Below are positions 1 through 64,000 of a DNA stretch of 64,000 nt, piece by piece. The DNA is taken from NCBI GenBank assembly GCA_905236245.1, contig CAJOPC010000005.1, positions 539 through 64,538 on the forward strand, in the 5' to 3' direction. Position 1 is the stretch's first letter. Each line of letters starts with the position of its first letter. Under the pieces are notes generated by a model. That model saw only the letters and a program-made list of their open reading frames with translations, was not told the origin of the DNA and did no database searches. This DNA comes from an uncultured Alphaproteobacteria bacterium. GTDB lineage: Bacteria > Pseudomonadota > Alphaproteobacteria > CAAHEQ01 > UBA3637. Position numbers and translations under genes: made by a program.

Positions 1-267
1 AACTTGGCTGTTACAGAAGCCAAAAAATTGGGCATTCCTGTGGTGGCTATTTGCGATTCTAATGCTAATCCGGATGGTATCGCTTATCCGATTCCGGGTA
101 ATGATGATGCCGGAAAAGCAATTGCTTTGTATTGTAACTTGATGGCAGGCGCTGCTTTGGATGGTATCCAAGCCGAACTCAAAGCCGCCGGTGTTGATGT
201 CGGTGCTGCTGAAGAAATCAAGGAAGAAGTTGTTGTAGCCGAAGAGAAAGCTGAAGAAAAGGCTTAA
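1..267 (+). CDS. rpsB: 30S ribosomal protein uS2, C-terminal part (5' end outside window)
   Basis: The window opens inside an ORF in frame 1 that ends with TAA at 265-267. The tail [42 protein letters not shown] is the conserved uS2 core, followed by an acidic/Ala-rich end. tsf lies downstream, as in the canonical operon. Confidence 0.85.
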
Positions 268-268
268 G

Positions 269-868
269 ATGGATACAAACTATATGAGACAGATGTTGTC
301 CGCGCCAGTTAGTCTTCTTCGCCCATCAAGCGAAGAAGAGCGCGGGCTTTTCCATAACAGAAAAGGTTGGTTCTATACCTTTGGATTGGAGACTGGTCCC
401 AAGTTTGTAGCACACATTGATAAAGGTAAAAATATTTACACTTTTCGTCCTTTAGATAATTTAGTGAATCCCTTAATTCAGTTTCAGTGGTATGCAACGG
501 ACACACGTTATCCGGGAATTCTTCCTATGTTTGATGTGGTTTGCAAGACAGGACCAAACGCATCAGACGGGGATAGTCGTGAGTTTGGAAGGATTTTGGG
601 GCCGAAAGCTGAGGAATATACCGAAAAAGCTGCATTTGGTTTTTTAAAAACAAAGCTTGTTCGTTATTATTATCCTGATGTCTTCCAAAAAGCTTATAGA
701 TTGCGAGAGGGGTTGTTAGAGAGAGAAGCCAAAATACAACAGTTGTCGGAAACGCGAAGGGAATTCCGTGAGGCAGAACACAAGCTTCAAGGTTTAATGA
801 TTCCGAATGATTCAATAGATCAAATAACTCAAAATATAATAAACGAAAGGAGACAAAAAAATGGCTGA
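269..868 (+). CDS. hypothetical protein (199 aa) inserted between rpsB and tsf
   Basis: The ATG lies 1 nt after the rpsB stop. The TGA stop (866-868) overlaps the tsf ATG (ATGGCTGA). The composition is non-repetitive, with an aromatic-rich N-terminal part and a charged helical tail (LREGLLEREAKIQQLSETRREFREAEHKLQ). There is no signal peptide or TM segment, and I recognise no family. Confidence 0.5.
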   Translation: MDTNYMRQMLSAPVSLLRPSSEEERGLFHNRKGWFYTFGLETGPKFVAHIDKGKNIYTFRPLDNLVNPLIQFQWYATDTRYPGILPMFDVVCKTGPNASDGDSREFGRILGPKAEEYTEKAAFGFLKTKLVRYYYPDVFQKAYRLREGLLEREAKIQQLSETRREFREAEHKLQGLMIPNDSIDQITQNIINERRQKNG

Positions 869-1745
869 AATTACAGCAAAATTAGTTGGTGAATTGCGCG
901 AAAAAACAGGCGCAGGAATGATGGAATGCAAAAAAGCATTGGTGGAAACAAATGGTGATTTGGATGCTGCCATTGACTTTTTACGTAAAAAAGGTATGTC
1001 CGTGGCCGAAAAGAAAGCCGGTCGTGTGGCAAACCAAGGTGCTGTCGGTGTGAAAGTAGCCGGCAACAAAGGTGCGTTGGTCGAAGTAAATATTGAAACA
1101 GACTTTGCCGCTAAAAACGCCGATTTCCAAAAATTTGTACAAGATGTCACCGCGGTGGCTTTAAACGGAACCAGCGATGTGGAAGCTTTAAAGGCGGCCT
1201 CAATGAACGGTTCTACCGTCCAAGACAATGTGGTTGCTTTGATTGCCAAGATTGGTGAAAACATGAGCTTGCGCCGCGTCGCTGTTGTGGAAGGAGAAAC
1301 AGTTGTTCCTTACTTGCATACAACATTGGGTGACGATTTGTGCAAAATCGGCGTGTTGGTTGCCGCCAGCGGTGCCAATGCTGCTGATGTCGCCAAACAA
1401 GTTGCTATGCACATTGCTGCAACCGCCCCAAAGTTCTTGAGTGTGGCGGATGTGGATGCTGAAACAGCAAATCATGAACGCAACATTTATGCCGAACAAG
1501 CAAAAGCCAGCGGCAAACCAGAAGCCATTATTGAAAAAATGGTGGAAGGCCGTATGCAAAAGTTCTATCAAGAAGCTGTGTTGTTAGAACAACCATTCGT
1601 GATGGATCCGGACAAAAAGGTCAAAGATGTATTGGCTGCTGCCGGTGTCACTGTGACATCTTTTGCCCGCTTTGCATTGGGTGAAGGCATTGAAAAGAAA
1701 CAAGAAGATTTTGCCGCCGAAGTGGCTGCGCAAATGAATGGCTAA
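861..1745 (+). CDS. tsf: elongation factor Ts
   Basis: The N-terminus MAEITAKLVGELREKTGAGMMECKKALVETNGDLDAAIDFLRKKG is the EF-Ts UBA-like signature. An AAAGGAG SD lies upstream, and the length is 294 aa. Confidence 0.95.
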   Translation: MAEITAKLVGELREKTGAGMMECKKALVETNGDLDAAIDFLRKKGMSVAEKKAGRVANQGAVGVKVAGNKGALVEVNIETDFAAKNADFQKFVQDVTAVALNGTSDVEALKAASMNGSTVQDNVVALIAKIGENMSLRRVAVVEGETVVPYLHTTLGDDLCKIGVLVAASGANAADVAKQVAMHIAATAPKFLSVADVDAETANHERNIYAEQAKASGKPEAIIEKMVEGRMQKFYQEAVLLEQPFVMDPDKKVKDVLAAAGVTVTSFARFALGEGIEKKQEDFAAEVAAQMNG

Positions 1746-1764
1746 TTAAACGAAAGGGGATCAC

Positions 1765-2319
1765 ATGAGTTGGGAACAAATTAAAGCCGATATGCAAAAC
1801 AATATGGTGAAAGCTGAAGAAGCTCTTCACAAAGAGTTTGCTGGATTACGCACAGGACGTGCAACAACTGCCTTGTTGGATGGCATTATGGTGGAAGCCT
1901 ATGGCTCTGTGGTCCCTTTGAACCAAGTTGGAAATGTTAGCGTGCCGGATGCGCGCACACTCAGTATTTCCGTTTGGGATAAAAGCTTGATTAAAGCGGT
2001 AGAAAAGGCAATTACCGAGGCCAATTTAGGATTAAATCCGATGAATGATGGCCAATTGATTCGCTTGCCGATTCCGCCTTTGTCGGAAGAGCGTCGTATG
2101 GAGATTGTGAAAATCGCCGGACGTTATACCGAGGAAGTGCGCGTTTCCGTTCGTAACTATCGTCGTGAGGCTTTAGATGCTTTGAAAGCCATCAAGGATA
2201 GTTTGTCCGAAGATGATTACAAGCGTTATGAAAAAGAGATCCAAGATATGACGGATAAAACAATCGCCAAATTGGATGAGAATTTAAAAGCAAAAGAAGC
2301 AGAAATTAAGCAGGTCTAA
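1765..2319 (+). CDS. frr: ribosome recycling factor
   Basis: 184 aa. Motifs LRTGRATTALLD, NLGLNPMNDGQLIRLPIPPLSEERR and RNYRREA are typical of RRF. An AAGGGGA SD is present. Confidence 0.95.
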   Translation: MSWEQIKADMQNNMVKAEEALHKEFAGLRTGRATTALLDGIMVEAYGSVVPLNQVGNVSVPDARTLSISVWDKSLIKAVEKAITEANLGLNPMNDGQLIRLPIPPLSEERRMEIVKIAGRYTEEVRVSVRNYRREALDALKAIKDSLSEDDYKRYEKEIQDMTDKTIAKLDENLKAKEAEIKQV

Positions 2320-3038
2320 TGAATATACAAACCGAAAACGATAAAATCCCTCAACACATTGCCATAATTATGGATGGTAATGGGCGTTGGGCAACCGAAA
2401 AAGGGTTGCCGCGCACCGAAGGACATCGTCAAGGAGCCAAAAACGTTCGTGTGATTTTGGAACACGCCAAAGAACGTGGGGTCAAGTATGTCACTTTATA
2501 TGCTTTTTCGTCCGAGAATTGGAATCGTCCCAAAGAGGAAGTCAATGTTTTGATGGAATTGTTTCGGAAATATCTTAAAGAAGATGTGGCAGATTTGCAA
2601 AAAAACAAAGTTTGTGTGTCCTTTATCGGGGATCGGGCGCGCTTCCCGGAAGATATGCAGGAGCGCATGAACGAAGTAGAACGTGAAACAGCAGATTATG
2701 ATGATTTCCATGTCGTTTTGGCGCTTTCCTATGGCGCGCGTGACGATATGATTGCCGCCATTAAGCGTATTGCTATGGATGCGATGGACAGAAAGTGTAT
2801 GATTTCCGCCATCAATGAGCAAGTTGTCAATGACGCTTTATCCACTCATGGAATTCCTTATCCAGATTTAGTGATTCGCACCAGCGGAGAGCAACGCCTC
2901 AGCAATTTTTTGTTGTGGGAAATTGCCTATGCTGAGTTGTATTTCACTCCAATTTATTGGCCCGATTTTAACGAGCAGGATTTAGATATTGCTATCGAGG
3001 CCTATGGTCGCCGCAACCGTCGTTTCGGCAAAGTGTAG
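2319..3038 (+). CDS. uppS: undecaprenyl-diphosphate synthase (cis-prenyltransferase)
   Basis: Carries HIAIIMDGNGRWA, TLYAFSSENWNRP and IRTSGEQRLSNFLLWEIAYAELYF motifs. TAATG start/stop overlap with frr. Confidence 0.93.
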   Translation: MNIQTENDKIPQHIAIIMDGNGRWATEKGLPRTEGHRQGAKNVRVILEHAKERGVKYVTLYAFSSENWNRPKEEVNVLMELFRKYLKEDVADLQKNKVCVSFIGDRARFPEDMQERMNEVERETADYDDFHVVLALSYGARDDMIAAIKRIAMDAMDRKCMISAINEQVVNDALSTHGIPYPDLVIRTSGEQRLSNFLLWEIAYAELYFTPIYWPDFNEQDLDIAIEAYGRRNRRFGKV

Positions 3039-3039
3039 A

Positions 3040-3858
3040 TTATTTGCATAAGATAAATTGCCCACTTTCACCGCAATAATTGCCTTGGCAATAAGGAGTT
3101 TGTTCTTCGGGACAGCAAGCGTTAAACCGGCATACATTATTCCCATAATATGACACACAAGAAGGTGTGCACCCCGTCTCGTTGCAACGATATTCTTTAC
3201 ACACTCCGTTACTGTAATATTCAAAACAATAAATGGCTCCTGCACAACATGAGACATTTAGGCAATTCCCATCCTCATTTTGCTTGCGACAATAACCTGT
3301 TTGTCCATCCTGACAACAACTATAGTAGTCATCTACAACATGAGGATGAGTCCCTTCGGAACAACAAACACCGCCTCCATCAGGTAAAGCGTTTTTATAT
3401 AAAATGCCTTGGCAACATCCATAATTGTCTCCATAAGAGAACCTATGCATAACATAAGGTTCTCCAGAACAACAAATATTATAATCATATGCACAATTGC
3501 CATCGGGATCTACTGTTTTGCAATATGGAACACCATCACAACAAATGGGGTATTCAGGGCCATATATTCTTGTGGCTGTTTGATTGGCATTACAACACAA
3601 AGGAATGCTTTCATTACAACATTGGTTTGTTTCTTTATTGCACACATTATCCCCTTGACAACAATAATCGCCGCATTGTTTTTCGGCTGGGCATGTTTCT
3701 CCGGGTGAATCTCCGTCTTTCCCATTAAAATGTATGCCGATTGAGTCAACGCCCGTTCCGCGATAAATGGAAGATTGTCGGCTTTTGCCTCCTCCTCCGA
3801 AGGCAAGTACACTTGTTGCCACTAAAATTGCAGAGCCAAATAATAATACTTTTTTCAT
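3040..3858 (-). CDS. secreted hyper-cysteine-rich protein, family member 1
   Basis: The ATG at 3858 is preferred over the TTG at 3873. Signal peptide MKKVLLFGSAILVATSVLA is followed by the leader module FGGGGKSRQSSIYRGTGVDSIGIHFNGK, shared with the ORFs at 12719 and 61511. The remainder has 36 Cys, including 10 CC doublets. Confidence 0.75.
   Translation of the reverse strand: MKKVLLFGSAILVATSVLAFGGGGKSRQSSIYRGTGVDSIGIHFNGKDGDSPGETCPAEKQCGDYCCQGDNVCNKETNQCCNESIPLCCNANQTATRIYGPEYPICCDGVPYCKTVDPDGNCAYDYNICCSGEPYVMHRFSYGDNYGCCQGILYKNALPDGGGVCCSEGTHPHVVDDYYSCCQDGQTGYCRKQNEDGNCLNVSCCAGAIYCFEYYSNGVCKEYRCNETGCTPSCVSYYGNNVCRFNACCPEEQTPYCQGNYCGESGQFILCK
3718..3801 (-). repeat. coding segment for the conserved post-signal leader module (copy 1 of 3)
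   Basis: Encodes FGGGGKSRQSSIYRGTGVDSIGIHFNGK. The same 28-aa module is encoded at 12827..12910 and 61568..61651. Confidence 0.8.
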
Positions 3859-4030
3859 GGAAAACCCTTTCAATACAGGTGGTTGGTATTTAAAAAAAAA
3901 CGAAGTTAAACACCTCTATTCTTTGATATAAGGATAACAGAACAAAACAAACAGGGCAAGTGAAAAAGTTCAATCATATCTTTTATGTCTATTTTGTGGT
4001 GTTTTTAAGAAAGATTTTTCAATTTTTTAC

Positions 4031-4059
4031 TTGCAAAAAAAAGTTTTTTGTATTAAAAT
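4031..4059 (+). promoter_or_regulatory. candidate sigma-70-type promoter (TTGCAA-17 nt-TAAAAT)
   Basis: The hexamers and 17-nt spacer were read directly. The site lies about 35 nt upstream of the 4093 ATG, in an AT-rich divergent intergenic region. Confidence 0.3.
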
Positions 4060-4092
4060 ATTAGTCACTTATTTTTTGGAAAGGAACAAGAA

Positions 4093-4659
4093 ATGAAACC
4101 AGAATCTCAAAAACAATCTTTAGATAGTAGAATTTATAGCGCCATCAAGGCCTTATGTAATGAAGATGCAAATGATGATCAAAAAGGTGCAGCTGCACCA
4201 GGATCGATTCGTGTTCGGGATGCTTTATCAGCGTTTGGCTTTTTGGCTCAACGCGCATCTGCACGAGAAATTGAATTTCACAAAGGTGATTATTTGCGGA
4301 TGTTTAATAAGACGCTGAATACCTTGGCGCCTGTTGCGGTTGAATCGGACGCAAAAGATTCGGCAGTTGCTGCGCCCGCCGTTGAGTTTACACCGACGAT
4401 TGTTGTTTTGGCAGATTGGTTTTTGAAACAAAATGAACTTTCTTACAATTCAAATTATCGAAACCGCTTGATTGATATGACCAAGATTATCGCTGCAAAA
4501 AATTTGCCGGTGCCATCTGAAAAGAAGGCAGATTGGACAAAGAAATTGGCTCCGAAACGTCCTCGTTCAACGAATATACGTCCGTTGAACGAACCTGCGG
4601 AGACTTGCACATGTACTCCTTTGACCTGCCATAATCGTCTTCCATCGATATATGACTAA
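4093..4659 (+). CDS. hypothetical protein (188 aa)
   Basis: A GGAAAGGA SD precedes the ATG. It ends 12 nt before mipZ on the same strand. It has an Ala/Pro-rich middle and a basic, Cys/Thr-containing tail (ETCTCTPLTCHNR). I recognise no family. Confidence 0.5.
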   Translation: MKPESQKQSLDSRIYSAIKALCNEDANDDQKGAAAPGSIRVRDALSAFGFLAQRASAREIEFHKGDYLRMFNKTLNTLAPVAVESDAKDSAVAAPAVEFTPTIVVLADWFLKQNELSYNSNYRNRLIDMTKIIAAKNLPVPSEKKADWTKKLAPKRPRSTNIRPLNEPAETCTCTPLTCHNRLPSIYD

Positions 4660-4671
4660 AAAGGAATTAAA

Positions 4672-5475
4672 ATGACGGCGAAAATTATTGTTTTTGCAAA
4701 CGAAAAAGGTGGTACAGGTAAATCCACATTGGCGATGCATACGATTGTTGCGTTGTTGCGTGCAGGGAAAAAAGTGGCCTCATTTGATTTGGACCCCAAT
4801 CAACAAAGTTTAACACGCTATATCGAAAATAGACGGACATTTGTGATGGAAAAAGGTGTTTCCTTGCCTTTGCCAGAGCACACTTGTTGGACGCCAGATG
4901 TAGCTAAAATTTATACTTTGCGCAGTCGATTGGATAAGTTATCAAATGAAGTAGATGCTATCGTCATTGATACCCCAGGATCTCACACAGAATTAGGTGT
5001 TGAAGCGATGACTTTAGCTGATGTCTTGGTGACACCGATGAACGATAGTTTGGTGGATTTGGATATTTTAGCTCTTGTGGATGGCGAGACCTTAAAGATT
5101 ACAGGCCCCAGCCATTTTGCCCAAACTGTTTGGAGCACACGTCAACAAAGAATGTTAGAGAGAAAGCCTTCTTTGAATTGGTTTGTTGTGCGCAACAGAA
5201 TGTTGTTCAACAAGTCCAGAAACTCTCAAACAATGTCTATCTTGCTCAATGCACTTTCTCGTCGTATTCATTTTGAATTGGTGGGCGTTGTGTCCGAACG
5301 TGTTGTTTTCCGTGAATTGTTCCTAAAAGGTTTAACTATGTTGGATTTTAAAGAGGACAATATTCGTATTCCCACAACTGTTTCGTCTAGAACGGCCCGT
5401 CAGGAACTTTGCATTTTAGTGGATAAAATTTGGGGAACCCCCTTGTATTCCGAACCTGTTTCTGCTATAAAATAA
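4672..5475 (+). CDS. mipZ: MipZ-type ParA-family ATPase (division-plane positioning)
   Basis: It has the deviant Walker A NEKGGTGKST. The blocks DLDPNQQSLTRYIENRR, VIDTPGS, VTPMNDSLVDLD, WFVVRNR, VFRELF and TARQEL are collinear with Caulobacter MipZ as I recall it. Confidence 0.8.
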   Translation: MTAKIIVFANEKGGTGKSTLAMHTIVALLRAGKKVASFDLDPNQQSLTRYIENRRTFVMEKGVSLPLPEHTCWTPDVAKIYTLRSRLDKLSNEVDAIVIDTPGSHTELGVEAMTLADVLVTPMNDSLVDLDILALVDGETLKITGPSHFAQTVWSTRQQRMLERKPSLNWFVVRNRMLFNKSRNSQTMSILLNALSRRIHFELVGVVSERVVFRELFLKGLTMLDFKEDNIRIPTTVSSRTARQELCILVDKIWGTPLYSEPVSAIK

Positions 5476-5501
5476 ATAGCATAAGAAACGGGAGGAATTT
5501 T

Positions 5502-7124
5502 ATGAATATTACGGCCGTAAAGACAAAGCCTTATTCAGATCAGATATTTGGTACGTCTGGGTTGAGGCGGCGTACCTCTGTCTTTATGCAGAAAAATTAT
5601 ATTCATAATGTGGTTCAATCATTTTTTAATGCTATTCAAGGTTTTGAAGGTAAAACGCTTATATTGGGTGGCGATGGCCGGTATGGGAGCAGTAAAGCCC
5701 TCCAAATTGTTATTAAAATTGCGGCAGCAAATGGTGTCGGACGGATTATCGTTGGAAAAAAAGGTTGGCTTTCTACTCCAGCGCTTTCACATTTGATTAC
5801 TTTAAACGATGCATTTGCAGGGATTATATTGACGGCAAGTCATAATCCCGGCGGTAAAGATGGAGATTTTGGCATTAAGTTTGATTTAAAAAATGGTGCC
5901 GGCGCACCGCTTTCTGTGACAAACAGAATAAGTCAATGTGCAAAAGCAATAACGCATTATTGGTGGTTTGATGCTCCGGATGTGGAATTGGGCAATATCG
6001 GTACAAAGCAAATTGGTAAAACGCAAGTCGAAGTAATAGATCCCGTTGAAGATTATGCTGCTTATATGCAAGAAATTTTTGATTTTAAAGCAATCAAAAA
6101 GCTTTTTGCCTCTGGATTTTCTTTTGTGTTTGATGCAATGAATGCTGTAACAGGACCATATGCTAAATATATTTTTGAAGAACTTCTTGGATCTCCCGCA
6201 GGTTCCGTTAGAAATGCAGAACCTAAAGTTGATTTTGGTGGATTGCATCCCGAGCCCAATCCTGTTTATGCAGCTCATTTAGTTAAAATGATGAAGGCAC
6301 CGAATGCACCAGATTTTGCAGCGGCTTCGGATGGAGACGGAGATCGATATATGGTGCTTGGTAAAAACTTTTTTATTGATCCGTCGGATAGTTTGGCCAT
6401 TTTGACGGAGCACCTTGATAAAATTCCGTTTTATCACAAGCGTCTTTATGGTGTTGCGCGCTCTATGCCAACCTCTGAGGCAGCAGATTTTGTGGCAAAG
6501 CGCAAAAAATTACCTATTTACAAAACGCCAACAGGATGGAAGTTTTTTGGATCCTTATTAGAAAATAAAAAGATCTCTTTGTGCGGTGAGGAAAGTTTTG
6601 GAGCCGGTTCAAATCATGTGATGGAAAAAGATGGTTTGTGGGCTATTTTGGCATGGCTTAATATCATGGCTATAACACATAAATCACCCCAGAAATTGGT
6701 TCAAGAATTGTGGGACAAGGATGGTCGAGTTTATTATGTGCGGCATAATTATGAAGACATTCCTTTGGATCAGGCGCAAAATTTAATGAGGGCATTGGCC
6801 TCCAGAATTGCTTCTCTTCCTGGACAAAAATTTGGAAGCTTGATTGTGAAATCTGCCGAAGTTTTTAATTACACGGACCCTGTTACTTCGGAAGTTGCCG
6901 AAAATCAAGGATATATTATTACGTTGTCAAATAAAACACGTGTTATGATTCGCTTGTCTGGAACAGGAAGTGTTGGCACAACTTTACGGCTTTATTTTTC
7001 ACGTCATGAAAGAAAATTAAATGAGGCCCCGGCAGAAGTGTTGGCTACCGTTATCTTGGCCACCAGTTCGATTTTACAATTGGAAAAATATATCGGTGTG
7101 AATACCCCAACAACAATTGTTTAA
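5502..7124 (+). CDS. pgm: phosphoglucomutase (alpha-D-phosphohexomutase family)
   Basis: The start is trimmed to ATG 5502, with GGAGG at 5491-5495. It has the TASHNPGG catalytic-Ser loop, the DGDGDR metal loop and GEESFG. Length is about 540 aa. Confidence 0.9.
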   Translation: MNITAVKTKPYSDQIFGTSGLRRRTSVFMQKNYIHNVVQSFFNAIQGFEGKTLILGGDGRYGSSKALQIVIKIAAANGVGRIIVGKKGWLSTPALSHLITLNDAFAGIILTASHNPGGKDGDFGIKFDLKNGAGAPLSVTNRISQCAKAITHYWWFDAPDVELGNIGTKQIGKTQVEVIDPVEDYAAYMQEIFDFKAIKKLFASGFSFVFDAMNAVTGPYAKYIFEELLGSPAGSVRNAEPKVDFGGLHPEPNPVYAAHLVKMMKAPNAPDFAAASDGDGDRYMVLGKNFFIDPSDSLAILTEHLDKIPFYHKRLYGVARSMPTSEAADFVAKRKKLPIYKTPTGWKFFGSLLENKKISLCGEESFGAGSNHVMEKDGLWAILAWLNIMAITHKSPQKLVQELWDKDGRVYYVRHNYEDIPLDQAQNLMRALASRIASLPGQKFGSLIVKSAEVFNYTDPVTSEVAENQGYIITLSNKTRVMIRLSGTGSVGTTLRLYFSRHERKLNEAPAEVLATVILATSSILQLEKYIGVNTPTTIV

Positions 7125-7139
7125 AAACTGATTTTGTTC

Positions 7140-7168
7140 TTGCAATCTATTCTTTTTATCGTTACAAT
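7140..7168 (+). promoter_or_regulatory. candidate sigma-70-type promoter (TTGCAA-17-TACAAT) for mlaEF
   Basis: Hexamers read directly, 22 nt upstream of the GTG start at 7191. Confidence 0.4.
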
Positions 7169-7190
7169 AGGGCTAGGAAAGGAGCAGTAA

Positions 7191-7979
7191 GTGTTCGAAA
7201 AATTTTTATCATTTGTCAACACGTTGGGACGTTTTGTCATTGGCTTTTTTCGTGCCAGTGGAGACTTGATTTTGTTCACGGCCCAGATACTTTTGTATGT
7301 TTTTAAAGCTCCTTTTTATATCAATGAAACAATTCGTATGAGTATTGAAATAGGCTTTTATTCGTTGCCTGTTGTTGCATTGACAACTATTTTTTCGGGC
7401 ATGGTGATTGCTATTCAAACTTATGAAGCCGTGTCCAAGTTTTCGGCAGAAGGTGCCGTTTCAATGGTTGTGTTAGTTGCGGTGACGCGTGAGTTGGCCC
7501 CCGTGATGGCCGCATTGATGGTGGCAGGGCGAATTGGCGCAGCGATGGCGGCGGAAATTGGAACAATGCGCGTGACAGAACAAATAGATGCGCTTTCTAC
7601 TTTGCGGACAAATCCTGTTCAATATTTGATTGTTCCTCGGGTTGTTGCCGGAACATTGATGATGCCTCTGCTTGTTTTAATCGGAGATGCGATTGGCGTG
7701 TGCGGAGGATATCTTGTCGGTGTGACAAAGATGGATTTTAATGCCACAACTTATTTAATCAATACATGGAATACTCTTAAAGCGATGGATATTGTTTCCG
7801 GCATGACAAAGGCTGCTGTGTTCGGTTTCATCATTACTGTGTTAGGATGTTATCATGGTTTTAAATCTCAAGGTGGGGCACAAGGCGTTGGTCAGGCCAC
7901 AACAAATGCGGTGGTGTCTTCCAGTATTTTGATCTTGATTTTCAACTATCTGTTAACTGAACTCTTTTTCAAAATGTAA
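7191..7979 (+). CDS. mlaE: MlaE-family ABC transporter permease (phospholipid/lipid asymmetry)
   Basis: GTG start with a GGAAAGGAG SD. It is a multi-TM protein carrying VTRELAPVMAALMVAGRIGAAMAAEIGTMRVTEQIDAL, typical of MlaE/YrbE. Confidence 0.85.
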   Translation: MFEKFLSFVNTLGRFVIGFFRASGDLILFTAQILLYVFKAPFYINETIRMSIEIGFYSLPVVALTTIFSGMVIAIQTYEAVSKFSAEGAVSMVVLVAVTRELAPVMAALMVAGRIGAAMAAEIGTMRVTEQIDALSTLRTNPVQYLIVPRVVAGTLMMPLLVLIGDAIGVCGGYLVGVTKMDFNATTYLINTWNTLKAMDIVSGMTKAAVFGFIITVLGCYHGFKSQGGAQGVGQATTNAVVSSSILILIFNYLLTELFFKM

Positions 7980-7985
7980 GAGGTT

Positions 7986-8723
7986 ATGATGAAAGAAAAG
8001 AAAGTACGAATCAGTTTGTCCCATGTTGCTAAAGCTTTTGGCAAAAAGCAAGTTTTGAAAGATGTGAGTCTTGATGTTCACGAGGGAGAATCTGTTGTTA
8101 TTATTGGCGGTTCCGGAACGGGAAAATCTGTTACATTAAAGTGTTTGTTAGGTTTAATTACGCCGGATCGAGGCAGTATAAGTATGACCACAGACAACAT
8201 TGGTATGTTGTTTCAAGGGGCTGCGTTATTCGACAGTTTGTCCGTATGGGAAAATGTATCATTTGTGATGTTGCAAAAAAAACATGCAGATCGTGACGCG
8301 GCTAAAAAACTAGCTATTCAAAAATTAGCACAGGTTGGATTACCTGCGGAGGTGGCGGATGCCTATCCAGCGGACTTGTCCGGAGGTATGAAAAAGCGCG
8401 TAGGATTGGCTCGTGCAATCGCAACAAATCCAGAAATTATTTTCTTTGATGAACCGACCACTGGATTGGATCCTATTATGTCGGATGTCATCAATGATTT
8501 GATTGTAGATTGCGTTAAAAAATTGGGTGCTACGGCTTTGACGATTACTCATGATATGAATTCCGCCCGAAAAATTGCCGATAGAATTGCCATGCTTTAC
8601 AATGGAGAAATTATTTGGGTTGGGACTGTTGCAGAATTGGATAAAACAACAAATCCGTATGTGCGTCAGTTTGTCGCAGGTTCTGCCAAAGGTCCTATCA
8701 AAATGGAGGTTAAGGCCGAGTAA
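7986..8723 (+). CDS. mlaF: MlaF-type ABC transporter ATP-binding protein
   Basis: Has Walker A GGSGTGKS, the signature LSGGMKKRV and Walker B IIFFDEPT. It sits directly after mlaE. Confidence 0.85.
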   Translation: MMKEKKVRISLSHVAKAFGKKQVLKDVSLDVHEGESVVIIGGSGTGKSVTLKCLLGLITPDRGSISMTTDNIGMLFQGAALFDSLSVWENVSFVMLQKKHADRDAAKKLAIQKLAQVGLPAEVADAYPADLSGGMKKRVGLARAIATNPEIIFFDEPTTGLDPIMSDVINDLIVDCVKKLGATALTITHDMNSARKIADRIAMLYNGEIIWVGTVAELDKTTNPYVRQFVAGSAKGPIKMEVKAE

Positions 8724-10108
8724 TGCCTAAAAAAACGACTCATTTTGTATGTCAAAATTGCGGTGCTGTCTATGCTAGGTGGGCAGGCAAGTGTGAGGCT
8801 TGTGGCGAATGGAACACCATCCAAGAAGAAGCGGTGCCTGTTTCAGATAGCCCTACAGCGACCGGTGGTAAAAATGGTAAGAAGATAGAATTTTTTGATT
8901 TGCGAGGAACGCCTGAAACCATTTTTCGACTCAAAACAAATATTGGAGAATTGGATCGAGTTTGTGGTGGCGGTTTAGTGCCAGGTTCTGTTATTTTGGT
9001 TGGTGGAGATCCCGGTATTGGTAAATCTACGTTGCTTTTGCAAGCAGTGGCCAGTTTGACCAAAGGTGTAAATAAGCAAGGTTCTCCGACAAGGTGTAGT
9101 TATATTTCTGGCGAAGAATCGGTGGATCAAGTGCGTTTGCGCGCTATGCGATTAGGATTGGCCGATAATCCAGTGGATTTGGCCAGCGAAACACATATTC
9201 GAGATATTGTAGCAACTTTGGATACGAAAGAAGCTCCCGATGTGGTTATCATTGATTCGATTCAGACAATGTATACGGACATGGTGGATTCTGCCCCCGG
9301 CACGGTTACTCAAGTGCGGGCCTGCGGTCATGAGCTTATTCGCTTGGCTAAAAAACGGGGCTTTGTATTGTTTTTGGTTGGTCATGTGACAAAAGAAGGC
9401 ACCTTGGCCGGGCCTCGCGTGTTGGAGCATATGGTGGATACCGTTCTTTATTTTGAAGGTGACAGAGGTCATCATTTCCGGATTTTGCGCTCTATTAAAA
9501 ATCGTTTTGGCGCGACGGATGAAATTGGTGTTTTTGAGATGACGGATAAGGGATTGTCTGAAGTTTTGAATCCGTCAGCTCTTTTTTTGGCCGATAGACA
9601 AGGTCATATTTCCGGCAGTTGTGTTTTTGCAGGAATTGAAGGATCTCGCCCATTATTGGTGGAAATCCAGGCGCTTGTAGCGCCCATGAGCGGAACGAAT
9701 CCGCGACGAGCGGTTGTTGGTTGGGATACAAATCGATTAAATATGCTGTTGGCTGTTTTGGAAACAAGGTGCGGCATTTCACTTGCCAATAAAGATATTT
9801 TCTTGAATGTGGCGGGCGGTTTGAAATTGACTGAACCGGCCGTAGATTTGGCTGCTATTATGGCAATTTTATCCAATGCGTTTAACCATCCTCTTCCATC
9901 GGACATGGTCTTTTTTGGAGAGGTTGGTTTGTCCGGAGAAATTAGAAATGTAGCGGCCAGTGATTTACGTTTGAAGGAGGCAAAAAAGTTGGGATTTACA
10001 AAGGCTTTGGTGCCGCCAAATAAAAACAGAAAAACCGATTTTAAAGCAACGGAAATCGGTAATTTAAAAACCGTGTTAGATTTTTTTGAAAAGGGGAGAG
10101 AAAAATGA
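8723..10108 (+). CDS. radA: DNA repair protein RadA
   Basis: Has an N-terminal C4 zinc finger (CQNCGAVYARWAGKCEACGEWNT), Walker A GDPGIGKST, the KNRFG motif and a Lon-like C-terminal domain. Confidence 0.95.
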   Translation: MPKKTTHFVCQNCGAVYARWAGKCEACGEWNTIQEEAVPVSDSPTATGGKNGKKIEFFDLRGTPETIFRLKTNIGELDRVCGGGLVPGSVILVGGDPGIGKSTLLLQAVASLTKGVNKQGSPTRCSYISGEESVDQVRLRAMRLGLADNPVDLASETHIRDIVATLDTKEAPDVVIIDSIQTMYTDMVDSAPGTVTQVRACGHELIRLAKKRGFVLFLVGHVTKEGTLAGPRVLEHMVDTVLYFEGDRGHHFRILRSIKNRFGATDEIGVFEMTDKGLSEVLNPSALFLADRQGHISGSCVFAGIEGSRPLLVEIQALVAPMSGTNPRRAVVGWDTNRLNMLLAVLETRCGISLANKDIFLNVAGGLKLTEPAVDLAAIMAILSNAFNHPLPSDMVFFGEVGLSGEIRNVAASDLRLKEAKKLGFTKALVPPNKNRKTDFKATEIGNLKTVLDFFEKGREK

Positions 10109-10761
10109 TTGGAATGTTTGGTATTGTTGATTTAGTTGTCTTGGGAATTATTGTAATTTCCGTATTGTTTGCGCTTTATCGAGGATTGGTGCGAGAATTG
10201 CTGGGCATATCCTCATGGCTTTTGGCCGGATTTACTGCACTATACAGCTATGATCCTTTGCTGAAAGCGTGCAAGGGACATTTTGAAAATGTTAAGTTGG
10301 CGGCCATTGTTGGAACGGTTTTGTTGGCTTTGGTTGTTTTAATTATTATGACAATTTTCAATGCCGCCATTACGCGACGCCTGCGGAAAAGTGCTTTAAG
10401 CGGGTTGGATCGTATTTTTGGACTTTGTTTCGGTGTTGCTCGTGCAATTTTAATTATTGCGTTGATTTATATTTTCAGTTCGGCGATGATTTTGTCGCCC
10501 AAAAATATTGCAGACTTGAAAAAGCAAAACAAATCTATTCCTTACATACAGCTGAGCGCGGGTTGGATCGAAAATATTTTCCCGGAAAATATTAAAAAAG
10601 ATTTGTTGTCCTATCAACAAAATAAAAAAGAAAAAATAGCGGAGCACATCAATAAAAAAGTGCAACAAAGCAAAGAAAATATTGTTGATTATAAGGAAAA
10701 AGACAGGGAGTTGTTGGATGATTTAGTTTCCGGCCTTAAAGAATTGGGAGATTTAGAATGA
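10105..10761 (+). CDS. cvpA: CvpA-family membrane protein
   Basis: The N-terminus IVDLVVLGIIVISVLFALYRGLVRELLGI and four predicted TM helices resemble CvpA. It has a charged C-terminal tail and an ATGA overlap with radA. Confidence 0.7.
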   Translation: MIGMFGIVDLVVLGIIVISVLFALYRGLVRELLGISSWLLAGFTALYSYDPLLKACKGHFENVKLAAIVGTVLLALVVLIIMTIFNAAITRRLRKSALSGLDRIFGLCFGVARAILIIALIYIFSSAMILSPKNIADLKKQNKSIPYIQLSAGWIENIFPENIKKDLLSYQQNKKEKIAEHINKKVQQSKENIVDYKEKDRELLDDLVSGLKELGDLE

Positions 10762-11165
10762 AAAAATATACACCCGAAGATTTAATTCAAAAATGTTGTG
10801 AGATGTTAAAAAAACGCTATCAAAAAGAGGGGCATCACTCTGTTGTTTGTGCAACTGTTTTGGCTAAATCTGGCAAGATTTACACGGCTTTAAATGTGGG
10901 AACATATCAACCTTCTGTGGCAATTTGTGCAGAAACAGTTGCTATTGGAATGGGGCACACTGCCGAAAAGAATTTTGAAATTGATACAATTGCTGTTATG
11001 CGTGGAGAAAGTCCCTATCTTATCAGCCCATGTGGCAGATGTCGTGAATATATTTTCGATTACGGTCCAAAATCAAAGGTGGTTATTCCTGCCGATACTA
11101 AAAAGGGCTGGAAGCTAATGAAAATTGAAGAATTATTGCCTGAAAAGTATGTTAAAAAGGATTGA
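10758..11165 (+). CDS. cytidine/deoxycytidylate deaminase-family protein (small Cdd-type)
   Basis: Carries the zinc-binding motifs CAETVAIG and PCGRCREY in a 135-aa protein. Confidence 0.65.
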   Translation: MKKYTPEDLIQKCCEMLKKRYQKEGHHSVVCATVLAKSGKIYTALNVGTYQPSVAICAETVAIGMGHTAEKNFEIDTIAVMRGESPYLISPCGRCREYIFDYGPKSKVVIPADTKKGWKLMKIEELLPEKYVKKD

Positions 11166-11168
11166 TCA

Positions 11169-11630
11169 ATGCATATTATTTTGTCGGCAATTGGTAAGTT
11201 AAAAAAGAAGTCTCCCGAATATGAGTTGATGGCCTCATATTTGAAGCGTAGCAAGTGGTCTGTTGAGGTGAAGGAATATGAAGAAAAACGCACTTTATCG
11301 GGAGAAAAGTTAAAAGATGCCGAGGCGGATTTATTACTTTCCAGTATTCCGGAAAAAGCCAAAGTTGTCGTGTTGGACGAACATGGATCAACTTTGACCT
11401 CCAGAGAATTTGCCGGCAAGCTTAGAAATTGGCAAATGAACGGAACGGGAACCGTTGTGTTTTTAATCGGAGGTGCCGACGGTCATGGTAAAAAGGCAAA
11501 AGAACGCGCCGATTTAATGCTGTCTTTCGGACGCATGACGCTCCCGCATTTTTTGATGCGAGTCGTATTGTCGGAACAAATTTATCGTGCCCAAACAATT
11601 TTAAGCGGGCACCCCTATCATCGAGATTAA
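11169..11630 (+). CDS. rlmH: 23S rRNA (pseudouridine1915-N3)-methyltransferase RlmH
   Basis: 153 aa SPOUT-type protein with FLIGGADGH and LSFGRMTLPHFLMRVVLSEQIYRAQTILSGHPYHR. Confidence 0.9.
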   Translation: MHIILSAIGKLKKKSPEYELMASYLKRSKWSVEVKEYEEKRTLSGEKLKDAEADLLLSSIPEKAKVVVLDEHGSTLTSREFAGKLRNWQMNGTGTVVFLIGGADGHGKKAKERADLMLSFGRMTLPHFLMRVVLSEQIYRAQTILSGHPYHRD

Positions 11631-11648
11631 AAAAATACAAAAATATGC

Positions 11649-11677
11649 TTGACACGACACATTCCTTTTGATACAAT
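11649..11677 (+). promoter_or_regulatory. candidate sigma-70-type promoter (TTGACA-17-TACAAT) for rpoH
   Basis: The -35 is consensus and the -10 near-consensus, with an exact 17-nt spacer. It would leave a leader of about 80 nt before ATG 11765. Confidence 0.5.
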
Positions 11678-11764
11678 AAAGGGGCTTAGTTCAAAAGACG
11701 GGCTTGTTCTTGTCTAGAGTAGAGGGAACAAAACTTTATATTGCTTCATAGGAAAGGATATAAA

Positions 11765-12640
11765 ATGACGAACACATACGCTTTATCTTTATTGGCATCC
11801 AATGCCTCTTTGCCGAAATATTTAGCCGAAATCAGTAAGTTTCCGATGTTAGATGCGGAAAAAGAGTATATGTTGGCTAAACGTTATAAGGAAACGGGTG
11901 ATATTGAGGCGGCACACGAATTGACGACTTCGCATTTGCGGTTGGCCGCGAAAGTTGCTATCTCATTTAGGCATTACGGATTGGCCCTTTCCGATTTAAT
12001 TTCCGAAGCAAACATCGGGTTGATGCAAGCCATTAAAAAGTTTGATCCGGATAAAGGATTCCGTTTGGCAACCTATGCCATTTGGTGGATTAAAGCAGCA
12101 GTGTCAGAGTTCATTTTAAAATCTTGGTCCTTGGTGAAAATTGGGACAGTTGCGACACAGAAGCGGCTGTTTTACAATTTGCACAAGATTAAATCTCGCC
12201 TGGGCCTTTATGGTGAAACTTCGTTAAATGATGAGACGGCCGATCAAATTGCTGCTCAGCTGGGCGTATCCAAAAAAGATGTGATTGAAATGGAACAACG
12301 CCTCTCCGGTGATTCGTCTTTGAATGCGACTTTGTCCCACGATTCTACAACAAATTATCAAGATATGTTGACGGACGGCGAAGAGACTATTGAAGAAAGA
12401 TTGGGTGAAACCCAAGAAATGATTTTGAAAAAGAAATTGTTGAAGGAAGCTTTGGAAACTTTGTCCGATCGTGAACGCCAAATTGTTGAGCGTCGCTTCC
12501 TGACGGATAATCCGGATACATTGGAAGATTTGGGATTGGAATTTCATATCAGTCGTGAGCGTGTGCGTCAAATTGAAACCAAAGCATATCAAAAAGTATC
12601 CAAAGCGATTCATGCCGGCGCAGCAAAATACGCATTGTAA
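11765..12640 (+). CDS. rpoH: RNA polymerase sigma-32 (heat-shock sigma factor)
   Basis: The start is trimmed to ATG 11765, with a GGAAAGGA SD. It has the sigma-70 region 2 block (FDPDKGFRLATYAIWWIKAAV), an RpoH-box-like QKRLFYNLHK and the region 4 block ISRERVRQIE. Confidence 0.9.
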   Translation: MTNTYALSLLASNASLPKYLAEISKFPMLDAEKEYMLAKRYKETGDIEAAHELTTSHLRLAAKVAISFRHYGLALSDLISEANIGLMQAIKKFDPDKGFRLATYAIWWIKAAVSEFILKSWSLVKIGTVATQKRLFYNLHKIKSRLGLYGETSLNDETADQIAAQLGVSKKDVIEMEQRLSGDSSLNATLSHDSTTNYQDMLTDGEETIEERLGETQEMILKKKLLKEALETLSDRERQIVERRFLTDNPDTLEDLGLEFHISRERVRQIETKAYQKVSKAIHAGAAKYAL

Positions 12641-12659
12641 GTTTGTGCCTATAGTTTTC

Positions 12660-12688
12660 TTGACAACCCGATGAAATTCGTGTAAAAC
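12660..12688 (+). promoter_or_regulatory. candidate promoter (TTGACA-17-TAAAAC) for Cys-rich gene 2
   Basis: Hexamers read directly in the 78-nt rpoH/Cys-rich intergenic region. The -10 is weak. Confidence 0.3.
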
Positions 12689-12718
12689 GGGGTTATAGAA
12701 TTGAATCAAGGAGTTTTT

Positions 12719-13948
12719 ATGTGTCAAAATAAAATTCATACCCTCCCGCGTTGTCACAAGCATTTAATTTTTAAAGTATTTTTAGCTATTTTTCTGGCCT
12801 TAATTGTTGCGTCGTCTGCATTTGCTTTTGGCGGTGGAGGCAAAAGCCGCAAGTCTTCTGTTTATCGCGGAACGGGGGTGGATTCCATTGGCATACATTT
12901 TAATGGAAAAGGCGGTGATTCTGAAGAGGAATCGGAAGAGACATGTCCTGCCGAAAAACAATGTGGTGATTATTGTTGCCAAGGGGATAATATTTGTCAA
13001 AAAAATGAGGCAGGAGAGTTTCAGTGTTGTAATGAAAAAACAGGACATTGTTGCGTTGATAATCAATCGGCTTATAAGACTCCATGGACTTCTAATTCAT
13101 GTTGTTCGGGAAGTCTGTATTGTTATGGGCGAAATGAAGATGGTACTTGTCGGTATGATTGGTTTGCTTGTTGTCCTAGCACATATGAGCTTCATAATGA
13201 TTATTGTTGTAATGGAAAAATATTTATAGGAGCGGGTGTTGATGGTGCGGACATGTGTTGTTCTGCTGATACACAGCCTTCGTGTTCTATTCGAAATAAA
13301 GAAGGGGTTTGTAAAGGCGCATTTTGTTGCCCAGGAGATGTAACAAAAAGGCCGGAAGGTGATGTGTGTTATGCAGCAGAATTTACGGGCTGCAAAACAA
13401 ATTCAGATTGTGATTCTGGTGAATATTGTAAGTTAACGGGAGATAAGTGTAAATATCCTAGCGAGGGAGTTTGTACGGCCATAGGAGATTATTTGGAACC
13501 AGAAAATGAAATAAGCGGTTTGGGTAGAGTGAAGATAAGTCTTGATGATCGGATGACATGGTGGTCGGCGGATAATTGGTGTAAAGCCCAAGGAATGCAT
13601 TTACCAGAAGTGGAAAAATTTAATTGTTATATGAGCGGGACCAGTACGCCGGTAATATCTGGAATCGATCGCCGAGGGGCTTGTTGCGCTGGGGATGATG
13701 TTGAATGTGAAATTATTGGTGATTGGTTTTATGAAAATAAAAGGGATAAATATAGTCCTATTTTATATGAATTAAAACAAGCTATTGGAGAAGAACATTG
13801 GGGTTGGTGGTATTATTGGACAGCCTCTCGTGTATATGAAAAAGATGATGATGGTTGTTTTTACTTTAATATATCGTTAGCACATGCTGATGTCGGAGTA
13901 TACAATCGTGATTACTTGGGCATGCGAGCTCTTTGTGTTAATGATTAG
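12719..13948 (+). CDS. secreted hyper-cysteine-rich protein, family member 2, with lectin-like C-terminal domain
   Basis: ATG 12719 has an AAGGAG SD 5 nt upstream. The hydrophobic leader ends ...SSAFA and is followed by FGGGGKSRKSSVYRGTGVDSIGIHFNGK. The block ETCPAEKQCGDYCCQGDNIC is shared with member 1. Many CC doublets follow, and the tail is Trp/Tyr-rich (MTWWSADNWCKAQGMHLP ... YYWTAS ... ALCVND). Confidence 0.75.
   Translation: MCQNKIHTLPRCHKHLIFKVFLAIFLALIVASSAFAFGGGGKSRKSSVYRGTGVDSIGIHFNGKGGDSEEESEETCPAEKQCGDYCCQGDNICQKNEAGEFQCCNEKTGHCCVDNQSAYKTPWTSNSCCSGSLYCYGRNEDGTCRYDWFACCPSTYELHNDYCCNGKIFIGAGVDGADMCCSADTQPSCSIRNKEGVCKGAFCCPGDVTKRPEGDVCYAAEFTGCKTNSDCDSGEYCKLTGDKCKYPSEGVCTAIGDYLEPENEISGLGRVKISLDDRMTWWSADNWCKAQGMHLPEVEKFNCYMSGTSTPVISGIDRRGACCAGDDVECEIIGDWFYENKRDKYSPILYELKQAIGEEHWGWWYYWTASRVYEKDDDGCFYFNISLAHADVGVYNRDYLGMRALCVND
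12827..12910 (+). repeat. coding segment for the conserved leader module (copy 2 of 3)
   Basis: Encodes FGGGGKSRKSSVYRGTGVDSIGIHFNGK. Confidence 0.8.
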
Positions 13949-14011
13949 TAAGAAAGAATGGAATAGCTGCCGTTGCATACTGTAAAAAAGCTTTCTATTT
14001 TGGACGATTTG

Positions 14012-14020
14012 TGGTATAAT
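14012..14020 (+). promoter_or_regulatory. extended -10 promoter element (TGgTATAAT) immediately upstream of map
   Basis: TATAAT ends at 14020 and the map ATG starts at 14028. There is no SD in between, so the mRNA may be leaderless. Confidence 0.35.
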
Positions 14021-14027
14021 TGTCTGC

Positions 14028-14807
14028 ATGAGTGAAATTATTATACATAGTCCTTCGGATTTTCCAGGTTTACGTTCGGCAGGACGTTTAGCCGCCGAAA
14101 CATTGGATTACATTACCCCTTTCGTCAAAGTGGGCGTGAGCACCGAATATTTGGACGATTTAATGAATGATTTTATCAAATCAAAAGGTGGTGTATCCGC
14201 GTGTATAGGCTATCATGGATATCCAAAGGCCACGTGTATTTCGCCAAATCATGTCGTTTGTCACGGTATTCCCAGTCCAGATAAACATTTGCAAAATGGT
14301 GATATTATCAACATTGATGTGACGGTGATTTTGGATGGATATTATGGCGATACTTCGCGGATGTATTTTGTTGGTCATCCGTCTATCAAAGCAAAACGAT
14401 TAGTTATGAATGCTTATGATACGATGATGGCTGGTATCAATGCGGTGAAGCCAGGTGCTACTACGGGAGATTTGGGATATGCTATGGAAAAAATGGCCGA
14501 GAAAGAAGGTTTTTCCGTCGTGCGTGATTATTGCGGTCATGGTTGTGGTAAGGTTTTTCATGGTGCGCCAAACATTTTGAATTTTGGTCGCAAAGGATCA
14601 GGTGTTAAAATTGTTCCCGGTATGGTTTTTACGGTTGAGCCCATGGTGAACATCGGAACTTTTGAAACGGTTGTTTTAAATGATGATTGGACGGTTGTGA
14701 CAAAGGACAAACAGCTTTCGGCTCAATTTGAACATATGTTGGGTGTGACGGAGGACGGCTTTGAAATCTTTACGCTTTCTCCAAAGGGATTACATTTTCC
14801 CACTTAG
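14028..14807 (+). CDS. map: type I methionine aminopeptidase
   Basis: Carries the motifs CHGIP, INIDVT, DGYYGDTSRM, GHGCG(K)VFH and FTVEPM, and EH near the C-terminus. Confidence 0.95.
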   Translation: MSEIIIHSPSDFPGLRSAGRLAAETLDYITPFVKVGVSTEYLDDLMNDFIKSKGGVSACIGYHGYPKATCISPNHVVCHGIPSPDKHLQNGDIINIDVTVILDGYYGDTSRMYFVGHPSIKAKRLVMNAYDTMMAGINAVKPGATTGDLGYAMEKMAEKEGFSVVRDYCGHGCGKVFHGAPNILNFGRKGSGVKIVPGMVFTVEPMVNIGTFETVVLNDDWTVVTKDKQLSAQFEHMLGVTEDGFEIFTLSPKGLHFPT

Positions 14808-14822
14808 TATCAAGGGGCTTTC

Positions 14823-15533
14823 ATGAAAAAGTCATCGGACGCAACAAATCAAACACAAAAACCATGGTATTATGGTCATCGTGAACGTATGCATCAAAAA
14901 ATGCAAGAAAAAGGTGTGGACAGCTTGACCGATGCAGAGTTATTGGAATTGTTGTTGATGTACGCAATTCCTCGTCGGGATGTGAAACCGATTGTGCACG
15001 ATTTGCTGACGGAATTTGGATGTTTGGGAAATGTGTTTGGCGCTTCGGATGACGAGTTGATGAAAATTAAAGGTATCAAAGAAAACACGGTTCGCTTTTT
15101 TCGACTTGTCAATACAACGGCAAAACAGGCAGCCCTTTCCAAGATTAAAGATCAGCCGATTTTGTCTGGATGGGAGCAATTGTTTGCCTATGCCTCTACG
15201 CTTTATACGGGGGAGTCTGTTGAAAAATTATATATTTTATTTTTAGATGCCAAATTGCGGTTGATAAAATCTCAAATGATTCAAATCGGAACTGTCAATC
15301 ATATTCCGATTTATCCCAGAGATATTTTAAAAATAGCTTTGAATTTAGATGCGTCCGCCGTTGTTTTAATACATAATCATCCGTCGGGAGATTCCAATCC
15401 GTCCAAAGATGATATTGTGGCGACACGAGAAATTCGCGATGTTTTAAACGAGGTCGGAATACAGCTGATAGAACACCTTGTTATCGGCCAAGGCAACAAA
15501 ATTCATTCTATGAAAGCCGATGGCGTTTTCTAA
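14823..15533 (+). CDS. radC: RadC-family JAMM domain protein
   Basis: Has an HhH-like N-terminus (LTDAELLELLL) and the JAMM motif VLIHNHPSGDSNPSKDD. Confidence 0.85.
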   Translation: MKKSSDATNQTQKPWYYGHRERMHQKMQEKGVDSLTDAELLELLLMYAIPRRDVKPIVHDLLTEFGCLGNVFGASDDELMKIKGIKENTVRFFRLVNTTAKQAALSKIKDQPILSGWEQLFAYASTLYTGESVEKLYILFLDAKLRLIKSQMIQIGTVNHIPIYPRDILKIALNLDASAVVLIHNHPSGDSNPSKDDIVATREIRDVLNEVGIQLIEHLVIGQGNKIHSMKADGVF

Positions 15534-18317
15534 TTATTTTAAAAGTTTTTTGAGGTATTGACCGGTATAACTTTCGTTGACCTTGGCAACTTGCTCCGGA
15601 GTTCCTGTAGCCACAACTTTTCCGCCCGCATGACCGCCTTCCGGGCCCATATCGATAATATAATCTGCCGATTTAATGATGTCTAAGTTGTGTTCAATTA
15701 CAACCACCGTATTGCCCGCATCTACCAAAGCTTGCAACACTTCTAACAATTTTTGAATGTCTGCAAAGTGCAAACCGGTTGTTGGTTCGTCCAAAATATA
15801 TAGGGTCTTTCCTGTGGACTTGCGAGAGAGTTCTTTGGCCAATTTAATACGCTGTGCTTCGCCGCCAGATAGTGTTACCGCCGATTGTCCCAAAGTAATG
15901 TAGCCAAGACCAACTTTGCGCAATAAATCACATTTATCACGAATGGTTGGCACATGACCAAAGAACTCAAACGCCTCATCCACGGTCATATTTAGGACAT
16001 CTGCAATAGATTTGTCTTTATATTTAATTTCCAAAGTTTCGCGATTATAGCGCGTGCCATGACATACATCACAAGTCACATACACGTCCGGTAAAAAGTT
16101 CATGGAAATTTGTTTAACGCCGTCGCCTTCGCATGCTTCACAGCGCCCGCCCGCTACATTGAATGAAAAACGACCTGCCTTGTAGCCACGTGCTTTTGCT
16201 TCCGGTAAGGCCGCATACCAATCACGAATAGGAGCAAACATACCTGTGTAAGTGGCAGGGTTAGATCGAGGCGTTCTTCCAATTGGACTTTGATCAATAT
16301 CGATAATCTTGTCAATACTGGAAGTGCCACGCATCGCTTTATAGGGGCCGGCCAGTTGCTTTGTTTTGCCGATAATATTGCTGAGGCCTTTATACAAAGT
16401 TTCAATAATCAAACTTGATTTACCTCCGCCGGATACGCCGGTTACACAAGTAAATGTGCCAAGCGGAATATCGACTTTTACATTTTTCAGATTATGACAG
16501 GTAGCACCTTCAATGGTTAAAAATTTACCGTTGCCTTCGCGACGTTTCGCGGGGGTTTTAATTTCTTTGGCACCGGACAAATATTGACCCGTCACAGATT
16601 TAGGATTCGCGGCCACTTCTTTTGGCGTTCCTTCGGCAACTAAGTGCCCGCCCAGTCGGCCGGCTTTCGGCCCGATATCAAAAATATAATCGGCCGCTTC
16701 CATTGTTTCTTGATCGTGTTCTACAACAATGACTGAATTGCCAAGGTCGCGCAAATGGAAAAGCGTTTCCAATAATTTATGATTGTCGCGTTGATGTAAG
16801 CCGATGGATGGTTCATCCAATACATATAAAACACCGGTCAGGCCTGAACCAATTTGACTGGCCAAACGAATTCGTTGTGCTTCTCCGCCAGATAGAGTGC
16901 CGCTGATCCGATTGAGTGGTAAATATCCTAAACCGACATTATTTAAGAACCGTAACCGTTCAATGATTTCTTTTAAAATACGTTCGGCGATTTCTTGTTT
17001 TTCGCGGTCTAGTTTGGATGGTACTTTTTGGAACCAGGCAAAAGAATCTGCAATAGATAATTCAGTGACCTCAGCGATGTTTTTGCCTGCAATTTTGACG
17101 GCTAATGCCTCTGGTTTTAAGCGAGTCCCACCACACGCCTCACACGGAGTGTTCAACATGTATTTGCTCATTTCTTCGCGCGTCCAATCAGATTCTGTTT
17201 CCAAATATCTGCGTTCCATATTTGGAATGACGCCTTCAAAATGACAGCCCTTTGTATGATAGCCATGTAAAATTGCTTCCTGAGTTTCTTTGGGTAATTT
17301 ACACCAGGGGGTTTCCATGTCTAAGGCCAAGGAACGGATGAGAGGACGCAAAGCATATTCATACCATTGATACATATCTCCAGAAGAGCTTGTCCAAGGA
17401 GCAATCGCTCCTTGTTTGATGGATAACTCGGGATGTTGAATCACCAAGCTTTCGTCTACCCCCTGTTTGGTGCCAAGGCCGGCACAAACGGGGCAAGCAC
17501 CTTCTGGATTGTTAAACGAAAACAGACGAGGCTCCAATTCTGCAATTGTAAAACCAGATACAGGACAGGCAAATTTGCTGGAATAAACTTTGGATTCATG
17601 GGAGGTTATGTTTTCTACTTCTAACAAGCCGTCGGCCAAAGATAGGCATTTTTCAACTGATCCCGCAATACGACCTTCAATTTCTTTTTTCACAACGATG
17701 CGATCTACCACAATGGAAATTGTGTGCTTTTTATTTTTGTCCAACTCGGGCGCCTCTTCTATTTCGTAAAATTCGCCATCTACTTTCAGACGAGTGAATC
17801 CTGCTTTTTGCCAAGAAGCAATTTCTTTTTTGTATTCGCCTTTGCGATCTCGGACAACCGGTGCCATCAAAATCAATTTCGTTCCTTCGGCTTCGGTTAA
17901 AATACCATCTGTCATCTGGCTGACGGTTAAAGCTTTAATTGGCAAGCCGGTAACTGGTGAATAAGGTGTGCCGGCACGTGCCCACAACAAACGCATATAA
18001 TCATAAATTTCCGTCACTGTTCCCACCGTAGAGCGCGGATTGTGACTGGTTGTTTTTTGTTCAATGGAAATAGCCGGAGAAAGCCCTTCGATCAGGTCTA
18101 CATCAGGTTTGCCCATCACATCCAAAAACTGACGCGCATAGGCGGACAAACTTTCCACATAGCGACGCTGACCTTCCGCATAAATGGTATCAAATGCCAA
18201 ACTGGATTTCCCCGAACCAGATACACCGGTAATCACCACCAATTGATTTTTAGGAATATCAATGTTGATGTTTTTTAAATTATGTTGGCGCGCCCCGCGG
18301 ATTTTGATGTGATCCAT
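15534..18317 (-). CDS. uvrA: excinuclease ABC subunit A
   Basis: 927 aa. The N-terminus is [41 protein letters not shown]. It has two ABC modules (GVSGSGKSS / [17 protein letters not shown] twice) and zinc-finger Cys clusters. Confidence 0.97.
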
Positions 18318-18340
18318 GTATTACTCCTTGTTGGGCAAAT

Positions 18341-18369
18341 ATTATATAGGATTTTATGTTAAAAATCAA
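18341..18369 (-). promoter_or_regulatory. candidate sigma-70-type promoter (TTGATT-17-TATAAT) for uvrA
   Basis: Read on the minus strand: -35 at 18369-18364 and -10 at 18346-18341, about 24 nt upstream of ATG 18317. I saw no alphaproteobacterial LexA box (GTTC-N7-GTTC). Confidence 0.45.
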
Positions 18370-18393
18370 ACAGATTTTAGAATGGGTTTTTTA

Positions 18394-18484
18394 TGGCGGA
18401 AGGAGGGGGATTCGAACCCCCGATAGAGAAAATCCCTATAACAGATTTCGAGTCTGCCGCATTCGACCACTCTGCCATCCTTCC
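18394..18484 (-). tRNA. tRNA-Ser (anticodon CGA), CCA encoded
   Basis: The minus-strand sequence is GGAAGGATGGCAGAGTGGTCGAATGCGGCAGACTCGAAATCTGTTATAGGGATTTTCTCTATCGGGGGTTCGAATCCCCCTCCTTCCGCCA. It folds by eye into a 7-bp acceptor stem, a CTCGAAA anticodon loop, a long variable arm and a GGGGG/TTCGAAT/CCCCC T-arm. Confidence 0.9.
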
Positions 18485-18518
18485 GTGTCTGCTCTCAATC
18501 TGATCATGCTGTTGCATG

Positions 18519-18597
18519 TAACAGATTTGTCCGCTTCGCGTTCTCTCCCTTCGGTCGGTAGCGAGTCTGCCGCATTCGACCACTCTGCCATCCTTCC
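18519..18597 (-). pseudogene. truncated tRNA-Ser 5'-half duplicate with a 33-nt insertion in the anticodon
   Basis: 18597->18562 repeats tRNA nucleotides 1-36 exactly. Next come 33 unrelated nt (18561->18529), then AAATCTGTTA (18528->18519). After that homology ends, and no variable or T arm is present. Confidence 0.6.
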
Positions 18598-18645
18598 AAA
18601 AGAACGCCAAAATTTTAGCATATATTCGGTAAAAAATCAAGGAAA

Positions 18646-19221
18646 TTATCCCTTTAGGTGGGCGACCAATTTTGCCAAAGCGCGGGCGCGATGGGAAATT
18701 TTGTTTTTGACTTCTGAAGGTAAACCGCCAAAAGTTTTATCATAACCTTCGGGGACAAAAATCGGATCAAAACCAAAGTTGCTGCAAGAATTATCCATGT
18801 TGGGTGTTAAATGTCCTTGCACTTGGCCTTCAAAAAATAACGGATCTTTTCCGGGTTCTGCTAAACACAAACAACAAGTAAAGTGCGCGGAAAAATCTTC
18901 TTTCAAACGAGCTAACAAAACATTAAATACAGCAGGATATCCCCCATTTTGGGCGGCATATCTGGCCGAAAAAATGCCCGGCTCGTTATTTAAGGCATGC
19001 ACACAAAGGCCGGAATCATCCGCCAATGAAAGCATGTTCGAAAACTTGGCTGCATGGGTGGCTTTTAACGCGCTATTTTCTTGAAAAGTAGTTCCTGTTT
19101 CTTCAATGTCAGGTAGTCCGACATCATCAGCCCCCAAAACATGATAACCGAGTGGCTCCAATAATGTTTTAAATTCTTTTAGTTTGTGCAGATTGTGTGT
19201 TGCAATTAAAATATCAGTCAT
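18646..19221 (-). CDS. rdgB: non-canonical purine NTP pyrophosphatase (dITP/XTP), RdgB/HAM1 family
   Basis: 191 aa with ILIATHNLHKLKEF, ETGTTFQENSALKA, FGFDPIFVPEGY and SHRARA. Confidence 0.9.
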   Translation of the reverse strand: MTDILIATHNLHKLKEFKTLLEPLGYHVLGADDVGLPDIEETGTTFQENSALKATHAAKFSNMLSLADDSGLCVHALNNEPGIFSARYAAQNGGYPAVFNVLLARLKEDFSAHFTCCLCLAEPGKDPLFFEGQVQGHLTPNMDNSCSNFGFDPIFVPEGYDKTFGGLPSEVKNKISHRARALAKLVAHLKG

Positions 19222-19313
19222 AATTTTATTCTACAGATTGTTGTCGCAAAAGTCAAATTTTTCTTGACTCATGGTTGGGTTTAACATAACCTAATCGAGG
19301 ATAAGGAGGTTCC

Positions 19314-19733
19314 ATGTTAGAGCGTACATTTTCAATCATTAAACCGGACGCAACTGCGCGTCATTTGGAAGACGAAATCAATGATAAAATTCGAGCGGCA
19401 GGATTAAAAATTATTGCCTCCAGACGGGTTGAACATCCGACGCGCGAACAATTTGAAGCTTTTTATGCCGAACATAAAGGAAAACCATTTTATGCAGATT
19501 TGTTGACCTTTATGACTTCCGGCCCGATTGTGGTTCAAGTGTTGGAAGGTGAAGATGCCATCCAACGCTACCGCGCATTGATGGGAAGAACAGATCCGGC
19601 GGAAGCCGCAGACGGGACTTTGCGCAAGATTTATGCAGAAAGCAAAAGTCGCAATTCTGTGCATGGTTCGGATGGCCCCGAAAGCGCCAAACGCGAGATT
19701 GCTTTGTGGTTCACCGAGGACGAATTGAAATAA
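19314..19733 (+). CDS. ndk: nucleoside diphosphate kinase
   Basis: Has [22 protein letters not shown], the active-site NSVHGSD, and a GGAGG SD. Length 139 aa. Confidence 0.95.
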
Positions 19734-19779
19734 CCTTAAAAAATCGCTTTAAAAAAGCATAATTTTTTATAAAAACTCC

Positions 19780-19809
19780 TTGCTTTTTTTACGCAAAATC
19801 AGCTATACT
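19780..19809 (+). promoter_or_regulatory. candidate promoter (TTGCTT-18-TATACT) at the head of the dcw cluster
   Basis: Hexamers read directly, 24 nt upstream of rsmH ATG 19833. Confidence 0.35.
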
Positions 19810-19832
19810 TTTCAAAAAGAAAAGGATGTGGA

Positions 19833-20738
19833 ATGAATGCTGCACATATACCGGTACTATTAGGAGAAGTTTTAAAATTTTTATCGCCTAATGGGGGTGT
19901 TTTTGTCGATGGCACCTTTGGCGCCGGTGGTTATACGCATGCTATTTTATCCGCCAACCAAAATAACCGGGTCATTGCATTTGATCGCGATCCGATTATT
20001 TCCCCGATAGCTCAAAAAATTAAAAAGGACTTTGGGAATCGTTTTACCTTTATCCAAGATTGTTTTAGTTCAATGTCGAAACATCTGACACAACAGGTGG
20101 ACGGAATTGTATTGGATATAGGCGTATCATCTATGCAAATTGATACACCGGAGCGTGGTTTTTCATGGCGTTTTGATGGGCCATTAGATATGCGCATGGG
20201 GAATCAAGGGCCTACGGCGGCAGAGCTGATTGAAGCGTTGCCCGAGAGTCAATTGGCTGATATTTTATTTCGTTATGGAGAGGAGCGACAAAGTCGCAAA
20301 ATTGCGCACGCATTAAAAGAGGCTTTGCCCAAGACAACCACAGAAATGGCATCGGTTATTCACCATGTGATGCCCCGTCCAAAGGATGGCTCCGATAGTG
20401 CAATGAGGTCGTTTCAAGCGCTTCGCATTGCTGTGAATAATGAATTGGATGAGTTGGAACAAACACTTTTGCAAACGCCAAAATTGTTGTCGCCGAAAGG
20501 ACGGTTAGTTGTTGTGTCTTTTCATTCCTTAGAAGATCGGATTGTAAAAGATTTTTTAAATAGTCACTCGGCGAAATCAGTCCATAAAAATAAATATGCT
20601 TCAGAAAAGATCGAAGACGGATTATTCCAAATTCTGACGAGAAAACCGGTTTTGGCAGATTCTGATGAATTGAAACAAAATCCCAGGGCGCATAGTGCTA
20701 AATTACGTGCCGCACAAAGAACCGAGGTGCCCGCATGA
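19833..20738 (+). CDS. rsmH: 16S rRNA (cytosine1402-N4)-methyltransferase RsmH (MraW)
   Basis: Has HIPVLLGEV, DGTFGAGGYT, GIVLDIGVSSMQID, RGFSWRFDGPLDMRM and SFHSLEDRIVK. Confidence 0.93.
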   Translation: MNAAHIPVLLGEVLKFLSPNGGVFVDGTFGAGGYTHAILSANQNNRVIAFDRDPIISPIAQKIKKDFGNRFTFIQDCFSSMSKHLTQQVDGIVLDIGVSSMQIDTPERGFSWRFDGPLDMRMGNQGPTAAELIEALPESQLADILFRYGEERQSRKIAHALKEALPKTTTEMASVIHHVMPRPKDGSDSAMRSFQALRIAVNNELDELEQTLLQTPKLLSPKGRLVVVSFHSLEDRIVKDFLNSHSAKSVHKNKYASEKIEDGLFQILTRKPVLADSDELKQNPRAHSAKLRAAQRTEVPA

Positions 20739-21082
20739 AAAAATGGATTGTAAATCTTGTTTTGCTTTTTATTGCGGTTAGCAGCGGCATCGGTTTGTTT
20801 TTGATGAAACAGCGTGTGGTGGAGTATGAAAAACAACTGGCAAATTTACACAAGAGTATTCTTGCGGACATGAGAGAGATTCATACTTTAAAGGCCGATT
20901 GGGCTGTTTTGACTGAACCATCTCGTTTAAGAAAATTGCTGAGTGAAAGTCAGTTGCATCAAATTCATGTTAAACAGGTTGTATCTGCAACGGATGTTCA
21001 ATTGACGCCCGTTCCTGTTCCGCCGCCAAAGCCTCAGTTTGAGGAGATTGATGAAAGCGAGGATATAGATGCTGTTCAATAG
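20735..21082 (+). CDS. ftsL: cell division protein FtsL (alphaproteobacterial type)
   Basis: 115 aa with a single N-terminal TM segment followed by a coiled coil. It sits between rsmH and ftsI, with an ATGA overlap. Confidence 0.7.
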   Translation: MKKWIVNLVLLFIAVSSGIGLFLMKQRVVEYEKQLANLHKSILADMREIHTLKADWAVLTEPSRLRKLLSESQLHQIHVKQVVSATDVQLTPVPVPPPKPQFEEIDESEDIDAVQ

Positions 21083-22823
21083 AAAAAAATCTTCGGCAGT
21101 TTTTTATAGACCTTGTTGTGAGATTCCTTCTCCGCAAAAGGAAAAAGAACGATATGTAGATCCGACAACCAAAAAAAGTTTGAAAATTGCCGCAGGGCGA
21201 GCTTTGTTTTTATCTATTATTTTCGTATTATTCTTTTTTGTGATTTGGGGTAGGTTGTTTTATCTAACTGTTTTGAATTACAGCAAGCGTCCAACAACAT
21301 CTTTGCAATGGGATCGACTTGAAAGTTTGCCGCGATATAACATTACCGATAGAAATGGTGTTGTTTTGGCAACGACTCTTTCCTCGTGGGATATCTCGGT
21401 TAACCCTTCCAAGGTGAAAGACCCTGAAGAAGTGGCTCGCCAAATTGTTGAAAAAATACCAGATCTTGATGAAAAGGAAGTTTTAGCAAAGCTGACTTCT
21501 GATTCGAATTTTAAGTATATTAAAAGAGGTGCGACGCCAACGGAATTAGAGGCGGTGAATTGGTTGGGATATCATTTTTTAACCTATGAAGCGGTGAATA
21601 AACGTGCTTATCCGCAAGGACCACTTTTTTCCCATATTTTGGGCGGCGTCAACATCGACAACGTGGGTATTGCAGGCGTTGAAAAGGCGTTTGATGCCGA
21701 ATTAAAAGAACATGAATTACAGCTTTCTTTGGATACTTCTGTGCAAGAAATGGTTCGCACTAATTTACAAAACGGTATTGCAAAATACAAAGCCGAAGGG
21801 GGCTTGGGAATTGTATTGGATATTAATACGGGCGAAATATTGGCCAGTGTTTCTTTACCAGATTATGATCCGGAGCTTCCCGCTGATAAGGATGCTAATG
21901 ATCGGTTTAATATGCCGACTTTGGGCGTTTATGAATTTGGTTCAGTGTTTAAATTATTTAACACGGCAATGGCTTTGGAAAATAAAGTTGTGAAGATAAC
22001 GGATGTTGTTGATGCATCCCATCCTTTGAAAATCGGAAAAAAGACGATGGAAGATTTCCATGGTCAAAATCGTCCTTTGACGATTACAGAAATTTTGATG
22101 CATTCCTCCAATATTGGATCAGCAAAAATTGCTTTGGAAGCAGGTTATCAAAAGCAACGAGATTTTTTGCAAAAATTTAATTTTTATGAAAAGTTGCCTA
22201 TCCCTTTGCCAGAGCGTGGGCAGCCTTTATATAACACAAAGGAAAAATGGGCAGACATTGAAAGTGCAAACGTGTCTTTTGGATATGGTATTGCCATTAC
22301 GCCACTCCATTTAATTGCGGGCGTTGCGGCTCTTACAAATGGTGGATATTATAATGTTCCGACTTTTTTAAAAAACGGGAATAAAGATAAAGCCGCCACG
22401 AAAGTATTAGATTCAAATATATCTGAAAAACTACGCCAAATGATGTGGGCGGTTATCAATTGGGATCCGTGGACAAAAAATCCGGCCAAATATTATGCGG
22501 TTGGTGGTAAAACAGGAACGGCTAATATGAAAGATGGGCGATCCTATAATACGAACAAAGTGAGAACTAGTTTTGTAGGGGTGTTCCCCGTGAATAATCC
22601 AAAGTATGCGGTGCAGGTAACTTTGTTGAATCCGAAAGGAATCAAGGAGACACATATGTTTAACAATGCTGGCTGGAATGCTAAGTTTGTTGGACTAACA
22701 ATTATCAACGAAATAGCTCCTTACTTAAATGTGGCGCCGGTTTTGGATTATCAACCTCCGGAATTCGTGCAAAAATCTATCGATATTTCTTTAATTAAAA
22801 ATGGAAGGAAAAAAGCGCAATGA
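21069..22823 (+). CDS. ftsI: peptidoglycan D,D-transpeptidase FtsI (PBP3)
   Basis: Has a TM anchor, a PBP dimerisation region, and the transpeptidase motifs SVFK (SxxK), SSN and KTGT. Confidence 0.9.
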   Translation: MLFNRKKSSAVFYRPCCEIPSPQKEKERYVDPTTKKSLKIAAGRALFLSIIFVLFFFVIWGRLFYLTVLNYSKRPTTSLQWDRLESLPRYNITDRNGVVLATTLSSWDISVNPSKVKDPEEVARQIVEKIPDLDEKEVLAKLTSDSNFKYIKRGATPTELEAVNWLGYHFLTYEAVNKRAYPQGPLFSHILGGVNIDNVGIAGVEKAFDAELKEHELQLSLDTSVQEMVRTNLQNGIAKYKAEGGLGIVLDINTGEILASVSLPDYDPELPADKDANDRFNMPTLGVYEFGSVFKLFNTAMALENKVVKITDVVDASHPLKIGKKTMEDFHGQNRPLTITEILMHSSNIGSAKIALEAGYQKQRDFLQKFNFYEKLPIPLPERGQPLYNTKEKWADIESANVSFGYGIAITPLHLIAGVAALTNGGYYNVPTFLKNGNKDKAATKVLDSNISEKLRQMMWAVINWDPWTKNPAKYYAVGGKTGTANMKDGRSYNTNKVRTSFVGVFPVNNPKYAVQVTLLNPKGIKETHMFNNAGWNAKFVGLTIINEIAPYLNVAPVLDYQPPEFVQKSIDISLIKNGRKKAQ

Positions 22824-25612
22824 AATTAAAAGAACTTTTAGATACCTCATTAGATATAGATATTTCTGGCATTACCGAAAGGGCTTCGGATGTACAGCCG
22901 GGTGATGTTTTTTGCGCCATTAAAGGGACAAAGGTAAATGGTGCCGATTTCATTGATTCGGCGATCGAAAAAGGGGCTGTGGCTATTTTAACGGATCAAG
23001 AAATTACAACCACTGTTCCGGTTGTAAAATGCGAAAATCCGCGCACCATTTTGACACAAATCTGTGCTAAACTTTATCCGTCAGAGCAATTAAAAAAGGT
23101 TGCAGTCACCGGAACAAATGGTAAAACTTCCACGGTTTATTATACGGCCCAAATTATGAATGCGTTGGGCGTGTTAAGTGCCAGCATGGGAACAATCGGT
23201 ATTGATTCTCCTGTTTACAAGCAAGATGGTAAAATGACAATGCCGGATGGTGTCAGGTTAAACAAGTCCTTTCACGATTTGCAAGAAAAAGGTATTCAAG
23301 TTGTGGCGATGGAAGCGTCAAGTCATGGGTTGGATCAAGGCCGCTTGGATGGACACAAAGTGCAGGCAGCGGCTTTCACGAATTTAACGCGAGATCATTT
23401 AGATTATCATCAAACAATGGAAAATTATTTGAACGCAAAAATGCGTCTGTTTTCAGATTATATTGTTGAAAATGGAATGGCAGTATTAAATGCGGATGTC
23501 CCGGAATATGATGTCTTAAAGCAGGTATGTTTACAAAAAAAATTGAACATTATTTCGTATGGAAAAAATGCTGAAACATTGAAATTGGTTCAACAAAAAC
23601 CGATGCAAGATGGTCAAATTTTGACCATTGAAGTTGATGGTAAAACATATGAAATCCCTTTGAAAATTTATGGTGATTTTCAAGCATACAATATTTTGGC
23701 AGCCACAGGATTGTGCATGGGGCTTGGAAAAACATGGACAGAAATTGCCGCTATTTTGCCGAGTTTAGTATCGCCGCCAGGACGATTGGAGCCCATTGGA
23801 GAAATAAACGGAGCTCAAATTTTTGTCGATTATGCACATACACCGGATGCGTTAGAGCGGGTTTTAAATTCTTTAAGACCTCATACACAAAACAAACTCA
23901 GTTGTTTATTTGGTTGCGGGGGTAATCGGGATAAAGGAAAACGTCCTCAGATGGGAGAGATTGCAGATCGGTTAGCAGATGTCGTGTATATCACGGATGA
24001 TAATCCGCGGGATGAAGAACCGGAAATGATCCGCCAAGAAATCAAACAAGCATGTCCGAAGGGAATAGAGGTCGATTCCAGACAACAAGCTATTCAAACG
24101 GCTATTCAAAATTTGACAGCCGGCGATATTCTTGTGTTGGCCGGGAAAGGACATGAATCTGGTCAAACAATTAAAGGTGTTGAGTATCCGTTTAATGATA
24201 AAATTGAGGTTCAACAAATCTTAAAATCTTTAACGCCAAATCCGTTGTGGACAGGGAAAGAATTACAACTTGCTTTAAATAATCCTTCTGTTCTGCCGGA
24301 ATTAAAAGCCTATGGAGTTGTGTTTAATTCGAGAGAAACAAAAGTCGGTGATATTTTTATTGCCCTGACAACGGGCCAAACGGATGGACATCAATATGTT
24401 CAAGATGCTTTGAATAGAGGGGCTGTTGTGTGTATTGTTTCTCATGAAATGCCAAATGTTTTTGCGCATCAACAAATTGTTGTGCCCGATACATTACAGG
24501 CTTTGCATGCTTTGGCACGATTTGCGCGTATGCGGACTCAGGCCCAAGTGGTGGGTATTACGGGCAGTTGTGGAAAAACTTCCACAAAGGAAATGTTGCT
24601 TGCGACGCTCCAAGAACAAGGAATTGCTTATGCAACGGCGGCCAATTTTAACAATAACTTAGGCGTTCCATTTACCTTGGCTAATATGCCGGCAAATACG
24701 CAGTATGCCATTATTGAAATGGGGGTCAGCCATCCGGGAGAAATGACTGAATTGTCTGATTTTGTACGACCGAATGTGACAATCGTGACAAATATCGCTC
24801 CGGCGCATCAAGAATTTTTCCCGGATAAGCGTGCAATTGCTGCCGAAAAAATTCATATTTTAGATTATCAAAGTAAAGATGGGACTATTGTTTTAAACGC
24901 AGATGATGAGCAATCTCAATTTATGGCAGACACAGCAGTTGCCGCCGGAATCAAGAAAATTATTCGTTTTGGTCAAAATGATCAATCGGATTTTAAGTTG
25001 CTTTCTGCGCGCGTGACCAATGATGCAACAATTGTTTCTGCTCAATGGTATGAGGAAAAATTAGATTTTGCTTTACGGTTGATCGGTCGGCATTTTGCCA
25101 TAAACGCCTTGGGTGTTTTGGCCGTTATTGACGCCTTGGGCGCGAGTGTAGATTATGCAGTCAAAACATTGGAAAAGTTGAAGCCTATTGCCGGTCGAGG
25201 TCAAACAACGGATCTGTCTATAAACGGAAAAACCGTTCATATTATAGACGATGCTTACAATGCAAATCCGGCCTCTATGGGGGCGGGAATTGCCGCTTTA
25301 GGTGCGCGGTCCGGACAGAAAATTGCCGTATTGGGAGACATGTTGGAATTAGGTGACAATTCCTATCAAATGCATCTTGACATATTGGATCAATTGGAGG
25401 AAAATGGGGTCAGCAAATTGTATGCTGTCGGGCCCATTATGAGTCAAGTCTTTGATTTAGCCCCCCCTCATTTGCAAGGAGCAAAAGCCCCTTCGGCCGT
25501 GGAGTTGGCCGATCGCTTGCGCATGGATTTGCAAGATGGGGATTGGGTTCTTTTCAAGGCATCCCATGGCATTGGATTAGCTAAATTAATAAAGGAATTA
25601 AAAGGAGAGTAA
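22820..25612 (+). CDS. murE-murF: fused MurE (UDP-MurNAc-tripeptide synthetase, mDAP type) / MurF (UDP-MurNAc-pentapeptide synthetase)
   Basis: This is a single 930-aa ORF. Residues 1-470 are MurE-like (GTNGKTST, DNPR motif, GKGHE). Residues from about 473 (24236 onward) are MurF-like (LWTGKEL..., GITGSCGKTSTKEM, DDAYNANPASM). There is no stop or frame change at the junction, around 24229-24236. Confidence 0.85.
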   Translation: MKLKELLDTSLDIDISGITERASDVQPGDVFCAIKGTKVNGADFIDSAIEKGAVAILTDQEITTTVPVVKCENPRTILTQICAKLYPSEQLKKVAVTGTNGKTSTVYYTAQIMNALGVLSASMGTIGIDSPVYKQDGKMTMPDGVRLNKSFHDLQEKGIQVVAMEASSHGLDQGRLDGHKVQAAAFTNLTRDHLDYHQTMENYLNAKMRLFSDYIVENGMAVLNADVPEYDVLKQVCLQKKLNIISYGKNAETLKLVQQKPMQDGQILTIEVDGKTYEIPLKIYGDFQAYNILAATGLCMGLGKTWTEIAAILPSLVSPPGRLEPIGEINGAQIFVDYAHTPDALERVLNSLRPHTQNKLSCLFGCGGNRDKGKRPQMGEIADRLADVVYITDDNPRDEEPEMIRQEIKQACPKGIEVDSRQQAIQTAIQNLTAGDILVLAGKGHESGQTIKGVEYPFNDKIEVQQILKSLTPNPLWTGKELQLALNNPSVLPELKAYGVVFNSRETKVGDIFIALTTGQTDGHQYVQDALNRGAVVCIVSHEMPNVFAHQQIVVPDTLQALHALARFARMRTQAQVVGITGSCGKTSTKEMLLATLQEQGIAYATAANFNNNLGVPFTLANMPANTQYAIIEMGVSHPGEMTELSDFVRPNVTIVTNIAPAHQEFFPDKRAIAAEKIHILDYQSKDGTIVLNADDEQSQFMADTAVAAGIKKIIRFGQNDQSDFKLLSARVTNDATIVSAQWYEEKLDFALRLIGRHFAINALGVLAVIDALGASVDYAVKTLEKLKPIAGRGQTTDLSINGKTVHIIDDAYNANPASMGAGIAALGARSGQKIAVLGDMLELGDNSYQMHLDILDQLEENGVSKLYAVGPIMSQVFDLAPPHLQGAKAPSAVELADRLRMDLQDGDWVLFKASHGIGLAKLIKELKGE

Positions 25613-25613
25613 A

Positions 25614-26699
25614 ATGTTTTTTTACCTGTCACAATTTTCGGATAGACTCAGTTTGTTGAACGTTTTTAAGTATCAAACTTTTAGGATGGGCGCTGCGCTA
25701 TTAACAGCATTTTTCATTACGTTATGGTTAGGGCCCAGATTGATTAGATGGTTGAAAAACAAGGAAGGTGAAGGACAGCCTATTCGTGCGTGTGGTCCTC
25801 AAACACATTTGTCCAAAAAGGGAACGCCGACAATGGGTGGTTTAATGATTTTATTTGGAGCAACTCTTGCTGCTTTGATGTGGACAAATTTGGTGAATAT
25901 ATATGTATGGATTTTATTGGCAACATTTTGGGGATTTGGTTTTATTGGCGCCATTGATGATTATTTAAAATTGACCCATCATGACAGCTATGGCGGTGTG
26001 CCGGGCAAGGTAAGATTGGCTATTGAATTTGTAATGGCGGCAGTGGCGTGTTTAGCTATGATACATTTGGCTAATGCCCCTATGCAAACAACTTTAACGA
26101 TTCCGTTTTTCAAAAATATTTTGATTGATTTGAGTTATTTTTACATACCATTTGCGATGTTTGTTATGGTTGGAGCGGCCAATTCTGTGAACCTTACAGA
26201 TGGTTTGGATGGACTTGTGAGTTTCCCGGTCATTATGTGCGTTTTTGTCTTTATGGTTATATCCTACATTTGTGGCCGCACGGATTATTCGGAGTATTTG
26301 CAAATTATTTATATCCCGGATGCCGGAGAAATTGCTATTTTGTGTGCCGCAATTATTGGTGGAACATTGGCCTTTTTGTGGTATAACGCGCACCCTGCAC
26401 AAGTTTTTATGGGCGACACGGGCTCTTTGGCTTTGGGCGGATTTTTAGGAGCTCTTTCTGTTGCAACAAAACACGAAATTGTTTTGGCTATTGCCGGTGC
26501 TATTTTCGTAGTTGAAGCGTTGTCCGTTATGATACAAGTTGGCTCATTTAAATTGCGGGGAAAAAGGGTCTTTTTAATGGCTCCAATCCATCACCATTTT
26601 GAAAAATTAGGATGGAGCGAAACGACCGTTGTGACACGGTTTTGGATCGTTTCCATTTTGTTGGCATTGATGGCGTTAGCCACATTAAAATTGAGGTAA
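25614..26699 (+). CDS. mraY: phospho-N-acetylmuramoyl-pentapeptide transferase
   Basis: Has KGTPTMGG, NSVNLTDGLDGL, VFMGDTGSLALGG and MAPIHHHFE. Confidence 0.95.
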   Translation: MFFYLSQFSDRLSLLNVFKYQTFRMGAALLTAFFITLWLGPRLIRWLKNKEGEGQPIRACGPQTHLSKKGTPTMGGLMILFGATLAALMWTNLVNIYVWILLATFWGFGFIGAIDDYLKLTHHDSYGGVPGKVRLAIEFVMAAVACLAMIHLANAPMQTTLTIPFFKNILIDLSYFYIPFAMFVMVGAANSVNLTDGLDGLVSFPVIMCVFVFMVISYICGRTDYSEYLQIIYIPDAGEIAILCAAIIGGTLAFLWYNAHPAQVFMGDTGSLALGGFLGALSVATKHEIVLAIAGAIFVVEALSVMIQVGSFKLRGKRVFLMAPIHHHFEKLGWSETTVVTRFWIVSILLALMALATLKLR

Positions 26700-26702
26700 A
26701 GT

Positions 26703-27824
26703 ATGTATTCAATCAGCAAATTGAAAAAGCTTGTTTTAACAGAATTTCGGAGTATCGATCGCGGAATTTTGTATAGTGCTTTGTTGCTGATGTTTTTCGG
26801 GTTGTTTTTAACGCTTGCTGCAGGCCCCGCGGTGGCGGAACGTCGTCATTATGATTGGTTCTATTTTGTCTACAAGCATCTTGTTTTTTTACCAATAGGA
26901 TTAGTGGTTTTGTTTATAACGGCTCTTTTTTCGGTTAAAACGGCGCGGCGATTGTCATTTTTGACATTTGTTGGTGCTATTTTGGGTATGGTGGCCGTTT
27001 TGATTTTTGGAACTAATTTCCAAGGTGCTTCTCGATGGATTTCTGTTGCCGGTATTTCAGTTCAACCCTCTGAGTTTGCAAAGCCGGCTTTTGCGGTGGT
27101 TATTGCCTGGTTTTTAGCTAGAAGCAAATTGATTTATCAATCTCATGGGGCTTGGTTGGCATGGGGAACATGGCTTATTACAGTTGTCCTTTTAAAATTA
27201 CAGCCGGATTTTGGTATGATTTTGACAATTACGGCGATCTTTGGAACCGAGTTGTTTTTGTCGGGATTACCAAAATGGATTATTGCCATTTTAGGTTTTG
27301 GGGCGGCTTCGCTGATTCCTTTGGCATATTTGACAATGGAGCATGTGCGATCCCGTATAGATACTTTTTTGAATCCAACGGATGCAAATGCTTATCAGGT
27401 TAAAAAATCTATGGAAACTTTGGAAAATGCAGGTTGGTTCGGTAAAGGTCCTGGCGAAGGCATTGTGAAATTTGAATTACCAGATGCACACACAGATTTT
27501 ATTATGGCGGTGTCGGCCGAAGAATTTGGTTTTCTTTTGTCGAGCGTGATTGTAATTACTTTTATGTTTATCGTATTTAAAGGGAGTCAACTGATTCGTC
27601 AAAACAACAACTATTTTGTGCAGTTGGCTGTATGTGGGCTTTTAACACAAATTGCCTTTCAAGCGATTGTGAATTTAGGCTCAACGCTGAATCTTTTGCC
27701 GACGAAAGGGATGACGTTGCCACTTATTTCTTATGGCGGGTCGTCTTTAGTCTCTATGGCATTTGCCTTTGGTTTAATTTTAGCATTAACGAAACGACAA
27801 ACATTTTCAAGGGGGCTTGAATGA
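26703..27824 (+). CDS. ftsW: SEDS-family peptidoglycan glycosyltransferase FtsW
   Basis: A multi-TM protein with QPSEFAKP, LPDAHTDFIMAVSAEEFG and LPTKGMTLPLISYGGSS, in dcw context. Confidence 0.9.
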   Translation: MYSISKLKKLVLTEFRSIDRGILYSALLLMFFGLFLTLAAGPAVAERRHYDWFYFVYKHLVFLPIGLVVLFITALFSVKTARRLSFLTFVGAILGMVAVLIFGTNFQGASRWISVAGISVQPSEFAKPAFAVVIAWFLARSKLIYQSHGAWLAWGTWLITVVLLKLQPDFGMILTITAIFGTELFLSGLPKWIIAILGFGAASLIPLAYLTMEHVRSRIDTFLNPTDANAYQVKKSMETLENAGWFGKGPGEGIVKFELPDAHTDFIMAVSAEEFGFLLSSVIVITFMFIVFKGSQLIRQNNNYFVQLAVCGLLTQIAFQAIVNLGSTLNLLPTKGMTLPLISYGGSSLVSMAFAFGLILALTKRQTFSRGLE

Positions 27825-28927
27825 CAAAAACAATTGTTTTGACAACAGGTGGTTCTGGCGGACATATTTTCCCGGCACAAAGTGTTGCCGCAGAGTTATT
27901 GAAGCGTGGACATAAGGTGATTTTTATCACCGATCACAGGGGAAGCGTTTTCCAAAATTTGCCCGAAGTTCAGACATATCATTTGTTGGCAGAGTCAGTG
28001 ACAGGACGTTCTATTTTTGGCAAAGCTATGGCGGCACTTAAACTATGGTTAGGGGCTGGCCAGGCCATGAAATTACTGTTTAAAATAAAACCAGATTTAG
28101 TCATTGGATTTGGCGGATATGCCTCTATTCCAACGGTCATTAGCGCGGAAATGATGCACATCCCGGTTATTTTGCATGAACAAAATGCGATTTTGGGACG
28201 GGCGAATCGAATTTTAGCAAAAGGAGCTAAATTAGTGGCAACCTCTTTCCCAACGGTTGCGCGTATTCCTTCGCGGGTGCCATCTATTCATGTTGGACAA
28301 CCTGTGCGATCGGCTATTTTAGAGAAAGCAGATAGTCCCTATCCGACGCATGAAGATTTTAATATCCTTATTTTTGGTGGAAGCCAGGGAGCGCGTTTTT
28401 TAAGCAAGCAATTACCGTTGGCCCTTATGAAATTATCTTCACAGGAAAGAGCTCGTATCACTTTGATTCAGCAGGCGCGACCAGAGGATGAAGAGGCTTT
28501 GCGTGAAACATATAAAGAGGCGAATTTTAAGTCCTTGATCATTCAACCATTTTTTCAAAATATGCCCGAGCTATTGACTGATGCTAATCTTGTCATAGGG
28601 CGTGGTGGCGCCGGGACTTTGACAGAAGTGATGGTGGTTGGTCGACCCGCAATTATTATTCCTTTGCCATCGGCCGCGGATGATCATCAAACCGCCAATG
28701 CAAAAGTATTAGAGTCTGTTGGTGGGGCATGGCTTATTCAAGAAAAGGATTTTGATGCGGACGCGCTTTGCGAAAAGCTTAGAGAGTTTATACGGGACCC
28801 TGCCGTTCTTGTTGCTGCTGCGCAAAAGGCCCATGGAGTGGCGATTTTGAACGCGGCAGAACGAGTGGCGGATATTGCCGAGGATATGATGAAAGGTGTT
28901 AAAAATGATTCCAAAACTTCCCTTTAA
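27821..28927 (+). CDS. murG: UDP-GlcNAc:lipid I GlcNAc transferase
   Basis: Has TGGSGGHIFPA, GFGGYAS and GRGGAGTLTEVMVVGRPAIIIPLP..DDHQTANA. Confidence 0.93.
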   Translation: MTKTIVLTTGGSGGHIFPAQSVAAELLKRGHKVIFITDHRGSVFQNLPEVQTYHLLAESVTGRSIFGKAMAALKLWLGAGQAMKLLFKIKPDLVIGFGGYASIPTVISAEMMHIPVILHEQNAILGRANRILAKGAKLVATSFPTVARIPSRVPSIHVGQPVRSAILEKADSPYPTHEDFNILIFGGSQGARFLSKQLPLALMKLSSQERARITLIQQARPEDEEALRETYKEANFKSLIIQPFFQNMPELLTDANLVIGRGGAGTLTEVMVVGRPAIIIPLPSAADDHQTANAKVLESVGGAWLIQEKDFDADALCEKLREFIRDPAVLVAAAQKAHGVAILNAAERVADIAEDMMKGVKNDSKTSL

Positions 28928-30293
28928 ATGTGTGCATTTTGTTGGTATTGGTGGTATCGGGATGAGTGCCATTGCCGAAATGGTTCAAGCTTTGAATATT
29001 ACCGTTCAAGGGTCGGACAAAACCGAAAATGACAATGTTAAAAGACTCCGTCAAAAAGGGATTCAGATTTTTATTGGACATTCCGAAGAAAACATTAAAA
29101 ACGCAGATGCTGTTATTTATTCTACTGCGACAAAAGAAAATATCGAAGTTATCAGTGCGCGCCAACAACATATCCCCGTGGGGCATCGTTCTGAAATGTT
29201 GGCAGAATTGTTAAAGCTTAAAAGAAGTATTTGTGTAGCGGGAACACATGGTAAAACAACGACATCTTCATTGATTGCCAGTTTGTTGGTAGAAGCCGGA
29301 TTAGATCCCAGTTTTATTATTGGTGGTATTTTGAATGCTCAAAAATCTAATGCCCAAATGGGGTTAGGCGAGTGGGTTGTTGCCGAAGCAGATGAATCAG
29401 ACGGATCATTTTTACGATTGCCATCCACAATATCAGTTGTGACAAATGTTGATCCAGAACATTTAGATTATTATAAAAGTTTTGAAAACGAAAAGACGGC
29501 TTTTTTGACGATGTTAAATCAAACATCATTTTACGGACTCAATATTTTATGTGTAGATAATCCGACGATCAGAGAGTTGTTGCCAAAAATTCATGAGCGC
29601 AATAATATCACCTATGGTATTGATTCGCCGGCGGATGTCCAGGCTAAAAATATCCAGGTGACAGAGACGGGTTCTTGTTTTGATGTTGTTGGCGCATTAA
29701 ATGGGAAAGCCATTAATATCGCCGGTATAAATTTAAATATGATGGGACAGCATAATATTTTAAATGCGTTGGCCGCCATTATTGCTGCGCTTTATTTAGG
29801 TATTGATGAAGACCTTATCAAAAAAACACTTGCTTCATTCCAAGGAATTCAACGCCGCTTGACCTTGCGCGGAAAGGTTAATGATATTGCAATTTATGAT
29901 GATTATGCGCATCATCCAAATGAAATTAAAGCCACTCTAAGTGCTTTGAAGCCACATATTAAAGGGCGCCTTATTGCCGTTTGGCAACCACATCGTTGGA
30001 CACGATTTACAGATTTATATTTTGAATTTTTAAACGCATTTTCAATGGCCGATAAGGTTTTTGTGACGGATGTTTATAATGCGGGAGAAGCCGAAATTCC
30101 AGGTCTAACGCCACAAACTTTTGTTGAAAAATTATCTTCGACGAAACCCGCCGTTTATATTGCTTTGGATAATTTACCACAGGAGTTAAAAAAAGATTTA
30201 TTGCCCTCGGATACCATAGTGTGTTTGGGTGCAGGATCTGTTTCGGCAAAAGCAAAAATGTTGCCTCAGTTATTAGGAGAGGAGCATGCCTAA
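28905..30293 (+). CDS. murC: UDP-N-acetylmuramate--L-alanine ligase
   Basis: ATG 28905 is preferred over GTG 28896, with a GAAAGG SD. It has HFVGIGGIGMSAIAE, GTHGKTTTSS and DDYAHHPNEI. Confidence 0.93.
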   Translation: MIPKLPFKCVHFVGIGGIGMSAIAEMVQALNITVQGSDKTENDNVKRLRQKGIQIFIGHSEENIKNADAVIYSTATKENIEVISARQQHIPVGHRSEMLAELLKLKRSICVAGTHGKTTTSSLIASLLVEAGLDPSFIIGGILNAQKSNAQMGLGEWVVAEADESDGSFLRLPSTISVVTNVDPEHLDYYKSFENEKTAFLTMLNQTSFYGLNILCVDNPTIRELLPKIHERNNITYGIDSPADVQAKNIQVTETGSCFDVVGALNGKAINIAGINLNMMGQHNILNALAAIIAALYLGIDEDLIKKTLASFQGIQRRLTLRGKVNDIAIYDDYAHHPNEIKATLSALKPHIKGRLIAVWQPHRWTRFTDLYFEFLNAFSMADKVFVTDVYNAGEAEIPGLTPQTFVEKLSSTKPAVYIALDNLPQELKKDLLPSDTIVCLGAGSVSAKAKMLPQLLGEEHA

Positions 30294-31188
30294 GTGTAAT
30301 ACTTTAAAAATACCTCAGTTAAAAGCTAAAATACGCAAAAACTATCCTTTGCACAAAAAAACGTGGCTTGGGGTTGGAGGTTGTGCACAGTATTATATTG
30401 AGCCAGAAGATGAAATGGATTTAAAATTGGTTTTTCAACATGCCGGTGACTATCCTATAGAAATCATTGGTAGCGGAAGCAATCTGTTGATTCGAGATGG
30501 TGGAATAGAAGGTATAGTCCTTCATCTTGGCAAAAGTTTTCAGCATTATACTTTACAAGGAGATACGATTACCTGCCAGGCAGGAATGCCTTTGATGAAA
30601 CTTGCTTCAATTGCAGCACAAAATGATTTGAGTGGTTTTGAATTTATGTCCGGAATTCCGGGGAGTTTGGGCGGCGGATTAAAAATGAATGCCGGCGCCT
30701 ATGAATCCGATTTATCTAAAATCGTCAAACAGGTTAAAGTAATGGATTTAGTTGGAAATATTCATGAAATAAATCCCAAGGAAGAAGCTTTCTTCGATTA
30801 TCGAAAAAGTCGTTTACCAGAAGGATGGATTTTTGTGGAGGCCACTTTAAAGGGGGAACCCAAACCAAAAGAATTGATTTTGAAAAAAATGGAACAGTTG
30901 CGCCAAAAACGATTGGCAAGCCAGCCGCAAAAAGTGCGGACCGCCGGGTCTACTTTTAAAAATTTGCCGACCGTTTCTGCGTGGCAGTTGATTGATGCGG
31001 TTGGATTGCGCGGGTATGAATATAATGGGGCCAAAATGAGTGAAAAGCACTCTAATTTCATGGTCAATATTGATGCTTGTGCGGCAGACTTAGAGGAATT
31101 GGGGGAATTTGTGCGAAGCACGGTTGCTGCCAAGACTGGACAATATTTAGAATGGGAAGTAAAACGGATAGGAAAAAGGAAAAAATAA
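30286..31188 (+). CDS. murB: UDP-N-acetylenolpyruvoylglucosamine reductase
   Basis: Has an FAD-binding domain (GSGSNLLIRDGGIEG), AGSTFKNL and KHSNFMVN. Confidence 0.9.
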   Translation: MPKCNTLKIPQLKAKIRKNYPLHKKTWLGVGGCAQYYIEPEDEMDLKLVFQHAGDYPIEIIGSGSNLLIRDGGIEGIVLHLGKSFQHYTLQGDTITCQAGMPLMKLASIAAQNDLSGFEFMSGIPGSLGGGLKMNAGAYESDLSKIVKQVKVMDLVGNIHEINPKEEAFFDYRKSRLPEGWIFVEATLKGEPKPKELILKKMEQLRQKRLASQPQKVRTAGSTFKNLPTVSAWQLIDAVGLRGYEYNGAKMSEKHSNFMVNIDACAADLEELGEFVRSTVAAKTGQYLEWEVKRIGKRKK

Positions 31189-32105
31189 TGAAAAAGGAAA
31201 AAATAGCAGTTGTAATGGGTGGAATATCTAATGAAAGAGAAATTTCTCTTGCCTCTGGTAAGGGGGTTTCATCCGCGTTAGAACGTTTAGGGTATGATGT
31301 GAAGCAAATTGATTTGACGCAAGATTTATCTAAATTCATTAGTGAATTGACGAATTTTCAGCCAGATATTTTGTTTAATGCTCTTCATGGACGTTTTGGA
31401 GAAGATGGTCGCATCCAAAGTCTCTTAAATAACATGCATATCCCTTATACACATTCGGGGGCGAAAGCATCTGAAATCGGGATGGATAAATCTCGCACAA
31501 AAGAAATCGCGAAGCAAATTGGTGTGCCGGTTGCAGAGGGAAATTTAAAAACAAAAGAGCAAATGCAAATCGAGCAATTTCCTTTGCCGTATGTGGCCAA
31601 ACCAAATGACGAGGGATCGTCGTTAGATGTGCACATCGTTAGAACGGAGGATGAACAGGAAGCATTATTAAAACAATGGCCTCAAGGGATGAAATATTTG
31701 GTTGAAACATATATTCCCGGACGCGAATTGTCGGTGGCCGTCTTAAATAATCAAGTTTTGGGCTCTGTAGAAATTGTTCCGAAAACGGGTTTTTACGATT
31801 ATACCAATAAATACACGGATGGACAAACAAGCCATTTGGTGCCGGCTCCATTGCCGGAAAAAGATGCCGAAAAAATCGGACAATACGCTCTCGCTGTGCA
31901 TCAAGCATTAGGATGTCGAGGCGTAAGTCGATGTGATTTTAGGTATGATGATACGAATAAGGATGATCCTAAAATTGTCTTTTTGGAGATTAATACAAAT
32001 CCTGGGATGACGCCATTTTCTTTGGTTCCAGATATTGCCAAAAGCAAAAAAATAACATATGATGCATTGGTCAATGAGTTATTAAAAGAGGCAAGATGCG
32101 ATTAA
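31188..32105 (+). CDS. ddl: D-alanine--D-alanine ligase
   Basis: The start is trimmed to ATG 31188, a TAATG overlap with murB. It has IAVVMGGISNEREISLASG, HGRFGEDG and an ATP-grasp end (EINTNPGMT). Confidence 0.93.
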   Translation: MKKEKIAVVMGGISNEREISLASGKGVSSALERLGYDVKQIDLTQDLSKFISELTNFQPDILFNALHGRFGEDGRIQSLLNNMHIPYTHSGAKASEIGMDKSRTKEIAKQIGVPVAEGNLKTKEQMQIEQFPLPYVAKPNDEGSSLDVHIVRTEDEQEALLKQWPQGMKYLVETYIPGRELSVAVLNNQVLGSVEIVPKTGFYDYTNKYTDGQTSHLVPAPLPEKDAEKIGQYALAVHQALGCRGVSRCDFRYDDTNKDDPKIVFLEINTNPGMTPFSLVPDIAKSKKITYDALVNELLKEARCD

Positions 32106-32905
32106 AGTGCAATATTTTTAAATGGACATTAAAAAAACGACTCTTTTTATCGGGAATCGTTTGGGTGTTTATTTCTATAATTGCTTTTATTAAATCGGAT
32201 GTTGGAATTTCTTTTATCGGTTGGATTCAAAATAAAGCACATGTTGCTGTTGAAAAGGCACATTTTGATTTGGCGCAAGTCAAAGTTATTTGGCGAACGG
32301 AAGCTCATTATACCAAGACAGAAGAGGTTTTAAAGGTCATAGGCATTCGTCAAGGCATGAAGATGTCCGAAATTGATTTGAATCATATCAAGGAAAATAT
32401 TGAACATTTGCCCTGGGTTCGCTCTGTGATTGTGGAGCGCTTGCTACCGAATAATTTGCGTTTGACAATAGAGGAAAAAACGCCCCTAGCTTTGTGGCAA
32501 AATAACAAAAAATACAAACCATTAGATGAGGATGCTGCGGTGATTGAAACATCACAAAAGTTGCCCGCGGATTTGCTGCTTGTCGTTGGAAAGGATGCAC
32601 CGAAACATTTGTTGTCTTTGTTGAAAGATTTGGAAGCGGTTCCCGAAATTTATCAATATGTTCGGGCGGCAGTTCGTATCAATGATCGTCGGTGGAATTT
32701 ACGATTATTTAATGCTGAAAAAGGAGTAGAGGTTATATTGCCAGAAACAAATATAGCAGAGGCATTGAATCGGCTTGATGAGCACAACAAAAAAGAAAAG
32801 TTGATTAAACGGCAAATTGCTGCGATCGATTTAAGGGAGGGTGGCAAAGTTATTTTAAAACCATTGGAAACCTCTACTAAAAAACAAAAGGGCGCAAAGA
32901 AATGA
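32096..32905 (+). CDS. ftsQ: cell division protein FtsQ
   Basis: Has an N-terminal TM segment, a POTRA-like region (LPWVRSVIVERLLPNNLRLTIEEKTPLALW), and sits before ftsA. Confidence 0.8.
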   Translation: MRLKCNIFKWTLKKRLFLSGIVWVFISIIAFIKSDVGISFIGWIQNKAHVAVEKAHFDLAQVKVIWRTEAHYTKTEEVLKVIGIRQGMKMSEIDLNHIKENIEHLPWVRSVIVERLLPNNLRLTIEEKTPLALWQNNKKYKPLDEDAAVIETSQKLPADLLLVVGKDAPKHLLSLLKDLEAVPEIYQYVRAAVRINDRRWNLRLFNAEKGVEVILPETNIAEALNRLDEHNKKEKLIKRQIAAIDLREGGKVILKPLETSTKKQKGAKK

Positions 32906-34143
32906 AATCAAAGTCGAAAAACATACTGACCGTTTTAGATATTGGGACTTCTAAAGTTTCCTGTTTGATTGCGCGTTTGTTGGAGGGGGCTCCTCCGGAA
33001 ATTATCGGCCACAGTTCCGTCCAGGCTAAAGGTATTCAAGCGGGCGCTATTTGGGATATTGAAGCCGCCAAGATGTGTGTTAATAATGCTTTGCGTCAGG
33101 CGGAGAAAATGGCCGGTCGGTCTATTACGAGTGTTTATGTTAATATCTCGTCTAGCCAGATAAAATCAATGCAGCTGGATCAAGAAATGGATATTCCTGG
33201 TGGTCGGGCCATTACGACGCAGGATATTCAGCATTTGGTTGATAATATTTTGTCTACACAAATTCCGGCGGGGGAAGAAGTTTTACATGCAATCCCGATG
33301 GGGTATGTGGTTGATCAAGAACAGGGTCATACGGATCCTCGGGGGATTCATGGGAATACTTTGGGCGCAAAAATTCATGTGATTACGATTCCGGAAACAC
33401 AGACAATGAACCTTTTAAAGGTATTAGATTGGTGCCACGTGACGGTGACCGCCAAAGTGGCAACACCCTATGCCAGTGCGTTGGCTGTTTTAAATGAAGA
33501 TGAAATGGATTTGGGCACGACAGTTATTGACTTTGGTGCCGGCACAACGAGTTATGCTATTTTAATCGGTGGTGGTTTAATGAAGTTGGGTTTGGTGCCG
33601 CATGGTGGTGATGAAATTACGCGGGCCATTGCTCAAGAATTTAATACAGATTTGCAAAATGCTGAGCGCAAAAAGGTCTTGAATGGCGCGGCGACCTTAG
33701 CGCCTCGAGATGAGTTGGAACCAGTTATTGTGCCTATTTTGGGGGACGATTCGGGCGCCAACATTCAAGTGATGCGTTCTAATTTGATTTCCACAATTTT
33801 GCCCTATTTGGATAATATTTTGCATGAATTACACGATTCTTTAAATGAAGACCCGTTTGCCGCCGTTGCAAAAAGGTATGTTTTGACTGGAGGCGGTGCT
33901 GGTTTTGATGGATTACAAGATCGAGTTTCTTCGATTTTTGGCGGAATTTCGCGGATTGGGAAAATAAAACAAATAAAAAACTTGCCAAATAAGTACGATT
34001 CGTGTACATTTAATGTATGCGTTGGTTTGTTGGTTTATGCCCAGATGCGTTCGCAAAGAAAAGTGTTGGATGATTTTCAAGAGAAGCCGGCTCTCACAAG
34101 CTGGATTGGAAAGGTAAAGGAATGGCTGAAACAAAATCTGTAA
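32902..34143 (+). CDS. ftsA: cell division protein FtsA
   Basis: Actin-fold motifs ([29 protein letters not shown]), in the ftsQAZ context. Confidence 0.93.
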
Positions 34144-35624
34144 ATTTAGAGTCTTCGTTGCAAATAGGACTTGCAACACCGCCTCCCGAGGTTTTGCTTA
34201 CACCGAATATTGGCGTAATTGGTGTAGGTGGCGCTGGTGGCAATGCTGTGAATAACATGATTTCTTCGAATTTAAATGGTGTGAATTTTTTTGCAGCAAA
34301 TACGGATGCTCAGGCTCTTTCAAAATCTTTGTGTTCAGAAAAGATTCAATTGGGCGTAAAAACAACCCAGGGACTTGGGGCTGGTGCTCATCCGGAAATT
34401 GGTAAGGCTTCTGCCGAAGAATCTGCTGATAAGATTAGAGAAGAAATTACAGGTCTCCATTTGTTGTTTTTGACCGCCGGAATGGGTGGCGGAACAGGAA
34501 CCGGTGCGTTGCCTGTTATTGCACAAATGGCCCATGATATGGGTATTATGACGGTGGCCGTTGTTTCTACCCCCTTTAATTTTGAAGGGGTCAAGCGTAT
34601 GAGAACTGCTCTTGGTGGAATTGAAGAGTTGAAAAAATATGTGGACACCTTAATCATTGTGCCGAATCAAAATTTATTCCGTGTTGCTAAACCGGATACG
34701 CCTTTTGTAGAAGCGTTTAAAATGGCAGACGATGTTTTGTGTCAGGGAGTGCGCTCAATTACCGATTTGATTATGAACCCTGGAATTGTGAATTTGGATT
34801 TTGCGGATTTAACAACCGTTTTGAAATCCATGGGGCGTGCGATGATGGGGTCTGGTATCGCTTCTGGAGAAAATCGAGCGATGGAAGCCGCCGAGAAAGC
34901 CTTGTCTAATCCATTGTTGGATGATGTGTCCATCAAAGGGGCCAAGAGTGTATTGATTAATATCTCAGCCGGTATGGATTTGACATTGGCCGAGGCTGAT
35001 ATCATCAACCAGAGAATTACTTCTGAGGTAGATCCTGATGCCAATATTATTTCCGGAACAACATTAAATCAGGATTTGTCTGGATCTATCCAGGTATCTG
35101 TTGTGGCCACAGGATTGGATCCTAACAATCAACCGGCCAGTCCTTCAGAGTCGATCGTGGTAAAGCCTGCGCAGACATTGGTGACGCCACCAAATAATCC
35201 AACGGTGACAATGCCGCAAGCTCAGCCGACATCAGAGGTTGCTGCAAATGATCAACCTCCATTGATTCCAAGCTCGGATATTGGATTTGCTCCGATCACT
35301 CCTCGTATGGTGGCGGAAACAGACAGCACTTTGGTTGTTCCTGGGGAGGAGACAGACCATCTTACACAGGCGCCGTTATTGGATGATCCTCCACCAATTA
35401 TAGCCCCGGTAGAGTCTATTGCTTCGGATATTCAAACACCAGAGCCGATTGATTTGGAAAGAAAGTCAGGCGAATCGAATGTTAAGGCCGCAAAGCCGAG
35501 TCTGTTTGATTTGGTTCCTGGGTTGTTGAGAAGTGGTTCAAAACAGAAACAACATTCCAAAGCAAAAGTTGATAATGCGCCACCTTTGCCGGAATTAGAT
35601 CTTCCGAGCTTTTTCAAGGAGTAA
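34122..35624 (+). CDS. ftsZ: cell division GTPase FtsZ (long Pro-rich linker)
   Basis: Has [13 protein letters not shown], the tubulin signature [10 protein letters not shown], a linker of about 150 aa, and the C-terminal peptide [10 protein letters not shown]. Confidence 0.95.
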
Positions 35625-36548
35625 AAAGCGCTGATGGCGTTGAGCAATTAAATCTTCGCCTTTCATATTTTCGAATCGTTTTAAATGTTGCGATAAAGCG
35701 GCAGCAACCGCCTGCATAGTTTCTTTTGGAAAACGGTGTGCGCCGCCAATGGGTTCTGGAATAATCTCTTCAATGATACCCATTTTCAACATGTCTGCCG
35801 CAGTTAAATGTAAAATTTCGGTTGCTTTTTGCGCATATTTAAAGTCTTTCCACAAAATGGAAGCACAGCCTTCTGGAGAAATAACAGAATAAATCGAATT
35901 TTCCAACATTAAAACTTCATTGGCGGCGGCCAAAGCCAAAGCTCCGCCACTACCTCCTTCTCCAATAATACAACTGATTAAAGGAACTTTTAAATTTAAA
36001 CAGGCTTCGATACAAGAGGCAATGGCTTGACCTTGCCCGCGGGCTTCGGCATCTACGCCGGGAAATGCACCAGCCGTATCAACCAATGTAATCACGGGAA
36101 TGCCATATTGTTCCGCCAAAGCCATCAAGCGAATTGCTTTGCGATATCCTTCGGGTTTTGCCATTCCAAAATTGTGTTTAAGACGTGTCTCAATATCATG
36201 CCCCCTTTCATGGCCTAAAATCATGACGGTTTTGCCATTAAATTTTGCCAATCCGCCGACAATAGCAGAATCTTCGGCATAGAGGCGATCGCCACACAAA
36301 ACTTCAAAATCTGTAAAGATGGTTTCAATATAATCCAATGTATGGGGACGATCTTCATGACGAGCCACTTGGGCTTTTTGCCAAGGAGTCAATTTGGCAT
36401 ATGCTTGATTTAATAAACGGTGTTTTTTTGTTGTGAGACGTTTAATTTCCAATTGGTTTTTATCCAACAATGCTTTTTCCCCGCTTGTTAAACGAGCAAG
36501 TTTAGAGTCAACCTCTTTAATTGTTTTTTCAAAATCCAAATATTGCAT
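35595..36548 (-). CDS. accA: acetyl-CoA carboxylase carboxyltransferase alpha subunit
   Basis: 317 aa with [32 protein letters not shown]-like ([16 protein letters not shown]) and [11 protein letters not shown]. Confidence 0.93.
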
Positions 36549-36565
36549 TGGTCAATCCTTTTTGT

Positions 36566-36594
36566 TTGATTTTTCTAATTATACAAGCTATACT
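36566..36594 (+). promoter_or_regulatory. candidate promoter (TTGATT-17-TATACT)
   Basis: Hexamers read directly, 35 nt upstream of ATG 36629. Confidence 0.35.
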
Positions 36595-36628
36595 CTTAAA
36601 TGTCCAGTAATTTTGAAAAGGAGTAAAA

Positions 36629-36925
36629 ATGGCACCTTATTTGTTCTGGGAGTTAATGATTATCGCTATTGGTGTTTGGTTGATGGCCATTTTATTCTTT
36701 GTTTATGGCTTTTTTTTGCTGAAAAAACAACGCAAGATGTTTGATTTTTTTCAAGAAAAATTACAGGGAAATTTTCCAGCAGAATCTAAAGTGGAGGAGA
36801 GTGTTCCTGAAACACAAGATGAGATTCAAAATATTTCTATTTCAAAAGATGAACCCATTTCAAAATATAAAGATATGCCTATGAGCGAATCGGTTAATGT
36901 CTCTTTTGTGGATAAAGAGGAATGA
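36629..36925 (+). CDS. small membrane protein, hypothetical (98 aa)
   Basis: An AAAAGGAG SD is present. A hydrophobic N-terminal region of about 30 aa (one or two TM helices) precedes an acidic tail. ATGA overlap with the downstream substrate-binding protein gene. Confidence 0.45.
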   Translation: MAPYLFWELMIIAIGVWLMAILFFVYGFFLLKKQRKMFDFFQEKLQGNFPAESKVEESVPETQDEIQNISISKDEPISKYKDMPMSESVNVSFVDKEE

Positions 36926-38673
36926 AGCGCTTAATTTTTTTATTTATTTTGTTTTGTATGAAAGATGTTTTTGCTGCGCATGGTTTGGCATTACATGGCG
37001 CCCCCAAATTGTCGCCCAATTTTGATCATTTTGATTATGTAAATCCTGAAGCCCCCAAGCGAGGGCTTTTGCGACAAGCAACAACCGCCGGTTTCGATAC
37101 TTTTAATCCGTTTACAATTAATGGAATTTCTCCTGCGGGGATTGGTTTAACGCATGATACGTTGATGAAGGCAAATGCAAATGAAGCGTTCACACAATAT
37201 GGATTGATTGCCGAAGATATTGTTTTGTCGAAAGATAAAAAAAATGTCACGTTTACATTGAATCCAAATGCTCAATTTAATGATAAATCCCCGATTACCA
37301 GTGAAGATGTATTATTTTCATTTAATATTTTAAAAGAAAAAGGTTTGCCTATTTACCGTGTTTATTATCAAGATGTTGCGTCGGCAGAAATTGTGGATAA
37401 AAGAACAATTCGGTTTCATTTAAAAAATACCGATAATCGTGAGTTGCCTTTGATTTTGGGACAGCTCCCCGTTTTATCAAAAAAATGGTGGGAGAATAGA
37501 GATTTTACAAAAACTTCCTTGGATATTCCTGTGTCTAGCGGGCCCTATCAGATACAAAAATTTCAAGCTAATCGGTCTATAACGTATGAAAGAAATCCGG
37601 ACTATTGGGCGAAGGATTTAAATGTCAACAAGGGTTTTTATAATTTTAACGAAATTCGTTTTGATACATATTTAGATAGCACAGTTACAATAGAGGCGTT
37701 GCGTTCGAATCTAATAGATGTCCATGTTGAAAATGTGGCCAAAAGATGGGTGACCGAGCAAGCTTGGCCAGAAGTCAAAAAAGGTCAAATTTTAAGCACC
37801 GAAATTATCAATAATTTACCTTCGGGGATGCAAGGATTTGTCTTTAATTTGCGTAATCCTCTGTTTCAAGATATTCGTGTGAGGCAAGCTTTAACAAAGG
37901 TTCTTGATTTCGAATGGATCAACCAAAATTTATTCCACGGATTATATCATCGGACGACAAGCTATTTTGATAATTCCGTTTTAAAAGCACCTCCGTTGCC
38001 GGATAAAGAGGAATTAAAATTATTAAATCCTTATAAAGAACATTTGCCAGAATCTGTTTTTACAACAGTCTTTTCATTGCCTGATTTACCTTCTCGGCAG
38101 GCACTAAAAGAAGCTTATGATTTACTGCAAGAGGCAGGATGGAGTGTTGAAAACAATATTTTACAAAAAGAGGGAAAGCCATTTCGATTTACATTGTTGA
38201 TGGATTCTTTGTCTGCCCCAGTATGGGAAAGAATTGCCCTACCTTTTGTTGCTCGATTGAAACGTTTAGGTATTCAGGCGGATATTCAAACAATAGACTT
38301 GCTTCAATATAAAAATAGATTGGATCAATTTGATTTTGATATGATTGTTTTTGTTTGGGGAGAGTCTTTATCCCCCGGCAATGAACAAGCCGATTATTGG
38401 GGTTCGGTTGCAGCAGATACACCCGGAAGCAGTAATTTGTCCGGCATCAAAAATGCCGCAATTGATACATTAATTCAAAAGATAAAAAATGCTCAAACAG
38501 AGCACCAATTGCAAACCGCAGTTCATGCTTTGGATCGTGTTTTGTTACATCATTATTTAGTTATTCCACATTGGTATAGTCCAACCACGAGATTGTTGTT
38601 TTCTCCGACATTGGAACATCCGGCAGCGCACTCGCTTCATGGGATTGATTTGATGACTTGGTGGAAAAAATAA
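36922..38673 (+). CDS. ABC transporter substrate-binding protein, family 5 (peptide/YejA-like)
   Basis: 583 aa with a signal peptide (…MKDVFAAHG). The N-terminal block HGLALHGAPKLSPNFDHFDYVNPEAPKRG is typical of YejA-like SBPs. No permease or ATPase genes are adjacent. Confidence 0.8.
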   Translation: MKRLIFLFILFCMKDVFAAHGLALHGAPKLSPNFDHFDYVNPEAPKRGLLRQATTAGFDTFNPFTINGISPAGIGLTHDTLMKANANEAFTQYGLIAEDIVLSKDKKNVTFTLNPNAQFNDKSPITSEDVLFSFNILKEKGLPIYRVYYQDVASAEIVDKRTIRFHLKNTDNRELPLILGQLPVLSKKWWENRDFTKTSLDIPVSSGPYQIQKFQANRSITYERNPDYWAKDLNVNKGFYNFNEIRFDTYLDSTVTIEALRSNLIDVHVENVAKRWVTEQAWPEVKKGQILSTEIINNLPSGMQGFVFNLRNPLFQDIRVRQALTKVLDFEWINQNLFHGLYHRTTSYFDNSVLKAPPLPDKEELKLLNPYKEHLPESVFTTVFSLPDLPSRQALKEAYDLLQEAGWSVENNILQKEGKPFRFTLLMDSLSAPVWERIALPFVARLKRLGIQADIQTIDLLQYKNRLDQFDFDMIVFVWGESLSPGNEQADYWGSVAADTPGSSNLSGIKNAAIDTLIQKIKNAQTEHQLQTAVHALDRVLLHHYLVIPHWYSPTTRLLFSPTLEHPAAHSLHGIDLMTWWKK

Positions 38674-38729
38674 AATTTATGCTTGATATTCTTAAAAAAA
38701 ACGAGTATGAATAAAATAAAGAGGGAACG

Positions 38730-39338
38730 ATGAAGATATTTTCGTTAGTTATTTTATGGATGTTGATGGCTTTTCCTGTGCGGGCTCAAGATATGTTTTG
38801 GAGCTTTACGGATGAGCAACAACCATTGCCAATGACGCCGGAATGTGACGCCTATTTTGATGATGTGCGGGGCGGGGTGTTTACTCCATCGTTGGAGGAA
38901 GTTTATAAATATGGCGAGCTTTTTTTGGAAAATGAAGCGCCTGAAGTAAGGCGTCAAGCGCCGTATTGTTTTATGGTGGCAGCTTTTGCTGGCAACGCAA
39001 ATGCGCAATTAAGGTTGGCCCAATTGTACAATAAAGGGGATCTTTTGCCACAAGATGATTTAAGCGCATATAAGTGGGCCTTTATTTCCGCATTAAACGG
39101 GAATAAGCAAGCTGAAAAATTTACCTTGGATTTAGAGCAATTTTTGTCAGCGCAAGATTTGGCTGCGACAGGAAGCGCAATCGAGAAAGAGCATTTAAGA
39201 GTTCAAGAAAGAATGAAACAGGAATTGTCTGATATTCAAATCAAGATGGCTAACCAAGCTATTGAGAATCAGCCACAGGACGCTCCGACTCCAACAGATT
39301 TCGACAAGATTTTTTCAGACGAAGATCACTATCAATGA
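38730..39338 (+). CDS. secreted Sel1-like repeat protein
   Basis: Has a signal peptide (…AFPVRAQD) and an SLR-like unit AFAGNANAQLRLAQLYNKGDLLPQDDLSAYKWAFISALNGN. Confidence 0.55.
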   Translation: MKIFSLVILWMLMAFPVRAQDMFWSFTDEQQPLPMTPECDAYFDDVRGGVFTPSLEEVYKYGELFLENEAPEVRRQAPYCFMVAAFAGNANAQLRLAQLYNKGDLLPQDDLSAYKWAFISALNGNKQAEKFTLDLEQFLSAQDLAATGSAIEKEHLRVQERMKQELSDIQIKMANQAIENQPQDAPTPTDFDKIFSDEDHYQ

Positions 39339-39688
39339 AAAAAATTATTTTCTGTTTCGTGTTGCTAGTGTTTTCCCCTATACGAGCTTTAGGACAAGAT
39401 TTTATTCCCGGAACAGAGGATATTCCTTTGATGGAAGGATTATCTATTGATGAAAATGAAACCGTTATTTTTGATTCGCCGGATGGACAAATTATGACGG
39501 TGTTAGCAAAGACCTCACAAAAATCACAAGATGTTAAACGATTTTATAAGGCCTCTTTGACGGCCTTGGGATGGAAAGAAATTTCTCCGTCCACATATCA
39601 GCGTGGGCAAGATGCTTTATCCTTGACAGTAAGCCCTCAGCAAGATTCAACTTCGGTTAAGTTTCAAATTACAATTCCGAACAATTAA
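39335..39688 (+). CDS. secreted/periplasmic hypothetical protein (117 aa)
   Basis: Has a signal peptide MKKIIFCFVLLVFSPIRALG and an ATGA overlap with the upstream gene. I recognise no family. Confidence 0.5.
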   Translation: MKKIIFCFVLLVFSPIRALGQDFIPGTEDIPLMEGLSIDENETVIFDSPDGQIMTVLAKTSQKSQDVKRFYKASLTALGWKEISPSTYQRGQDALSLTVSPQQDSTSVKFQITIPNN

Positions 39689-39696
39689 AAAAGTTA

Positions 39697-39725
39697 TTGA
39701 CTTTTCATTTATTTTTTTGTAAAAT
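39697..39725 (+). promoter_or_regulatory. candidate promoter (TTGACT-17-TAAAAT) for rpsT
   Basis: Hexamers read directly, about 40 nt upstream of ATG 39766. Confidence 0.4.
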
Positions 39726-39765
39726 AACCCTTGTTTGAACAAATTTATTTAAAGGATGAAACAAA

Positions 39766-40035
39766 ATGGCAAATTTACGTTCTTCTAAAACACGCGTTCG
39801 GCGCAATAAAAAAAGAGAGATTGTAAACAAAAAACGTTTAAGCGCTGTTCGTACAGCCGTGAAAGAAACACGTGCTGCTGTTGCTGCTGGAGACAAGGAT
39901 CGTGCACAAAAAGCTTATGTTAAAGCAGAAAGCGCATTGGCTCGTGCTGCAACAAAAAGAACTATTAAGAAGGGTACTGCTTCGCGTCAAACTTCTCGTT
40001 TGGCTCAGGCAATTAAAGCACTTTTTGCAAAATAA
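39766..40035 (+). CDS. rpsT: 30S ribosomal protein bS20
   Basis: 89 aa. MANLRSSKTRVRRNKKREIVNKKRLSAVRTAVK is the bS20 signature. Confidence 0.93.
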   Translation: MANLRSSKTRVRRNKKREIVNKKRLSAVRTAVKETRAAVAAGDKDRAQKAYVKAESALARAATKRTIKKGTASRQTSRLAQAIKALFAK

Positions 40036-40054
40036 CCTTTCAAAATTCCTAAAA

Positions 40055-40078
40055 GCCACCCAGTTGGGTGGTTTTTTT
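40055..40078 (+). terminator. rho-independent terminator after rpsT
   Basis: Stem CCACCC (40056-61), loop AGTT, stem GGGTGG (40066-71), followed by a T7 run. Confidence 0.7.
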
Positions 40079-40101
40079 GTTATTTTTTCAAGTGGAAAGG
40101 C

Positions 40102-40130
40102 TTGACAGTTCCTAAAAAATCTGCGATATT
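40102..40130 (+). promoter_or_regulatory. candidate promoter (TTGACA-17-GATATT) for cdsA-rseP-bamA...
   Basis: The consensus -35 coincides with the TTG that the ORF track used as a start. This supports the downstream ATG 40159 as the true cdsA start. Confidence 0.35.
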
Positions 40131-40158
40131 CATTGTAAAAATAAGAAAGGATATCAAA

Positions 40159-40995
40159 ATGCATTCTAACCTTTTTTTAAGAATTGTTTCGTCTGTGATT
40201 TTTGTTCCCATTGTTTTGGGCGCCATTTGGTATGGCCGCGGAGCTTATGAAGAATTTTCCATCCCGCTTTTTAATATCTTTTTGGCGTGCTTAGGCGCGG
40301 GCCTTGCATGGGAGTGGGATACAATGTTCCACAAAAAAATCACTATTTGTAGTATTTTGTTGACGCTGTTTGCATGTTTGGCTGTTTTTATAACCGAAGA
40401 TCGGCCGTTGTTTGCTTTGTGGATGATTTTAGTTGGAACGATGGTTATATTTTATAAAACAAAAGGAAATTTGGCATTTGCTTTGGGAACGCCTTATATT
40501 ATGTTGCCGCTTGTTTCGTTGAGCTTTTTGTATTACACAAACGGACATATCAGTCGAGAAATTGTTTTATGGTTATTTTTTGTTGTATGGGCTACAGACG
40601 TCGGCGGATATGTGGTTGGCAAGTCAATCGGAGGGCCAAAATTGATGCCGAGTATTAGCCCTAAAAAAACTTGGGCCGGCTTGATCGGCGCGATTTGTTT
40701 TGCTATGGCCATTGCTTATATTTTCGCCCTGTATCTGAAAGCTTATGGATATATGACAGGATCTTTTTCTTATAATACACGTATGTTGGTTCTTTCTTCT
40801 GGTTTGTTGGCGATTATTTCGCAAGCGGGAGATTTGTTTGAATCAAAAATCAAGAGACTTTTAAACATTAAGGATTCCAGCCATTTGATTCCCGGACAAG
40901 GTGGTTTATTTGATCGTTTTGATGGCTTGATTTTTGCGGCAATGGCTGTGGCTATTTTTGTTGTGTTTGTCGGAGAAAGTTGGTGGACCCCATGA
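40159..40995 (+). CDS. cdsA: phosphatidate cytidylyltransferase
   Basis: A multi-TM protein with SPKKTWAG and the signature SKIKRLLNIKDSSHLIPGQGGLFDRFDG. AAGAAAGGA SD before ATG 40159. Confidence 0.88.
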   Translation: MHSNLFLRIVSSVIFVPIVLGAIWYGRGAYEEFSIPLFNIFLACLGAGLAWEWDTMFHKKITICSILLTLFACLAVFITEDRPLFALWMILVGTMVIFYKTKGNLAFALGTPYIMLPLVSLSFLYYTNGHISREIVLWLFFVVWATDVGGYVVGKSIGGPKLMPSISPKKTWAGLIGAICFAMAIAYIFALYLKAYGYMTGSFSYNTRMLVLSSGLLAIISQAGDLFESKIKRLLNIKDSSHLIPGQGGLFDRFDGLIFAAMAVAIFVVFVGESWWTP

Positions 40996-42089
40996 TAACA
41001 ACTCTTTTTTACCTGGCCGCGTTTATTATAGTACTGTCTTTGGTGGTTATTGTCCACGAAGGCGGGCATTTTATTGTTGCGCGCTTGTGCGGTGTAAAAG
41101 TTGTAGAATTTTCCATGGGCTTTGGAAAAATCCTCTTTTCTCATACGGATAAAAAGGGAACGGCTTGGCAAGTTCGTCTGATTCCGCTTGGCGGATATGT
41201 GAAAATGTTGGGAGATGAAGATCCGGCCAGTGCAAAATCTTCAGATAAAGATATTCCGGAAGAAGATAAAGATAAAACTTTTGTGTCAAAAAGTCTTTGG
41301 CGTCGTGCTGCGATTATTTTCGCAGGTCCTGCTACGAACTATTTATTCGCCTTTGTTTTGATCGCCGGATTGCTTTGGCAGTTGGGTGAGGTCATTATCA
41401 AGCCTGTGATTGGATCGGTTATTCCAGATTCGGCCGCGGAAGAAGCCCATTTATTGCCTCAGGATGAGATTGTTTCTATCAATGGCACGCCGATAGTGTC
41501 ATTTTCTGATATTCAACGGGTGACACGTTTGACCGATTATGATAAAACTTTGGCTCTTACGATTCGTAGAAATGGGGAAGAAATTTTGGTTCAACTGACG
41601 CCCAAAGTGGATCCCAAATCAAAAATGCCGTTGATTGGTATTACATCATCGTCCGAAACTATTGTTATCAACAACAATTTATCCTTGGGTGAAGCGCTTC
41701 AAAAATCTGCACTAACATTGTGGGAAACAACGCGTGATACCCTGATTTACTTAGGACAGGTGATTTCCGGACATCGTGTTCCAAGCGAGATGCGTGGACC
41801 TTTGGGTATTGCAGAAGCTTCGGGCGACGCAATGGCCGCGGGGCTTATTTCTTTGTTGGCTTTTGTTGCACAAATATCTATAGCGATAGGCCTCATGAAT
41901 TTATTGCCGATTCCTGTATTGGATGGAGGACATTTGTTCCTTTATTTGATTGAGGCTATTCGACGCAAACCTTTAACCGAAAAAATGCAAGGAGCCATTA
42001 TGTGGGCAGGGCTCAGCATTTTATTAGCAATCTTTGCCTACACGATGATTTTGGATGTCCCCAGAATCATACAAAGGATTATGGGATGA
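40992..42089 (+). CDS. rseP: site-2 (RIP) zinc metalloprotease RseP
   Basis: ATG 40992 (ATGA overlap with cdsA). It has HEGGHFIVAR (HExxH), an internal PDZ-like region and NLLPIPVLDGGH. Confidence 0.9.
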   Translation: MITTLFYLAAFIIVLSLVVIVHEGGHFIVARLCGVKVVEFSMGFGKILFSHTDKKGTAWQVRLIPLGGYVKMLGDEDPASAKSSDKDIPEEDKDKTFVSKSLWRRAAIIFAGPATNYLFAFVLIAGLLWQLGEVIIKPVIGSVIPDSAAEEAHLLPQDEIVSINGTPIVSFSDIQRVTRLTDYDKTLALTIRRNGEEILVQLTPKVDPKSKMPLIGITSSSETIVINNNLSLGEALQKSALTLWETTRDTLIYLGQVISGHRVPSEMRGPLGIAEASGDAMAAGLISLLAFVAQISIAIGLMNLLPIPVLDGGHLFLYLIEAIRRKPLTEKMQGAIMWAGLSILLAIFAYTMILDVPRIIQRIMG

Positions 42090-44350
42090 AAGCATTAAAA
42101 TATACACTTTTAACGGCCGTCAGTTTGTCTGCATTTGTTGCAAATGCTGAAACATTAAAGGATATCAAAATTTCCGGGACCAATCGTATTGAAAATGAAA
42201 CCGTTTTGAATTATACGGGATTAAAGATTGGCCAAAATGTTTCTGAAGCAGATTTAGATGCCGCAACAAAAACATTGTTTGCAACAGGATTGTTTTCTAA
42301 TGTTGATATCAAAATGAATAAAGGATCCGCTTCGGTTAAGGTGGAAGAAAACCCGATTGTTTATGAAGTTTTCTTTGAAGGAAACAAAGCATTAGAAGAT
42401 AATGTATTAAAAACAGAAGTGCAATTAAAACCACGTTCGGTATACACCAAAGCAAAATTACAAAAAGATGCTGATCGGTTGTTGGCCGTGTATCGTCGTA
42501 ATGGTCGTTTTGCCGCGACAGTAGATCCTAAGATCATCAAAAAAGATCAAAATCGTGTAGATGTAATTTTCGAAATTAATGAGGGCGGAAAAGCCTTTGT
42601 GCGCGAGATTGTTTTTGAAGGGAATACGGCCTTTTCTGAAAAGGTTTTGGAAGGGAAAATGATGACCCAGGAAAAGGCATGGTATCGTTTCCTTTCAAAT
42701 ACGGACACATATGATGCCGATCGTTTTAAATATGATCAAGAATTGATTCGCCGGTTTTATTTGGAAAATGGTTATCTTGATTTCAATATTATCGATTCCA
42801 TGGCGGAACTTACCGCGGATAAAGAAGGATTTATTCTAACATTAAAGCTGGATGAAGGAGAACGGTATCGTATTGAGAAACAAGAATTAAAGGTCACTTT
42901 GCCGGATTATAAAAATAATTTGGATTTGGAAGATTTTTTGGAACAAGACGATGGTGATTTTATCGATATTACCAAGGTTGAAAAAACGGTGGATGCCCTC
43001 ACGGATAAATTGTTGAACGACGGGTATGCGTTTGTCAATGTGGAGCCTGATATTATTCCAAACCGTGAAAGTCATACAGCGAAAGTTACATATCGTGTTT
43101 CAGAGGGTGAAAAGGTCTTTATTCGCCGTATCAATATCAAAGGTAATTCCAGAACTCAGGACACAGTTATTCGTCGTGAATTCCGCATTAAAGAGGGTGA
43201 TGCTTATAATGCTAATTTGCTCAGACGTTCAAAACAAAATGTTTCTGATTTAGATTATTTCTCAACGGTAGAAATGAACACCGCTCCTGTTCCGCTGAAT
43301 CCGAGCATGGCGGATGTTGAAATGTCTGTGGCCGAAAAATCAACAGGGGCCTTTAACATTGGGGTCGGTTGGTCATCCTATGACGGTATGATGTTTGAAA
43401 CTGGTATTCAAGAACGTAATATTTTGGGAACCGGAAAGACGGCGGGTTTAAATTTGATGTTAAGCCAAAAGGAGACACAATATACGGTTAGCTTGTCTGA
43501 TCCGTATTTCTTGGGCTATCCGTTGTCGGCAGGTATTGAGTTGTATCATACAACCCGAGATAATTCAGATTCTTCATCCTATAGCTACAAGACGATTGGT
43601 GGCACGATTCATTTCGGATGGAACTACACAGAACGTTTAAGACAAGTTGTTCGTTATACATTGCGTCAGGATGATATTGATGATGTGGATAGCGACGCTT
43701 CTTTGTCCATTAAAGAACAAAAAGGAAAAACGATTGTTTCCATGATCGGTCAAGATTTGATTTATGATAAACGTGATAGTCGTCTTAATCCGACGACCGG
43801 TTATTATACATCTTTCAGCTCGGATCTAGCTGGTTTGGGTGGTGATGCTAAATTCTTCCGAATCGATGGAACCGCTATCAAGTATTTCTCGGTTGCCGAG
43901 GATGTGGTATTCTCGTTGCGTGCTGATGGAGGTTATATTTGGGGCATTGGTGGCGAAGATTTACGCATTAACGATCGTTATTTCTTAGGTGACAGAAGTT
44001 TGCGCGGATTTGAATATGGTGGTGTTGGTGCTCGAGATAAAGCAACAGACGACGCTTTGGGTGGCGATTGGTATACAACGGTCAGTGCTGAGTTGACCTT
44101 CCCAATCGGATTGCCAAAAGAAATGGGAATAAAGGGGAAAGTATTCTCGGATGCTGGTTTAATTGGTAAGCCAGATAATTATGATTCCAAGACAATGGAA
44201 TATTCCAATAAGCTGCGTGCTGCAGCCGGAACCGGAATTGAATGGTCGTCTCCAATGGGCGTCATCAATTTTGACTTTTCATACGCCTTTGCAAAAGAAG
44301 ACTATGATAAAACACGCGTTTTCCGTTTGAACTTCGGAAAAGGTTTTTAA
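42086..44350 (+). CDS. bamA: outer membrane protein assembly factor BamA
   Basis: The start is trimmed to ATG 42086 (ATGA overlap). It has the signal peptide MKALKYTLLTAVSLSAFVANA, POTRA repeats (IKISGTNRIENETV..., IVFEGNTAFSE..., INIKGNSRTQDTVIRREF) and a beta-barrel ending ...FRLNFGKGF. Confidence 0.93.
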   Translation: MKALKYTLLTAVSLSAFVANAETLKDIKISGTNRIENETVLNYTGLKIGQNVSEADLDAATKTLFATGLFSNVDIKMNKGSASVKVEENPIVYEVFFEGNKALEDNVLKTEVQLKPRSVYTKAKLQKDADRLLAVYRRNGRFAATVDPKIIKKDQNRVDVIFEINEGGKAFVREIVFEGNTAFSEKVLEGKMMTQEKAWYRFLSNTDTYDADRFKYDQELIRRFYLENGYLDFNIIDSMAELTADKEGFILTLKLDEGERYRIEKQELKVTLPDYKNNLDLEDFLEQDDGDFIDITKVEKTVDALTDKLLNDGYAFVNVEPDIIPNRESHTAKVTYRVSEGEKVFIRRINIKGNSRTQDTVIRREFRIKEGDAYNANLLRRSKQNVSDLDYFSTVEMNTAPVPLNPSMADVEMSVAEKSTGAFNIGVGWSSYDGMMFETGIQERNILGTGKTAGLNLMLSQKETQYTVSLSDPYFLGYPLSAGIELYHTTRDNSDSSSYSYKTIGGTIHFGWNYTERLRQVVRYTLRQDDIDDVDSDASLSIKEQKGKTIVSMIGQDLIYDKRDSRLNPTTGYYTSFSSDLAGLGGDAKFFRIDGTAIKYFSVAEDVVFSLRADGGYIWGIGGEDLRINDRYFLGDRSLRGFEYGGVGARDKATDDALGGDWYTTVSAELTFPIGLPKEMGIKGKVFSDAGLIGKPDNYDSKTMEYSNKLRAAAGTGIEWSSPMGVINFDFSYAFAKEDYDKTRVFRLNFGKGF

Positions 44351-44371
44351 TTAAAAAGAAAGGAGAAAAAC

Positions 44372-44932
44372 ATGTATAAATCAAAAATTTTATTAACAAT
44401 TGCCGGAGGTCTTTTGATGACTTCGACACTCGCTTTGACTGGGTGCGATTCGAAACCACAGGTGGGAATTGTCAATTTCAGCTTGGTGCAAAAAAAGGCA
44501 AAAGCTTATCAGAGCGCCGAAACTCAACAAAAGAAATATGACGAACAAGTTCAAGCAAAAATCTTGAAAGATAAGGATTTCATCCAATTGCAAGAAGAAG
44601 GCAAAAAATTGTCTGAACAACAAAAGACAATGCCCGCTGCTGACTTTGAACGTAAATCCGCTTCTTTACAAGCTCGTGCATTAAAAATCAACGAAAAATA
44701 TCGTGGTGAGTTTGAACGGAATGCCTATGCTTCTCAATTGGCTTTAAAGGCTATTGAACAACAAATCGCAGAAGCAATTGAAGCAACAGCTAAAAGATCT
44801 GGTGCTAAAATTTTATTGCCAGTCAATTCCATTTTATATGCGGCCGAAAAAGTTGATTTGACCGATGTATTTGTGGAAGAATTAGATGCTCGTGCACAAT
44901 CTGTCGAGTATCCAGATCCATCTAAACTGTAA
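44372..44932 (+). CDS. skp: OmpH/Skp-family periplasmic chaperone
   Basis: 186 aa with a lipobox-like signal (LALTGC), a Lys/Gln/Glu-rich coiled body, and a position between bamA and lpxD. Confidence 0.8.
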
Positions 44933-44945
44933 TAAGGAAGAAACT

Positions 44946-46025
44946 ATGGCTGATACACGCTTTTTTCAAAAAAAACAGGGGGGATTGAGTTTAGCCGACA
45001 TCGCGGCTTGTGGTGAGGTTGTTTTGCCGGTAGGCGTAGATGCTTCGAAAATCTTTGATGATGTGGCGGATTTGGAAAATGCCACGGAAAAAGATATTTC
45101 GTGGGCTTTTATCCCTTCTGTGCGTGATCAGTTAAAAGTGACGAAGGCCGGTGCGGTGATTGTTCCGGAAAACTTTAAGGAGTTGGTGCCGGAAGGTACG
45201 ATTGCCCTTATTTCCAAAGATGCTCATCGTTCCTATGGTTTGGTGGCAAGTGCTTTCTATCCCAATACTGTGGAACCATTTATTTCTCCGAATGCACATA
45301 TTGATCCTAGCGCACAGTTAGGAGATGGGTGCCGTGTGGAAGCTGGTGCCGTGATTGGTAAAAATGTTAAATTGGGCCCGATGTGTCATATTCGTGCAAA
45401 TGCTGTGGTTGAAGATGGCGTTGAAATGGGGCCAATGTGTATTGTTGGTGCAAATGCTACAGTATCACATTGTATTGCCGGCGCGAAGGTTTATATTTAC
45501 CCGGGCGCGCAGGTAGGTCAAGATGGCTTCGGTTTCGCGATGAGCCCAGAAAAAGGCCCTCAAAAATGCCCACAGTTAGGGCGTGTGATTATTGGCAATG
45601 ATGTCGAAATCGGATCTTGCACAACAGTGGACAGAGGTGCGATGGGTGATACGGTTATTGGAGATGGTTGTCGTATTGATAATTTGTGTCAGATCGCTCA
45701 TAACGTGAAATTAGGTCGTTGTTGTGTTATCGTGGCACAAAATGGTATTGCAGGAAGCTGTGAGTTTGGTGATTTTGTTGTGTCCGGCGGACAGGTCGGA
45801 TATGCGGGTCATTTAAAAATCGGCACAGGTGTTCAAGTTGCAGCCAAAGCCGGTGTTATTGGTAATGTAGAACCTATGAAAAAGCTGATGGGTGCTCCTG
45901 CACAAGAAGGGCATGAATATATGCGTCAAATTGTTGCATTGCGCGGACTGACAAAAAAGAAAACAGAACAAGTAAAAGCAGATGCTAAAATTTGGTTTTG
46001 GAAAAAGTTTATCAAGAAAGGTTAA
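44946..46025 (+). CDS. lpxD: UDP-3-O-acylglucosamine N-acyltransferase
   Basis: The start is trimmed to ATG 44946. It has left-handed beta-helix hexapeptide repeats and [22 protein letters not shown]. Confidence 0.92.
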
Positions 46026-46028
46026 GCC

Positions 46029-46817
46029 ATGACAAAAATTCATCCGTCAAGCATTGTAGATCCTAAGGCCGAATTAGCAGATGATGTTGAAATCGGACCA
46101 TTTTGTACAGTTGGACCTCAAGTTAAAATTGGTGCAGGTACACGTTTGATTTCTCATAATGTGATTGATGGTGATACGGTTGTCGGAACGGGAAATACAT
46201 TGTATCCGTTTGCCAGTTTAGGTCTTCCTTGTCAACACAAACGCAATAAAGCCACAGATACAAAACTGGTGGTTGGGAATGATAACATCTTCCGTGAACA
46301 TTTTACAGCTCATACGGGCTCAGATGTAGATAATAAAATTACAACTATTGGTTCTCGTAACTGGTTTTTGGTGGGATCGCATGTTGCGCACGATTGTATT
46401 GTCGGAGACGATATCGTGATGAGCAATAATGCCGGTTTAGCCGGACATGTGATTGTGGATAATAAAGCAATTATTGGTGCGATGGCTGGTGTATTGCAAT
46501 TTACACATATTGGCGAAGGCGCTATGATTGGTGGTATGTGTGGCGTTGCTAGGGATGTGATTCCTTTTGGTATTGTGATGAGGGATGGTTTGGCTGGATT
46601 GAATTTGGTCGGTTTGCAACGTGCTGGGGTTGATAAAGCTCTGGTCATGGAATTACAAAAAGCATTTAAAGAGCTGTTTTTGTCGGAAGAAGGCGTTTTT
46701 GTGGATCGTTTGGAAAAATTAGCGGCTGAAAATAGTGCTAATCCGCTGATCCAAAAAGTGATTGCTTTCTGTCAGAATCCATCGAAAAATGGCATTTTGC
46801 AACCAGAGAGGAAATAA
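46029..46817 (+). CDS. lpxA: acyl-ACP--UDP-GlcNAc O-acyltransferase
   Basis: Starts MTKIHPSSIVDPKAELADDVEIGPFC and has hexapeptide repeats, VAHDCIVGD and GLNLVGLQRAG. Confidence 0.93.
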   Translation: MTKIHPSSIVDPKAELADDVEIGPFCTVGPQVKIGAGTRLISHNVIDGDTVVGTGNTLYPFASLGLPCQHKRNKATDTKLVVGNDNIFREHFTAHTGSDVDNKITTIGSRNWFLVGSHVAHDCIVGDDIVMSNNAGLAGHVIVDNKAIIGAMAGVLQFTHIGEGAMIGGMCGVARDVIPFGIVMRDGLAGLNLVGLQRAGVDKALVMELQKAFKELFLSEEGVFVDRLEKLAAENSANPLIQKVIAFCQNPSKNGILQPERK

Positions 46818-46818
46818 T

Positions 46819-47637
46819 ATGAAAAAATTGGGGATCATAGCGGGAGACGGAGCTTTACCAATTTGTTTGGTACAAGCTTGTGAGCAAATGAAGCGTCCCT
46901 ATTTTGTCGTCGGATTAAAAGGTTGTTTGAAAAAAGGTGCTTTGCCCAAAGGAACACCTATGGCTTGGATTCGCTTGGGGGCCGTTGGTAAAGGATTAAA
47001 ATTATTGAAAAAAAACGGCGCAGAAGAGGCCGTTATGATTGGTGCGGTACGTCGTCCATCATTTACCGGAATATGGCCCGATTTGCATACATTTAAACTT
47101 TTGTTAAAATACAGAAGAAAAGCGTTAGGTGATGACGCGCTATTAAAAATTTTAATAAAAGAATTAGAAAAAATCGGTCTTCATGTCGTCGGGATTGATG
47201 AAATCTTGCCACATTTATTGATTAAAAAAGGTGTTTATGGCCGCGTGTTGCCCTCTTCGCAAGATACTTTGGATATCAAGCGAGGTATTCAAGTGGCTCG
47301 TAAGTTGGGTGAGGCCGATGTCGGACAGGCCGTTATTGTGCAACAAGGACTTGTTTTGGCAGTCGAAGGGATAGAGGGAACTGATGCACTCATTCATCGT
47401 TCCGCTGCATTAAAGCGCAAAGGCTCAAAGGGCGTTTTGGTAAAAGTGGCTAAGCCCCAACAAGATCGTCGAGTTGATTTGCCGACGATTGGACCAAATA
47501 CGATTCAATCCGTTGCAGAGGCAGGCTTTGCTGGTATCGCTGTGCAAGCCGATTCTGTGTTGTTTAGCGAAGCAGATAAAGCGGTCAAATTGGCCAATCA
47601 AATGGGAGTTTTTATTATAGGTGTAGAGGTCAAATGA
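46819..47637 (+). CDS. lpxI: UDP-2,3-diacylglucosamine pyrophosphatase LpxI (DUF1009)
   Basis: The start is trimmed to ATG 46819. It has LGIIAGDGALP, DVGQAVIVQQGLVLAVEGIEGTDALI and QDRRVDLPTIGPNTI, and sits between lpxA and lpxB as in alphaproteobacteria. Confidence 0.85.
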   Translation: MKKLGIIAGDGALPICLVQACEQMKRPYFVVGLKGCLKKGALPKGTPMAWIRLGAVGKGLKLLKKNGAEEAVMIGAVRRPSFTGIWPDLHTFKLLLKYRRKALGDDALLKILIKELEKIGLHVVGIDEILPHLLIKKGVYGRVLPSSQDTLDIKRGIQVARKLGEADVGQAVIVQQGLVLAVEGIEGTDALIHRSAALKRKGSKGVLVKVAKPQQDRRVDLPTIGPNTIQSVAEAGFAGIAVQADSVLFSEADKAVKLANQMGVFIIGVEVK

Positions 47638-48773
47638 GTTTAAAAATTTATTTGATTGCGGGGGAGCCTTCTGGAGATTTGTTGGGTGCACGAGTAATGC
47701 GAGCCCTGAAAAAAATTGATTCCAAAATACAAATTTTTGGTGTTGGCGGAGAAACAATGATGGCAGAAGGGTTGAAATCCCTTTTTGATATCAAAGATCT
47801 GTCGGTGATGGGTTTCGTTGAGGTTTTGCCTAATTTGCCGAAAATTTTGAGACATTTTAAGGAAATTCAACAAGACATTGATCGAGTTCGCCCCAATATT
47901 ATTATGACAATTGATAGCTATTCTTTTTCTATCAGAGTGCATAAAATGTTGAAAAAACATGGTTGCAAAATTCCACATGTTCATTTGGTAGCGCCTCAGG
48001 TTTGGGCTTGGAATAAAAAACGGGCCAAAATTATAGGAAATTTTGTGGATCATTTGTTTTGTTTGTTGCCAAATGAGCCGGCTTATTTTACACCATACGG
48101 GATGGCGGCTACTTTTGTGGGACATCCGGTTATAGAAAGTGGCGCAACATGTGGTAATGCTGCTCGATTTAGAGAGAAATACAGCATTCCCGAAAATAAA
48201 CAGATTTTGTGTATGTTGCCCGGAAGTCGTCAAAATGAAATCAAATATCTTTTAGATGATTTTATGCAAGTTGTTTCAAATCTTTTTGCAAAAAATCCGG
48301 ATATCTTTGTGGTTGTTCCGACGGTTAAAACTGTGGGAGAAAAAATTAAAAACAAGATGGCACAATGGCGTGTTCCTCATTTAATTGTTTATGGTGAAAA
48401 AGACAGATATAATGCATTCGCGGCGGCTAAAGCGGCTATTGCTGCTTCTGGTACGGTTAGTTTGGAATTAGCGATTGCCCGCGTCCCTCATTTGATTGCC
48501 TATAAAATGAATCCAGTGACGGCAAAATTGGCACGTAGGGTTTTAAAAATTAAATATGTCAATTTACTCAACTTGATTGAAAATAAAGAAGTTATTCCCG
48601 AATTATTGCAAGAGGATTGTACTATTCCAAAATTGACGGCAACTTTGGATAATTTGATGAATGGTCGGGAGCAAGATACGAAGGCGGCGTTGGCCAAACT
48701 TGGGTTGAATACAAAGCAACTTCCTTCTGAAAAAATTGCACAAATTTTAATTAAATTAGCGAGGAAATCATGA
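47634..48773 (+). CDS. lpxB: lipid-A-disaccharide synthase
   Basis: Has IYLIAGEPSGDLLGA, VAPQVWAW, LPGSRQNEI and ASGTVSLELA. Confidence 0.92.
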   Translation: MSLKIYLIAGEPSGDLLGARVMRALKKIDSKIQIFGVGGETMMAEGLKSLFDIKDLSVMGFVEVLPNLPKILRHFKEIQQDIDRVRPNIIMTIDSYSFSIRVHKMLKKHGCKIPHVHLVAPQVWAWNKKRAKIIGNFVDHLFCLLPNEPAYFTPYGMAATFVGHPVIESGATCGNAARFREKYSIPENKQILCMLPGSRQNEIKYLLDDFMQVVSNLFAKNPDIFVVVPTVKTVGEKIKNKMAQWRVPHLIVYGEKDRYNAFAAAKAAIAASGTVSLELAIARVPHLIAYKMNPVTAKLARRVLKIKYVNLLNLIENKEVIPELLQEDCTIPKLTATLDNLMNGREQDTKAALAKLGLNTKQLPSEKIAQILIKLARKS

Positions 48774-49447
48774 CAGACAGAACACAAATCTATCATTATC
48801 CTTTATGTCCTTTTTGTCGTCTTGTGCGTTTGGCATTTTATGAAAAAGGAATTCCACATGCATTGTTGACGGAAATTCCATGGGAAAGACGCCCGGCTTT
48901 TTTGGAAAAAAATCCGCTAGGAACATTGCCAGTAATTGTGGAGGCAGATGATTATACTTTGTGTGGTGCGAACACTATTTGTGCTTATTTGAACGAAATT
49001 GCGCCAGTTCCGGATTTGTTGGGGGAAACGCCACGTGGCCGTGCGGAAGTGCGCCGTTTAATTGAGTGGACAGAATCTGTTTTTTATCCTCAAGTTGTGA
49101 AGCCTATTTTGGAAGAGCGTGTTTATAAAGCATTACAACATCGTGGCACGCCGGATTCAAATGTATTGCGGGCGGCACGACAAAATTATAAAATTTTAAT
49201 GCCATATTTAGATTGGATTGCTTCCAGACGTTCTTATTTGGGGGGGCGCTATTTAACATATGCAGATTTAACGGTGGCGGCACAGCTATCTGTATTGGAT
49301 TATTTGGGAGAGTTGGATTGGAATAAATTGCAAGATGTAAAAACATGGTATGCAAAAATTAAATCGTATAATTCATTTAAATCTTTACTTCAAGATAAAA
49401 TTGGGGGTATAATGCCCGTAGGAGATTACACAAATCTTGATTTTTAG
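48770..49447 (+). CDS. glutathione S-transferase-family protein
   Basis: Has a thioredoxin-like N-terminus (YHYPLCPFCRLVRLAFYEKGIP, NPLGTLPV) and a helical C-terminal domain. Confidence 0.75.
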   Translation: MTDRTQIYHYPLCPFCRLVRLAFYEKGIPHALLTEIPWERRPAFLEKNPLGTLPVIVEADDYTLCGANTICAYLNEIAPVPDLLGETPRGRAEVRRLIEWTESVFYPQVVKPILEERVYKALQHRGTPDSNVLRAARQNYKILMPYLDWIASRRSYLGGRYLTYADLTVAAQLSVLDYLGELDWNKLQDVKTWYAKIKSYNSFKSLLQDKIGGIMPVGDYTNLDF

Positions 49448-49457
49448 GAAACACCAT

Positions 49458-49874
49458 ATGAAAAAGATATTCTTTTTGCTTTGTTTGTTTTTTACTCTTT
49501 CCGGATGTCGATGGATGGCCGGAGACGAAGGACAGAAAGTTTTTTATTGGGAACGTCCTAATACAGGAGTTGTTTGGTTTGCTAAAGATCATCGCGAATG
49601 TATGCGGGAAGCGGATATGTTTCCATTTGAATGGCCCAGTTTGCCGTGGGGAGCACCGGATGCGCCAAAACCTTTGAATTTGCGTTTTGATAATGATGCT
49701 CCATCGGGCGTATGGGCTCAATTTGTTCCTTTCCCAGGGGCAAGACCTGTGTTTGTAAATGCGGTTGATGATGACTGGGCAGTTGATTATGATGCGTATG
49801 AAGATTGTATGACTTCTCGTCATTATCGTCAAAGATTGCCTGCAACTCAAAATCACCAGGTTTTCCAGATGTAG
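49458..49874 (+). CDS. lipoprotein, hypothetical
   Basis: ATG 49458. It has the lipobox MKKIFFLLCLFFTLSGC and a Trp/Pro/Asp-rich mature part. The antisense ORF 49377..49895 looks like a shadow. Confidence 0.55.
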   Translation: MKKIFFLLCLFFTLSGCRWMAGDEGQKVFYWERPNTGVVWFAKDHRECMREADMFPFEWPSLPWGAPDAPKPLNLRFDNDAPSGVWAQFVPFPGARPVFVNAVDDDWAVDYDAYEDCMTSRHYRQRLPATQNHQVFQM

Positions 49875-49884
49875 GGAGGTTTTT

Positions 49885-51009
49885 ATGAAGACCATTATGC
49901 AAGTTTTACCAGCGCTGAATCAAGGTGGCGTTGAAACCGGCACAATAGAGATTGCAACGGCCCTGGCAAATGCAAAAATTCCGAATATTGTGGTGTCTTC
50001 TGGCGGTGTAATGGTGCCTCAGCTCAAAAGGATTGGAGTTAAACATTTTACATTGCCCGTGGCAACCAAAAATCCATTTAAGATGTGGTTAAATTCTAAA
50101 AAGTTGGCTAAAATTGCGATTGAAAATAATGTTGGTTTAATGCATGTGCGATCTCGCGCCCCCGCATGGACGGTGAAATGGGCTTCAAAAGATACAGGAA
50201 TTCCATTTATTTCTTCGTATCATGGTATTTATGGAATTAAGCCAGCAATTAAAAAATTATACAATGGTGCTATGTTAAAAGGGTTGTGCACAATTGCAGT
50301 GTCAGAGTATGTAAAACAGCACTTGATAGATGTTTATCATTATCCCAAAAATAAAATTCATGTGATTCATCGGGGGGCTGATTTAAATCGGTTTGATCCG
50401 GATAAAGTGACACAGGAAAAAATAGATGACTTTGTAAAACAAAATCAACTTTCTTTGGATAAACCAATTATCACATTGGTTGGGCGGTTGTCAAAGATTA
50501 AAGGTCAGCTTGAATTGATACAAGCTATAAAGCAAATGAAACATAAAGATGTTACATGTCTTTTAATTGGTGGTGGAGCTACCCCGGAATACCAACGGGA
50601 GCTTAATGCCGCTATTAGCACTTTGCCGGATGAAACAAATGTGCGTGTTGTGTCTGTCCCTGGCGACAAAATGCCTGTTGTTTATGTTTTGTCTGATATT
50701 GTGGTGTCTGCACGGATAACACCAGAGGCCTTCGGGCGCACAATAGCGGAGGCAAATGCCATGAATCGAATTGTGGTTGCATTTAATCATGGAGGGCCAA
50801 CAGAAACAATTATTGATGGGGAAACAGGATTTTTAGTCCCAGTAGGAGATGTTTCTGCCTTGGCAAAAGCGTTGGATAAAGTGTTAGATATGCCGCTTGC
50901 TGAAAAGCGCAAAATGGAAACTGCGGCGCGGAATAATACAATACAAAATTTTTCAATTCAAAAAATGTGTGAGAAAACATTAAAACTATATAAGGAGATA
51001 TTAAAATGA
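49885..51009 (+). CDS. glycosyltransferase family 4 (GT-B fold)
   Basis: The N-terminus is MQVLPALNQGGVETGT. The C-terminal half carries an EAFGRTIAEANAM...GGPTETIIDGETGFLV (E-x7-E-like) motif. GGGAGG SD. Confidence 0.8.
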   Translation: MKTIMQVLPALNQGGVETGTIEIATALANAKIPNIVVSSGGVMVPQLKRIGVKHFTLPVATKNPFKMWLNSKKLAKIAIENNVGLMHVRSRAPAWTVKWASKDTGIPFISSYHGIYGIKPAIKKLYNGAMLKGLCTIAVSEYVKQHLIDVYHYPKNKIHVIHRGADLNRFDPDKVTQEKIDDFVKQNQLSLDKPIITLVGRLSKIKGQLELIQAIKQMKHKDVTCLLIGGGATPEYQRELNAAISTLPDETNVRVVSVPGDKMPVVYVLSDIVVSARITPEAFGRTIAEANAMNRIVVAFNHGGPTETIIDGETGFLVPVGDVSALAKALDKVLDMPLAEKRKMETAARNNTIQNFSIQKMCEKTLKLYKEILK

Positions 51010-51326
51010 AAAAGAAAAAACAAGCCCCTTTAACAACAGAAGAGAAAATAACTCAATTAGAAAAAATAGCGGACCGATTGGAAAGGATGCGCATAGGCGA
51101 GTATTTGACGAATTTAAACAGGACTTCTCGCTTGATTTGGTTAAATTTGGTCAGTGGTATTGCCAGAGGCGTCGGTTTGACCATCGGAGCAACATTGGTG
51201 ATCGCAATCATTTTTAAAATTATCAGCATGCTGATCAATTTAAATGTTCCGTATTTGAGCGAGATGATGAAGGATGTGCAACAAACATTGCAAAGCCGTT
51301 ATCATGTTCAAACAGAAGTTAAATAG
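51006..51326 (+). CDS. small membrane protein, hypothetical (106 aa)
   Basis: ATGA overlap with the glycosyltransferase. It has a basic N-terminus, then two hydrophobic segments (LIWLNLVSGIARGVGLTIGATLVIAIIFKII). Confidence 0.5.
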   Translation: MKKKKQAPLTTEEKITQLEKIADRLERMRIGEYLTNLNRTSRLIWLNLVSGIARGVGLTIGATLVIAIIFKIISMLINLNVPYLSEMMKDVQQTLQSRYHVQTEVK

Positions 51327-51342
51327 TTTTTAGATCAAATTT

Positions 51343-51372
51343 AAAAACCACCGTTGAAGCGGTGGTTTTTTT
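51343..51372. terminator. bidirectional rho-independent terminator between convergent genes
   Basis: AAAAA-CCACCG-ttgaag-CGGTGG-TTTTTTT. The stem is flanked by an A run on one side and a T run on the other. Confidence 0.65.
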
Positions 51373-51389
51373 GTTTGGCAGTTCCATAG

Positions 51390-52487
51390 TTATGAAACTC
51401 GGAACATCGGCAACCCCTTTTCCAAACGGGTTTGTTGTTGTTCCATAAAGGTGGCCAAATTGATATTTCCATCCCGAATAGCCATGCGCATTTGATCCGC
51501 CGCTTGGTTGTTTGGATTTGCAAAGGCGGCTTGATAAATTAATTTCAAATTTGTTGTGCCTTCCAAGCGTTGATGAATAACGCCCAAAATACCACGGGCC
51601 AACAAGTCCGCAGCCAAACTGTTTTCCAAACCTGTTGATGCGGCATATTTTATCATTGAGTTCAACGCGTCTTCGACCCCATTGGCGTGAATAGTTGAAA
51701 TAACTAAGTGTCCGGAACAAGCTGCCACCAAACATTGGCTAGCCGTTTCGGGCGTACGAATTTCGCCGACCAGGATGTAACGAGGACGGGAACGCAGAGC
51801 AGATCTCAAACCCGCGCCCCATTGATCATTTTCAACGGATGTTTGTTTGCACAATCCTAATCCGCCGTTTTTGGAATAATAAATTCCAGACAAAGGCATT
51901 TCAGGCGGGTCTTCAATGGTGTACAAAAATCCGCCATCCGTATCCAAAAAGCGTTTCATCAAGGCGGAAGCCGTGGTCGTTTTACCTTGACCCGTTGGAC
52001 CGGCAAATAGTAAAAGACCTGCAGCACGTCCCAAACTTGTTAAATGGTGGACAACAGATGGTGCAAAACCCAATGTTTCAATTTCCGGTGTCATTGTGGG
52101 CATTTTACGGCAGTTATATTGTATGCCATCAATTGTATTGACGCGTTCCACACGGTATGAGTCGCCGGCAAATCGGATAGAATAGCTGGACATTCCAGTA
52201 AAACCTTGCTCTAATGCCAGATGAAAATCTTGTAAATCATTGGTTTCGATAGGAACCAAAGCAAAGCTGGTTCGTTGATCGCGAATATAGGCAACACCCT
52301 CCGGAGAATACCAAATATCTGCAAAATCCACCTCATGCAAAGAGGTTCCCATGACCTTATTTTGGCTAGTTACCTTTGCTGTGAAATCGGCAATACTCAT
52401 TGCCTTTTTTTCTGTTTCATTAGTTTCAGAAGGTAAAGGATTTTGTGTTGTTTCTGAATCTGTCGGATGTTTAATACTAAAAATCAT
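51390..52487 (-). CDS. PilT/GspE/VirB11-superfamily secretion ATPase (orphan)
   Basis: Has Walker A GPTGQGKTT, Asp box YTIEDPPE, Walker B YILVGEIR and His box GHLVISTIHAN. The PilT-like N-domain shows SIRFAGDSYRVERV...CRKMP. ATG 52487 (AAGGA SD) is preferred; the alternative is ATG 52532. Confidence 0.8.
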   Translation of the reverse strand: MIFSIKHPTDSETTQNPLPSETNETEKKAMSIADFTAKVTSQNKVMGTSLHEVDFADIWYSPEGVAYIRDQRTSFALVPIETNDLQDFHLALEQGFTGMSSYSIRFAGDSYRVERVNTIDGIQYNCRKMPTMTPEIETLGFAPSVVHHLTSLGRAAGLLLFAGPTGQGKTTTASALMKRFLDTDGGFLYTIEDPPEMPLSGIYYSKNGGLGLCKQTSVENDQWGAGLRSALRSRPRYILVGEIRTPETASQCLVAACSGHLVISTIHANGVEDALNSMIKYAASTGLENSLAADLLARGILGVIHQRLEGTTNLKLIYQAAFANPNNQAADQMRMAIRDGNINLATFMEQQQTRLEKGLPMFRVS

Positions 52488-52606
52488 TTTATCTTTTCCT
52501 TTTCTGTTGATGATCCTGATACTTTTTAACATGCCCTTTTTTTCTGATTTTTACAAGTATTTTTTTGAAAAAGTATCTCCTAAATCGAAAAAATAAAAAA
52601 ACTTGT

Positions 52607-52635
52607 TGACAATAATCCGTTTTTTTACTATAATG
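52607..52635 (+). promoter_or_regulatory. consensus sigma-70-type promoter (TTGACA-17-TATAAT) for rimP-nusA-infB operon
   Basis: Both hexamers are perfect with a 17-nt spacer, leaving a leader of about 65 nt before ATG 52709. Confidence 0.55.
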
Positions 52636-52708
52636 AACGCATACTTCCTGAATAATGAAATCGGGTGGGGCTCCAAAAGAGCTCCACTTAAATTTTAAAG
52701 GAGAAAAA

Positions 52709-53194
52709 ATGGAGTTAGTTGAAACAATTACAAATGCTATTGAACCTGCTTTAACCGATATGGGTTATGAGCTGGTGCGTGTTAGTATCAATGGTACGGA
52801 AATGCAAACTGTTCAGATTATGGCGGAGCGCTTGGATCGCGCCAATATGACATTGGATGATTGCGAAAAAATTAGCCATACGGCCAGTGCTTTGTTGGAC
52901 GTGGCGGACCCTTTCAAAGGGCGTTGGGTGTTGGAAGTTTCTTCACCGGGCGTGGATCGTCCTTTGGTAAAACCAAACGATTATGAGCGTTTTAAGGGCG
53001 AAGAAGCAAAAGTCGAATTGAACACGGATATTGATGGACGCAAACGTTTTAAGGGTATTTTAAAAGGAATTCAGGGCACAAAAATCACAATGGATTTTGA
53101 AGGCCAAGACATTTCTTTTGACTTTGCCGATGTGGCAAAAGCAAAACTTACATTCAAAGATGAAACATTAGATAACAAGAAAGGAAAAAAATAA
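52709..53194 (+). CDS. rimP: ribosome maturation factor RimP
   Basis: The start is trimmed to ATG 52709 (AAAGGAG SD). It has GYELVRV, LEVSSPGVDRPL and ERFKGEEAKV. Confidence 0.9.
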   Translation: MELVETITNAIEPALTDMGYELVRVSINGTEMQTVQIMAERLDRANMTLDDCEKISHTASALLDVADPFKGRWVLEVSSPGVDRPLVKPNDYERFKGEEAKVELNTDIDGRKRFKGILKGIQGTKITMDFEGQDISFDFADVAKAKLTFKDETLDNKKGKK

Positions 53195-53195
53195 A

Positions 53196-54713
53196 ATGCA
53201 AAACGCAACACTACCAAGACCAGAATTAATTCAAATGGCCGATGTTTTGGCCCATGAAAAAGGTATTGAAAAAGAAGCTGTCTTACACGCTATGGAAGAA
53301 GGTATTTCCAAAGCGGGTCGTAGCAAATATGGCCCGGAATATGATATTCGTACCACGATTGATCCAAACAACGGATCCATCAGTATGGCTCGGTATATCA
53401 CCGTTGTGGAAGAAGTGATGGATGAATTCCGCGAAATCAGTTTAGCGGAAGCCCGTAAATCCAATAAATTTGCCAAAGTTGGTGATGAAATTATTGATGA
53501 ATTGCCACCGATGGATTTCGGACGTATTGCTGCTCAGACTGCAAAACAGGTGATTACACAAAAGGTTCGTGAGGCTGAACGTAGTCAACAATATGAAGAA
53601 ATGAAGGACAAGAAGGGCGAGATTGTTCACGGTGTTGTGAAACGTATCGAGGCTGGTAATGTTATCGTTGAATTGGGTCGTGCCGAAGCGTTGCTCCGTC
53701 GTGATGAAATGATTCCAAAGGAAATGTATCGTCCGGGAGATCGTATCCGCGCTTTGGTGTTGGATGTGCGTAATGAAGTACGAGGTCCGCAAATTTTCTT
53801 GACTCGTTCTCATCCAGATTTCTTGGCCGCTTTGTTTAAAGCAGAAGTTCCAGAAATTTATGATGGTATCATTGATATTAAATCTGTGGCTCGTGACCCA
53901 GGTTCTCGTGCAAAGATTGCTGTTTATTCTAACGATTCTACATTGGATGCTCGTGGCGCTTGTATCGGTATGCGCGGTATTCGTGTCCAAGCCGTTGTCA
54001 ATGAATTACAGGGCGAAAAGATTGATGTTGTGACTTGGTCTAATGATCCGGCTACCTTTATCATTAATGCTTTAGCTCCAAACGAAGTGTTGAAAATCGT
54101 CATTGATGAAGAAGCCAAAAACGTAGAAGTTGTGTTGCCGGAAGAACAATTATCTTTGACTATTGGTCGTCGCGGACAAAACATCAGATTGGTTAGCCAA
54201 TTAACCGGTTGGCATATTGATATGATGACAGAAGCACAAGAATCTGAACATCGTCAAGCCGAAACAAAGGGTCGCGTAGATTTGTTCATGTCTGCTTTGG
54301 ATGTGGATGATATGATGGCCCATCTTTTGGTGCAAGAAGGTTTTGCCAAAGTGGAAGATATCGCCTACATTGAATTGGATGAATTGGCCGGTATTGAAGG
54401 CTTTGATGTTGATTTGGCTACCGAATTGCAAAATCGTGCCAAGGCTTATTTAGTTGCAAAAGAAGCTGAAGTTGCCGAAAAATTGAAAGAATTAAAGCTG
54501 GCAGATGATTTAGCAAAATTTGAAGGGTTAACCCCAGAAATGTTGGTAAAATTGGGCGAAAAAGGCATCAAAACTTTGGATGATTTGGCTGATTTGGCGA
54601 GCGATGAGTTGCGCGAAATAGTTGGCCTTGATTTATCCGAAGAAAATGCAAACGCCCTTATTATGAAAGCACGGGAGCATTGGTTTAGTGAAGAAACACA
54701 ATCACAAAAATAA
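53196..54713 (+). CDS. nusA: transcription termination/antitermination factor NusA
   Basis: Has the S1 domain (GEIVHGVVKRIEAGNVIVELG), the KH domains (RGPQIFLTRSHP, GACIGMRGIRVQAV, AIGRRGQNIRL-like LTIGRRGQNIRLVS) and C-terminal HhH repeats. Confidence 0.96.
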   Translation: MQNATLPRPELIQMADVLAHEKGIEKEAVLHAMEEGISKAGRSKYGPEYDIRTTIDPNNGSISMARYITVVEEVMDEFREISLAEARKSNKFAKVGDEIIDELPPMDFGRIAAQTAKQVITQKVREAERSQQYEEMKDKKGEIVHGVVKRIEAGNVIVELGRAEALLRRDEMIPKEMYRPGDRIRALVLDVRNEVRGPQIFLTRSHPDFLAALFKAEVPEIYDGIIDIKSVARDPGSRAKIAVYSNDSTLDARGACIGMRGIRVQAVVNELQGEKIDVVTWSNDPATFIINALAPNEVLKIVIDEEAKNVEVVLPEEQLSLTIGRRGQNIRLVSQLTGWHIDMMTEAQESEHRQAETKGRVDLFMSALDVDDMMAHLLVQEGFAKVEDIAYIELDELAGIEGFDVDLATELQNRAKAYLVAKEAEVAEKLKELKLADDLAKFEGLTPEMLVKLGEKGIKTLDDLADLASDELREIVGLDLSEENANALIMKAREHWFSEETQSQK

Positions 54714-55029
54714 CAATCCCAAAACAGTGGTTGGAAATCGAACCTGTTTTGTGTGCAAAACGACCGCCCCACGCGAAGAAATGCTTCGCTTTGTGGGCCG
54801 GCCTGGCCAGGTTGTCCAATTTGATGCGCGGGAACGTTTGCCTGGGCGTGGTATGTGGTTGCATGCAAACAGAGATTGCCTTGTAAAAGCTATTGAAAAA
54901 CGTGTTTTTTATAAGGCAGCAAAAGGCACTGTCGATATTCCAGAGAATTTGTTGCAAGTGGTTGAACAAGAACTTCAAAACTATCCAATAAAACAGAAAC
55001 TCTTTTTAAAAGGAGCGATTCATGAGTGA
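54688..55029 (+). CDS. ylxR: YlxR/DUF448-family RNA-binding protein
   Basis: Has [27 protein letters not shown], and a position between nusA and infB. The start is uncertain: GTG 54688 has a GGGAG SD, and GTG 54727 is the alternative. Confidence 0.7.
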
Positions 55030-57427
55030 AGAGAAAAAATTGACTTTATCCGGAAAAACATTGTCACTAGGCGGCACTTTGCGTCCCAATATGGGGGCTC
55101 ATAGTGGCGTGCAGGTTGAAGTGCGCAAACAAAGACGTATTATATCTCCGACACAAAAACCTGCGACGATAACACAGGATGCAGCACAAAAATTAAAACT
55201 GTTGCAAGAAGCTCAACGTGTTGCAGAGCATGCAAAACAATTAGAGGCGGAGCGTCAAGCTCAGGCGGAAAAAGCACAAAAAGAGCAAGAGCGTCGCGCG
55301 GAGGAGGCCGCGAAACGTCAAGCTGAACTTGAAAGCCAAATGGCTAAGTCAGAAACGGCTGTGCCTGAAAAGCAACATAAGACTTTTTCTGACAATAAGA
55401 AAAAGGATATGGATGAAATTTTATCGGCCAAAAAACAAAAAGAATTAGAGCAAGCCATGAATCGTGGTAAAGGTTCTTTTGAGGAAAAACGTGCCAATAA
55501 AATGAACCTAAATGCTTATAAACAATATTCCGGAGATGAAGAAGATTCTGATGAAGAAAATGGTCCTCATCATCATAGACGGTCTTTGGCCTCTATTAAA
55601 CGGGCTCGAGAAAAACAATATCAAAAGTTTTTGGAATCTCAAAAAGGACCCGCAGAAAAAGTTATTCGTGATGTGATTATTCCCGAAACTATTACAGTAC
55701 AGGAATTGGCTGCTCGTATGGCCGAAAAAGGTGCTGATGTGGTCAAAACTTTGATGAAGCTCGGAATGATGGTGACTATTACACAGACTATTGATGCGGA
55801 TACGGCCGAATTGGTTGTGACAGAAATGGGACATCGCGTCAAACAACGTGTTTCGGAATCTGATGTGGAAAATGTATTGAAGCATGAGGAAATTCCAGAA
55901 TCTGAATATGAACCACGGCCACCAGTTGTGACCGTAATGGGACACGTGGATCATGGTAAAACTTCTTTGTTGGATGCCTTGCGTTCCACAAATGTGGCGG
56001 CCAAAGAATCTGGTGGCATTACCCAACATATTGGTGCCTATCAGGTTGTTTTGGAAAGTGGTAAGAAAATTACGTTTATTGATACGCCGGGACACGAAGC
56101 ATTTACCGCTATGCGTGCACGTGGGGCTCAAGTAACGGATATCGTTATTTTGGTTGTGGCGGCCAATGATAGTGTGATGCCTCAAACAATTGAAGCTATT
56201 CACCATGCGAAAGCCGCGGGCGTTCCTTTGATTGTTGCGATCAATAAAATGGATGTGCCCGGTGCAAATCCGAACAAAGTGCGCACAGATTTATTACAAC
56301 ACGAAGTTGCTGTGGAATCCATGGGCGGTGATGTATTGGAAGTCGAAGTGTCTGCAAAACAAAAAACAAACTTGGACAAGTTGGTGGAAGCTATCTTATT
56401 GCAAGCTGAAATGTTGGATTTAAAAGCCCCGAAAAATTGTCCGGCCGAAGGTGTCGTGGTGGAAGCTCGTATGGAGAAAGGACGCGGTTCTGTGGCCACA
56501 ATCTTGGTGAAAAAAGGAACGCTTCATGTCGGCGATTTGTTTGTGACAGGCCAAGAGTGGGGGCGTGTTCGTTCTATGTCTAACGCCAAAAATCAAGTGT
56601 TAGAAACGGCCGAACCTGCCCAACCAGTGGAAGTGATTGGTTTGAACGGAACACCATCTGCTGGTGATGATTTTGTGGTTGTGGATGATGAGCAAACAGC
56701 CAGAGATATTTCCGCTTATCGTCAACGCAAAGCCCGCGAATTGTTGAATGTAAAACGCATGGGCGGAACAGAAGGCTTGTTAGCTCAAATCAAGGCTGGT
56801 CAGATGAAGGAAGTGCCTGTCTTAATTAAGGCTGATGTGCAAGGTTCTGTAGAAGCTTTGGTCGGCATTTTGAGTAAGATTAAAAATGACGAAATCAAGG
56901 TCAACATTGTGCATAGTGCCGTGGGTGGAATCAATGAAACAGATATTGCTTTGGCTCGGGCCAGCAACGCGATTGTGATCGGCTTTAATGTGCGCGCAAA
57001 TCAAGGCGCCAGAAGTGCCGCGAAACGCGATGGCGTAGATATTCGCTATTACTCCATTATTTACGATGTGGCTGATGATATCAAAAAGGCTGTGGAAGGA
57101 TTGTTGACGCCTGAAGAACACGAAAAGATTATCGGTTATGCCGAAGTGCGTCAGGTGATTTCTATTTCCAAAGTCGGTAAGATTGCCGGTTGTATGGTGA
57201 CAGAAGGTGTGATTAAACGTGGCGCAAAAGTTCGCTTGCTACGCAACGATACCGTTATTTACACGGGCGATTTGGAACAACTCAAACGTATGAAAGACGA
57301 TGTGCGTGAAGTGAAAGAATCGTTTGAATGCGGCGTGAAATTGGCCAAGTTTGATGACATCAAGGAAGGTGATATCGTGGAATGCTTTGAAATGGAGCAA
57401 ACCGCCGTCAAGTTTGTTGCAAACTAA
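55022..57427 (+). CDS. infB: translation initiation factor IF-2
   Basis: 801 aa with a charged N-terminal region, the G domain ([29 protein letters not shown]) and a conserved C-terminal domain. Confidence 0.97.
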
Positions 57428-57436
57428 GGAGAACGC

Positions 57437-57823
57437 ATGAGAAGTCAAAAAGCACCATCCGAAAGACAGCTGCGCGTGGCGGAAGAAATTCAGCACGTTT
57501 TGGCAAATCTTTTGATTCGTAATAATTTTTTTATTGCCGGATTGAAGGCTCCTTATATCATGCTGACGGAAGTGGATATTTCTTCTGATTTTTCATTTGC
57601 GCGAATTTTTGTGCGGGCTATTCCGCCCGTTGATACGAAAGAACAGGTGGCATTACTGCGTGAGCATAAAGGACTTTTCCGCAAAGAAATCGGGCGGCAA
57701 ATTCGCTTGCGCATTGTGCCGGATTTGGACTTTGTTGCCGATACGCGCATGGAAAATGTCGAGCGTATTGAAGAGCTTTTGAATTCACCCAAAGTAAAGG
57801 CCGATCTTGAATCCAAAGAATAA
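57437..57823 (+). CDS. rbfA: ribosome-binding factor A
   Basis: 128 aa with RQLRVAEEIQHVL, LTEVDISSDFSFARIFV and IVPDLDFVADT. AAGGAG SD. Confidence 0.9.
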   Translation: MRSQKAPSERQLRVAEEIQHVLANLLIRNNFFIAGLKAPYIMLTEVDISSDFSFARIFVRAIPPVDTKEQVALLREHKGLFRKEIGRQIRLRIVPDLDFVADTRMENVERIEELLNSPKVKADLESKE

Positions 57824-58703
57824 CTTAAACGGATTTTTGGTTATTGATAAGCCCTATGATATGGGGTCAACTCAGGTTGTCTCTGTCTTAAAACATTATT
57901 TGCATCCGAACAAAATCGGACATGCTGGCACTTTGGATCCGTTGGCAACGGGTGTTTTGCCGATTGCTTTGGGTAAAGCAACGCGCTTGATCCCGTATGT
58001 GATGGCCGGTAAAAAGACTTATCAATTTCAGGTTAAATGGGGCGTGGAAACAGATTCGGACGATTTGGCTGGTCAAGAGGTTTCCACTAGCGATAAAATT
58101 CCGACAGAGCGGGAGATAAGGTCTGTTTTGCCCAAATTTGTCGGTGAAATTATGCAAACGCCAAATGTTTTTTCGGCGCTACGCATAAATGGAAAACGTG
58201 CTTATGATTTGGCGCGTGAAGGGAAAAAAGTCAAAATTGAACCGCGTCCAATCACGATTTATGATTTAAAGATATTGGATATACAAGCTGATAATACTAC
58301 TTTTGAGGTTGTTTGTAGTAAAGGTACATATGTTCGATCTTTGGCGCATGATATAGCACATGCGTTGGCAACAGTTGGGGTTGTGACAATGTTGCGGCGC
58401 ATTGCGTGTTTGCCGTTTGATTTAAACGAGGCGATTGCTTTGGATGATATTAAAGCTGGAAAAATAACCGAGCAAAATTTAAATTTAATTCCAATGGAAG
58501 GTGTTATTCAACATTTGCCTGTGTTGACCTTTTCGGCCACAGAGGTAAAACGTTTGTCACAAGGTCAAAGATTGTCATGGCTAAAATTAGAAATTTCTCA
58601 GCCTGATGTGCCAGATGGTGTCTATTGTGTGCAAACAGATGCAAAAATACAAGGTCTTGTCACCAAAAAGGGGCGTGTTGTTTCTCCAGAATTTATTTGG
58701 TAA
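57807..58703 (+). CDS. truB: tRNA pseudouridine-55 synthase
   Basis: TTG start overlapping the rbfA end. It has GFLVIDKPYDMGS, the catalytic HAGTLDPLATGVLPI and GTYVRSL. Confidence 0.9.
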   Translation: MNPKNNLNGFLVIDKPYDMGSTQVVSVLKHYLHPNKIGHAGTLDPLATGVLPIALGKATRLIPYVMAGKKTYQFQVKWGVETDSDDLAGQEVSTSDKIPTEREIRSVLPKFVGEIMQTPNVFSALRINGKRAYDLAREGKKVKIEPRPITIYDLKILDIQADNTTFEVVCSKGTYVRSLAHDIAHALATVGVVTMLRRIACLPFDLNEAIALDDIKAGKITEQNLNLIPMEGVIQHLPVLTFSATEVKRLSQGQRLSWLKLEISQPDVPDGVYCVQTDAKIQGLVTKKGRVVSPEFIW

Positions 58704-58720
58704 TGGCCTAAAATAATTAC

Positions 58721-58749
58721 TTGATTTTTCTTTAAAACTCGTGTATAAT
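58721..58749 (+). promoter_or_regulatory. candidate promoter (TTGATT-17-TATAAT) for rpsO
   Basis: Hexamers read directly. It leaves a leader of about 100 nt before ATG 58859. Confidence 0.45.
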
Positions 58750-58858
58750 AACCCCGTTGTTTTCGTTGAAAGCAAGATTGACCTGACTGAACGATATCTC
58801 GGTTTGTGCCGGCCTTGCGGGAGAGAGCAACCGATTAACAATAAAGAAAGGATAAAAG

Positions 58859-59128
58859 ATGTCGTTAACTAAAGAAGCTAAACAAAAACTCATTGCAGAT
58901 TTTGCTACTACAAAAGGCGATACAGGTTCGCCAGAGGTTCAAATTGCCGTTTTAACAGCGGAAATTGCCGCCTTGGCTGAACATATGAAAAGCCATCCAA
59001 AGGATTTTCATTCCCGTCGCGGATTGAATGCTATGGTGACAAAACGTCGTCAATTGTTGGCTTATGTGAAAAAGCAAGACAATGCTCGTTATGAGGATTT
59101 GATTGCCCGCTTGAAATTGCGGAAATAA
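58859..59128 (+). CDS. rpsO: 30S ribosomal protein uS15
   Basis: 89 aa with [28 protein letters not shown]-like ([15 protein letters not shown]) and KRRQLLAY. Confidence 0.95.
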
Positions 59129-59135
59129 TTTCGTG

Positions 59136-59163
59136 GCAAGGGGTGTCAAGGGATGCCCCTTGC
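59136..59163 (+). promoter_or_regulatory. stable hairpin in the rpsO-pnp spacer (attenuator / RNase III-type processing site candidate)
   Basis: An 8-bp stem GCAAGGGG (59136-43) / CCCCTTGC (59156-63) with a 12-nt loop. No strong T run follows. Confidence 0.45.
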
Positions 59164-59201
59164 AGTTTGTATGAATGATGAGATGAAAGGAAAAAATAAA
59201 T

Positions 59202-61403
59202 ATGTCAATTTTTACAACATTTAAAAAGGAAATCACTTGGGGAGGTAAACAACTTTCCATTGAAACAGGAAAGATCGGCCGTCAAGCTGACGGTTCTGTG
59301 ATTGTCCGTTATGGAGACACAATGATTCATGCGACCGTATGTGCCGCTAAAACAAAACCAGAAACTTTTGAAGATTTTATTCCCCTTACAGTAAATTACC
59401 AGGAAAAAACTTATTCTGCTGGTCAAATTCCTGGGGGATTTTTTAAACGTGAAGGTAAACCTAGCGAACATGAAGTGTTGGTCAGTCGTTTAATTGACCG
59501 TCCAATTCGGCCTTTGTTTGTGAAAGGTTTTAACAACGAAACTCAGGTTGTTTGTACATTGATTTCTTATGATAAAAAGACTCAATCTGATATCGTTGCA
59601 ATGATTGCGGCATCTGCTGCATTAACCATTTCCGGTTTGCCGTTCTTGGGGCCTATTGCTGGTGCTAGAGTCGGTTATATCGATGGCCAATATGTGTTAA
59701 ATCCGGATATCCAACAAATGAAGCATACTGATTTGGATTTGGTTGTTGCCGGCACCAAAGAAGGTGTGTTGATGGTTGAATCTGAAGCTCAAGAATTATC
59801 CGAAGAAGTGATGTTAGGAGCTGTGGAATTCGGTCATGAAAATTTAAAGCCCGTTATTGATTTAATTATTTCTTTGGCTGAAGAGTGTGCTAAGGATCCT
59901 TGGGAAGTTCAAAAAGAGCCTGCTGAATATGAAGCTGTTCGCACAGAAATTAAAGAAAAATTGGGATCCAAGATTGCGGATGCTTACAAGATCCACAATA
60001 AATTGGAACGTCAAACAACTTTGGATGCTATTCGCGAAGAAGCAAAAGCTTTGTTTGAAGGCAAAGAGGTTGAATTGTCCATTTATGAAAAGGTCTTCCA
60101 TGAAATTGAATATCGCACAGTGCGTGATTCTATTTTGGCCGGCAATCCACGTATTGACGGACGTGATACAAAGACCGTTCGTGTGATTGAAACAGAAGTT
60201 GGTTTGTTGCCAAAGGCCCATGGTTCCGCTTTGTTCACACGTGGTGAAACTCAGGCTATGGTTGTGACGACTTTGGGAACAGAAGATGATGAACAAATCA
60301 TCGATTCTTTGGACGGCGAGGCTAGCGAGCGGTTCATGTTGCATTACAACTTCCCGCCATATTCTGTCGGCGAAATTGGTCGTTTAGGTTCTCCTGGCCG
60401 TCGTGAAATTGGTCACGGAAAATTGGCATGGCGCGCTATTCACCCAATGTTGCCAAGCAAGGAAGATTTCCCATACACAATTCGCGTTGTGTCCGATATT
60501 ATGGAATCTAACGGATCTTCCTCTATGGCGACAGTTTGCGGTTCTACCTTGTCCTTAATGGACGCAGGTGTTCCGATGAAAAAGCCAGTTGCCGGTATCG
60601 CTATGGGTTTGATTAAAGAAGGCGATAAGTTCGCTGTTTTGACCGACATCTTAGGCGATGAAGATCACCTAGGTGATATGGACTTTAAAGTTGCCGGAAC
60701 AAAAGATGGTGTGACCGCTTTGCAGATGGATATTAAGATTACATCCATTACAAAAGAAATCATGAAGATTGCTTTGGAGCAAGCTCATGAAGGTCGTATG
60801 CATATTTTGGGTAAGATGGCCGAATCTATTGCAGCTCCTCGCGCTGAAATCAGCCCGAATGCTCCACGTATCCAATCTTTCACAATTGATAAAGAAAAGA
60901 TTCGTGACGTGATTGGCTCTGGTGGTAAAACTATTCGTGAGATCACAGAAAAAACAGGTGCAACAGTCAACATCAATGAAGATGGTGTTGTGTCTGTGGC
61001 TGCTGTGGATGGCGCTGTGGCTCAAGCCGCTATCGATTGGATCAAGGGCATTGTTGCCGAACCAGAAAAAGGTCAAGTGTACAATGGTACCGTTGTGAAA
61101 ATTATGGACTTTGGTGCGTTTGTGAACTTTATGCCAAATCGTGATGGTTTGGTGCACGTTTCTGAAATTAAACCAGAGCGCGTGGAAAAAGTGACTGACG
61201 TGTTGAAGGAAGGCGATAAAGTCAAGGTGTTGTGCCAAGGCGCAGATAATCGCGGTAAGATCAAGCTTTCCATGAAGCGTGTGAATCAAGAAACAGGCGA
61301 AATTATCGAATTGCCCGAAAAGAAAAAACATGTGGAAGGCGATAAGCAAGAAGCTCCCGCCGAGGAGATTGCTGAAGCTCCGGCTGAAACACCAGCTGAA
61401 TAA
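59202..61403 (+). CDS. pnp: polyribonucleotide nucleotidyltransferase (PNPase)
   Basis: 733 aa with two RNase PH domains (GRQADGSV..., [11 protein letters not shown]), a KH domain ([11 protein letters not shown]), an S1 domain ([15 protein letters not shown]) and an acidic tail. Confidence 0.97.
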
Positions 61404-61417
61404 GCAAGTTAAATAAA

Positions 61418-61447
61418 AGCGCCCCCGATTTTACGGGGCGTTTTTTT
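61418..61447 (+). terminator. rho-independent terminator after pnp
   Basis: Stem CGCCCC (61420-25) / GGGGCG (61435-40), followed by T7. Confidence 0.75.
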
Positions 61448-61510
61448 GTCCTTGGTCCGTTAAAAATATCTGATAAAATCAGAACAGAATGTTTTAGGAA
61501 AGGAAAGTGT

Positions 61511-62395
61511 ATGCGTAAAGTTTTGTTATTTGGCACGGCAATTTTGGTGGCGACAAGCGTTTTAGCTTTCGGTGGAGGCGGTAAAAATCGTAAGGGTTCT
61601 ATTTATCGAGGAACTGGTGTTGATTCCATTAATGTGCATATAAATGGGAAGGGCTCAGAAGAAGGAACGGATGAGCACGGTTGCCCAAAGAATAGTTCCT
61701 ATAATGAACAGTATGACCAATGTTTTTGTGAAAATGGCTATTATATGTGGAATCATGTTTGTGTTCCGACAAGAGCAAAATGTGATGAGTTGGGCGGTTA
61801 TTGGTGCACAAATAGTGAATATTCTACGTGTGAAAAAAGTGAATCCGATTGTTATGTTCTTTGCCCAGAGGATAGAAAATGTAATGGAACTTGCTGTGGT
61901 GAGGGAAACACATGTCATCAAGACGAGCTGGGTGTTTATCAATGTTGTAATGATGAAATAGGTCAATGTTGTGATGCTGGAGAATCACGAGGCTATGGCC
62001 GTGATTATGGAGGAGACAGGTGTTGCCCATTAAATAGTGTTTGGACACGTGATGGTTTTTGCTTTGAGAATGCGGCTATATATAAAAATTTTCCATACCA
62101 AGGAAATGATCATTATTTCATGAATGAAGCAACATGTGGGGTTTTTGATAGTGAGGGGAATTGTATAGAATTAAGTTATATTCCTCAAGAGGGTTTAGTT
62201 TGTTATGGGATTGATTCTAATGGGCATTGTCGCTCGATGGTGCCTGCTTGTCCAGAAGGACAAACGCCGTATTGTCAAGTTTGGAAAAAGGGTGATTATG
62301 AATTTGCTGATTGTAATGCTGGCCCGGGGCGGCAGTGTTGTTCTGGCACAGTAATTTATGGTGAAAAGGGAAATCTCGATATTTGTAATCAGTAA
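61511..62395 (+). CDS. secreted hyper-cysteine-rich protein, family member 3
   Basis: AGGAAAGGAAAG SD. The signal peptide MRKVLLFGTAILVATSVLA is almost identical to member 1. The leader module is FGGGGKNRKGSIYRGTGVDSINVHINGK. It has 30 Cys with CC doublets, and the C-terminal CPEGQTPYCQ echoes member 1 (CCPEEQTPYCQ). Confidence 0.75.
   Translation: MRKVLLFGTAILVATSVLAFGGGGKNRKGSIYRGTGVDSINVHINGKGSEEGTDEHGCPKNSSYNEQYDQCFCENGYYMWNHVCVPTRAKCDELGGYWCTNSEYSTCEKSESDCYVLCPEDRKCNGTCCGEGNTCHQDELGVYQCCNDEIGQCCDAGESRGYGRDYGGDRCCPLNSVWTRDGFCFENAAIYKNFPYQGNDHYFMNEATCGVFDSEGNCIELSYIPQEGLVCYGIDSNGHCRSMVPACPEGQTPYCQVWKKGDYEFADCNAGPGRQCCSGTVIYGEKGNLDICNQ
61568..61651 (+). repeat. coding segment for the conserved leader module (copy 3 of 3)
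   Basis: Encodes FGGGGKNRKGSIYRGTGVDSINVHINGK. Confidence 0.8.
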
Positions 62396-62470
62396 GTATA
62401 AATAAGTATTTTTTACCCCTTGCAAATCTGGGGTGATGTGACTATATGTTTATGCAGTAAAGGAGCAAAT

Positions 62471-64000
62471 ATGACGAAATCTCAAAAAATTCAATTTAAA
62501 GCCGAAGTGGCAAAGGTGTTGGACATTGTAATCCACAGTTTGTATTCCAACAAAGAAATTTTCTTGCGGGAGTTGATTTCCAATGCGTCGGATGCGTGTG
62601 ATAAATTGCGCTATGAACAAATGTTGCATCCCGAATTGGCGCGTAAGGAAGGTTTTAAAATTACGATTGAGCCAAATAAAACCGCCAAAACTTTAACCGT
62701 TTCTGATAATGGTATCGGTATGAATCACGACGATTTAGTGAATCATTTGGGAACAATTGCACGCTCCGGATCCGGTGAATTTATGAAGGCTCTTTCTGGA
62801 GATAAGCAAAAAGATATGGCTTTGATCGGTCAATTTGGTGTAGGTTTTTATGCTAGTTTTATGGTGGCTGACAAGGTGCAAGTGCGCACGCACAAAGCGG
62901 GTGAAGATATTGGCTATTTGTGGGAAAGTGATGGCGCTGGATCCTTTACAATCGCCGAAGATAAAGATGCGCCGCAAGGCACGGCGGTCACTTTGTTTTT
63001 GAAAAAGGATGATGAGGAATTTTTGGATCCGTTCCGGTTGCGGCACCTGATTAAACAATACAGTGATTTTGTTAGTTTGCCGATTGTGCTTAAAAACGAA
63101 AAAAGTGAAGATACGGTAAATGCTGGATCGGCTCTTTGGGCACGTCCAAAATCGGAAATTACCGAAACACAATACAAAGATTTTTATCAAACGGTGTCAC
63201 ATGCTTTTGATACGCCATGGGAAACTTTGCATTTCCATGCGGAAGGTGTGATTGATTATACTGCCTTGTTGTTTATTCCAACAAAGGCCCCATTGAACTT
63301 GTTTCAGCCAGATAGAAAGACAAGTTTAAATCTGTATGTGAATAAGGTGTTTATTTCGGATGATGTGCCGGATTTAATGCCGTATTGGCTCCGATTCGTG
63401 ACGGGTGTGATTGATACAAAAGATTTGCCATTGAATGTGAGCCGTGAGATGTTGCAACAAACGCCTGTGATGACAAAAATCAAGCAAGGTTTGACGACAA
63501 AAATTATTGGGGCTTTGAAAAAACGTGCCGAAAAACCAGAAGAATACAAAACTTTTTGGGAAGCGTTTGGTATTGTGCTGAAAGAGGGTTTGTATGAGCC
63601 ATCCGCGAATCGGGATGATGTGGCGGAATTGTGCCGTTTTTATTCCACAAATGGTGAAGCGTTGACCAGCTTTGCGGACTATGTTTCGCGCATGAAAAAA
63701 GGCCAGGAAAGCATTTATTATTTAACAGGTTCTGATTTGGCAACGTTGCGTCAAAATCCTCAGTTGGAAGGCTTTGCAGCACGAGGAATAGAGGTCTTGT
63801 TGTTGACGGATCCAATTGATGAATTTTGGACCAATACTTTCCCTGATTACAAGGGCAAAAAGTTTGTAGCTGTGCAGCAAGCTGGTGCCGAATTGGAAAA
63901 AATTGAAAAGGTCAAAAATGATGCCGAAGCTTTACCAAAAGACAAGTTGGATAAGCTGATTGAAAAAATGAAAAAGATTTTGGGTGATGAAGTAAAAGAA
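62471..64000 (+). CDS. htpG: molecular chaperone HtpG (Hsp90), N-terminal ~510 aa; 3' end outside window
   Basis: It is absent from the ORF track because there is no stop in the window. ATG 62471 follows an AAGGAG SD. Translation gives MTKSQKIQFKAEVAKVLDIVIHSLYSNKEIFLRELISNASDACDKLRYE, then GTIARSGS and IGQFGVGFYA. The frame stays open to 64000. Confidence 0.93.
   Translation, partial: MTKSQKIQFKAEVAKVLDIVIHSLYSNKEIFLRELISNASDACDKLRYEQMLHPELARKEGFKITIEPNKTAKTLTVSDNGIGMNHDDLVNHLGTIARSGSGEFMKALSGDKQKDMALIGQFGVGFYASFMVADKVQVRTHKAGEDIGYLWESDGAGSFTIAEDKDAPQGTAVTLFLKKDDEEFLDPFRLRHLIKQYSDFVSLPIVLKNEKSEDTVNAGSALWARPKSEITETQYKDFYQTVSHAFDTPWETLHFHAEGVIDYTALLFIPTKAPLNLFQPDRKTSLNLYVNKVFISDDVPDLMPYWLRFVTGVIDTKDLPLNVSREMLQQTPVMTKIKQGLTTKIIGALKKRAEKPEEYKTFWEAFGIVLKEGLYEPSANRDDVAELCRFYSTNGEALTSFADYVSRMKKGQESIYYLTGSDLATLRQNPQLEGFAARGIEVLLLTDPIDEFWTNTFPDYKGKKFVAVQQAGAELEKIEKVKNDAEALPKDKLDKLIEKMKKILGDEVKE

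Follow-up and report, generated by a model that had tools for sequence, protein, structure and literature searches.

Giardia VSPs and ciliate surface antigens are the cysteine-rich coats of eukaryotic microbes. Granulins share a 12-Cys motif, C-x5-6-C-x5-CC-x8-CC-x6-CC-x5-CC-x4-C-x5-6-C, and the subunits of curli carry a Gly-rich targeting peptide, CsgA N22, placed after the signal peptide. The granulin/epithelin fold has been described as a stack of hairpins (Hrabal et al. 1996, as cited in PMC4527844), and every granulin gene covered by the survey in that paper comes from a eukaryote. Coral galaxins are secreted proteins with 12-13% Cys and a pI of ~4.5 that conserve little besides their Cys, and their repeat of ~30 aa contains two CC doublets (PMC2726143). 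Our literature searches returned nothing specific on a described bacterial CC-repeat family, or on the biology of the bacterial clade considered here.

We analyzed a 64,000-nucleotide stretch of DNA from an uncultured alphaproteobacterium, hereafter the window, and focused on one gene, member 1, whose features are as follows:

3040..3858, minus strand: coding sequence of member 1, 272 aa plus stop codon (3040-3042), identical to database protein P0001 and with homologues in which the Cys are conserved
3802..3858, minus strand: predicted Sec-type signal peptide, aa 1-19, from direct reading and the -3/-1 rule
3718..3801, minus strand: conserved 28-aa module FGGGGKSRQSSIYRGTGVDSIGIHFNGK, defined by its invariant residues, by its presence in most cluster representatives and by purifying selection at the protein level
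3043..3693, minus strand: predicted CC-doublet beta-hairpin repeat region, aa 56-272 (217 aa), from Cys counts, repeat units and AlphaFold2

The original prediction had placed a gene at 3040-3858, where a real ORF with an ATG start and 272 codons does lie, but had missed that it reads on the minus strand; translation of the plus strand over the same interval meets many stops. Read directly, the N terminus MKKVLLFGSAILVATSVLA divides into a positively charged n-region (MKK), a 15-residue hydrophobic core (VLLFGSAILVATS) and V-L-A at positions -3 to -1, and signal peptidase I is predicted to cut after V-L-A, before F. The n-region charge, the h-region, the small residues at -3/-1 and the absence of a lipobox Cys are those of signal peptidase I-type Sec export, in agreement with the signal peptide claimed originally. 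A lipoprotein reading was rejected because no Cys precedes residue 56. The AlphaFold2 pLDDT stays below 50 across the signal peptide, and a scan for promoters and terminators around the gene found no more sites than in shuffled sequences. The protein is acidic (pI 4.6) and has a mass of ~27 kDa, with Tyr, Gly, Asn and Asp prominent in its composition. It had been said to fit no bacterial family, and the Pfam, NCBIfam and PDB sequence searches that followed were indeed empty for member 1 at E<=10. At this threshold, Pfam and NCBIfam gave nothing for the three window proteins carrying the module except a chance Binary_toxB match, and PDB sequence searches with member 1, with the family profile and with two giant relatives gave no match. 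These results support placing member 1, a hyper-Cys protein of exported type, in an unrecognized bacterial family.

Member 1 contains exactly the 36 Cys (13.2%) and the 10 CC doublets in 217 aa that had been counted before, and the doublets exceed the 5.0 expected from 200,000 composition-preserving shuffles (P=0.0035). The CC region opens with an N-terminal cap, C-x5-C-x3-CC-x5-C-x6-CC-x6-CC, after which come 23-aa units with four Cys (“type A”) and 16-19-aa units with two Cys (“type B”), giving Cys gaps of 5,3,0,5,6,0,6,0,16,0,5,8,6,0,17,0 and so on. The unit proposed originally, CC-x-G-x2-3-C-x4-7-[DNE]G-x-C-x4-6-CC, describes three clear type A units, but the rest of the region consists of two-Cys type B units. 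Giant relatives display clean CC units of 23, 17 and 12-14 aa, and their runs of one-CC units imply that disulfides are possible solely between units. The idea that the Cys might be unconserved among orthologues is not borne out: C56, C62, C66, C67, C73, C80, C81, C88, C89, C129 and C130 are invariant in a set of 18 sequences, and C80, C81, C88 and C89 in a set of 80. Moreover, 78 of 95 members have an even number of Cys in the mature part (P=8e-11), which lends disulfide bonding indirect support. Using an alignment of 18 sequences, AlphaFold2 (five models, mean pLDDT 57.6-75.2) returned consecutive all-beta hairpins with pLDDT >90 at residues 60-170 and with 33 of the 36 Cys in strand state; the CC region is thus predicted to be a stack of beta-hairpins whose strands hold the CC doublets, and disulfides may link neighboring hairpins. 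A Foldseek comparison of the CC model with PDB and BFVD gave TNFR, EGF and furin-like matches only, all of them non-significant (TM<=0.16; best PDB E=0.57), and the predicted hairpin stack appears to have no PDB counterpart.

The hallmark of the family is the 28-aa module rather than the CC region. Its consensus is A-[LF]-A-F-G-G ... K-S-x-x-Y-[KR]-G-G-V-D-[AS]-I-G-V-H-[FI]-x-G, in which A19, F20, G22, G36, I40, G41 and H43 are invariant and the pattern A-F-G-G / G-x-D-x-I-G-x-H is conserved, and it is predicted to be disordered. Among the 165 cluster representatives, most have the module from residue 1 onward, and it is common to more than 150 protein clusters, irrespective of the passenger. 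Behind it stand passengers of no fewer than three unrelated types, namely CC-hairpin repeats with as many as 88 doublets, CxC modules and, in one paralogue, a predicted C-type-lectin-like head. That the module, with its unrelated passengers, is the common element was a point missed in the original prediction. In seven paralogues of one organism, the module is 77% identical, and 47% of the identical residues differ in codon, while no conservation was found in the DNA upstream of the paralogues. Given that the codons differ and the upstream DNA is unconserved, selection acts on the module peptide and not on a recombination cassette; a shared promoter, a 5′ cassette or recombination as the origin of the conserved N terminus is ruled out by a conservation that begins at the ATG and by scrambled synonymous sites. 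The module may act as a sorting or anchoring tag.

As claimed originally, the module recurs in exactly two further genes of the window (regex and HMM searches in six frames):

12719..13948, plus strand: paralogue 2 (P0007, 409 aa), with a longer signal peptide, the module, CC repeats, a small Cys knot and a C-terminal lectin-like domain
13346..13945, plus strand: C-terminal 200 aa of paralogue 2, a small Cys knot and a predicted C-type-lectin-like fold (WWSADNWCKAQGM ... ALC), from AlphaFold2 and Foldseek
61511..62395, plus strand: paralogue 3 (P0019, 294 aa), with a signal peptide, the module, a CxC EGF-like segment and CC repeats

The C-terminal 200 aa of paralogue 2 were modeled with a mean pLDDT of 86.7 and a pTM of 0.86. 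The top Foldseek PDB matches of this head belong nearly all to the CTLD superfamily (EgtB/FGE, Endo180, intimin, bitiscetin, LYVE-1 and Mtd), yet with E values of 0.03-0.5 and a best TM(target) of 0.54; the head has no Pfam match, and the relative P0026 matches FGE-sulfatase only at E=0.51. The model suggests that paralogue 2 carries a C-type-lectin-like head. The gene immediately downstream of pnp is paralogue 3, an arrangement shared by P0012 in a related genome. In positional orthologues the module is retained while the passengers have diverged, as would be expected for exposed proteins. In addition, a homologous CC domain is found behind a type IV pilin-like N terminus of the form G/RSMVEMLGVLAI... 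in the L007 ORF (E=3e-9), P0094, P0156 and P0158, with supporting scores of E=0.035 for N_methyl and E=0.018 for the NCBIfam prepilin-dependent pilin. The N_methyl-type motif, in which a short leader with charge and with G at -1 precedes a hydrophobic helix that has E at +5, is absent from member 1, which has neither the lectin head nor the pilin part. Further relatives extend the CC region to 70-88 doublets, and proteins of the family reach sizes of 1,769 aa. Both the lectin-like head and the pilin fusions had escaped the original prediction.

An expanded, lineage-specific family had been postulated from the three window copies. Beside these, four additional copies are present on a 12.7-kb contig bearing the same proteins, and an exhaustive profile search recovered 165 clusters at 50% identity. 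Every recovered context of the family is an uncultured alphaproteobacterium of ~41% GC. A scan of JGI metagenomes with the module yielded 8 loci, all of ~41-42% GC and in core-gene contexts, while a scan of GTDB genomes with the family alignment gave 32 pattern matches, 0 of which were confirmed. By these searches, the family seems to be confined to uncultured gut Alphaproteobacteria. No partner gene recurs across the 8 JGI loci, and no conserved neighbor suggesting an export or anchoring partner was found at the examined loci, so that guilt-by-association failed to point to one. The closest known relatives of the host, placed through MipZ, are ruminant-gut MAGs. The host has the diderm markers BamA, Skp, LpxB/I and MipZ, its dcw/Mur cluster is complete, so that it must make peptidoglycan, and a PFOR gene is found on a contig of the same organism; it is a diderm, uncultured and probably anaerobic alphaproteobacterium. 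A rumen or gut habitat together with PFOR points to a strongly reducing environment, in which extracellular disulfides need explaining. No Dsb-like (DsbA-like) CxxC ORF is encoded within the 64-kb window, which is uninformative for the whole genome.

Based on these observations, we are inclined to view member 1 as a Sec-exported protein in which an N-terminal address precedes a disulfide-laddered CC passenger, serving as an extracellular stalk, adhesin or coat. After Sec export, the ~28-aa Gly-rich, unstructured peptide would sort or tether the passenger, either by targeting it for export across the outer membrane or through attachment to some component of the envelope. The passenger would comprise ~10 short beta-hairpin units, each opening with a CC doublet whose two Cys may face opposite sides of the strand, and each doublet Cys would bond a Cys of the neighboring hairpin, producing a covalent disulfide ladder and thereby a rigid, protease-resistant rod. 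The lectin-like head of a paralogue, the pilin fusions and the lengthening to 70-88 doublets make it most likely that adhesin or coat proteins use the CC region as their extracellular stalk or as a binding surface, and member 1 would be a stalk-only or self-binding version. Among the functions proposed so far, the data favor adhesin, stalk or coat, and we infer a surface location, a role of the module in reaching it and an adhesive or protective function.

Several known systems share parts of this design. Like the Cys-rich coats (TIGR04201 Myxo_Cys_RPT proteins, Giardia VSPs and ciliate antigens), the family is multigene and exported, has ~10-13% Cys and combines a conserved targeting or anchor segment with highly variable ectodomains on a Cys framework, and a protease-resistant surface layer would be plausible in the gut. 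In contrast to these coats, its motif is CC and not CxxC, its conserved segment is N-terminal and soluble instead of being a C-terminal transmembrane anchor, and signs of antigenic switching are absent (unconserved upstream DNA, no repeat cassettes); TIGR04201 matches 3 of 80 members weakly (best E=0.0017) and does not match member 1. Paralogue 2, with rod-like repeats ending in a CTLD-like domain, recalls the intimin/invasin C terminus (PDB 1f00), intimin being among its top Foldseek matches, although the CC family has no Big/Ig-like repeats, beta-barrel anchor or LysM. The relatives with a CC domain at the C terminus of pilin-like proteins recall minor type IV pilins with C-terminal binding domains.

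A bolder form of the stalk, adhesin or coat reading, which we put forward tentatively as the less probable one, is that in a clade of gut Alphaproteobacteria the module is a new kind of signal, acting after Sec to sort or anchor proteins and bringing dozens of variable, disulfide-armoured passengers per genome to the surface as a protease-resistant, quickly diversifying Cys-rich coat or adhesin repertoire. The family would then be an anaerobe-made, bacterial counterpart of Giardia VSPs and ciliate surface antigens, and one would expect a dedicated partner for its export or attachment. CsgA N22 offers a mechanistic analogy, with no sequence similarity claimed: the module is likewise short, Gly-rich, unstructured and located directly after a Sec signal peptide, and either peptide could serve as a secondary address across the outer membrane. 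However, no CsgG/E/F-like genes were seen, and a disulfide-folded passenger would be unfit for a CsgG-type pore unless oxidized outside the cell.

The original prediction had likened the CC doublets to those of granulins, a resemblance that survives for the predicted architecture and fails elsewhere. In principle, the AlphaFold2 model of member 1 would follow the granulin plan, with beta-hairpins in a stack and CC doublets in the strands, where disulfides would staple neighboring hairpins, and the cap C-x5-C-x3-CC-...-CC-x6-CC recalls a half-granulin. In contrast, HMM, BLASTP, Cys spacing and Foldseek comparisons were all negative. The Granulin HMM (PF00396) matched 0 of 80 family members at E<=0.1 and, at E<=10, missed member 1 as well, a BLASTP comparison with human granulin A gave E=0.14, and no granulin is found among the Foldseek matches of the CC model. 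The Cys spacing of member 1, which has an extra Cys, departs from the 12-Cys motif, and the CC repeat is open-ended whereas the granulin module is fixed at 12 Cys. Granulin homology was rejected on the HMM and BLASTP results. The only Pfam family approached by any of the 80 members is Galaxin_repeat (PF24748), known from the skeletal matrix of corals and from galaxin-like proteins of molluscs and squid, with 3 matches at E<=0.1, all sub-threshold, of which the best (P0097) reaches E=5e-6 and 26.9 bits against a gathering cut-off of 28; member 1 has none at E<=10. Member 1 has, like galaxins, a secretion signal, a high Cys content, a low pI and tandem short units marked by CC, and few positions apart from the Cys are conserved in the CC family as well. 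It differs in that each CC-family unit is 12-24 aa long and has a single CC, to which type A adds two lone Cys, and in that the family is bacterial and not metazoan, has a unique N-terminal module and has no link to biomineralization. At the sequence level, the coral galaxin di-Cys repeat is a closer analogue than granulin.

Such likenesses could mean that the CC region came by horizontal transfer from a eukaryote, as a module of granulin or galaxin type, making member 1 a host-directed effector that mimics a growth factor or matrix protein of the ruminant epithelium or of rumen protists. The CC-doublet hairpin architecture, the sub-threshold Galaxin_repeat matches (3 of 80, best E=5e-6), the 12-13% Cys, secretion and acidic pI seen in coral galaxins (PMC2726143), and the CxC EGF-like segment and lectin-like fold of the paralogues would all fit. 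We nevertheless consider this origin improbable: Granulin is matched by none of the 80 members, P0001 has no Pfam match at E<=10 and the granulin A comparison is negative, while the one-CC units resemble neither the 12-Cys granulin module nor the two-CC galaxin repeat. Furthermore, all 165 listed matches have bacterial N termini (module, pilin-like or plain signal peptide), and no eukaryotic sequence occurs among the 150 matches listed from a search space of 1.84 billion representatives. The similarity could instead be convergence on a disulfide ladder, and with the CC rod bacteria appear to have converged on the design of granulins and galaxins.

Equally improbable in our view is that the Cys serve thiol or metal chemistry, such that in a strict anaerobe reduced Cys, in the periplasm or outside, would bind Zn, Cu, Fe or Ni, scavenge oxidants or buffer sulfide in a metallothionein-like manner. 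Although the anaerobic, reducing habitat deduced from the ruminant-gut relatives and PFOR, the 9-13% Cys with CC pairs and the lack of a Dsb-like protein in the window are compatible with it, the strong bias toward even Cys numbers (78 of 95) and the confidently predicted all-beta hairpins, which place the Cys in strands, speak against it, CxxC and CxC-His motifs are few in the CC region, and the lectin-like and pilin fusions fit a structural extracellular role. Metallothioneins are without aromatic residues, unlike the Tyr-, Gly-, Asn- and Asp-rich member 1. We give slightly less credence to secreted antimicrobial or competition factors, i.e., bacteriocin-like Cys-rich toxins in an arms race with rumen microbes or protozoa. 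Exported, Cys-rich and quickly diverging passengers in many paralogues would suit such factors, and a galaxin-like protein is reportedly listed among the host immune factors of the squid-Vibrio symbiosis. Most Cys-rich antimicrobial peptides, however, are cationic, whereas member 1 is acidic (pI 4.6); the proteins reach 1,769 aa, immunity, ABC-export or processing genes are adjacent at no examined locus, and the fusions to lectin-like and pilin parts rather indicate adhesion. Least credible of all is an intermolecular, OmcA/OmcB-like cross-linker that would stiffen the outer envelope by a disulfide network between molecules, which the original prediction had suggested and which high Cys, an export signal and several paralogues would allow, but for which the even Cys parity and the self-contained hairpin model argue the opposite, namely intramolecular pairing, the complete dcw/Mur cluster gives the host peptidoglycan, and the chlamydial Cys-rich (OmcA/OmcB) Pfam models match neither the three window proteins (E<=10) nor the 80 members, with no other family matched either.

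On the favored reading of an addressed, laddered stalk, adhesin or coat, the CC-hairpin repeat and the address peptide would constitute an unclassified domain pair that Pfam, NCBIfam and PDB have missed, and the open-ended, covalently laddered hairpin rod could be a scaffold for protein engineering. Two testable questions follow: whether a short conserved motif after the signal peptide defines a new surface-sorting route in diderm bacteria, and how a gut anaerobe makes and keeps heavily disulfide-bonded extracellular proteins. The pair would also identify the exported family that has expanded most in an uncultured alphaproteobacterial clade, one widespread in gut metagenomes from ruminants and from humans as well, and through this family the ways in which these organisms attach or shield themselves would become accessible to study.

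The original prediction had placed an exported Cys-rich protein at 3040-3858. The ORF is real and encodes 272 aa, but it lies on the minus strand, the plus-strand translation of the interval being full of stops. The features of this gene (member 1, database protein P0001) and of its paralogues are as follows.

3040..3858, minus strand: ORF of member 1, ATG start, 272 aa
3718-3801, minus strand: module of member 1, FGGGGKSRQSSIYRGTGVDSIGIHFNGK, directly after MKKVLLFGSAILVATSVLA
3043-3693, minus strand: Cys region of member 1, 217 residues, 36 Cys, 10 CC doublets
12719-13948, plus strand: paralogue 2 (P0007), found by module regex and HMM in six frames
61511-62395, plus strand: paralogue 3 (P0019), found by the same search

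The product begins with MKKVLLFGSAILVATSVLA, and 8 residues link its module, a conserved 28-aa peptide, to the Cys region. Cys makes up 13.2% of the protein, and the mature part is acidic (pI 4.6). Both predicted Cys figures were recovered on counting, and the 10 CC doublets compare with a mean of 5.0 in composition shuffles, 0.35% of which reached 10 or more. The proposed repeat formula describes three 23-aa units (CCDGVPYCKTVDPDGNCAYDYNI, CCQDGQTGYCRKQNEDGNCLNVS and CCAGAIYCFEYYSNGVC...) and does not extend to the others, which are shorter and have CC as their sole Cys. The stops of uppS (3036-3038, plus strand) and member 1 (3040-3042, minus strand) converge one base apart, and no terminator-like hairpin was detected at 3036-3042.

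Sequence inspection showed that the N-terminus, rather than the Cys region, is common to nearly all relatives. It consists of a signal peptide that ends in A-[LF]-A-F-G-G, a Gly-rich spacer and then K-S-x-x-Y-[KR]-G-G-V-D-[AS]-I-G-V-H-[FI]-x-G, with A19, F20, G22, G36, I40, G41 and H43 invariant. In every case the module begins at residue 1 or close to it. Across seven paralogues of the window organism its amino-acid identity is 77%, different codons encode 47% of the residues that agree, and similarity sets in exactly at the start codon. Together these observations indicate purifying selection on the peptide rather than a recombination or regulatory cassette. The module matched nothing in Pfam or NCBIfam release 20. 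A subgroup (paralogue 2 at 12719-12830, plus strand; P0033; P0057) has an extended n-region with Cys and His before the hydrophobic core (MCQNKIHTLPRCHKHLIFKV...; MCRNM...), and translation of paralogue 2 may begin either at an ATG (12719) or at a TTG (12701).

As predicted, the module recurs in exactly two further genes of the window. A word-indexed search of 5.8 billion proteins returned just 22 relatives, all unnamed; an HMM search run exhaustively over 1.84 billion cluster representatives returned 165 (E<=1e-3), of which 99 passed E<=1e-10. These clusters, the three window copies and four further members on a contig of 12.7 kb from the window organism bear out the predicted lineage-specific expansion. 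Since at least 13 of the 22 first matches share one source pattern (NCBI plus ENA and four contigs), we put the number of paralogues in each genome at 15 or more. Members stand between core genes at recurring places: paralogue 3 follows pnp, as does P0012 in L004, a locus from a related genome, and paralogue 2 adjoins map-radC-uvrA, as do two members in L050. Positional orthologues retain the module and C-terminal cap and little else, and no accessory gene recurs beside family genes in the recovered contexts. Because all these contexts have 41-42% GC and share one core-gene repertoire, the family seems to be restricted to this clade. The cap, CC-[SAP]-G-T-V-[ST]-x-G-x4-6-D-x-C-x0-3, ends many members (P0002, P0003, P0005, P0006, P0009, P0012, P0014, P0018, P0019 and the L007 ORF); it is absent from member 1, whose last residues are ...CGESGQFILCK.

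The window (GC ~41%) is core genome of a diderm bacterium, with tsf-frr-uppS, mlaE/F, radA, rpoH, map, radC and uvrA, a full dcw cluster with fused MurE-MurF, ftsZ, the envelope genes rseP, bamA, skp, lpxI and lpxB, and nusA-infB-rbfA-truB-pnp. It encodes MipZ, an alphaproteobacterial protein, and a MipZ scan of GTDB species representatives gave 40 loci, all from uncultured Alphaproteobacteria/Pseudomonadota MAGs. The nearest came from goat abomasum (RGIG1596, 95% identity), UBA3650 (94%), and yak and sheep rumen, with human-gut MAGs among the more distant. ENA and Logan assemblies supplied contigs with the same proteins, one of which carries pyruvate:ferredoxin oxidoreductase, suggesting an anaerobic lifestyle. 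In the dcw cluster, a 930-aa ORF (22820-25612, plus strand) has two Mur_ligase_M and two Mur_ligase_C domains and is therefore a fused MurE-MurF; mraY (25614-26699) is followed by a gene at 26703-27824, with no obvious separate ORF of murD size in between. A small ORF (164-239 aa) without a Pfam match lies directly upstream of mipZ in the window (4093-4659, plus strand) and in two related genomes (L005 3495-3989; L007 3267-3986).

Behind the module we found CC-doublet repeats (80/159 proteins), CxC EGF-like modules or a "WWSADNWCKAQGM...ALC" domain. The repeat units are most clearly exposed in giant members (1,743-1,769 aa, 68-88 CC doublets), as 23-aa CC-x2-G-Q-x3-C-x3-D-x2-G-x-C-x4 and 17-aa CC-x-G-T-V-Y-x-G-x-G-x2-G-x-D-L; P0097 has long runs of a 12-14-aa unit, CC-P-x-G-V-x2-V-D-x-D-G-N. 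An AlphaFold2 model of member 1, built on an 18-sequence alignment, predicts successive beta-hairpins (mean pLDDT 75, >90 at residues 60-170, <50 across signal peptide and module; five models span 57.6 to 75.2). By its DSSP string, 33 of 36 Cys are in strands and 9 of 10 doublets lie wholly inside one. Foldseek found no counterpart of the CC model in BFVD or the PDB (best E=0.57, TM<=0.14, to generic TNFR, EGF and furin-like rods). Of 95 members that bear the module, 78 have an even number of Cys in the mature part (binomial P=8e-11), a bias that is the expected signature of full Cys pairing. Where units hold CC alone, disulfide partners must belong to adjacent units, vicinal bonds excepted, and a ladder of inter-hairpin disulfides would be the natural inference. 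Against this signature, use of the Cys in metal or thiol chemistry seems unlikely.

The last 200 residues of paralogue 2 were modelled well (pLDDT 86.7, pTM 0.86), and the top Foldseek ranks are nearly all of the C-type-lectin-like superfamily, at weak E values of 0.03-0.5 (EgtB/FGE domains, Endo180 CTLDs, intimin C-terminus, snake-venom CTLs, LYVE-1, phage Mtd), consistent with faint FGE-sulfatase and SenA HMM matches in relatives. A small conserved Cys knot, C-x-SN-x-DC-x3-EYC ... YP-x-G-x-C-x2-IG, stands ahead of the lectin-like domain in every carrier (window 13346-13945, plus strand; P0004, P0010, P0017, P0020, P0021, P0022), one member giving a faint Dickkopf_N match (E=0.2). In related genomes, the N-terminus ahead of a homologous CC domain resembles that of type IV pilins (...G/RSMVEMLGVLAIIGVLS..., E at +5); BLASTP aligns member 1 to the L007 ORF (2185-3282, minus strand) at 32% identity across 174 aa (E=3e-9). 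That ORF, P0094, P0156 and P0158 all begin in this pilin-like manner (G/RSMVEMLGVLAI..., E at +5) and carry at the C-terminus a CC-doublet domain with homology to member 1. Like member 1 in the window, the L007 gene is placed immediately upstream of the mipZ region. Both the rod with a lectin-like head and the rod on a pilin suggest that the CC domain has a structural or adhesive role outside the cell. Pilin-like proteins at L041 (1-1683, minus strand) and L042 (2-1684, minus strand) carry a different ~45-aa Cys-rich tandem repeat (…GDDGKCYxCxxxNPIGMxNATSMCxxxCSNRVANGW…), suggesting that this clade more widely places Cys-rich repeats on pilins. A lone ATPase of the T2SSE family (PilB/PilT/CpaF-like; 51390-52532, minus strand) amid plus-strand core genes may be related to these pilin-type N-termini.

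HMM comparison excluded myxococcal Cys-rich repeats (NCBIfam) and chlamydial Omc proteins (Pfam), and the Cys positions excluded a lipoprotein. The predicted granulin resemblance survives in the hairpin-stack principle alone; membership fails on HMM, Cys spacing and pairwise similarity. The nearest sequence family is the galaxin-like repeats: galaxins are likewise secreted, 12-13% Cys and acidic, with tandem di-Cys units (PMC2726143). However, their unit geometry differs from that of member 1, which their HMM did not match; it matched 3 of 80 members, P0097 reaching 26.9 bits, below the 28-bit cut-off. A granulin/galaxin effector of eukaryote origin is improbable.

We lean, by a little, towards one mechanism as a whole. 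The protein would be exported by Sec and cut after A-x-A, as read from the sequence; the module, given its position, invariance and unrelated passengers, would act as a secondary address or tether; the passenger would form a disulfide-laddered hairpin rod, to judge from predicted fold and Cys parity; and the rod, considering its domain partners, rapid divergence and the protease-rich gut habitat, would serve as stalk, binding surface or protective coat. Its main difficulty is redox, the habitat being strongly reducing. Antimicrobial factors are a still fainter prospect than the effector, and an envelope cross-linker acting between molecules is the least credible of all.

The prediction of a hyper-Cys exported protein is confirmed and its interpretation partly supported: the family is unclassified until now, expanded and apparently clade-restricted. 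What is new is the N-terminal module and the bacterial version of a disulfide hairpin-repeat design that is itself known. The family would be of greater interest should the module turn out to be a surface-sorting signal of a new type, or should a gut anaerobe be shown to make heavily disulfide-bonded surface proteins.

Follow-up and report, generated by a model that had tools for sequence, protein, structure and literature searches.

A modular, cysteine-rich gene product with a predicted C-type-lectin-like head in an uncultured alphaproteobacterium

The window analyzed here (the whole stretch of DNA, 64 kb) contains three paralogs, among them the gene at 12719-13948, which is flanked by rpoH and map. 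Its open reading frame lies on the + strand and extends from 12701 (TTG) or 12719 (ATG) to 13948; because a Shine-Dalgarno sequence is positioned 6 nt before the ATG at 12719, the start adopted in an earlier sequence-only reading, which gives a product of 409 aa, is the likely one. There is no frame break across the 1230 nt from this start. An identical 409-aa protein is on record for 4 contigs, while a search of the contig index for an exact copy of the protein found none. The predicted mature protein comprises 373 aa, is acidic and contains 36 Cys. The features of the gene and of its two paralogs are as follows.

12707..12712, + strand: Shine-Dalgarno sequence AAGGAG, 6 nt 5' of ATG 12719, read from the sequence.
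12719..12826, + strand: signal peptide of Sec type, residues 1-36, from the translation and segment map.
12827..12937, + strand: mature N-terminal peptide FGGGGKSRKSSVYRGTGVDSIGIHFNGK and acidic linker (GGDSEEESE), residues 37-73, from family conservation.
12938..13390, + strand: Cys-rich stalk, residues 74-224, with 24 Cys and nine CC doublets, all-beta in the AF2 model.
13391..13474, + strand: disulfide 'knot' CKTNSDCDSGEYCKLTGDKCKYPSEGVC, residues 225-252, which precedes the head in 15/15 aligned modules.
13520..13945, + strand: C-terminal head, residues 268-409, from AF2, Foldseek and the family alignment (stop codon 13946-13948).
13856..13936, + strand: presumed ligand-binding segment C380-C406 (CFYFNISLAHADVGVYNRDYLGMRALC), beta3-beta4-beta5, placed as the counterpart of the variable region (VR) of the relative L047.
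3040..3858, - strand: paralog 1 (member 1, P0008), 272 aa, which shares the signal peptide, N-terminal peptide and first Cys block; stalk only, without a head.
61511..62395, + strand: paralog 3, 294 aa; the same signal peptide and N-terminal peptide are followed by a Cys-rich body of another kind, and there is no head.

All of the motifs quoted in the sequence-only reading (the leader motif, GGDSEEESEE, ETCPAEKQCGDYCCQGDNIC, SCCSGSLYCYGRNEDGTCRYDWFACC, MCCSADTQPSCSIRNKEGVCKGAFCC, the knot, MTWWSADNWCKAQGMHLP, YYWTASRVY and GMRALCVND) are present in the translation, and the leader and block that it described as common to member 1 are indeed carried by that paralog, the block as ETCPAEKQCGDYCCQGDNVC. 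Both common blocks show 82-84% DNA identity between paralog 1 and 12817-13003 (inverted repeats I1 and I2). The C-terminal domain, placed by the same reading from about 13500, begins close to that point, at ~13520 (LGRVKIS...). In the signal peptide the n-region, MCQNKIHTLPRCHKH, is basic, LIFKVFLAIFLALIVASS forms the hydrophobic core, and the A-F-A site precedes F37, so that cleavage would fall after A36; the canonical signal-peptide end MKKVLLFGTAILVATSVLA/FGGGG is present in paralogs.

The order leader-stalk-knot-head is also found in P0002 (E 1e-75, coverage 95%), P0003 (E 3e-61) and L006-L008, all of which come from other genomes and exhibit the full architecture at 40-42% identity. The reading frame and the modular pattern are thus confirmed as lying far beyond chance, with homologs of the same order elsewhere. 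The modules also occur separately, as stalk-only proteins (P0004, P0007 and P0008) and as proteins in which the leader is joined to the head with no stalk between them (P0005, P0006 and P0014). Across ~165 family proteins the same head sits behind either the gene's own leader or a type IV prepilin N-terminus, with the stalk present or absent, which bears out the proposal that the family is built from a leader, a disulfide-rich spacer and a variable distal part. The head family as a whole numbers ~368 cluster representatives at E<=1e-3 (50% identity clusters); in the genome collection the head is confined to gut and rumen Alphaproteobacteria MAGs, with several to >10 family copies per genome. 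It is C-terminal in 126/164 instances, and 21 proteins bear 2-8 heads each, the giant multi-head relatives reaching 6368 aa. A phage origin of the head was considered and rejected, as no head relative was found among 2.9 million IMG/VR contigs.

The stalk is predicted by AF2, here applied to shallow alignments (15 and 11 sequences for the structures built), as an all-beta run of short strands forming a hairpin ladder (pLDDT 84-92), and alignment A4 has 16 invariant Cys columns, which extend over the stalk and into the beginning of the knot. No Pfam match to the stalk was obtained in the full-protein scan, and Foldseek searches of the stalk model against the PDB gave no meaningful neighbor (best E 1.6, with TNFR and follistatin appearing only at E>2). 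In the granulin fold, CC doublets bind neighboring hairpins, and a granulin module contains 12 Cys with four CC doublets. The stalk resembles the granulin/epithelin, TNFR and follistatin ladders in its repeated CC doublets (6-21 residues apart) and its predicted stacking of short beta hairpins, and this analogy suggests that each stalk doublet may tie adjacent hairpins into the ladder. A granulin (PF00396) or TNFR-like identity for the stalk is nevertheless not supported: there is no granulin Pfam match, the CC spacing differs from that of granulin, and there is no structural match. In the knot that follows, C1, C7, C13 and C28 are invariant in A1 and the AF2 model has two strands (pLDDT 88-96). 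Weak whole-protein HMM matches in the relatives, not located to a region, were to Dickkopf_N (4/121, best E 0.0028) and Myxo_Cys_RPT (9/121, best E 1.7e-4).

The head contains invariant A, N, W, C, A, L, W and C residues and, together with the knot, 12 Cys. The sequence-only reading had assigned it to the C-type-lectin-fold/DUF1566-like domains. The profile searches do not bear this out: hmmscan against DUF1566/Lcl_C (PF07603), Lectin_C (PF00059) and FGE-sulfatase (PF03781), run on the entire protein, on its last 155 aa and on 14 aligned heads, gave no match at E<=10. The whole of Pfam and NCBIfam likewise matched none of the full protein, its C-terminal 155 aa, both paralogs, the 14 heads or 9 large relatives, and a sequence-profile search of the PDB with knot and head returned only a spurious match to glucosidase II (E 0.63). 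Faint HMM matches were scattered among 121 relatives: SenA in 3/121 (best E 0.008), Lcl_C in 1/121 (E 0.011, sub-threshold) and adhesin_Lcl in 1/121.

At the level of the fold, the assignment fares better. The AF2 model of knot and head (pLDDT 92.1, pTM 0.89) places its elements in the order beta1-alpha1-(insert)-alpha2-beta2-beta3-beta4-beta5 (E45-50, H57-66, H123-132, E141-147, E157-162, E167-172 and E181-184), which is the C-type-lectin-like order. W143, at the 'WIGL' position in beta2, C64 in alpha1 and C182 in the last strand are invariant in A1, and the Cys-containing insert between alpha1 and alpha2, of 45-55 aa, varies in length across the family. Foldseek neighbors in the PDB comprise FGE (the best, E 3.4e-3), OvsA/EgtB, intimin 1f00 (prob 0.72), Mtd 1yu0-4, the LYVE-1 Link domain 8ox3 (TMt 0.53) and the C-terminal domain of Bd2740 (TMt 0.58); in BFVD a phage protein with DUF1566 ranks first (E 1.1e-2, prob 1.00, TMt 0.63, rmsd 4.1 Å), with viral C-type lectins next. 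In both libraries every E value exceeds 1e-3 and the TM-score on the query (TMq) is ~0.3-0.4 (0.3-0.37 for the leading PDB neighbors); there is no single significant match, and it is the agreement among the neighbors that carries the fold assignment. The model and its neighbors, together with the hypervariation cassette of a relative described below, support a predicted compact C-type-lectin-like fold for the head, while no profile HMM places it in DUF1566 or another of the named families and the Foldseek E values are all sub-threshold. A Ca2+-dependent carbohydrate-binding C-type lectin was rejected: the sugar-binding motifs EPN/QPD...WND are absent from residues 268-409, and with only ~9 residues between beta2 (141-147) and beta3 (157-162) in the AF2 model there is no long loop region. 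The CTLD of intimin/invasin and the hyaluronan-binding Link modules are similarly compact, lack the long loop region and are distal on an elongated array; they differ from the head in lacking its 45-55-aa Cys-containing alpha1-alpha2 insert and share no sequence similarity with it, and intimin is displayed through a beta-barrel and Ig-like (Big) repeats, unlike the product of this gene.

A distant rumen relative, L047, carries a complete DGR: a 1612-aa target ending in knot and head is followed by bAvd (PF22296, 1.3e-20), a template repeat (TR) and a reverse transcriptase (RT; RVT_1, 1.5e-23). Comparison of the VR (6257-6348) with the TR (7383-7474) reveals mismatches at TR adenines in 17/17 cases, the TR contains 16 Asn AAY codons, and the last ~30 residues of the head are rewritten. 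In its target, bAvd, TR, RT, adenine-only mismatches and AAY codons L047 is like other DGR variable proteins, and its cassette shows that the head is a bona fide DGR scaffold. In Mtd (Bordetella phage), TvpA (Treponema, FGE-like) and LdtA (Legionella, DUF1566-like 'CLec2') the variable residues likewise lie in the C-terminal 30-45 aa on a constant CLec scaffold, and the action of a DGR on the end of the relative's head, as in these known C-type-lectin-fold targets, supplies independent support for the predicted fold. The '...ALCK' ending of the head recalls the Cys-containing ends of CLec2 VRs, on our reading of PMC5758913. None of the Pfam models by which DGR targets are classified (Mtd, FGE-sulfatase and DUF1566) matches the head, which would fall into 'category c' (unassignable CLec targets) of Wu et al.

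Segment C380-C406 of the window gene aligns with the L047 VR (CTAFYAGLYVGYLRNNDRYYGSSNDYAVC), and its columns are, by inspection, among the more variable of A1. Within the 64 kb nothing marks the gene at 12719-13948 as a DGR target in its own right: this stretch has no second copy of its 3' end, TR-like match, RT motif or Avd, though a remote DGR may lie elsewhere in the genome. A DGR was found in one of ~87 head genes checked, that of L047, and none of twenty metagenome loci contained a further one.

The N-terminal peptide, with the consensus A-F-G-G-(Gly/His/basic stretch)-Y-x-G-V-D-[AS]-I-G-V-H-[FIV]-x-G, is found in 62/165 family proteins, with G, G and H invariant in the alignment, and taken alone it is predicted by AF2 to be disordered (pLDDT 35-42). 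What had been described as an export leader is thus only in its first part a Sec signal peptide; the second part is a conserved 30-residue peptide kept on the mature protein. In many relatives, including P0024 (head 36% identical), a prepilin N-terminus G/RSMVEMLGVLAIIGVLS is found in its place, with N_methyl matches in 10/121 relatives and prepilin-dependent pilin matches in addition. The window gene itself was rejected as a type IV pilin or pseudopilin: there is no class III signal, and a Sec-type hydrophobic core is followed by AFA/FGGGG. As the Sec signal and the FGGGG...GVDSIGVH peptide replace the prepilin motif, the product is not a pilin. Modular type IV pilins are known in Streptococcus sanguinis, where PilB carries a vWA module and PilC a lectin module (PMC8179133, PMC9934059). 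The relatives with knot and head on a prepilin N-terminus (G/RSMVEMLGVL...) follow this modular-pilin principle, with a grafted fold that differs from the PilB and PilC modules.

Profile searches with the leader alone against 5.8 billion proteins recovered three fragments only and were uninformative, probably owing to the word index and the shortness of the query. The leader also gives a weak multi-repeat match to BLIP-II, in which it corresponds to a single RCC1/BLIP-II propeller-blade motif (AWGGN...GVDAI); as no RCC1-like repeat protein is present in the window or in 85 related loci, the match is treated as a possible short-motif coincidence. By eye, GVDSIGIHFNGK resembles chaperone-usher Nte motifs, such as that of FimA ('..GGTVHFKGEVV'); an Nte is an amphipathic donor strand at the N-terminus of one subunit that fills the incomplete Ig fold of the next, in systems with chaperone and usher genes. 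The surroundings of the paralogs examined contain no chaperone, usher or Ig-like pilin domain. In a few relatives a Cys replaces the Phe just before the Gly-rich stretch (FSC/GG), which looks like a lipoprotein-type anchor.

Taken together, we consider it reasonably probable that the product of the gene is a 'lollipop', a disulfide-bonded binding protein that this diderm gut alphaproteobacterium places outside its cytoplasm. A surface or secreted ligand-binder is the most likely description of the protein, which may act as an adhesin or effector. The product would be exported via its Sec signal peptide and cut by signal peptidase I after A-F-A; in the periplasm its 36 Cys would be oxidized, making the stalk a stiff ladder of beta hairpins and closing the small knot and the predicted C-type-lectin-like head. 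The head would be the working part, projected by the stalk as a spacer, and its last ~27 residues (13856-13936) may form a variable ligand-binding surface over a conserved scaffold made up of WWSADNWCKAQG in alpha1, the Trp of beta2 and the ALC at the end. This variable surface is proposed because a DGR hypermutates the same segment in a relative. The ligand may be a glycan or a protein and may be borne by host mucus, by particles of food or by other microbes, and specificity would be diversified mainly by many scattered paralogs with shuffled modules and occasionally by a DGR. The disordered peptide (FGGGG...GVDSIGIHFNGK) may act as a handle that docks to an envelope anchor or to a sorting or secretion component, probably by an added beta strand, and the prepilin N-terminus that takes its place in related genomes would mount the same head on a pilus.

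A more specific proposal, which we put forward tentatively as a possibility, is that the N-terminal peptide constitutes a signal, not described before, by which Alphaproteobacteria of gut and rumen sort or anchor proteins. It would be functionally interchangeable with the prepilin N-terminus and would define a new mode of surface display of disulfide-rich cargo in diderms, the cargo being an uncatalogued CLec-fold family open to capture by DGRs. If this were true, the RCC1/BLIP-II echo would hint at docking to a partner by beta-strand complementation.

[quoted passage not shown] Lcl combines an elongated stalk with a C-terminal C-type-lectin-like head that lacks Ca2+/carbohydrate motifs, as is predicted for the product of this gene, and both enter the Sec pathway of a diderm. 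The stalk of Lcl is a trimeric collagen triple helix, in contrast to the monomeric cysteine ladder predicted here, for which no sign of trimerization was obtained, and the Lcl-CTD has no disulfides, whereas the present head and knot hold 12 Cys.

An improbable, though by no means negligible, alternative is that the product is a freely secreted, unanchored soluble binder or effector, released for example by a T2SS, with the N-terminal peptide acting as a secretion or quality-control signal. To our knowledge, no T2SS signal takes the form of a linear N-terminal peptide, which speaks against this reading, as do the lipoprotein-anchor-like FSC/GG of the few relatives and the heads on pilin N-termini, which point to cell-attached display. 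On the other side, T2SS substrates typically pair a Sec signal with a folded cargo rich in disulfides, the many prepilin-type proteins among the relatives imply that the clade has a type IV filament or a machinery resembling the T2SS, and no anchor gene adjoins the locus. Lcl is itself a T2SS substrate, present in supernatants as well as at the cell surface (PMC11162425).

Confinement to the periplasm, with the head binding peptidoglycan, an LPS precursor or another envelope ligand and the protein never crossing the outer membrane, appears unlikely. The Sec signal is the only export determinant evident, with no autotransporter or TPS domain, CTD or lipobox, as this reading would have it; however, the long rigid stalk, shuffled paralogs, multi-head giants, pilin-mounted versions and DGR hypervariation are all typical of surface proteins.

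It is very unlikely that the head is an enzyme of the FGE/EgtB type (a copper or iron oxidase whose substrates are Cys or thiols) and not a binder. Formylglycine-generating enzymes and sulfoxide/selenoxide synthases are its best PDB neighbors, and the weak SenA matches noted above point the same way, but the head has ~140 aa against ~280 aa for FGE, TMq is ~0.32, and there is no FGE-sulfatase match at E<=10. The would-be active-site region is, moreover, the least conserved in the family and is randomized by the DGR in L047, and TvpA exemplifies FGE-like DGR targets that are binders, not enzymes (PMC5758913).

The suggestion that the ORF is an assembly or annotation artefact fusing a stalk-only gene to a head gene, a condition that the sequence-only reading had itself raised and for which the existence of stalk-only and leader-plus-head proteins as separate genes might be cited, can be dismissed as almost certainly wrong, given the unbroken 1230-nt frame, the identical protein on 4 contigs and the recurrence of the full architecture in homologs from other genomes.

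With respect to the surface-exposed or secreted binder favored here, the uncultured Alphaproteobacteria of gut and rumen are common and barely studied, and the family would endow them with a large, shuffled repertoire of stalked heads of lectin-like fold. The copy number and the giant proteins are a signature of surface recognition facing host mucus, diet or other microbes. As the head family has no Pfam or NCBIfam coverage, annotation pipelines and DGR-target surveys that use those models would be expected to overlook it. No counterpart is known either for the cysteine-ladder stalk or for the N-terminal peptide, and the apparent interchangeability of peptide and pilin N-terminus provides a testable handle on how these bacteria display proteins.

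Five paralogs were examined for their surroundings: P0002, P0014 and the three of the window. Each stands alone between housekeeping operons, and none has an adjoining usher, secretin, anchor, Dsb or pilus gene as an operon partner. Paralog 1 has uppS upstream and, on its other side, an uncharacterized ORF and then mipZ; pnp lies upstream of paralog 3; P0002 is surrounded by recA and hydrogenase genes, and P0014 by ychF and rsmB. In one relative, L044, two family members adjoin each other. The host is diderm, with cdsA-rseP-bamA-skp-lpxD-lpxA-lpxB present and rpoH and mipZ near the paralogs. Such heavy disulfide bonding in a presumably anaerobic host would need a Dsb system.

The open reading frame at 12701/12719-13948 (+) is uninterrupted, and an AAGGAG Shine-Dalgarno sequence (12707-12712) lies 6 nt upstream of ATG 12719, which makes the start adopted in an earlier sequence-only reading, and hence a 409-aa product, likely. 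All of the peptides quoted in that reading were found in the translation, in the order given. The leader that it described as common to this gene and member 1 was also confirmed, with the leader and first Cys block sharing 82-84% DNA identity (inverted repeats I1 and I2), and a six-frame scan of the window located two further genes with the same N-terminus:

3040-3858 (-): member 1, stalk-only, no head; carries ETCPAEKQCGDYCCQGDNVC and the same signal peptide and FGGGGK...GVDSI.VH peptide
61511-62395 (+): paralog 3, same signal peptide and FGGGGK...GVDSI.VH peptide, different Cys-rich body, no head

Each of these genes is solitary. The window gene is flanked by rpoH (11741-12640) and map (14028-14807), with radA, cvpA, cdd, rlmH, radC and uvrA also nearby; member 1 follows tsf-frr-uppS and is separated from mipZ/pgm, on the opposite flank, by an uncharacterised ORF; and paralog 3 follows infB-truB-pnp. 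Paralogs in other genomes also lie amid housekeeping genes, at non-syntenic sites. A conserved envelope-biogenesis cluster is present in the window:

40102-48773: cdsA-rseP-bamA-skp-lpxD-(gap)-lpxA-...-lpxB

Judged by these genes, the host is a diderm, LPS-containing cell, and mipZ and rpoH fit an alphaproteobacterium. In a related genome (locus L001) an NADH-dependent [FeFe]-hydrogenase operon adjoins a paralog, suggesting anaerobic life even though the exported proteins are very rich in cysteine.

The structure of the knot and head was predicted with AlphaFold2 (AF2) from a 15-sequence alignment (pLDDT 92.1, pTM 0.89). The elements of the head, by model residue, are:

45-50: beta1
57-66: alpha1, the WWSADNWCKAQG helix
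between alpha1 and alpha2: Cys-containing insert of 45-55 residues
123-132: alpha2
141-147: beta2, YYWTAS, with invariant Trp
after beta2: beta3, beta4 and beta5, the last being the ALC ending

The predicted topology is that of a compact C-type-lectin-like domain (CTLD), and the head has neither a long loop region nor EPN/WND Ca2+-sugar motifs. Alpha1, beta2 and the final strand carry the invariant head residues of the family alignment, and these are the elements conserved in CTLD scaffolds. The Foldseek neighbours of the model were strikingly uniform and lie within the C-type-lectin (CLec) superfold, although none reached E<=1e-3: in the PDB they comprise FGE (3.4e-3) and the C-terminal domains of OvsA/EgtB/SenA, together with intimin, Mtd, the Link domain of LYVE-1 (TMt 0.53) and the C-terminal domain of Bd2740 (TMt 0.58), and in BFVD a phage DUF1566 protein ranks first (prob 1.00, TMt 0.63, rmsd 4.1 A), ahead of C-type lectins from herpesviruses and poxviruses and further DUF1566 proteins. 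We conclude that the head belongs to the C-type-lectin superfold, nearest its DUF1566/compact-CTLD end. The proposal of a C-type-lectin/DUF1566-like head is supported for the fold but not for family membership: in the hmmscan suggested along with it, run with the full protein, its C-terminal 155 aa and 14 aligned heads, DUF1566/Lcl_C, Lectin_C and FGE-sulfatase gave no match at E<=10. Only faint echoes appeared among 121 relatives (Lcl_C in one, E 0.011; SenA in three, E 0.008; adhesin_Lcl in one), and a PDB profile search with knot and head found nothing. The window protein was placed in none of Lcl_C/DUF1566, Lectin_C, FGE-sulfatase, granulin or type IV pilin, and only C-type-lectin topology at the superfold level applied; by profile, the head belongs to no catalogued family.

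Since diversity-generating retroelements (DGRs) might target such a CLec-fold family of gut bacteria, the last 210 nt of each head gene were compared with its own locus. A single match was obtained, at 1513-9281 of JAFUSH010000016.1 (locus L047; Alphaproteobacteria MAG RGIG4780, roe deer reticulum), with none elsewhere among about 87 head genes checked:

1513-6351: target gene, 1612 aa, head-bearing, ending ...FNWWSAYNWCKAQG...CTAFYAGLYVGYLRNNDRYYGSSNDYAVCK and stop
6783-7172: bAvd, 129 aa (PF22296, E 1.3e-20)
about 7375-7490: template repeat (TR)
8055-9281: reverse transcriptase, 408 aa (RVT_1, E 1.5e-23; IGNLTSQ and YVDD motifs)

The variable region (6257-6348) and TR (7383-7474) differ at 17/92 positions, all 17 at TR adenines, and their identity extends beyond the stop codon. 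The TR has 16 Asn AAY codons amid a constant scaffold, C-x-A-F-x-A-x-L...R...Y-A-V-C-K, whose residues are those conserved in the family, and the randomised positions map to beta3-beta4-beta5, corresponding to 13856-13936 in the window gene. Such a pattern marks mutagenic retrohoming directed at the ligand-binding surface that a CLec fold has at its C-terminal end, known from Mtd, TvpA and LdtA (PMC5758913), and constitutes independent evidence for the fold of the head. The window gene itself is not a demonstrable DGR target; the 64-kb window contains no TR, reverse transcriptase or Avd. No head relatives were found in IMG/VR viral contigs.

Among 185,579 species genomes, head relatives all fall in 'Alphaproteobacteria bacterium' MAGs, a single genome often holding many loci; the MAGs come from the gut of humans (SGB, Hadza and BRZ bins) and of ruminants (goat, roe deer and yak). 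The full-length protein has only 24 relatives among 5.8 billion proteins, without a named protein or Pfam domain among them. As read from their sequences, modules recombine freely across relatives (P-numbers):

leader, stalk: P0004, P0007, P0008 (member 1), P0011, P0012 and others
leader, knot, head: P0005, P0006, P0014, P0018, P0020
leader, stalk, knot, head: window gene, P0002, P0003
two heads: P0009, P0010, P0022, P0023
prepilin-type N-terminus, knot, head: P0024

These combinations bear out the modular architecture of leader, disulfide-rich spacer and distal part suggested earlier. An exhaustive head-only HMM search gave 368 cluster representatives at E<=1e-3 (146 at E<=1e-10), with the head C-terminal in 126/164 instances and giants of 4335 aa (P0029, eight detected heads) and 6368 aa (P0033, six). 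The giants P0029, P0033, P0034 and P0039 have a prepilin-type or prepilin-like N-terminus and 4-8 heads at domain E<1e-5, and 13-20 stretches of P0029 and P0033 match the head profile; no Pfam domains were found in the large relatives scanned. At another locus (L044, JAZRDB010000012.1) two family members stand in tandem at 3509-6268 and 6373-7287; the larger (P0096, 915 aa) has a leader, EGF-like Cys repeats, a head (residues 537-679) and a stretch similar by eye to a discoidin/F5/8 type C carbohydrate-binding domain.

For the stalk, the mature N-terminal 197 residues were modelled with AF2 from an 11-sequence alignment. The model splits in two, with pLDDT 35-42 over the first 39 residues and 84-92 over residues 41-180, which form short beta strands only. 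The stalk has 24 Cys and nine CC doublets, and 16 Cys columns are invariant over its length plus the knot start; its best reading is a ladder of hairpins stapled by disulfides. No Pfam model and no PDB structure matches it (best Foldseek E 1.6), likenesses to TNFR and follistatin being at noise level. The knot, C-x5-C-x5-C-x14-C, precedes the head in 15/15 aligned modules, and relatives show weak Dickkopf_N and Myxococcus Cys-repeat matches.

Two N-terminal modules predominate in the family: a Sec signal peptide followed by A-F-G-G-(Gly/His/basic)-Y-x-G-V-D-[AS]-I-G-V-H-[FIV]-x-G (62 proteins), and a class III prepilin signal, G|RSMVEMLGVLAIIGVLS (at least 39 proteins, and more among N-terminally truncated ones). 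Both apparently occur in at least one MAG (UBA3650). The supposed export leader does contain a signal peptide but is not one unit, as it also includes a conserved peptide kept on the mature protein. This peptide occupies the position of the prepilin N-terminus in relatives; since it is strongly conserved among otherwise unalignable proteins, retained and predicted by AF2 to be unstructured, it looks like a segment whose folding would depend on a partner. Of all parts of the protein it is the least understood, and its unexplained conservation merits testing. The leader profile (A3, 12788-12910) gave a weak, repeat-summed match to PDB 1jtd_B through a BLIP-II/RCC1-like blade motif, AWGGN...GVDAI (whole-sequence E 5.9e-5, single stretches not being significant), and no RCC1-like proteins occur in the window or 85 related loci; the match may be fortuitous, or may point to a role for the peptide as a complementing beta strand. 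In P0022, P0023, P0030 and P0045, FSC|GG replaces AF|GG; the Cys that thereby adjoins the Gly-rich stretch may belong to a non-canonical lipoprotein lipobox.

The window protein has a Sec-type signal as read from its sequence, and the mature form (373 aa, 36 Cys) is acidic (pI 4.7). We consider it reasonably probable that it is an exported, stalked ligand-binding protein with a CLec-fold head. The signal peptide would be cleaved after A-F-A, the protein would fold oxidatively in the periplasm, and export to the surface or medium would most plausibly use a T2SS or a route related to type IV filaments, as prepilin-type relatives are abundant and Lcl offers a precedent (PMC11162425). The beta3-beta5 face would bind ligand, the stalk would be a spacer, and the N-terminal peptide would serve in docking or sorting. 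The function, read earlier as that of a surface adhesin or effector, is an inference. The main rival, the same protein as a free secreted binder, is rather unlikely; periplasmic residence, for which the Sec-type signal would suffice and to which the filament-type relatives run counter, is improbable. An FGE-like enzyme, with FGE among the structural neighbours and its profile without a match, is very improbable. A fusion artefact can be dismissed, because the whole architecture recurs in P0002 (42% identity, 95% coverage), P0003 and loci L006-L008 of another genome, and the identical 409-aa protein is on record for four contigs.

As an exported stalked binder, the window protein may be likened in function to Lcl (a stalk with a DUF1566 head), intimin/invasin tips and DGR variable proteins, and its relatives, rather than the gene itself, to the modular pilins of S. 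sanguinis (PMC8179133, PMC9934059). As the tests for catalogued families failed and superfold topology alone applied, we rate it as a known strategy, the stalked and sometimes DGR-diversified CLec-fold binder, built from three uncatalogued modules; it is not a new principle. The heads, cleanly linked to a DGR, make up a dark family of some size in a gut clade that has been little studied.

Elsewhere in the window, the 5' part of a tRNA-Ser(CGA) gene (18394-18484, -) recurs 113 nt away as a perfect direct repeat of 36 nt (18562-18597); this partial duplication may have been left behind by an integration event.

Follow-up and report, generated by a model that had tools for sequence, protein, structure and literature searches.

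A conserved N-terminal leader on cysteine-rich exported proteins of an uncultured alphaproteobacterial genus is held by purifying selection and evolves in concert within genomes

The member 3 gene and the leader module

The window, by which we mean the whole 64,000-nucleotide stretch analysed, belongs to a genome (G000) that is 1.1 Mb in size and 85% complete, and it carries three members of a family whose proteins start with a common leader (Table 1). The gene for member 3 is flanked by pnp and htpG and has a Shine-Dalgarno-like AGGAAAGGAAAG just 5' of its ATG. The DNA upstream of the members is not conserved, so their similarity begins at the ATG; for member 2, the database representative P0007 begins at the same ATG. 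Positional orthology of member 3 was not found in the two places compared: a glycosyltransferase lies downstream of pnp in the closest pnp relative, and the contig that carries the ortholog P0094 is short and has different genes beside it.

Table 1. Coordinates of the family members, their leader segments and the type IVb pilus operon
Feature	Position	Strand	Description
Member 3 gene	61511..62395	+	294 aa, 30 Cys; from the ORF list and translation
Member 3 putative signal peptide, residues 1-21	61511..61573	+	MRK, h-region VLLFGTAILVATSVL, then AFG
Member 3 post-signal tag, residues 22-47, GGGKNRKGSIYRGTGVDSINVHINGK	61574..61651	+	Gly run, basic stretch, conserved Tyr, core strand
Core motif G-V-D-[AS]-I-G-V-H-[IF]-x-G, residues 36-46	61616..61648	+	Frequencies over 162 sequences
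Member 3 variable cysteine-rich body	61652..62392	+	EGF-like spaced Cys first, CC-doublet hairpins after
Member 1 gene	3040-3858	-	272 aa
Member 1 leader (signal peptide and tag, residues 1-47)	3718..3858	-	
Member 2 gene	12719-13948		
Member 2 leader	12719..12910	+	Extended n-region MCQNKIHTLPRCHKHLIFK, then h-region, AFG, tag
Type IVb pilus operon	G000:C12:7463-17530		Pilin, TcpQ (PF10671), secretin (PF00263), PAP_PilO (PF06864), ATPase-like gene (left out of the Pfam scan), T2SSF

The first 21 residues of member 3 match the pattern for Sec and signal peptidase I, with a basic n-region, a hydrophobic h-region (~15 aa being typical) and A-F-G. Paralogs share a median identity of 89% in the h-region, an unusual degree of conservation. 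The signal peptidase I site, placed by the -3/-1 rule only, is predicted at A-F-G↓G or A↓F-G. A19, F20 and G21 are invariant in an alignment of 16 leaders (A1), while only A19 and F20 are kept in alignment A3, where G21 varies in relatives; the relatives have only small residues at their -3 and -1 positions (AFS, AFA, ALG). Longer members carry an extended n-region. Two other types of signal were rejected. A lipoprotein signal calls for Cys at +1 after [LVI][ASTVI][GAS], and residues 1-57 of member 3 are without Cys, lipobox-like AFS↓C variants aligned to the same position as AFG being present in three relatives only. A class III signal of type IV pilins combines a short basic leader, Gly at -1, Glu at +5 and ~20 hydrophobic residues; the tag lacks G-x4-E, which the true pilins of G000 have (GRSMVEMLGVLAIVGV...).

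The most conserved part of the leader is not the signal peptide but a motif of 8-11 residues located 15-25 residues past the predicted cleavage site. Across 162 sequences, its residues are G (100%), V (94%), D (78%), I (80%), G (88%), V (77%) and H (90%), and an aromatic residue stands no more than 9 aa upstream of this core in 140 of them. The hydrophobic residues of the core alternate (V-x-x-I-x-V-x-[IF]). In the AlphaFold2 model of member 3, residues 1-50 have no secondary structure and a pLDDT below 50, while residues 51-180 are modelled at a pLDDT of 83-97; the tag is thus predicted to be flexible and disordered, making no packing contacts with the body. A fold search of this model against the PDB gave nothing significant (best E 0.14, to EGF-repeat proteins), and neither did Pfam and NCBIfam scans of members 1-3.

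In G000, 22 paralogs scattered among housekeeping genes begin with the module, which occurs in 14 of the 21 genomes of the genus and in 0 of 59 genomes of other genera. Among 1.84 billion protein representatives there were 117 carriers, each with the module at its N-terminus; in these matches and the 22 paralogs it occupies residues 1-50 or is preceded by a short extension of the n-region. A scan of contigs with a single protein as the query found no relatives. Nearly all carriers are cysteine-rich, and other cysteine-rich exported proteins of G000 have ordinary signal peptides and no tag, so the tag is unnecessary for export as such. The initial sequence-only reading had allowed that the module might lack conservation in other family members, but it is conserved in all 22 of those in G000 and in related species. 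The same reading had assigned the leader a role beyond that of a generic Sec signal, and its strictly N-terminal position, its modelled disorder without packing on the body and its confinement to one genus favour that assignment.

Selection on the leader within one genome

We compared members 1 and 3 codon by codon. From V4 to K25, 11 codons differ synonymously (V4, L5, L12, A14, S16, V17, L18, A19, G21, G23 and G24), one carries a replacement (S9T) and 10 are identical, exactly as had been counted from the sequence, and each of the codon pairs quoted at that time was correct. Codons 26-47 contain nine synonymous changes, six replacements and seven identical codons; the I31-I40 core has six synonymous changes and no replacement. 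By the Nei-Gojobori method over codons 2-47, pS was 0.73 (25.5 synonymous differences over 34.8 sites) and pN was 0.13 (13.5 replacements over 103.2 sites), with the excess of synonymous over replacement differences being highly significant (Fisher exact p = 6e-11). After Jukes-Cantor correction, dN was 0.14 and dS at least 2.8, giving an omega of at most ~0.05, far below the value near 1 expected of a leader free of constraint.

To judge how far the synonymous sites had diverged, we used a simulated saturation level, obtained by resampling codons at the frequencies with which the leaders use them, because pS of the bodies from global alignment is inflated by misalignment. The observed pS of 0.732 for the leaders of members 1 and 3 equals the simulated level (0.734 +/- 0.088). 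Since the synonymous sites of this pair are fully randomised, recent duplication, conversion or constraint at the RNA level cannot explain its similarity, and the leader peptide is held by strong purifying selection rather than being young DNA. For this pair, the original proposal that selection and not recent duplication maintains the leader was therefore borne out.

The bodies of the two proteins had been called largely unalignable, which slightly overstates their divergence: the motif CPE(E/G)QTPYCQ is present in both, as reported, and BLASTP gives a weak match of 149 aa (29.5% identity, E 8e-5, pN 0.46). Over all 231 leader pairs of G000, pN was 0.21 compared to 0.40 in the best-aligning body stretch; the body could be aligned in only 115 of the 231 pairs. 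Within the tag itself (residues 22-47), pN was 0.16 and pS 0.67 across all pairs.

Tags evolve in concert within genomes

Comparison between species gave a different picture from that within G000. Paralogs share ~77% identity in the tag and ~38% in the body, while orthologs of member 3 are 40-61% identical in the tag and 53-59% identical in the body; three orthologs were recorded at 49-55% identity. The peptide described as almost invariant is hence uniform within a genome, but this invariance is not absolute, since in orthologs compared across species its divergence keeps pace with that of the body. An example is the pair C26_40386 and L105 of genome G008, which have downstream neighbours in common and bodies that are 73% identical, with leaders only 40% identical, each matching the flavour of its own genome. 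In the leader tree, the genome label changes 20 times, compared to 37.6 times with shuffled labels, and none of 200 shuffles was as low. The tag thus evolves in concert, with leaders clustering by genome and bodies by orthology. As a lesson in method, dN/dS within a genome shows constraint, but only comparison across species reveals that the constraint consists in matching the rest of the genome.

Selection is not the sole force at work. In G000, 13 of the 231 leader pairs are below synonymous saturation, as are most leader pairs in G008, G016, G017 and G020 (leader pS 0.03-0.56), though the pairs of G015 are near it. Since leader DNA in these sister genomes is younger than the bodies, conversion contributes too, and concerted evolution proceeds partly via conversion of the 5' end. 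Across the family, then, the contrast drawn earlier between selection and duplication stands in so far as selection acts, while homogenisation of the DNA, visible in the sub-saturated pairs, acts as well.

A probable shared partner for the tag

How secretin machines, such as type II secretion systems and type IV pili, choose folded proteins for export is a long-standing open question, and to our knowledge the TcpF and CofJ signals are the only linear ones that have been defined, each serving a single substrate. The tag described here is short, conserved and genus-specific, and it sits on dozens of unrelated cargos, with species carrying visibly different, matched versions. We consider it likely that the first ~47 residues consist of a cleavable Sec signal peptide and a ~26-residue flexible address tag through which all tagged proteins are read by a shared partner. 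There would be one such partner per cell, co-evolving with the tag.

Our tentative candidate for this partner is the type IVb pilus, with the tag as a multi-substrate analogue of the TcpF/CofJ secretion signal. The tag, in which a run of Gly is followed by a basic stretch, an aromatic residue and the core G-V-D-x-I-G-V-H-x-x-G, is borne by many different disulfide-rich, lectin- or adhesin-like proteins. These cargos would first fold and be oxidised in the periplasm. Their tag would next engage a pilus component (e.g. a tip or minor pilin), and the growing pilus would carry the folded cargo out via the single secretin, to be either released or displayed on the pilus. The full scheme is somewhat more speculative: the pilus might export or display at its tip at least 20 exchangeable disulfide-rich lectin or adhesin cargos, while tag and receptor co-evolve species by species and the tag, in this clade, replaces the pilin fusion of sister lineages. 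Small-genome uncultured gut Alphaproteobacteria may in this way field a large repertoire of proteins that bind host or glycan and change quickly.

Two observations point to the pilus. The sole secretin found in G000 belongs to the type IVb pilus operon, and the same lectin-like heads sit behind either the tag or a type IVb pilin N-terminus (identity up to 72%). Among proteins with the pilin N-terminus, P0131 shows 72% and 63% identity to tagged proteins, and P0140 shows 63%. These common heads could, however, reflect mere shuffling of modules among surface proteins, and the assembly, at 85% completeness, could lack a further route across the outer membrane. DsbA-like oxidoreductases are encoded; DsbB was not detected at this level of completeness.

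Other comparisons did not strengthen the link. Tagged genes adjoin the pilus operon in no genome checked, being on different contigs in G000, G004, G008, G017 and G020 and ~18 kb away at the nearest in G019. The pilus machine is present in 74 of 80 genomes, throughout the order, and the tag in one genus only, so their co-occurrence does not discriminate. The counts of tags and pilin fusions across genomes of the genus were not significantly correlated (rho -0.29, p 0.2), a comparison biased by the origin of the queries. Two cysteine-rich pilin-like proteins of G000 (~950-990 aa) had no BLAST similarity to tagged bodies at E < 1e-5, and the candidate large pilins C10:24690, C1:201 and C26:538 had no detectable similarity to TcpB or CofB; for C10:24690, a candidate minor pilin, there was likewise neither a significant hit in the PDB nor a Pfam family.

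The type IVb pilus secretion signals known so far are flexible stretches at the start of the mature protein, with a key aromatic residue and sometimes small Gly/Ala residues; their motifs are clade-specific, and the signal of one species does not bind in another (PMC9565799). In sequence the tag is unlike these published signals, but it resembles those of TcpF and CofJ in being short, flexible and placed right behind a Sec signal peptide, and in its small residues, Gly/Ala occurring in one TcpF/CofJ-type class (SxGGAFT); its conserved aromatic residue may correspond to their key one. The motif likewise differs by clade, the known signals being specific to their cognate pilus, and a type IVb pilus operon with TcpQ, PAP_PilO, secretin and T2SSF is encoded here too. 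The TcpF and CofJ cargo is a folded protein exported via the pilus secretin, which is also what we predict here. On the other hand, the tag is longer (~26 aa) with a strongly conserved GVDxIGVH core, and it is found on 22 dispersed genes instead of a single substrate gene within the pilus operon. Signals of the TcpF/CofJ type bind the cognate minor pilin trimer and are exported in dependence on the pilus, as the tag would be expected to do.

Selection, uniformity within a genome, disorder and restriction to the genus would fit equally well if the tag gripped some other partner in the envelope (an outer-membrane protein, LPS or an export route yet to be described, for example) and so served as a handle that retains the proteins at the surface independently of the pilus. 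We regard this as possible but rather doubtful. The pilus operon never contains tagged genes, and in three relatives Cys takes the place of the residue past the cleavage site (AFS↓C), an indication that the mature N-terminus serves for attachment. There is also a precedent in the MAT fibre proteins of Bdellovibrio bacteriovorus, a 21-member family with variable tips whose conserved N-terminal segment is presumed to bind a cell-surface element (PMC10769870). Like the tagged proteins, these form a multigene family with a conserved segment directly after the signal peptide and variable, swappable adhesive C-terminal modules, although their segment is a folded, beta-rich domain of ~130 aa in trimeric fibres and not a disordered ~26-aa peptide on cysteine-rich, non-fibre bodies. 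Against such a handle, no candidate partner was found, the neighbourhoods searched around the C4 cluster holding only housekeeping genes and unannotated proteins. It would also leave the alternation of heads with type IVb pilin N-termini unexplained, and folded disulfide-rich cargo needs a wide outer-membrane channel, for which the only secretin found is that of the pilus.

It is unlikely that the tag has no dedicated partner, the leader then being a family-specific signal peptide and spacer shaped by general export needs (SRP/Sec targeting, signal-peptidase access, delayed folding of Cys-rich domains) and kept uniform by 5' gene conversion. Signal peptides conserved within one protein family are known (YSIRK, for example), large exported proteins often have extended n-regions like those of the longer members, and both the young leader DNA in the four sister genomes and the few sub-saturated pairs in G000 would agree with conversion. 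However, conservation peaks past the cleavage site (G 100%, V 94% and H 90% in the 162 sequences) and not in the signal peptide, and the core motif persists where synonymous sites are saturated. YSIRK-G/S, KxYKxGKxW, ESPR and CsgA N22 are similarly N-terminal export elements conserved beyond generic Sec needs, but none of these motifs is present here (no Pfam or NCBIfam match), and compared to signal peptides of the YSIRK-G/S type the conserved core lies past the cleavage site. CsgA N22, a Gly-rich peptide behind the signal peptide, targets the outer-membrane channel CsgG; curli-type targeting was rejected because only one of the 21 genus genomes has CsgG, and G000 is among the 20 that lack it.

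It is improbable that the tags instead pair with each other as a beta-strand zipper, forming mixed oligomers or a fibre base whose compatibility forces uniformity within a genome. The alternating hydrophobic pattern of the core, the trimeric Bdellovibrio fibres and concerted evolution lacking an identifiable partner would suit such pairing, but the AlphaFold monomer has no strand propensity, the tag is very short, and its Gly run and basic stretch would be left unexplained. Covalent joining of the mature N-terminal oligo-glycine to peptidoglycan or another protein has a precedent, outer-membrane proteins of Brucella and Coxiella being linked to peptidoglycan (by L,D-transpeptidase in Brucella), and the predicted Gly-Gly-Gly start should chemically be a good acyl acceptor, but this very remote alternative is effectively refuted by the lack of both enzyme families, YkuD L,D-transpeptidase being absent from G000 and 18 of 21 genus genomes (present in 3/21, unrelated to tag presence) and sortase present in 0 of 21.

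For an address tag read by one shared partner, the distribution of identities has a parallel in the dockerin-cohesin system of cellulosomes. Dockerin is a folded calcium-binding domain of ~70 aa, usually C-terminal and found in Gram-positive bacteria, and has no sequence or structural relation to the tag. Like the tag, it is one small conserved module on many unrelated bodies; its modules are species-specific and answer to one receptor type, so that they are uniform in any one genome and differ from species to species, as seen for the tag. The matched versions carried by different species are natural covariation data in which to look for the receptor, and the tag is a portable peptide suited to reporters.

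Selection on the leader

The leader of this family comprises a signal peptide (residues 1-21) and a post-signal tag (residues 22-47), followed by a variable, cysteine-rich body. In a codon-by-codon comparison of members 1 and 3, 11 codons of V4-K25 differed synonymously, 10 were identical and a single one carried a replacement (S9T), which matches exactly the count of the sequence-only reading (11 of 22 codons synonymous-only, a single replacement), and the codon pairs quoted there were all correct on rechecking. Codons 26-47 carried nine synonymous differences, six replacements and seven identical codons, with no replacement and six synonymous changes in I31-I40. By the Nei-Gojobori method, codons 2-47 had 25.5 synonymous differences over 34.8 sites (pS 0.73) and 13.5 replacements over 103.2 sites (pN 0.13; Fisher exact p = 6e-11). 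After JC correction, dN was 0.14 and dS 2.8 or more, which puts omega for this pair at ~0.05 or less, far below 1.

When each codon was redrawn from the leaders' own codon usage, the pS expected at saturation was 0.734 +/- 0.088, compared with 0.732 observed. The earlier claims of synonymous saturation and leader conservation are thus confirmed, and the leader DNA of this pair has no trace of common descent beyond the peptide's demands. The 60 bases upstream are unrelated between family members, except for the ribosome-binding site and a few common terminator-like hairpins, so the likeness begins at the ATG. These GC-rich hairpins with T runs, which several members have just ahead of the ribosome-binding site, look like terminators or attenuators; none is present upstream of member 3. 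The description of the bodies as "largely unalignable" was slightly overstated, since they align weakly over 149 aa (29.5% identity, E 8e-5, pN 0.46).

Over all 231 pairs of leaders in the genome under study (G000), pS was 0.645 and pN 0.207. pN was lower in the tag (0.16) than in the signal part (0.27), and reached 0.40 in the best-aligning body stretch, with any alignable body in only 115 of the pairs. Purifying selection on the leader peptide is robust. Family-wide pS lay slightly under saturation, which was simulated at 0.707 +/- 0.013 with the leaders' own codon usage and at 0.752 with genome codon usage. Thirteen of the 231 pairs fell below all 300 simulations, the lowest being the tandem C4_44428/C4_45390 (pS 0.15), so a minority of G000 leaders share DNA ancestry younger than that of their bodies.

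Make-up and distribution of the module

The module heads 22 ORFs in the G000 assembly (an uncultured alphaproteobacterium; 1.12 Mb, 39% G+C, 85% complete), and a degenerate copy is found on a 23rd. The n-region is short (MKK or MRK) in 15 members and extended (MC..N....C.R..HLIYK) in a handful, mostly long proteins and including member 2. This extension, predicted to be cytoplasmic, places two Cys and one His ahead of the hydrophobic core and is reminiscent of extended signal-peptide regions in very large exported proteins. A leader profile found the module in 14 of 21 genus genomes, whereas the other 15 genera of the order, represented by 59 genomes, gave none. When 1.84 billion representative proteins were searched exhaustively with an HMM, there were 117 carriers, all with the module at the N-terminus and nearly all with 4-14% cysteine, although one 125-aa match has none. 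No Pfam or NCBIfam family matches the module or covers the tag.

Positions of the features discussed. C numbers denote G000 contigs.
Feature	Position	Strand	Details
Member 3 ORF	window 61511-62395	+	294 aa
Member 1 ORF	window 3040-3858	-	272 aa
Spacing at member 3 slot	window 61404-61510		107 bp
Extended n-region, member 2	window 12719-12775
Extended n-region, other members	C9; C26:26659; C30:922; C30:25962
GC-rich hairpins, then T runs	upstream of C4:45390, C4:44428, C40:2130, C4:53901, C34:18240		e.g. cgcctctcatcaaggcg+TTTT
Cys after predicted cleavage site	C26:40386-42032; C26:24414-26528; database protein P0027		..LTAFS|CGG..
Type IVb pilus operon	C12:7463-17530 (outside window)		pilin, TcpQ-family protein, lipoprotein secretin, PAP_PilO, ATPase-like gene, T2SSF platform protein
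Two pilin-like proteins	C26:538-3396; C1:201-3173 (outside window)		~950-990 aa, 87-92 Cys

Across 162 sequences, the hydrophobic region ends in [A/G]-[F/L]-[G/S/A]-G and is followed by a Gly-rich, basic spacer whose length varies, then by an aromatic residue (140 of 162) and the core G(100%)-V(94)-D(78)-[A/S]-I(80)-G(88)-V(77)-H(90)-[I/F]-x-G(72). Processing likely occurs after AFG or after A19, because positions fitting the -3/-1 rule hold small residues only and three relatives have a lipobox-like AFS|C at the same place. In an AlphaFold2 model built from a 40-sequence alignment, residues 1-50 had pLDDT <50 and no secondary structure, and the member 3 body was confident from residue 51, which suggests that the tag acts as a linear motif rather than as part of a folded domain.

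Concerted evolution within genomes

We compared the G000 leaders with those of 40 tagged genes drawn from another 11 genomes of the genus and found that leader flavour differs genome by genome: GGGGKSRKSSVYRGTGVDSIGVH in G000, GGGGGGGRTRRFYERHGGVDAIGVH in G008, GGGGGGHDSTKYNRHxPGVDNFGVH in G017, and A-GGS(I/L)FG..K.K..NP.GV.SI.VH in G015, G016, G001, G003 and G019. The leader tree required 20 genome-label changes compared with 37.6 when labels were shuffled (0 of 200 shuffles as low), and the 22 G000 leaders required three compared with 18.3. Bodies follow the opposite pattern, with at least eight G000 members having their best match in an other-species protein that carries a foreign-flavoured leader. 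Member 3 and its three orthologs (P0094, P0120, P0121) are 53-59% identical in the body, 40-61% in the tag and 57-75% in the signal peptide, whereas for its G000 paralogs the median identity is 77% (tag) and 89% (signal peptide), and the bodies barely align. Most clearly, C26_40386 and its G008 counterpart (L105) have bodies 73% identical, yet their leaders agree at only 40% and follow the flavour of the respective genome; their common downstream neighbors are 77% and 92% identical.

The leader thus evolves in concert within genomes, and "almost invariant" does not hold in an absolute sense, since across species the tag is conserved no more than the body. Selection instead keeps the tags uniform inside one cell. 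The proposal that the N-terminal ~47 aa has a specific role beyond a generic Sec signal is supported, and is sharpened by this uniformity and by the predicted disorder of the tag. The formal saturation test and the concerted evolution between species are new to this analysis.

Leaders of G008, G016, G017 and G020 have pS of 0.03-0.56, far under saturation, on dissimilar bodies, so conversion or exchange of a 5' cassette contributes to the mechanism. Most of this signal has decayed in G000, where purifying selection alone now maintains the peptide. The uniformity may reflect old conversion, parallel co-evolution or both, in proportions that are inseparable because synonymous sites are saturated even across species.

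Member 3 lies between pnp and htpG. The closest available relative (PNPase 78% identical; locus L013) instead has an opposite-strand glycosyltransferase after pnp, suggesting that the member 3 insertion is lineage-specific.

Candidate partners of the tag

The uniform tag that a genome places on unrelated cargos points to a single, shared partner reading all the tags of a cell, and we rate the tag as a post-signal address peptide, with the mechanism below offered as a reasoned hypothesis. Its closest functional analogue is the secretion signal of type IVb pili, the only machines known to send out folded, soluble proteins via a flexible N-terminal peptide behind a Sec signal. TcpF and CofJ dock on the trimer of minor pilins through their N-termini, and such signals need a key aromatic residue, have clade-specific motifs (FxxxYxSxS, SxGGAFT, YGF) and do not cross-bind between species (PMC9565799). 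Membership of the tag in this class is putative rather than established, because the tagged genes, unlike those of the known substrates, lack linkage to the pilus operon. Bdellovibrio MAT fibres also combine a conserved N-terminal segment with swappable tips, but that segment is a folded domain of ~130 aa (PMC10769870).

G000 has a type IVb pilus operon of the R64/TCP kind, in which the ATPase-like gene was assigned by eye. With PilO present in 74 of 80 genomes across the order, the pilus machine belongs to the core equipment of these gut Alphaproteobacteria with small genomes. G000 carries at least seven genes for pilin-like proteins, three of which are 729-990 aa in length. The C26:538 and C1:201 products begin with almost the same type IV pilin N-terminus (G|RSMLE..., G|RTVLE...); the bodies behind it are very rich in cysteine and have no BLAST similarity to tagged bodies, and the two proteins may be giant minor-pilin adhesins.

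We tentatively favor the tag being a pilus-docking and secretion signal, at somewhat under an even chance. The tag fits in where it lies, in its flexibility, in its aromatic and Gly features and in its species-specific flavours, and no wide outer-membrane channel for folded, disulfide-rich cargo was found other than the pilus secretin; G000 has exactly one secretin, as do 18 of 21 genus genomes, the three without a detected one being the least complete. Further, homologs of the lectin-like head of P0003 include proteins with a type IVb pilin N-terminus (GRSMVEMLGVLAI.GVLSVGG...) 44-80% identical to the G000 operon pilin. Heads of such proteins resemble those of tagged ones (P0131 with G020 L107, 72%, and with P0043, 63%; P0140 with P0068, 63%), so closely related heads are used either as pilin fusions or behind the tag, and the two N-termini appear interchangeable, a swap that this analysis quantifies. 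Against docking, no tagged gene lies in or beside the pilus operon in the genomes checked, the machine is order-wide whereas the tag is limited to a single genus, known signals do not resemble the tag in sequence, and module shuffling alone could explain the shared heads. The apparent inverse trend between tag and pilin-fusion counts across genus genomes was not significant.

In G012, G016, G019, G018 and G002, pilin-like paralog families are very large (350-500 aa; at least 12-19 strong matches each, with no more than 20 scored per genome), many paralogs extend into lectin-like heads, and canonical tags are few or absent.

It is less probable, though worth weighing, that the tag is a handle for another envelope partner; the AFS|C variants hint that the proteins may be attached through their mature N-terminus. 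A signal peptide and spacer without a dedicated partner, made uniform by conversion, is unlikely, with the low-pS leaders on dissimilar bodies speaking for it, and tag-to-tag assembly is very improbable. Covalent anchoring by L,D-transpeptidase or sortase is effectively refuted, since YkuD is missing from G000 and 18 of 21 genus genomes and sortase from all 21.

CsgG-type export is ruled out by the lack of CsgG in G000 and 20 of 21 genus genomes. The exclusion of these three routes and the recognition that the only secretin system is the type IVb pilus are new. Absence of YkuD on this scale is unusual among Alphaproteobacteria. G000 encodes two DsbA-like proteins, and its cysteine-rich exported proteins number in the dozens, but no DsbB was detected.
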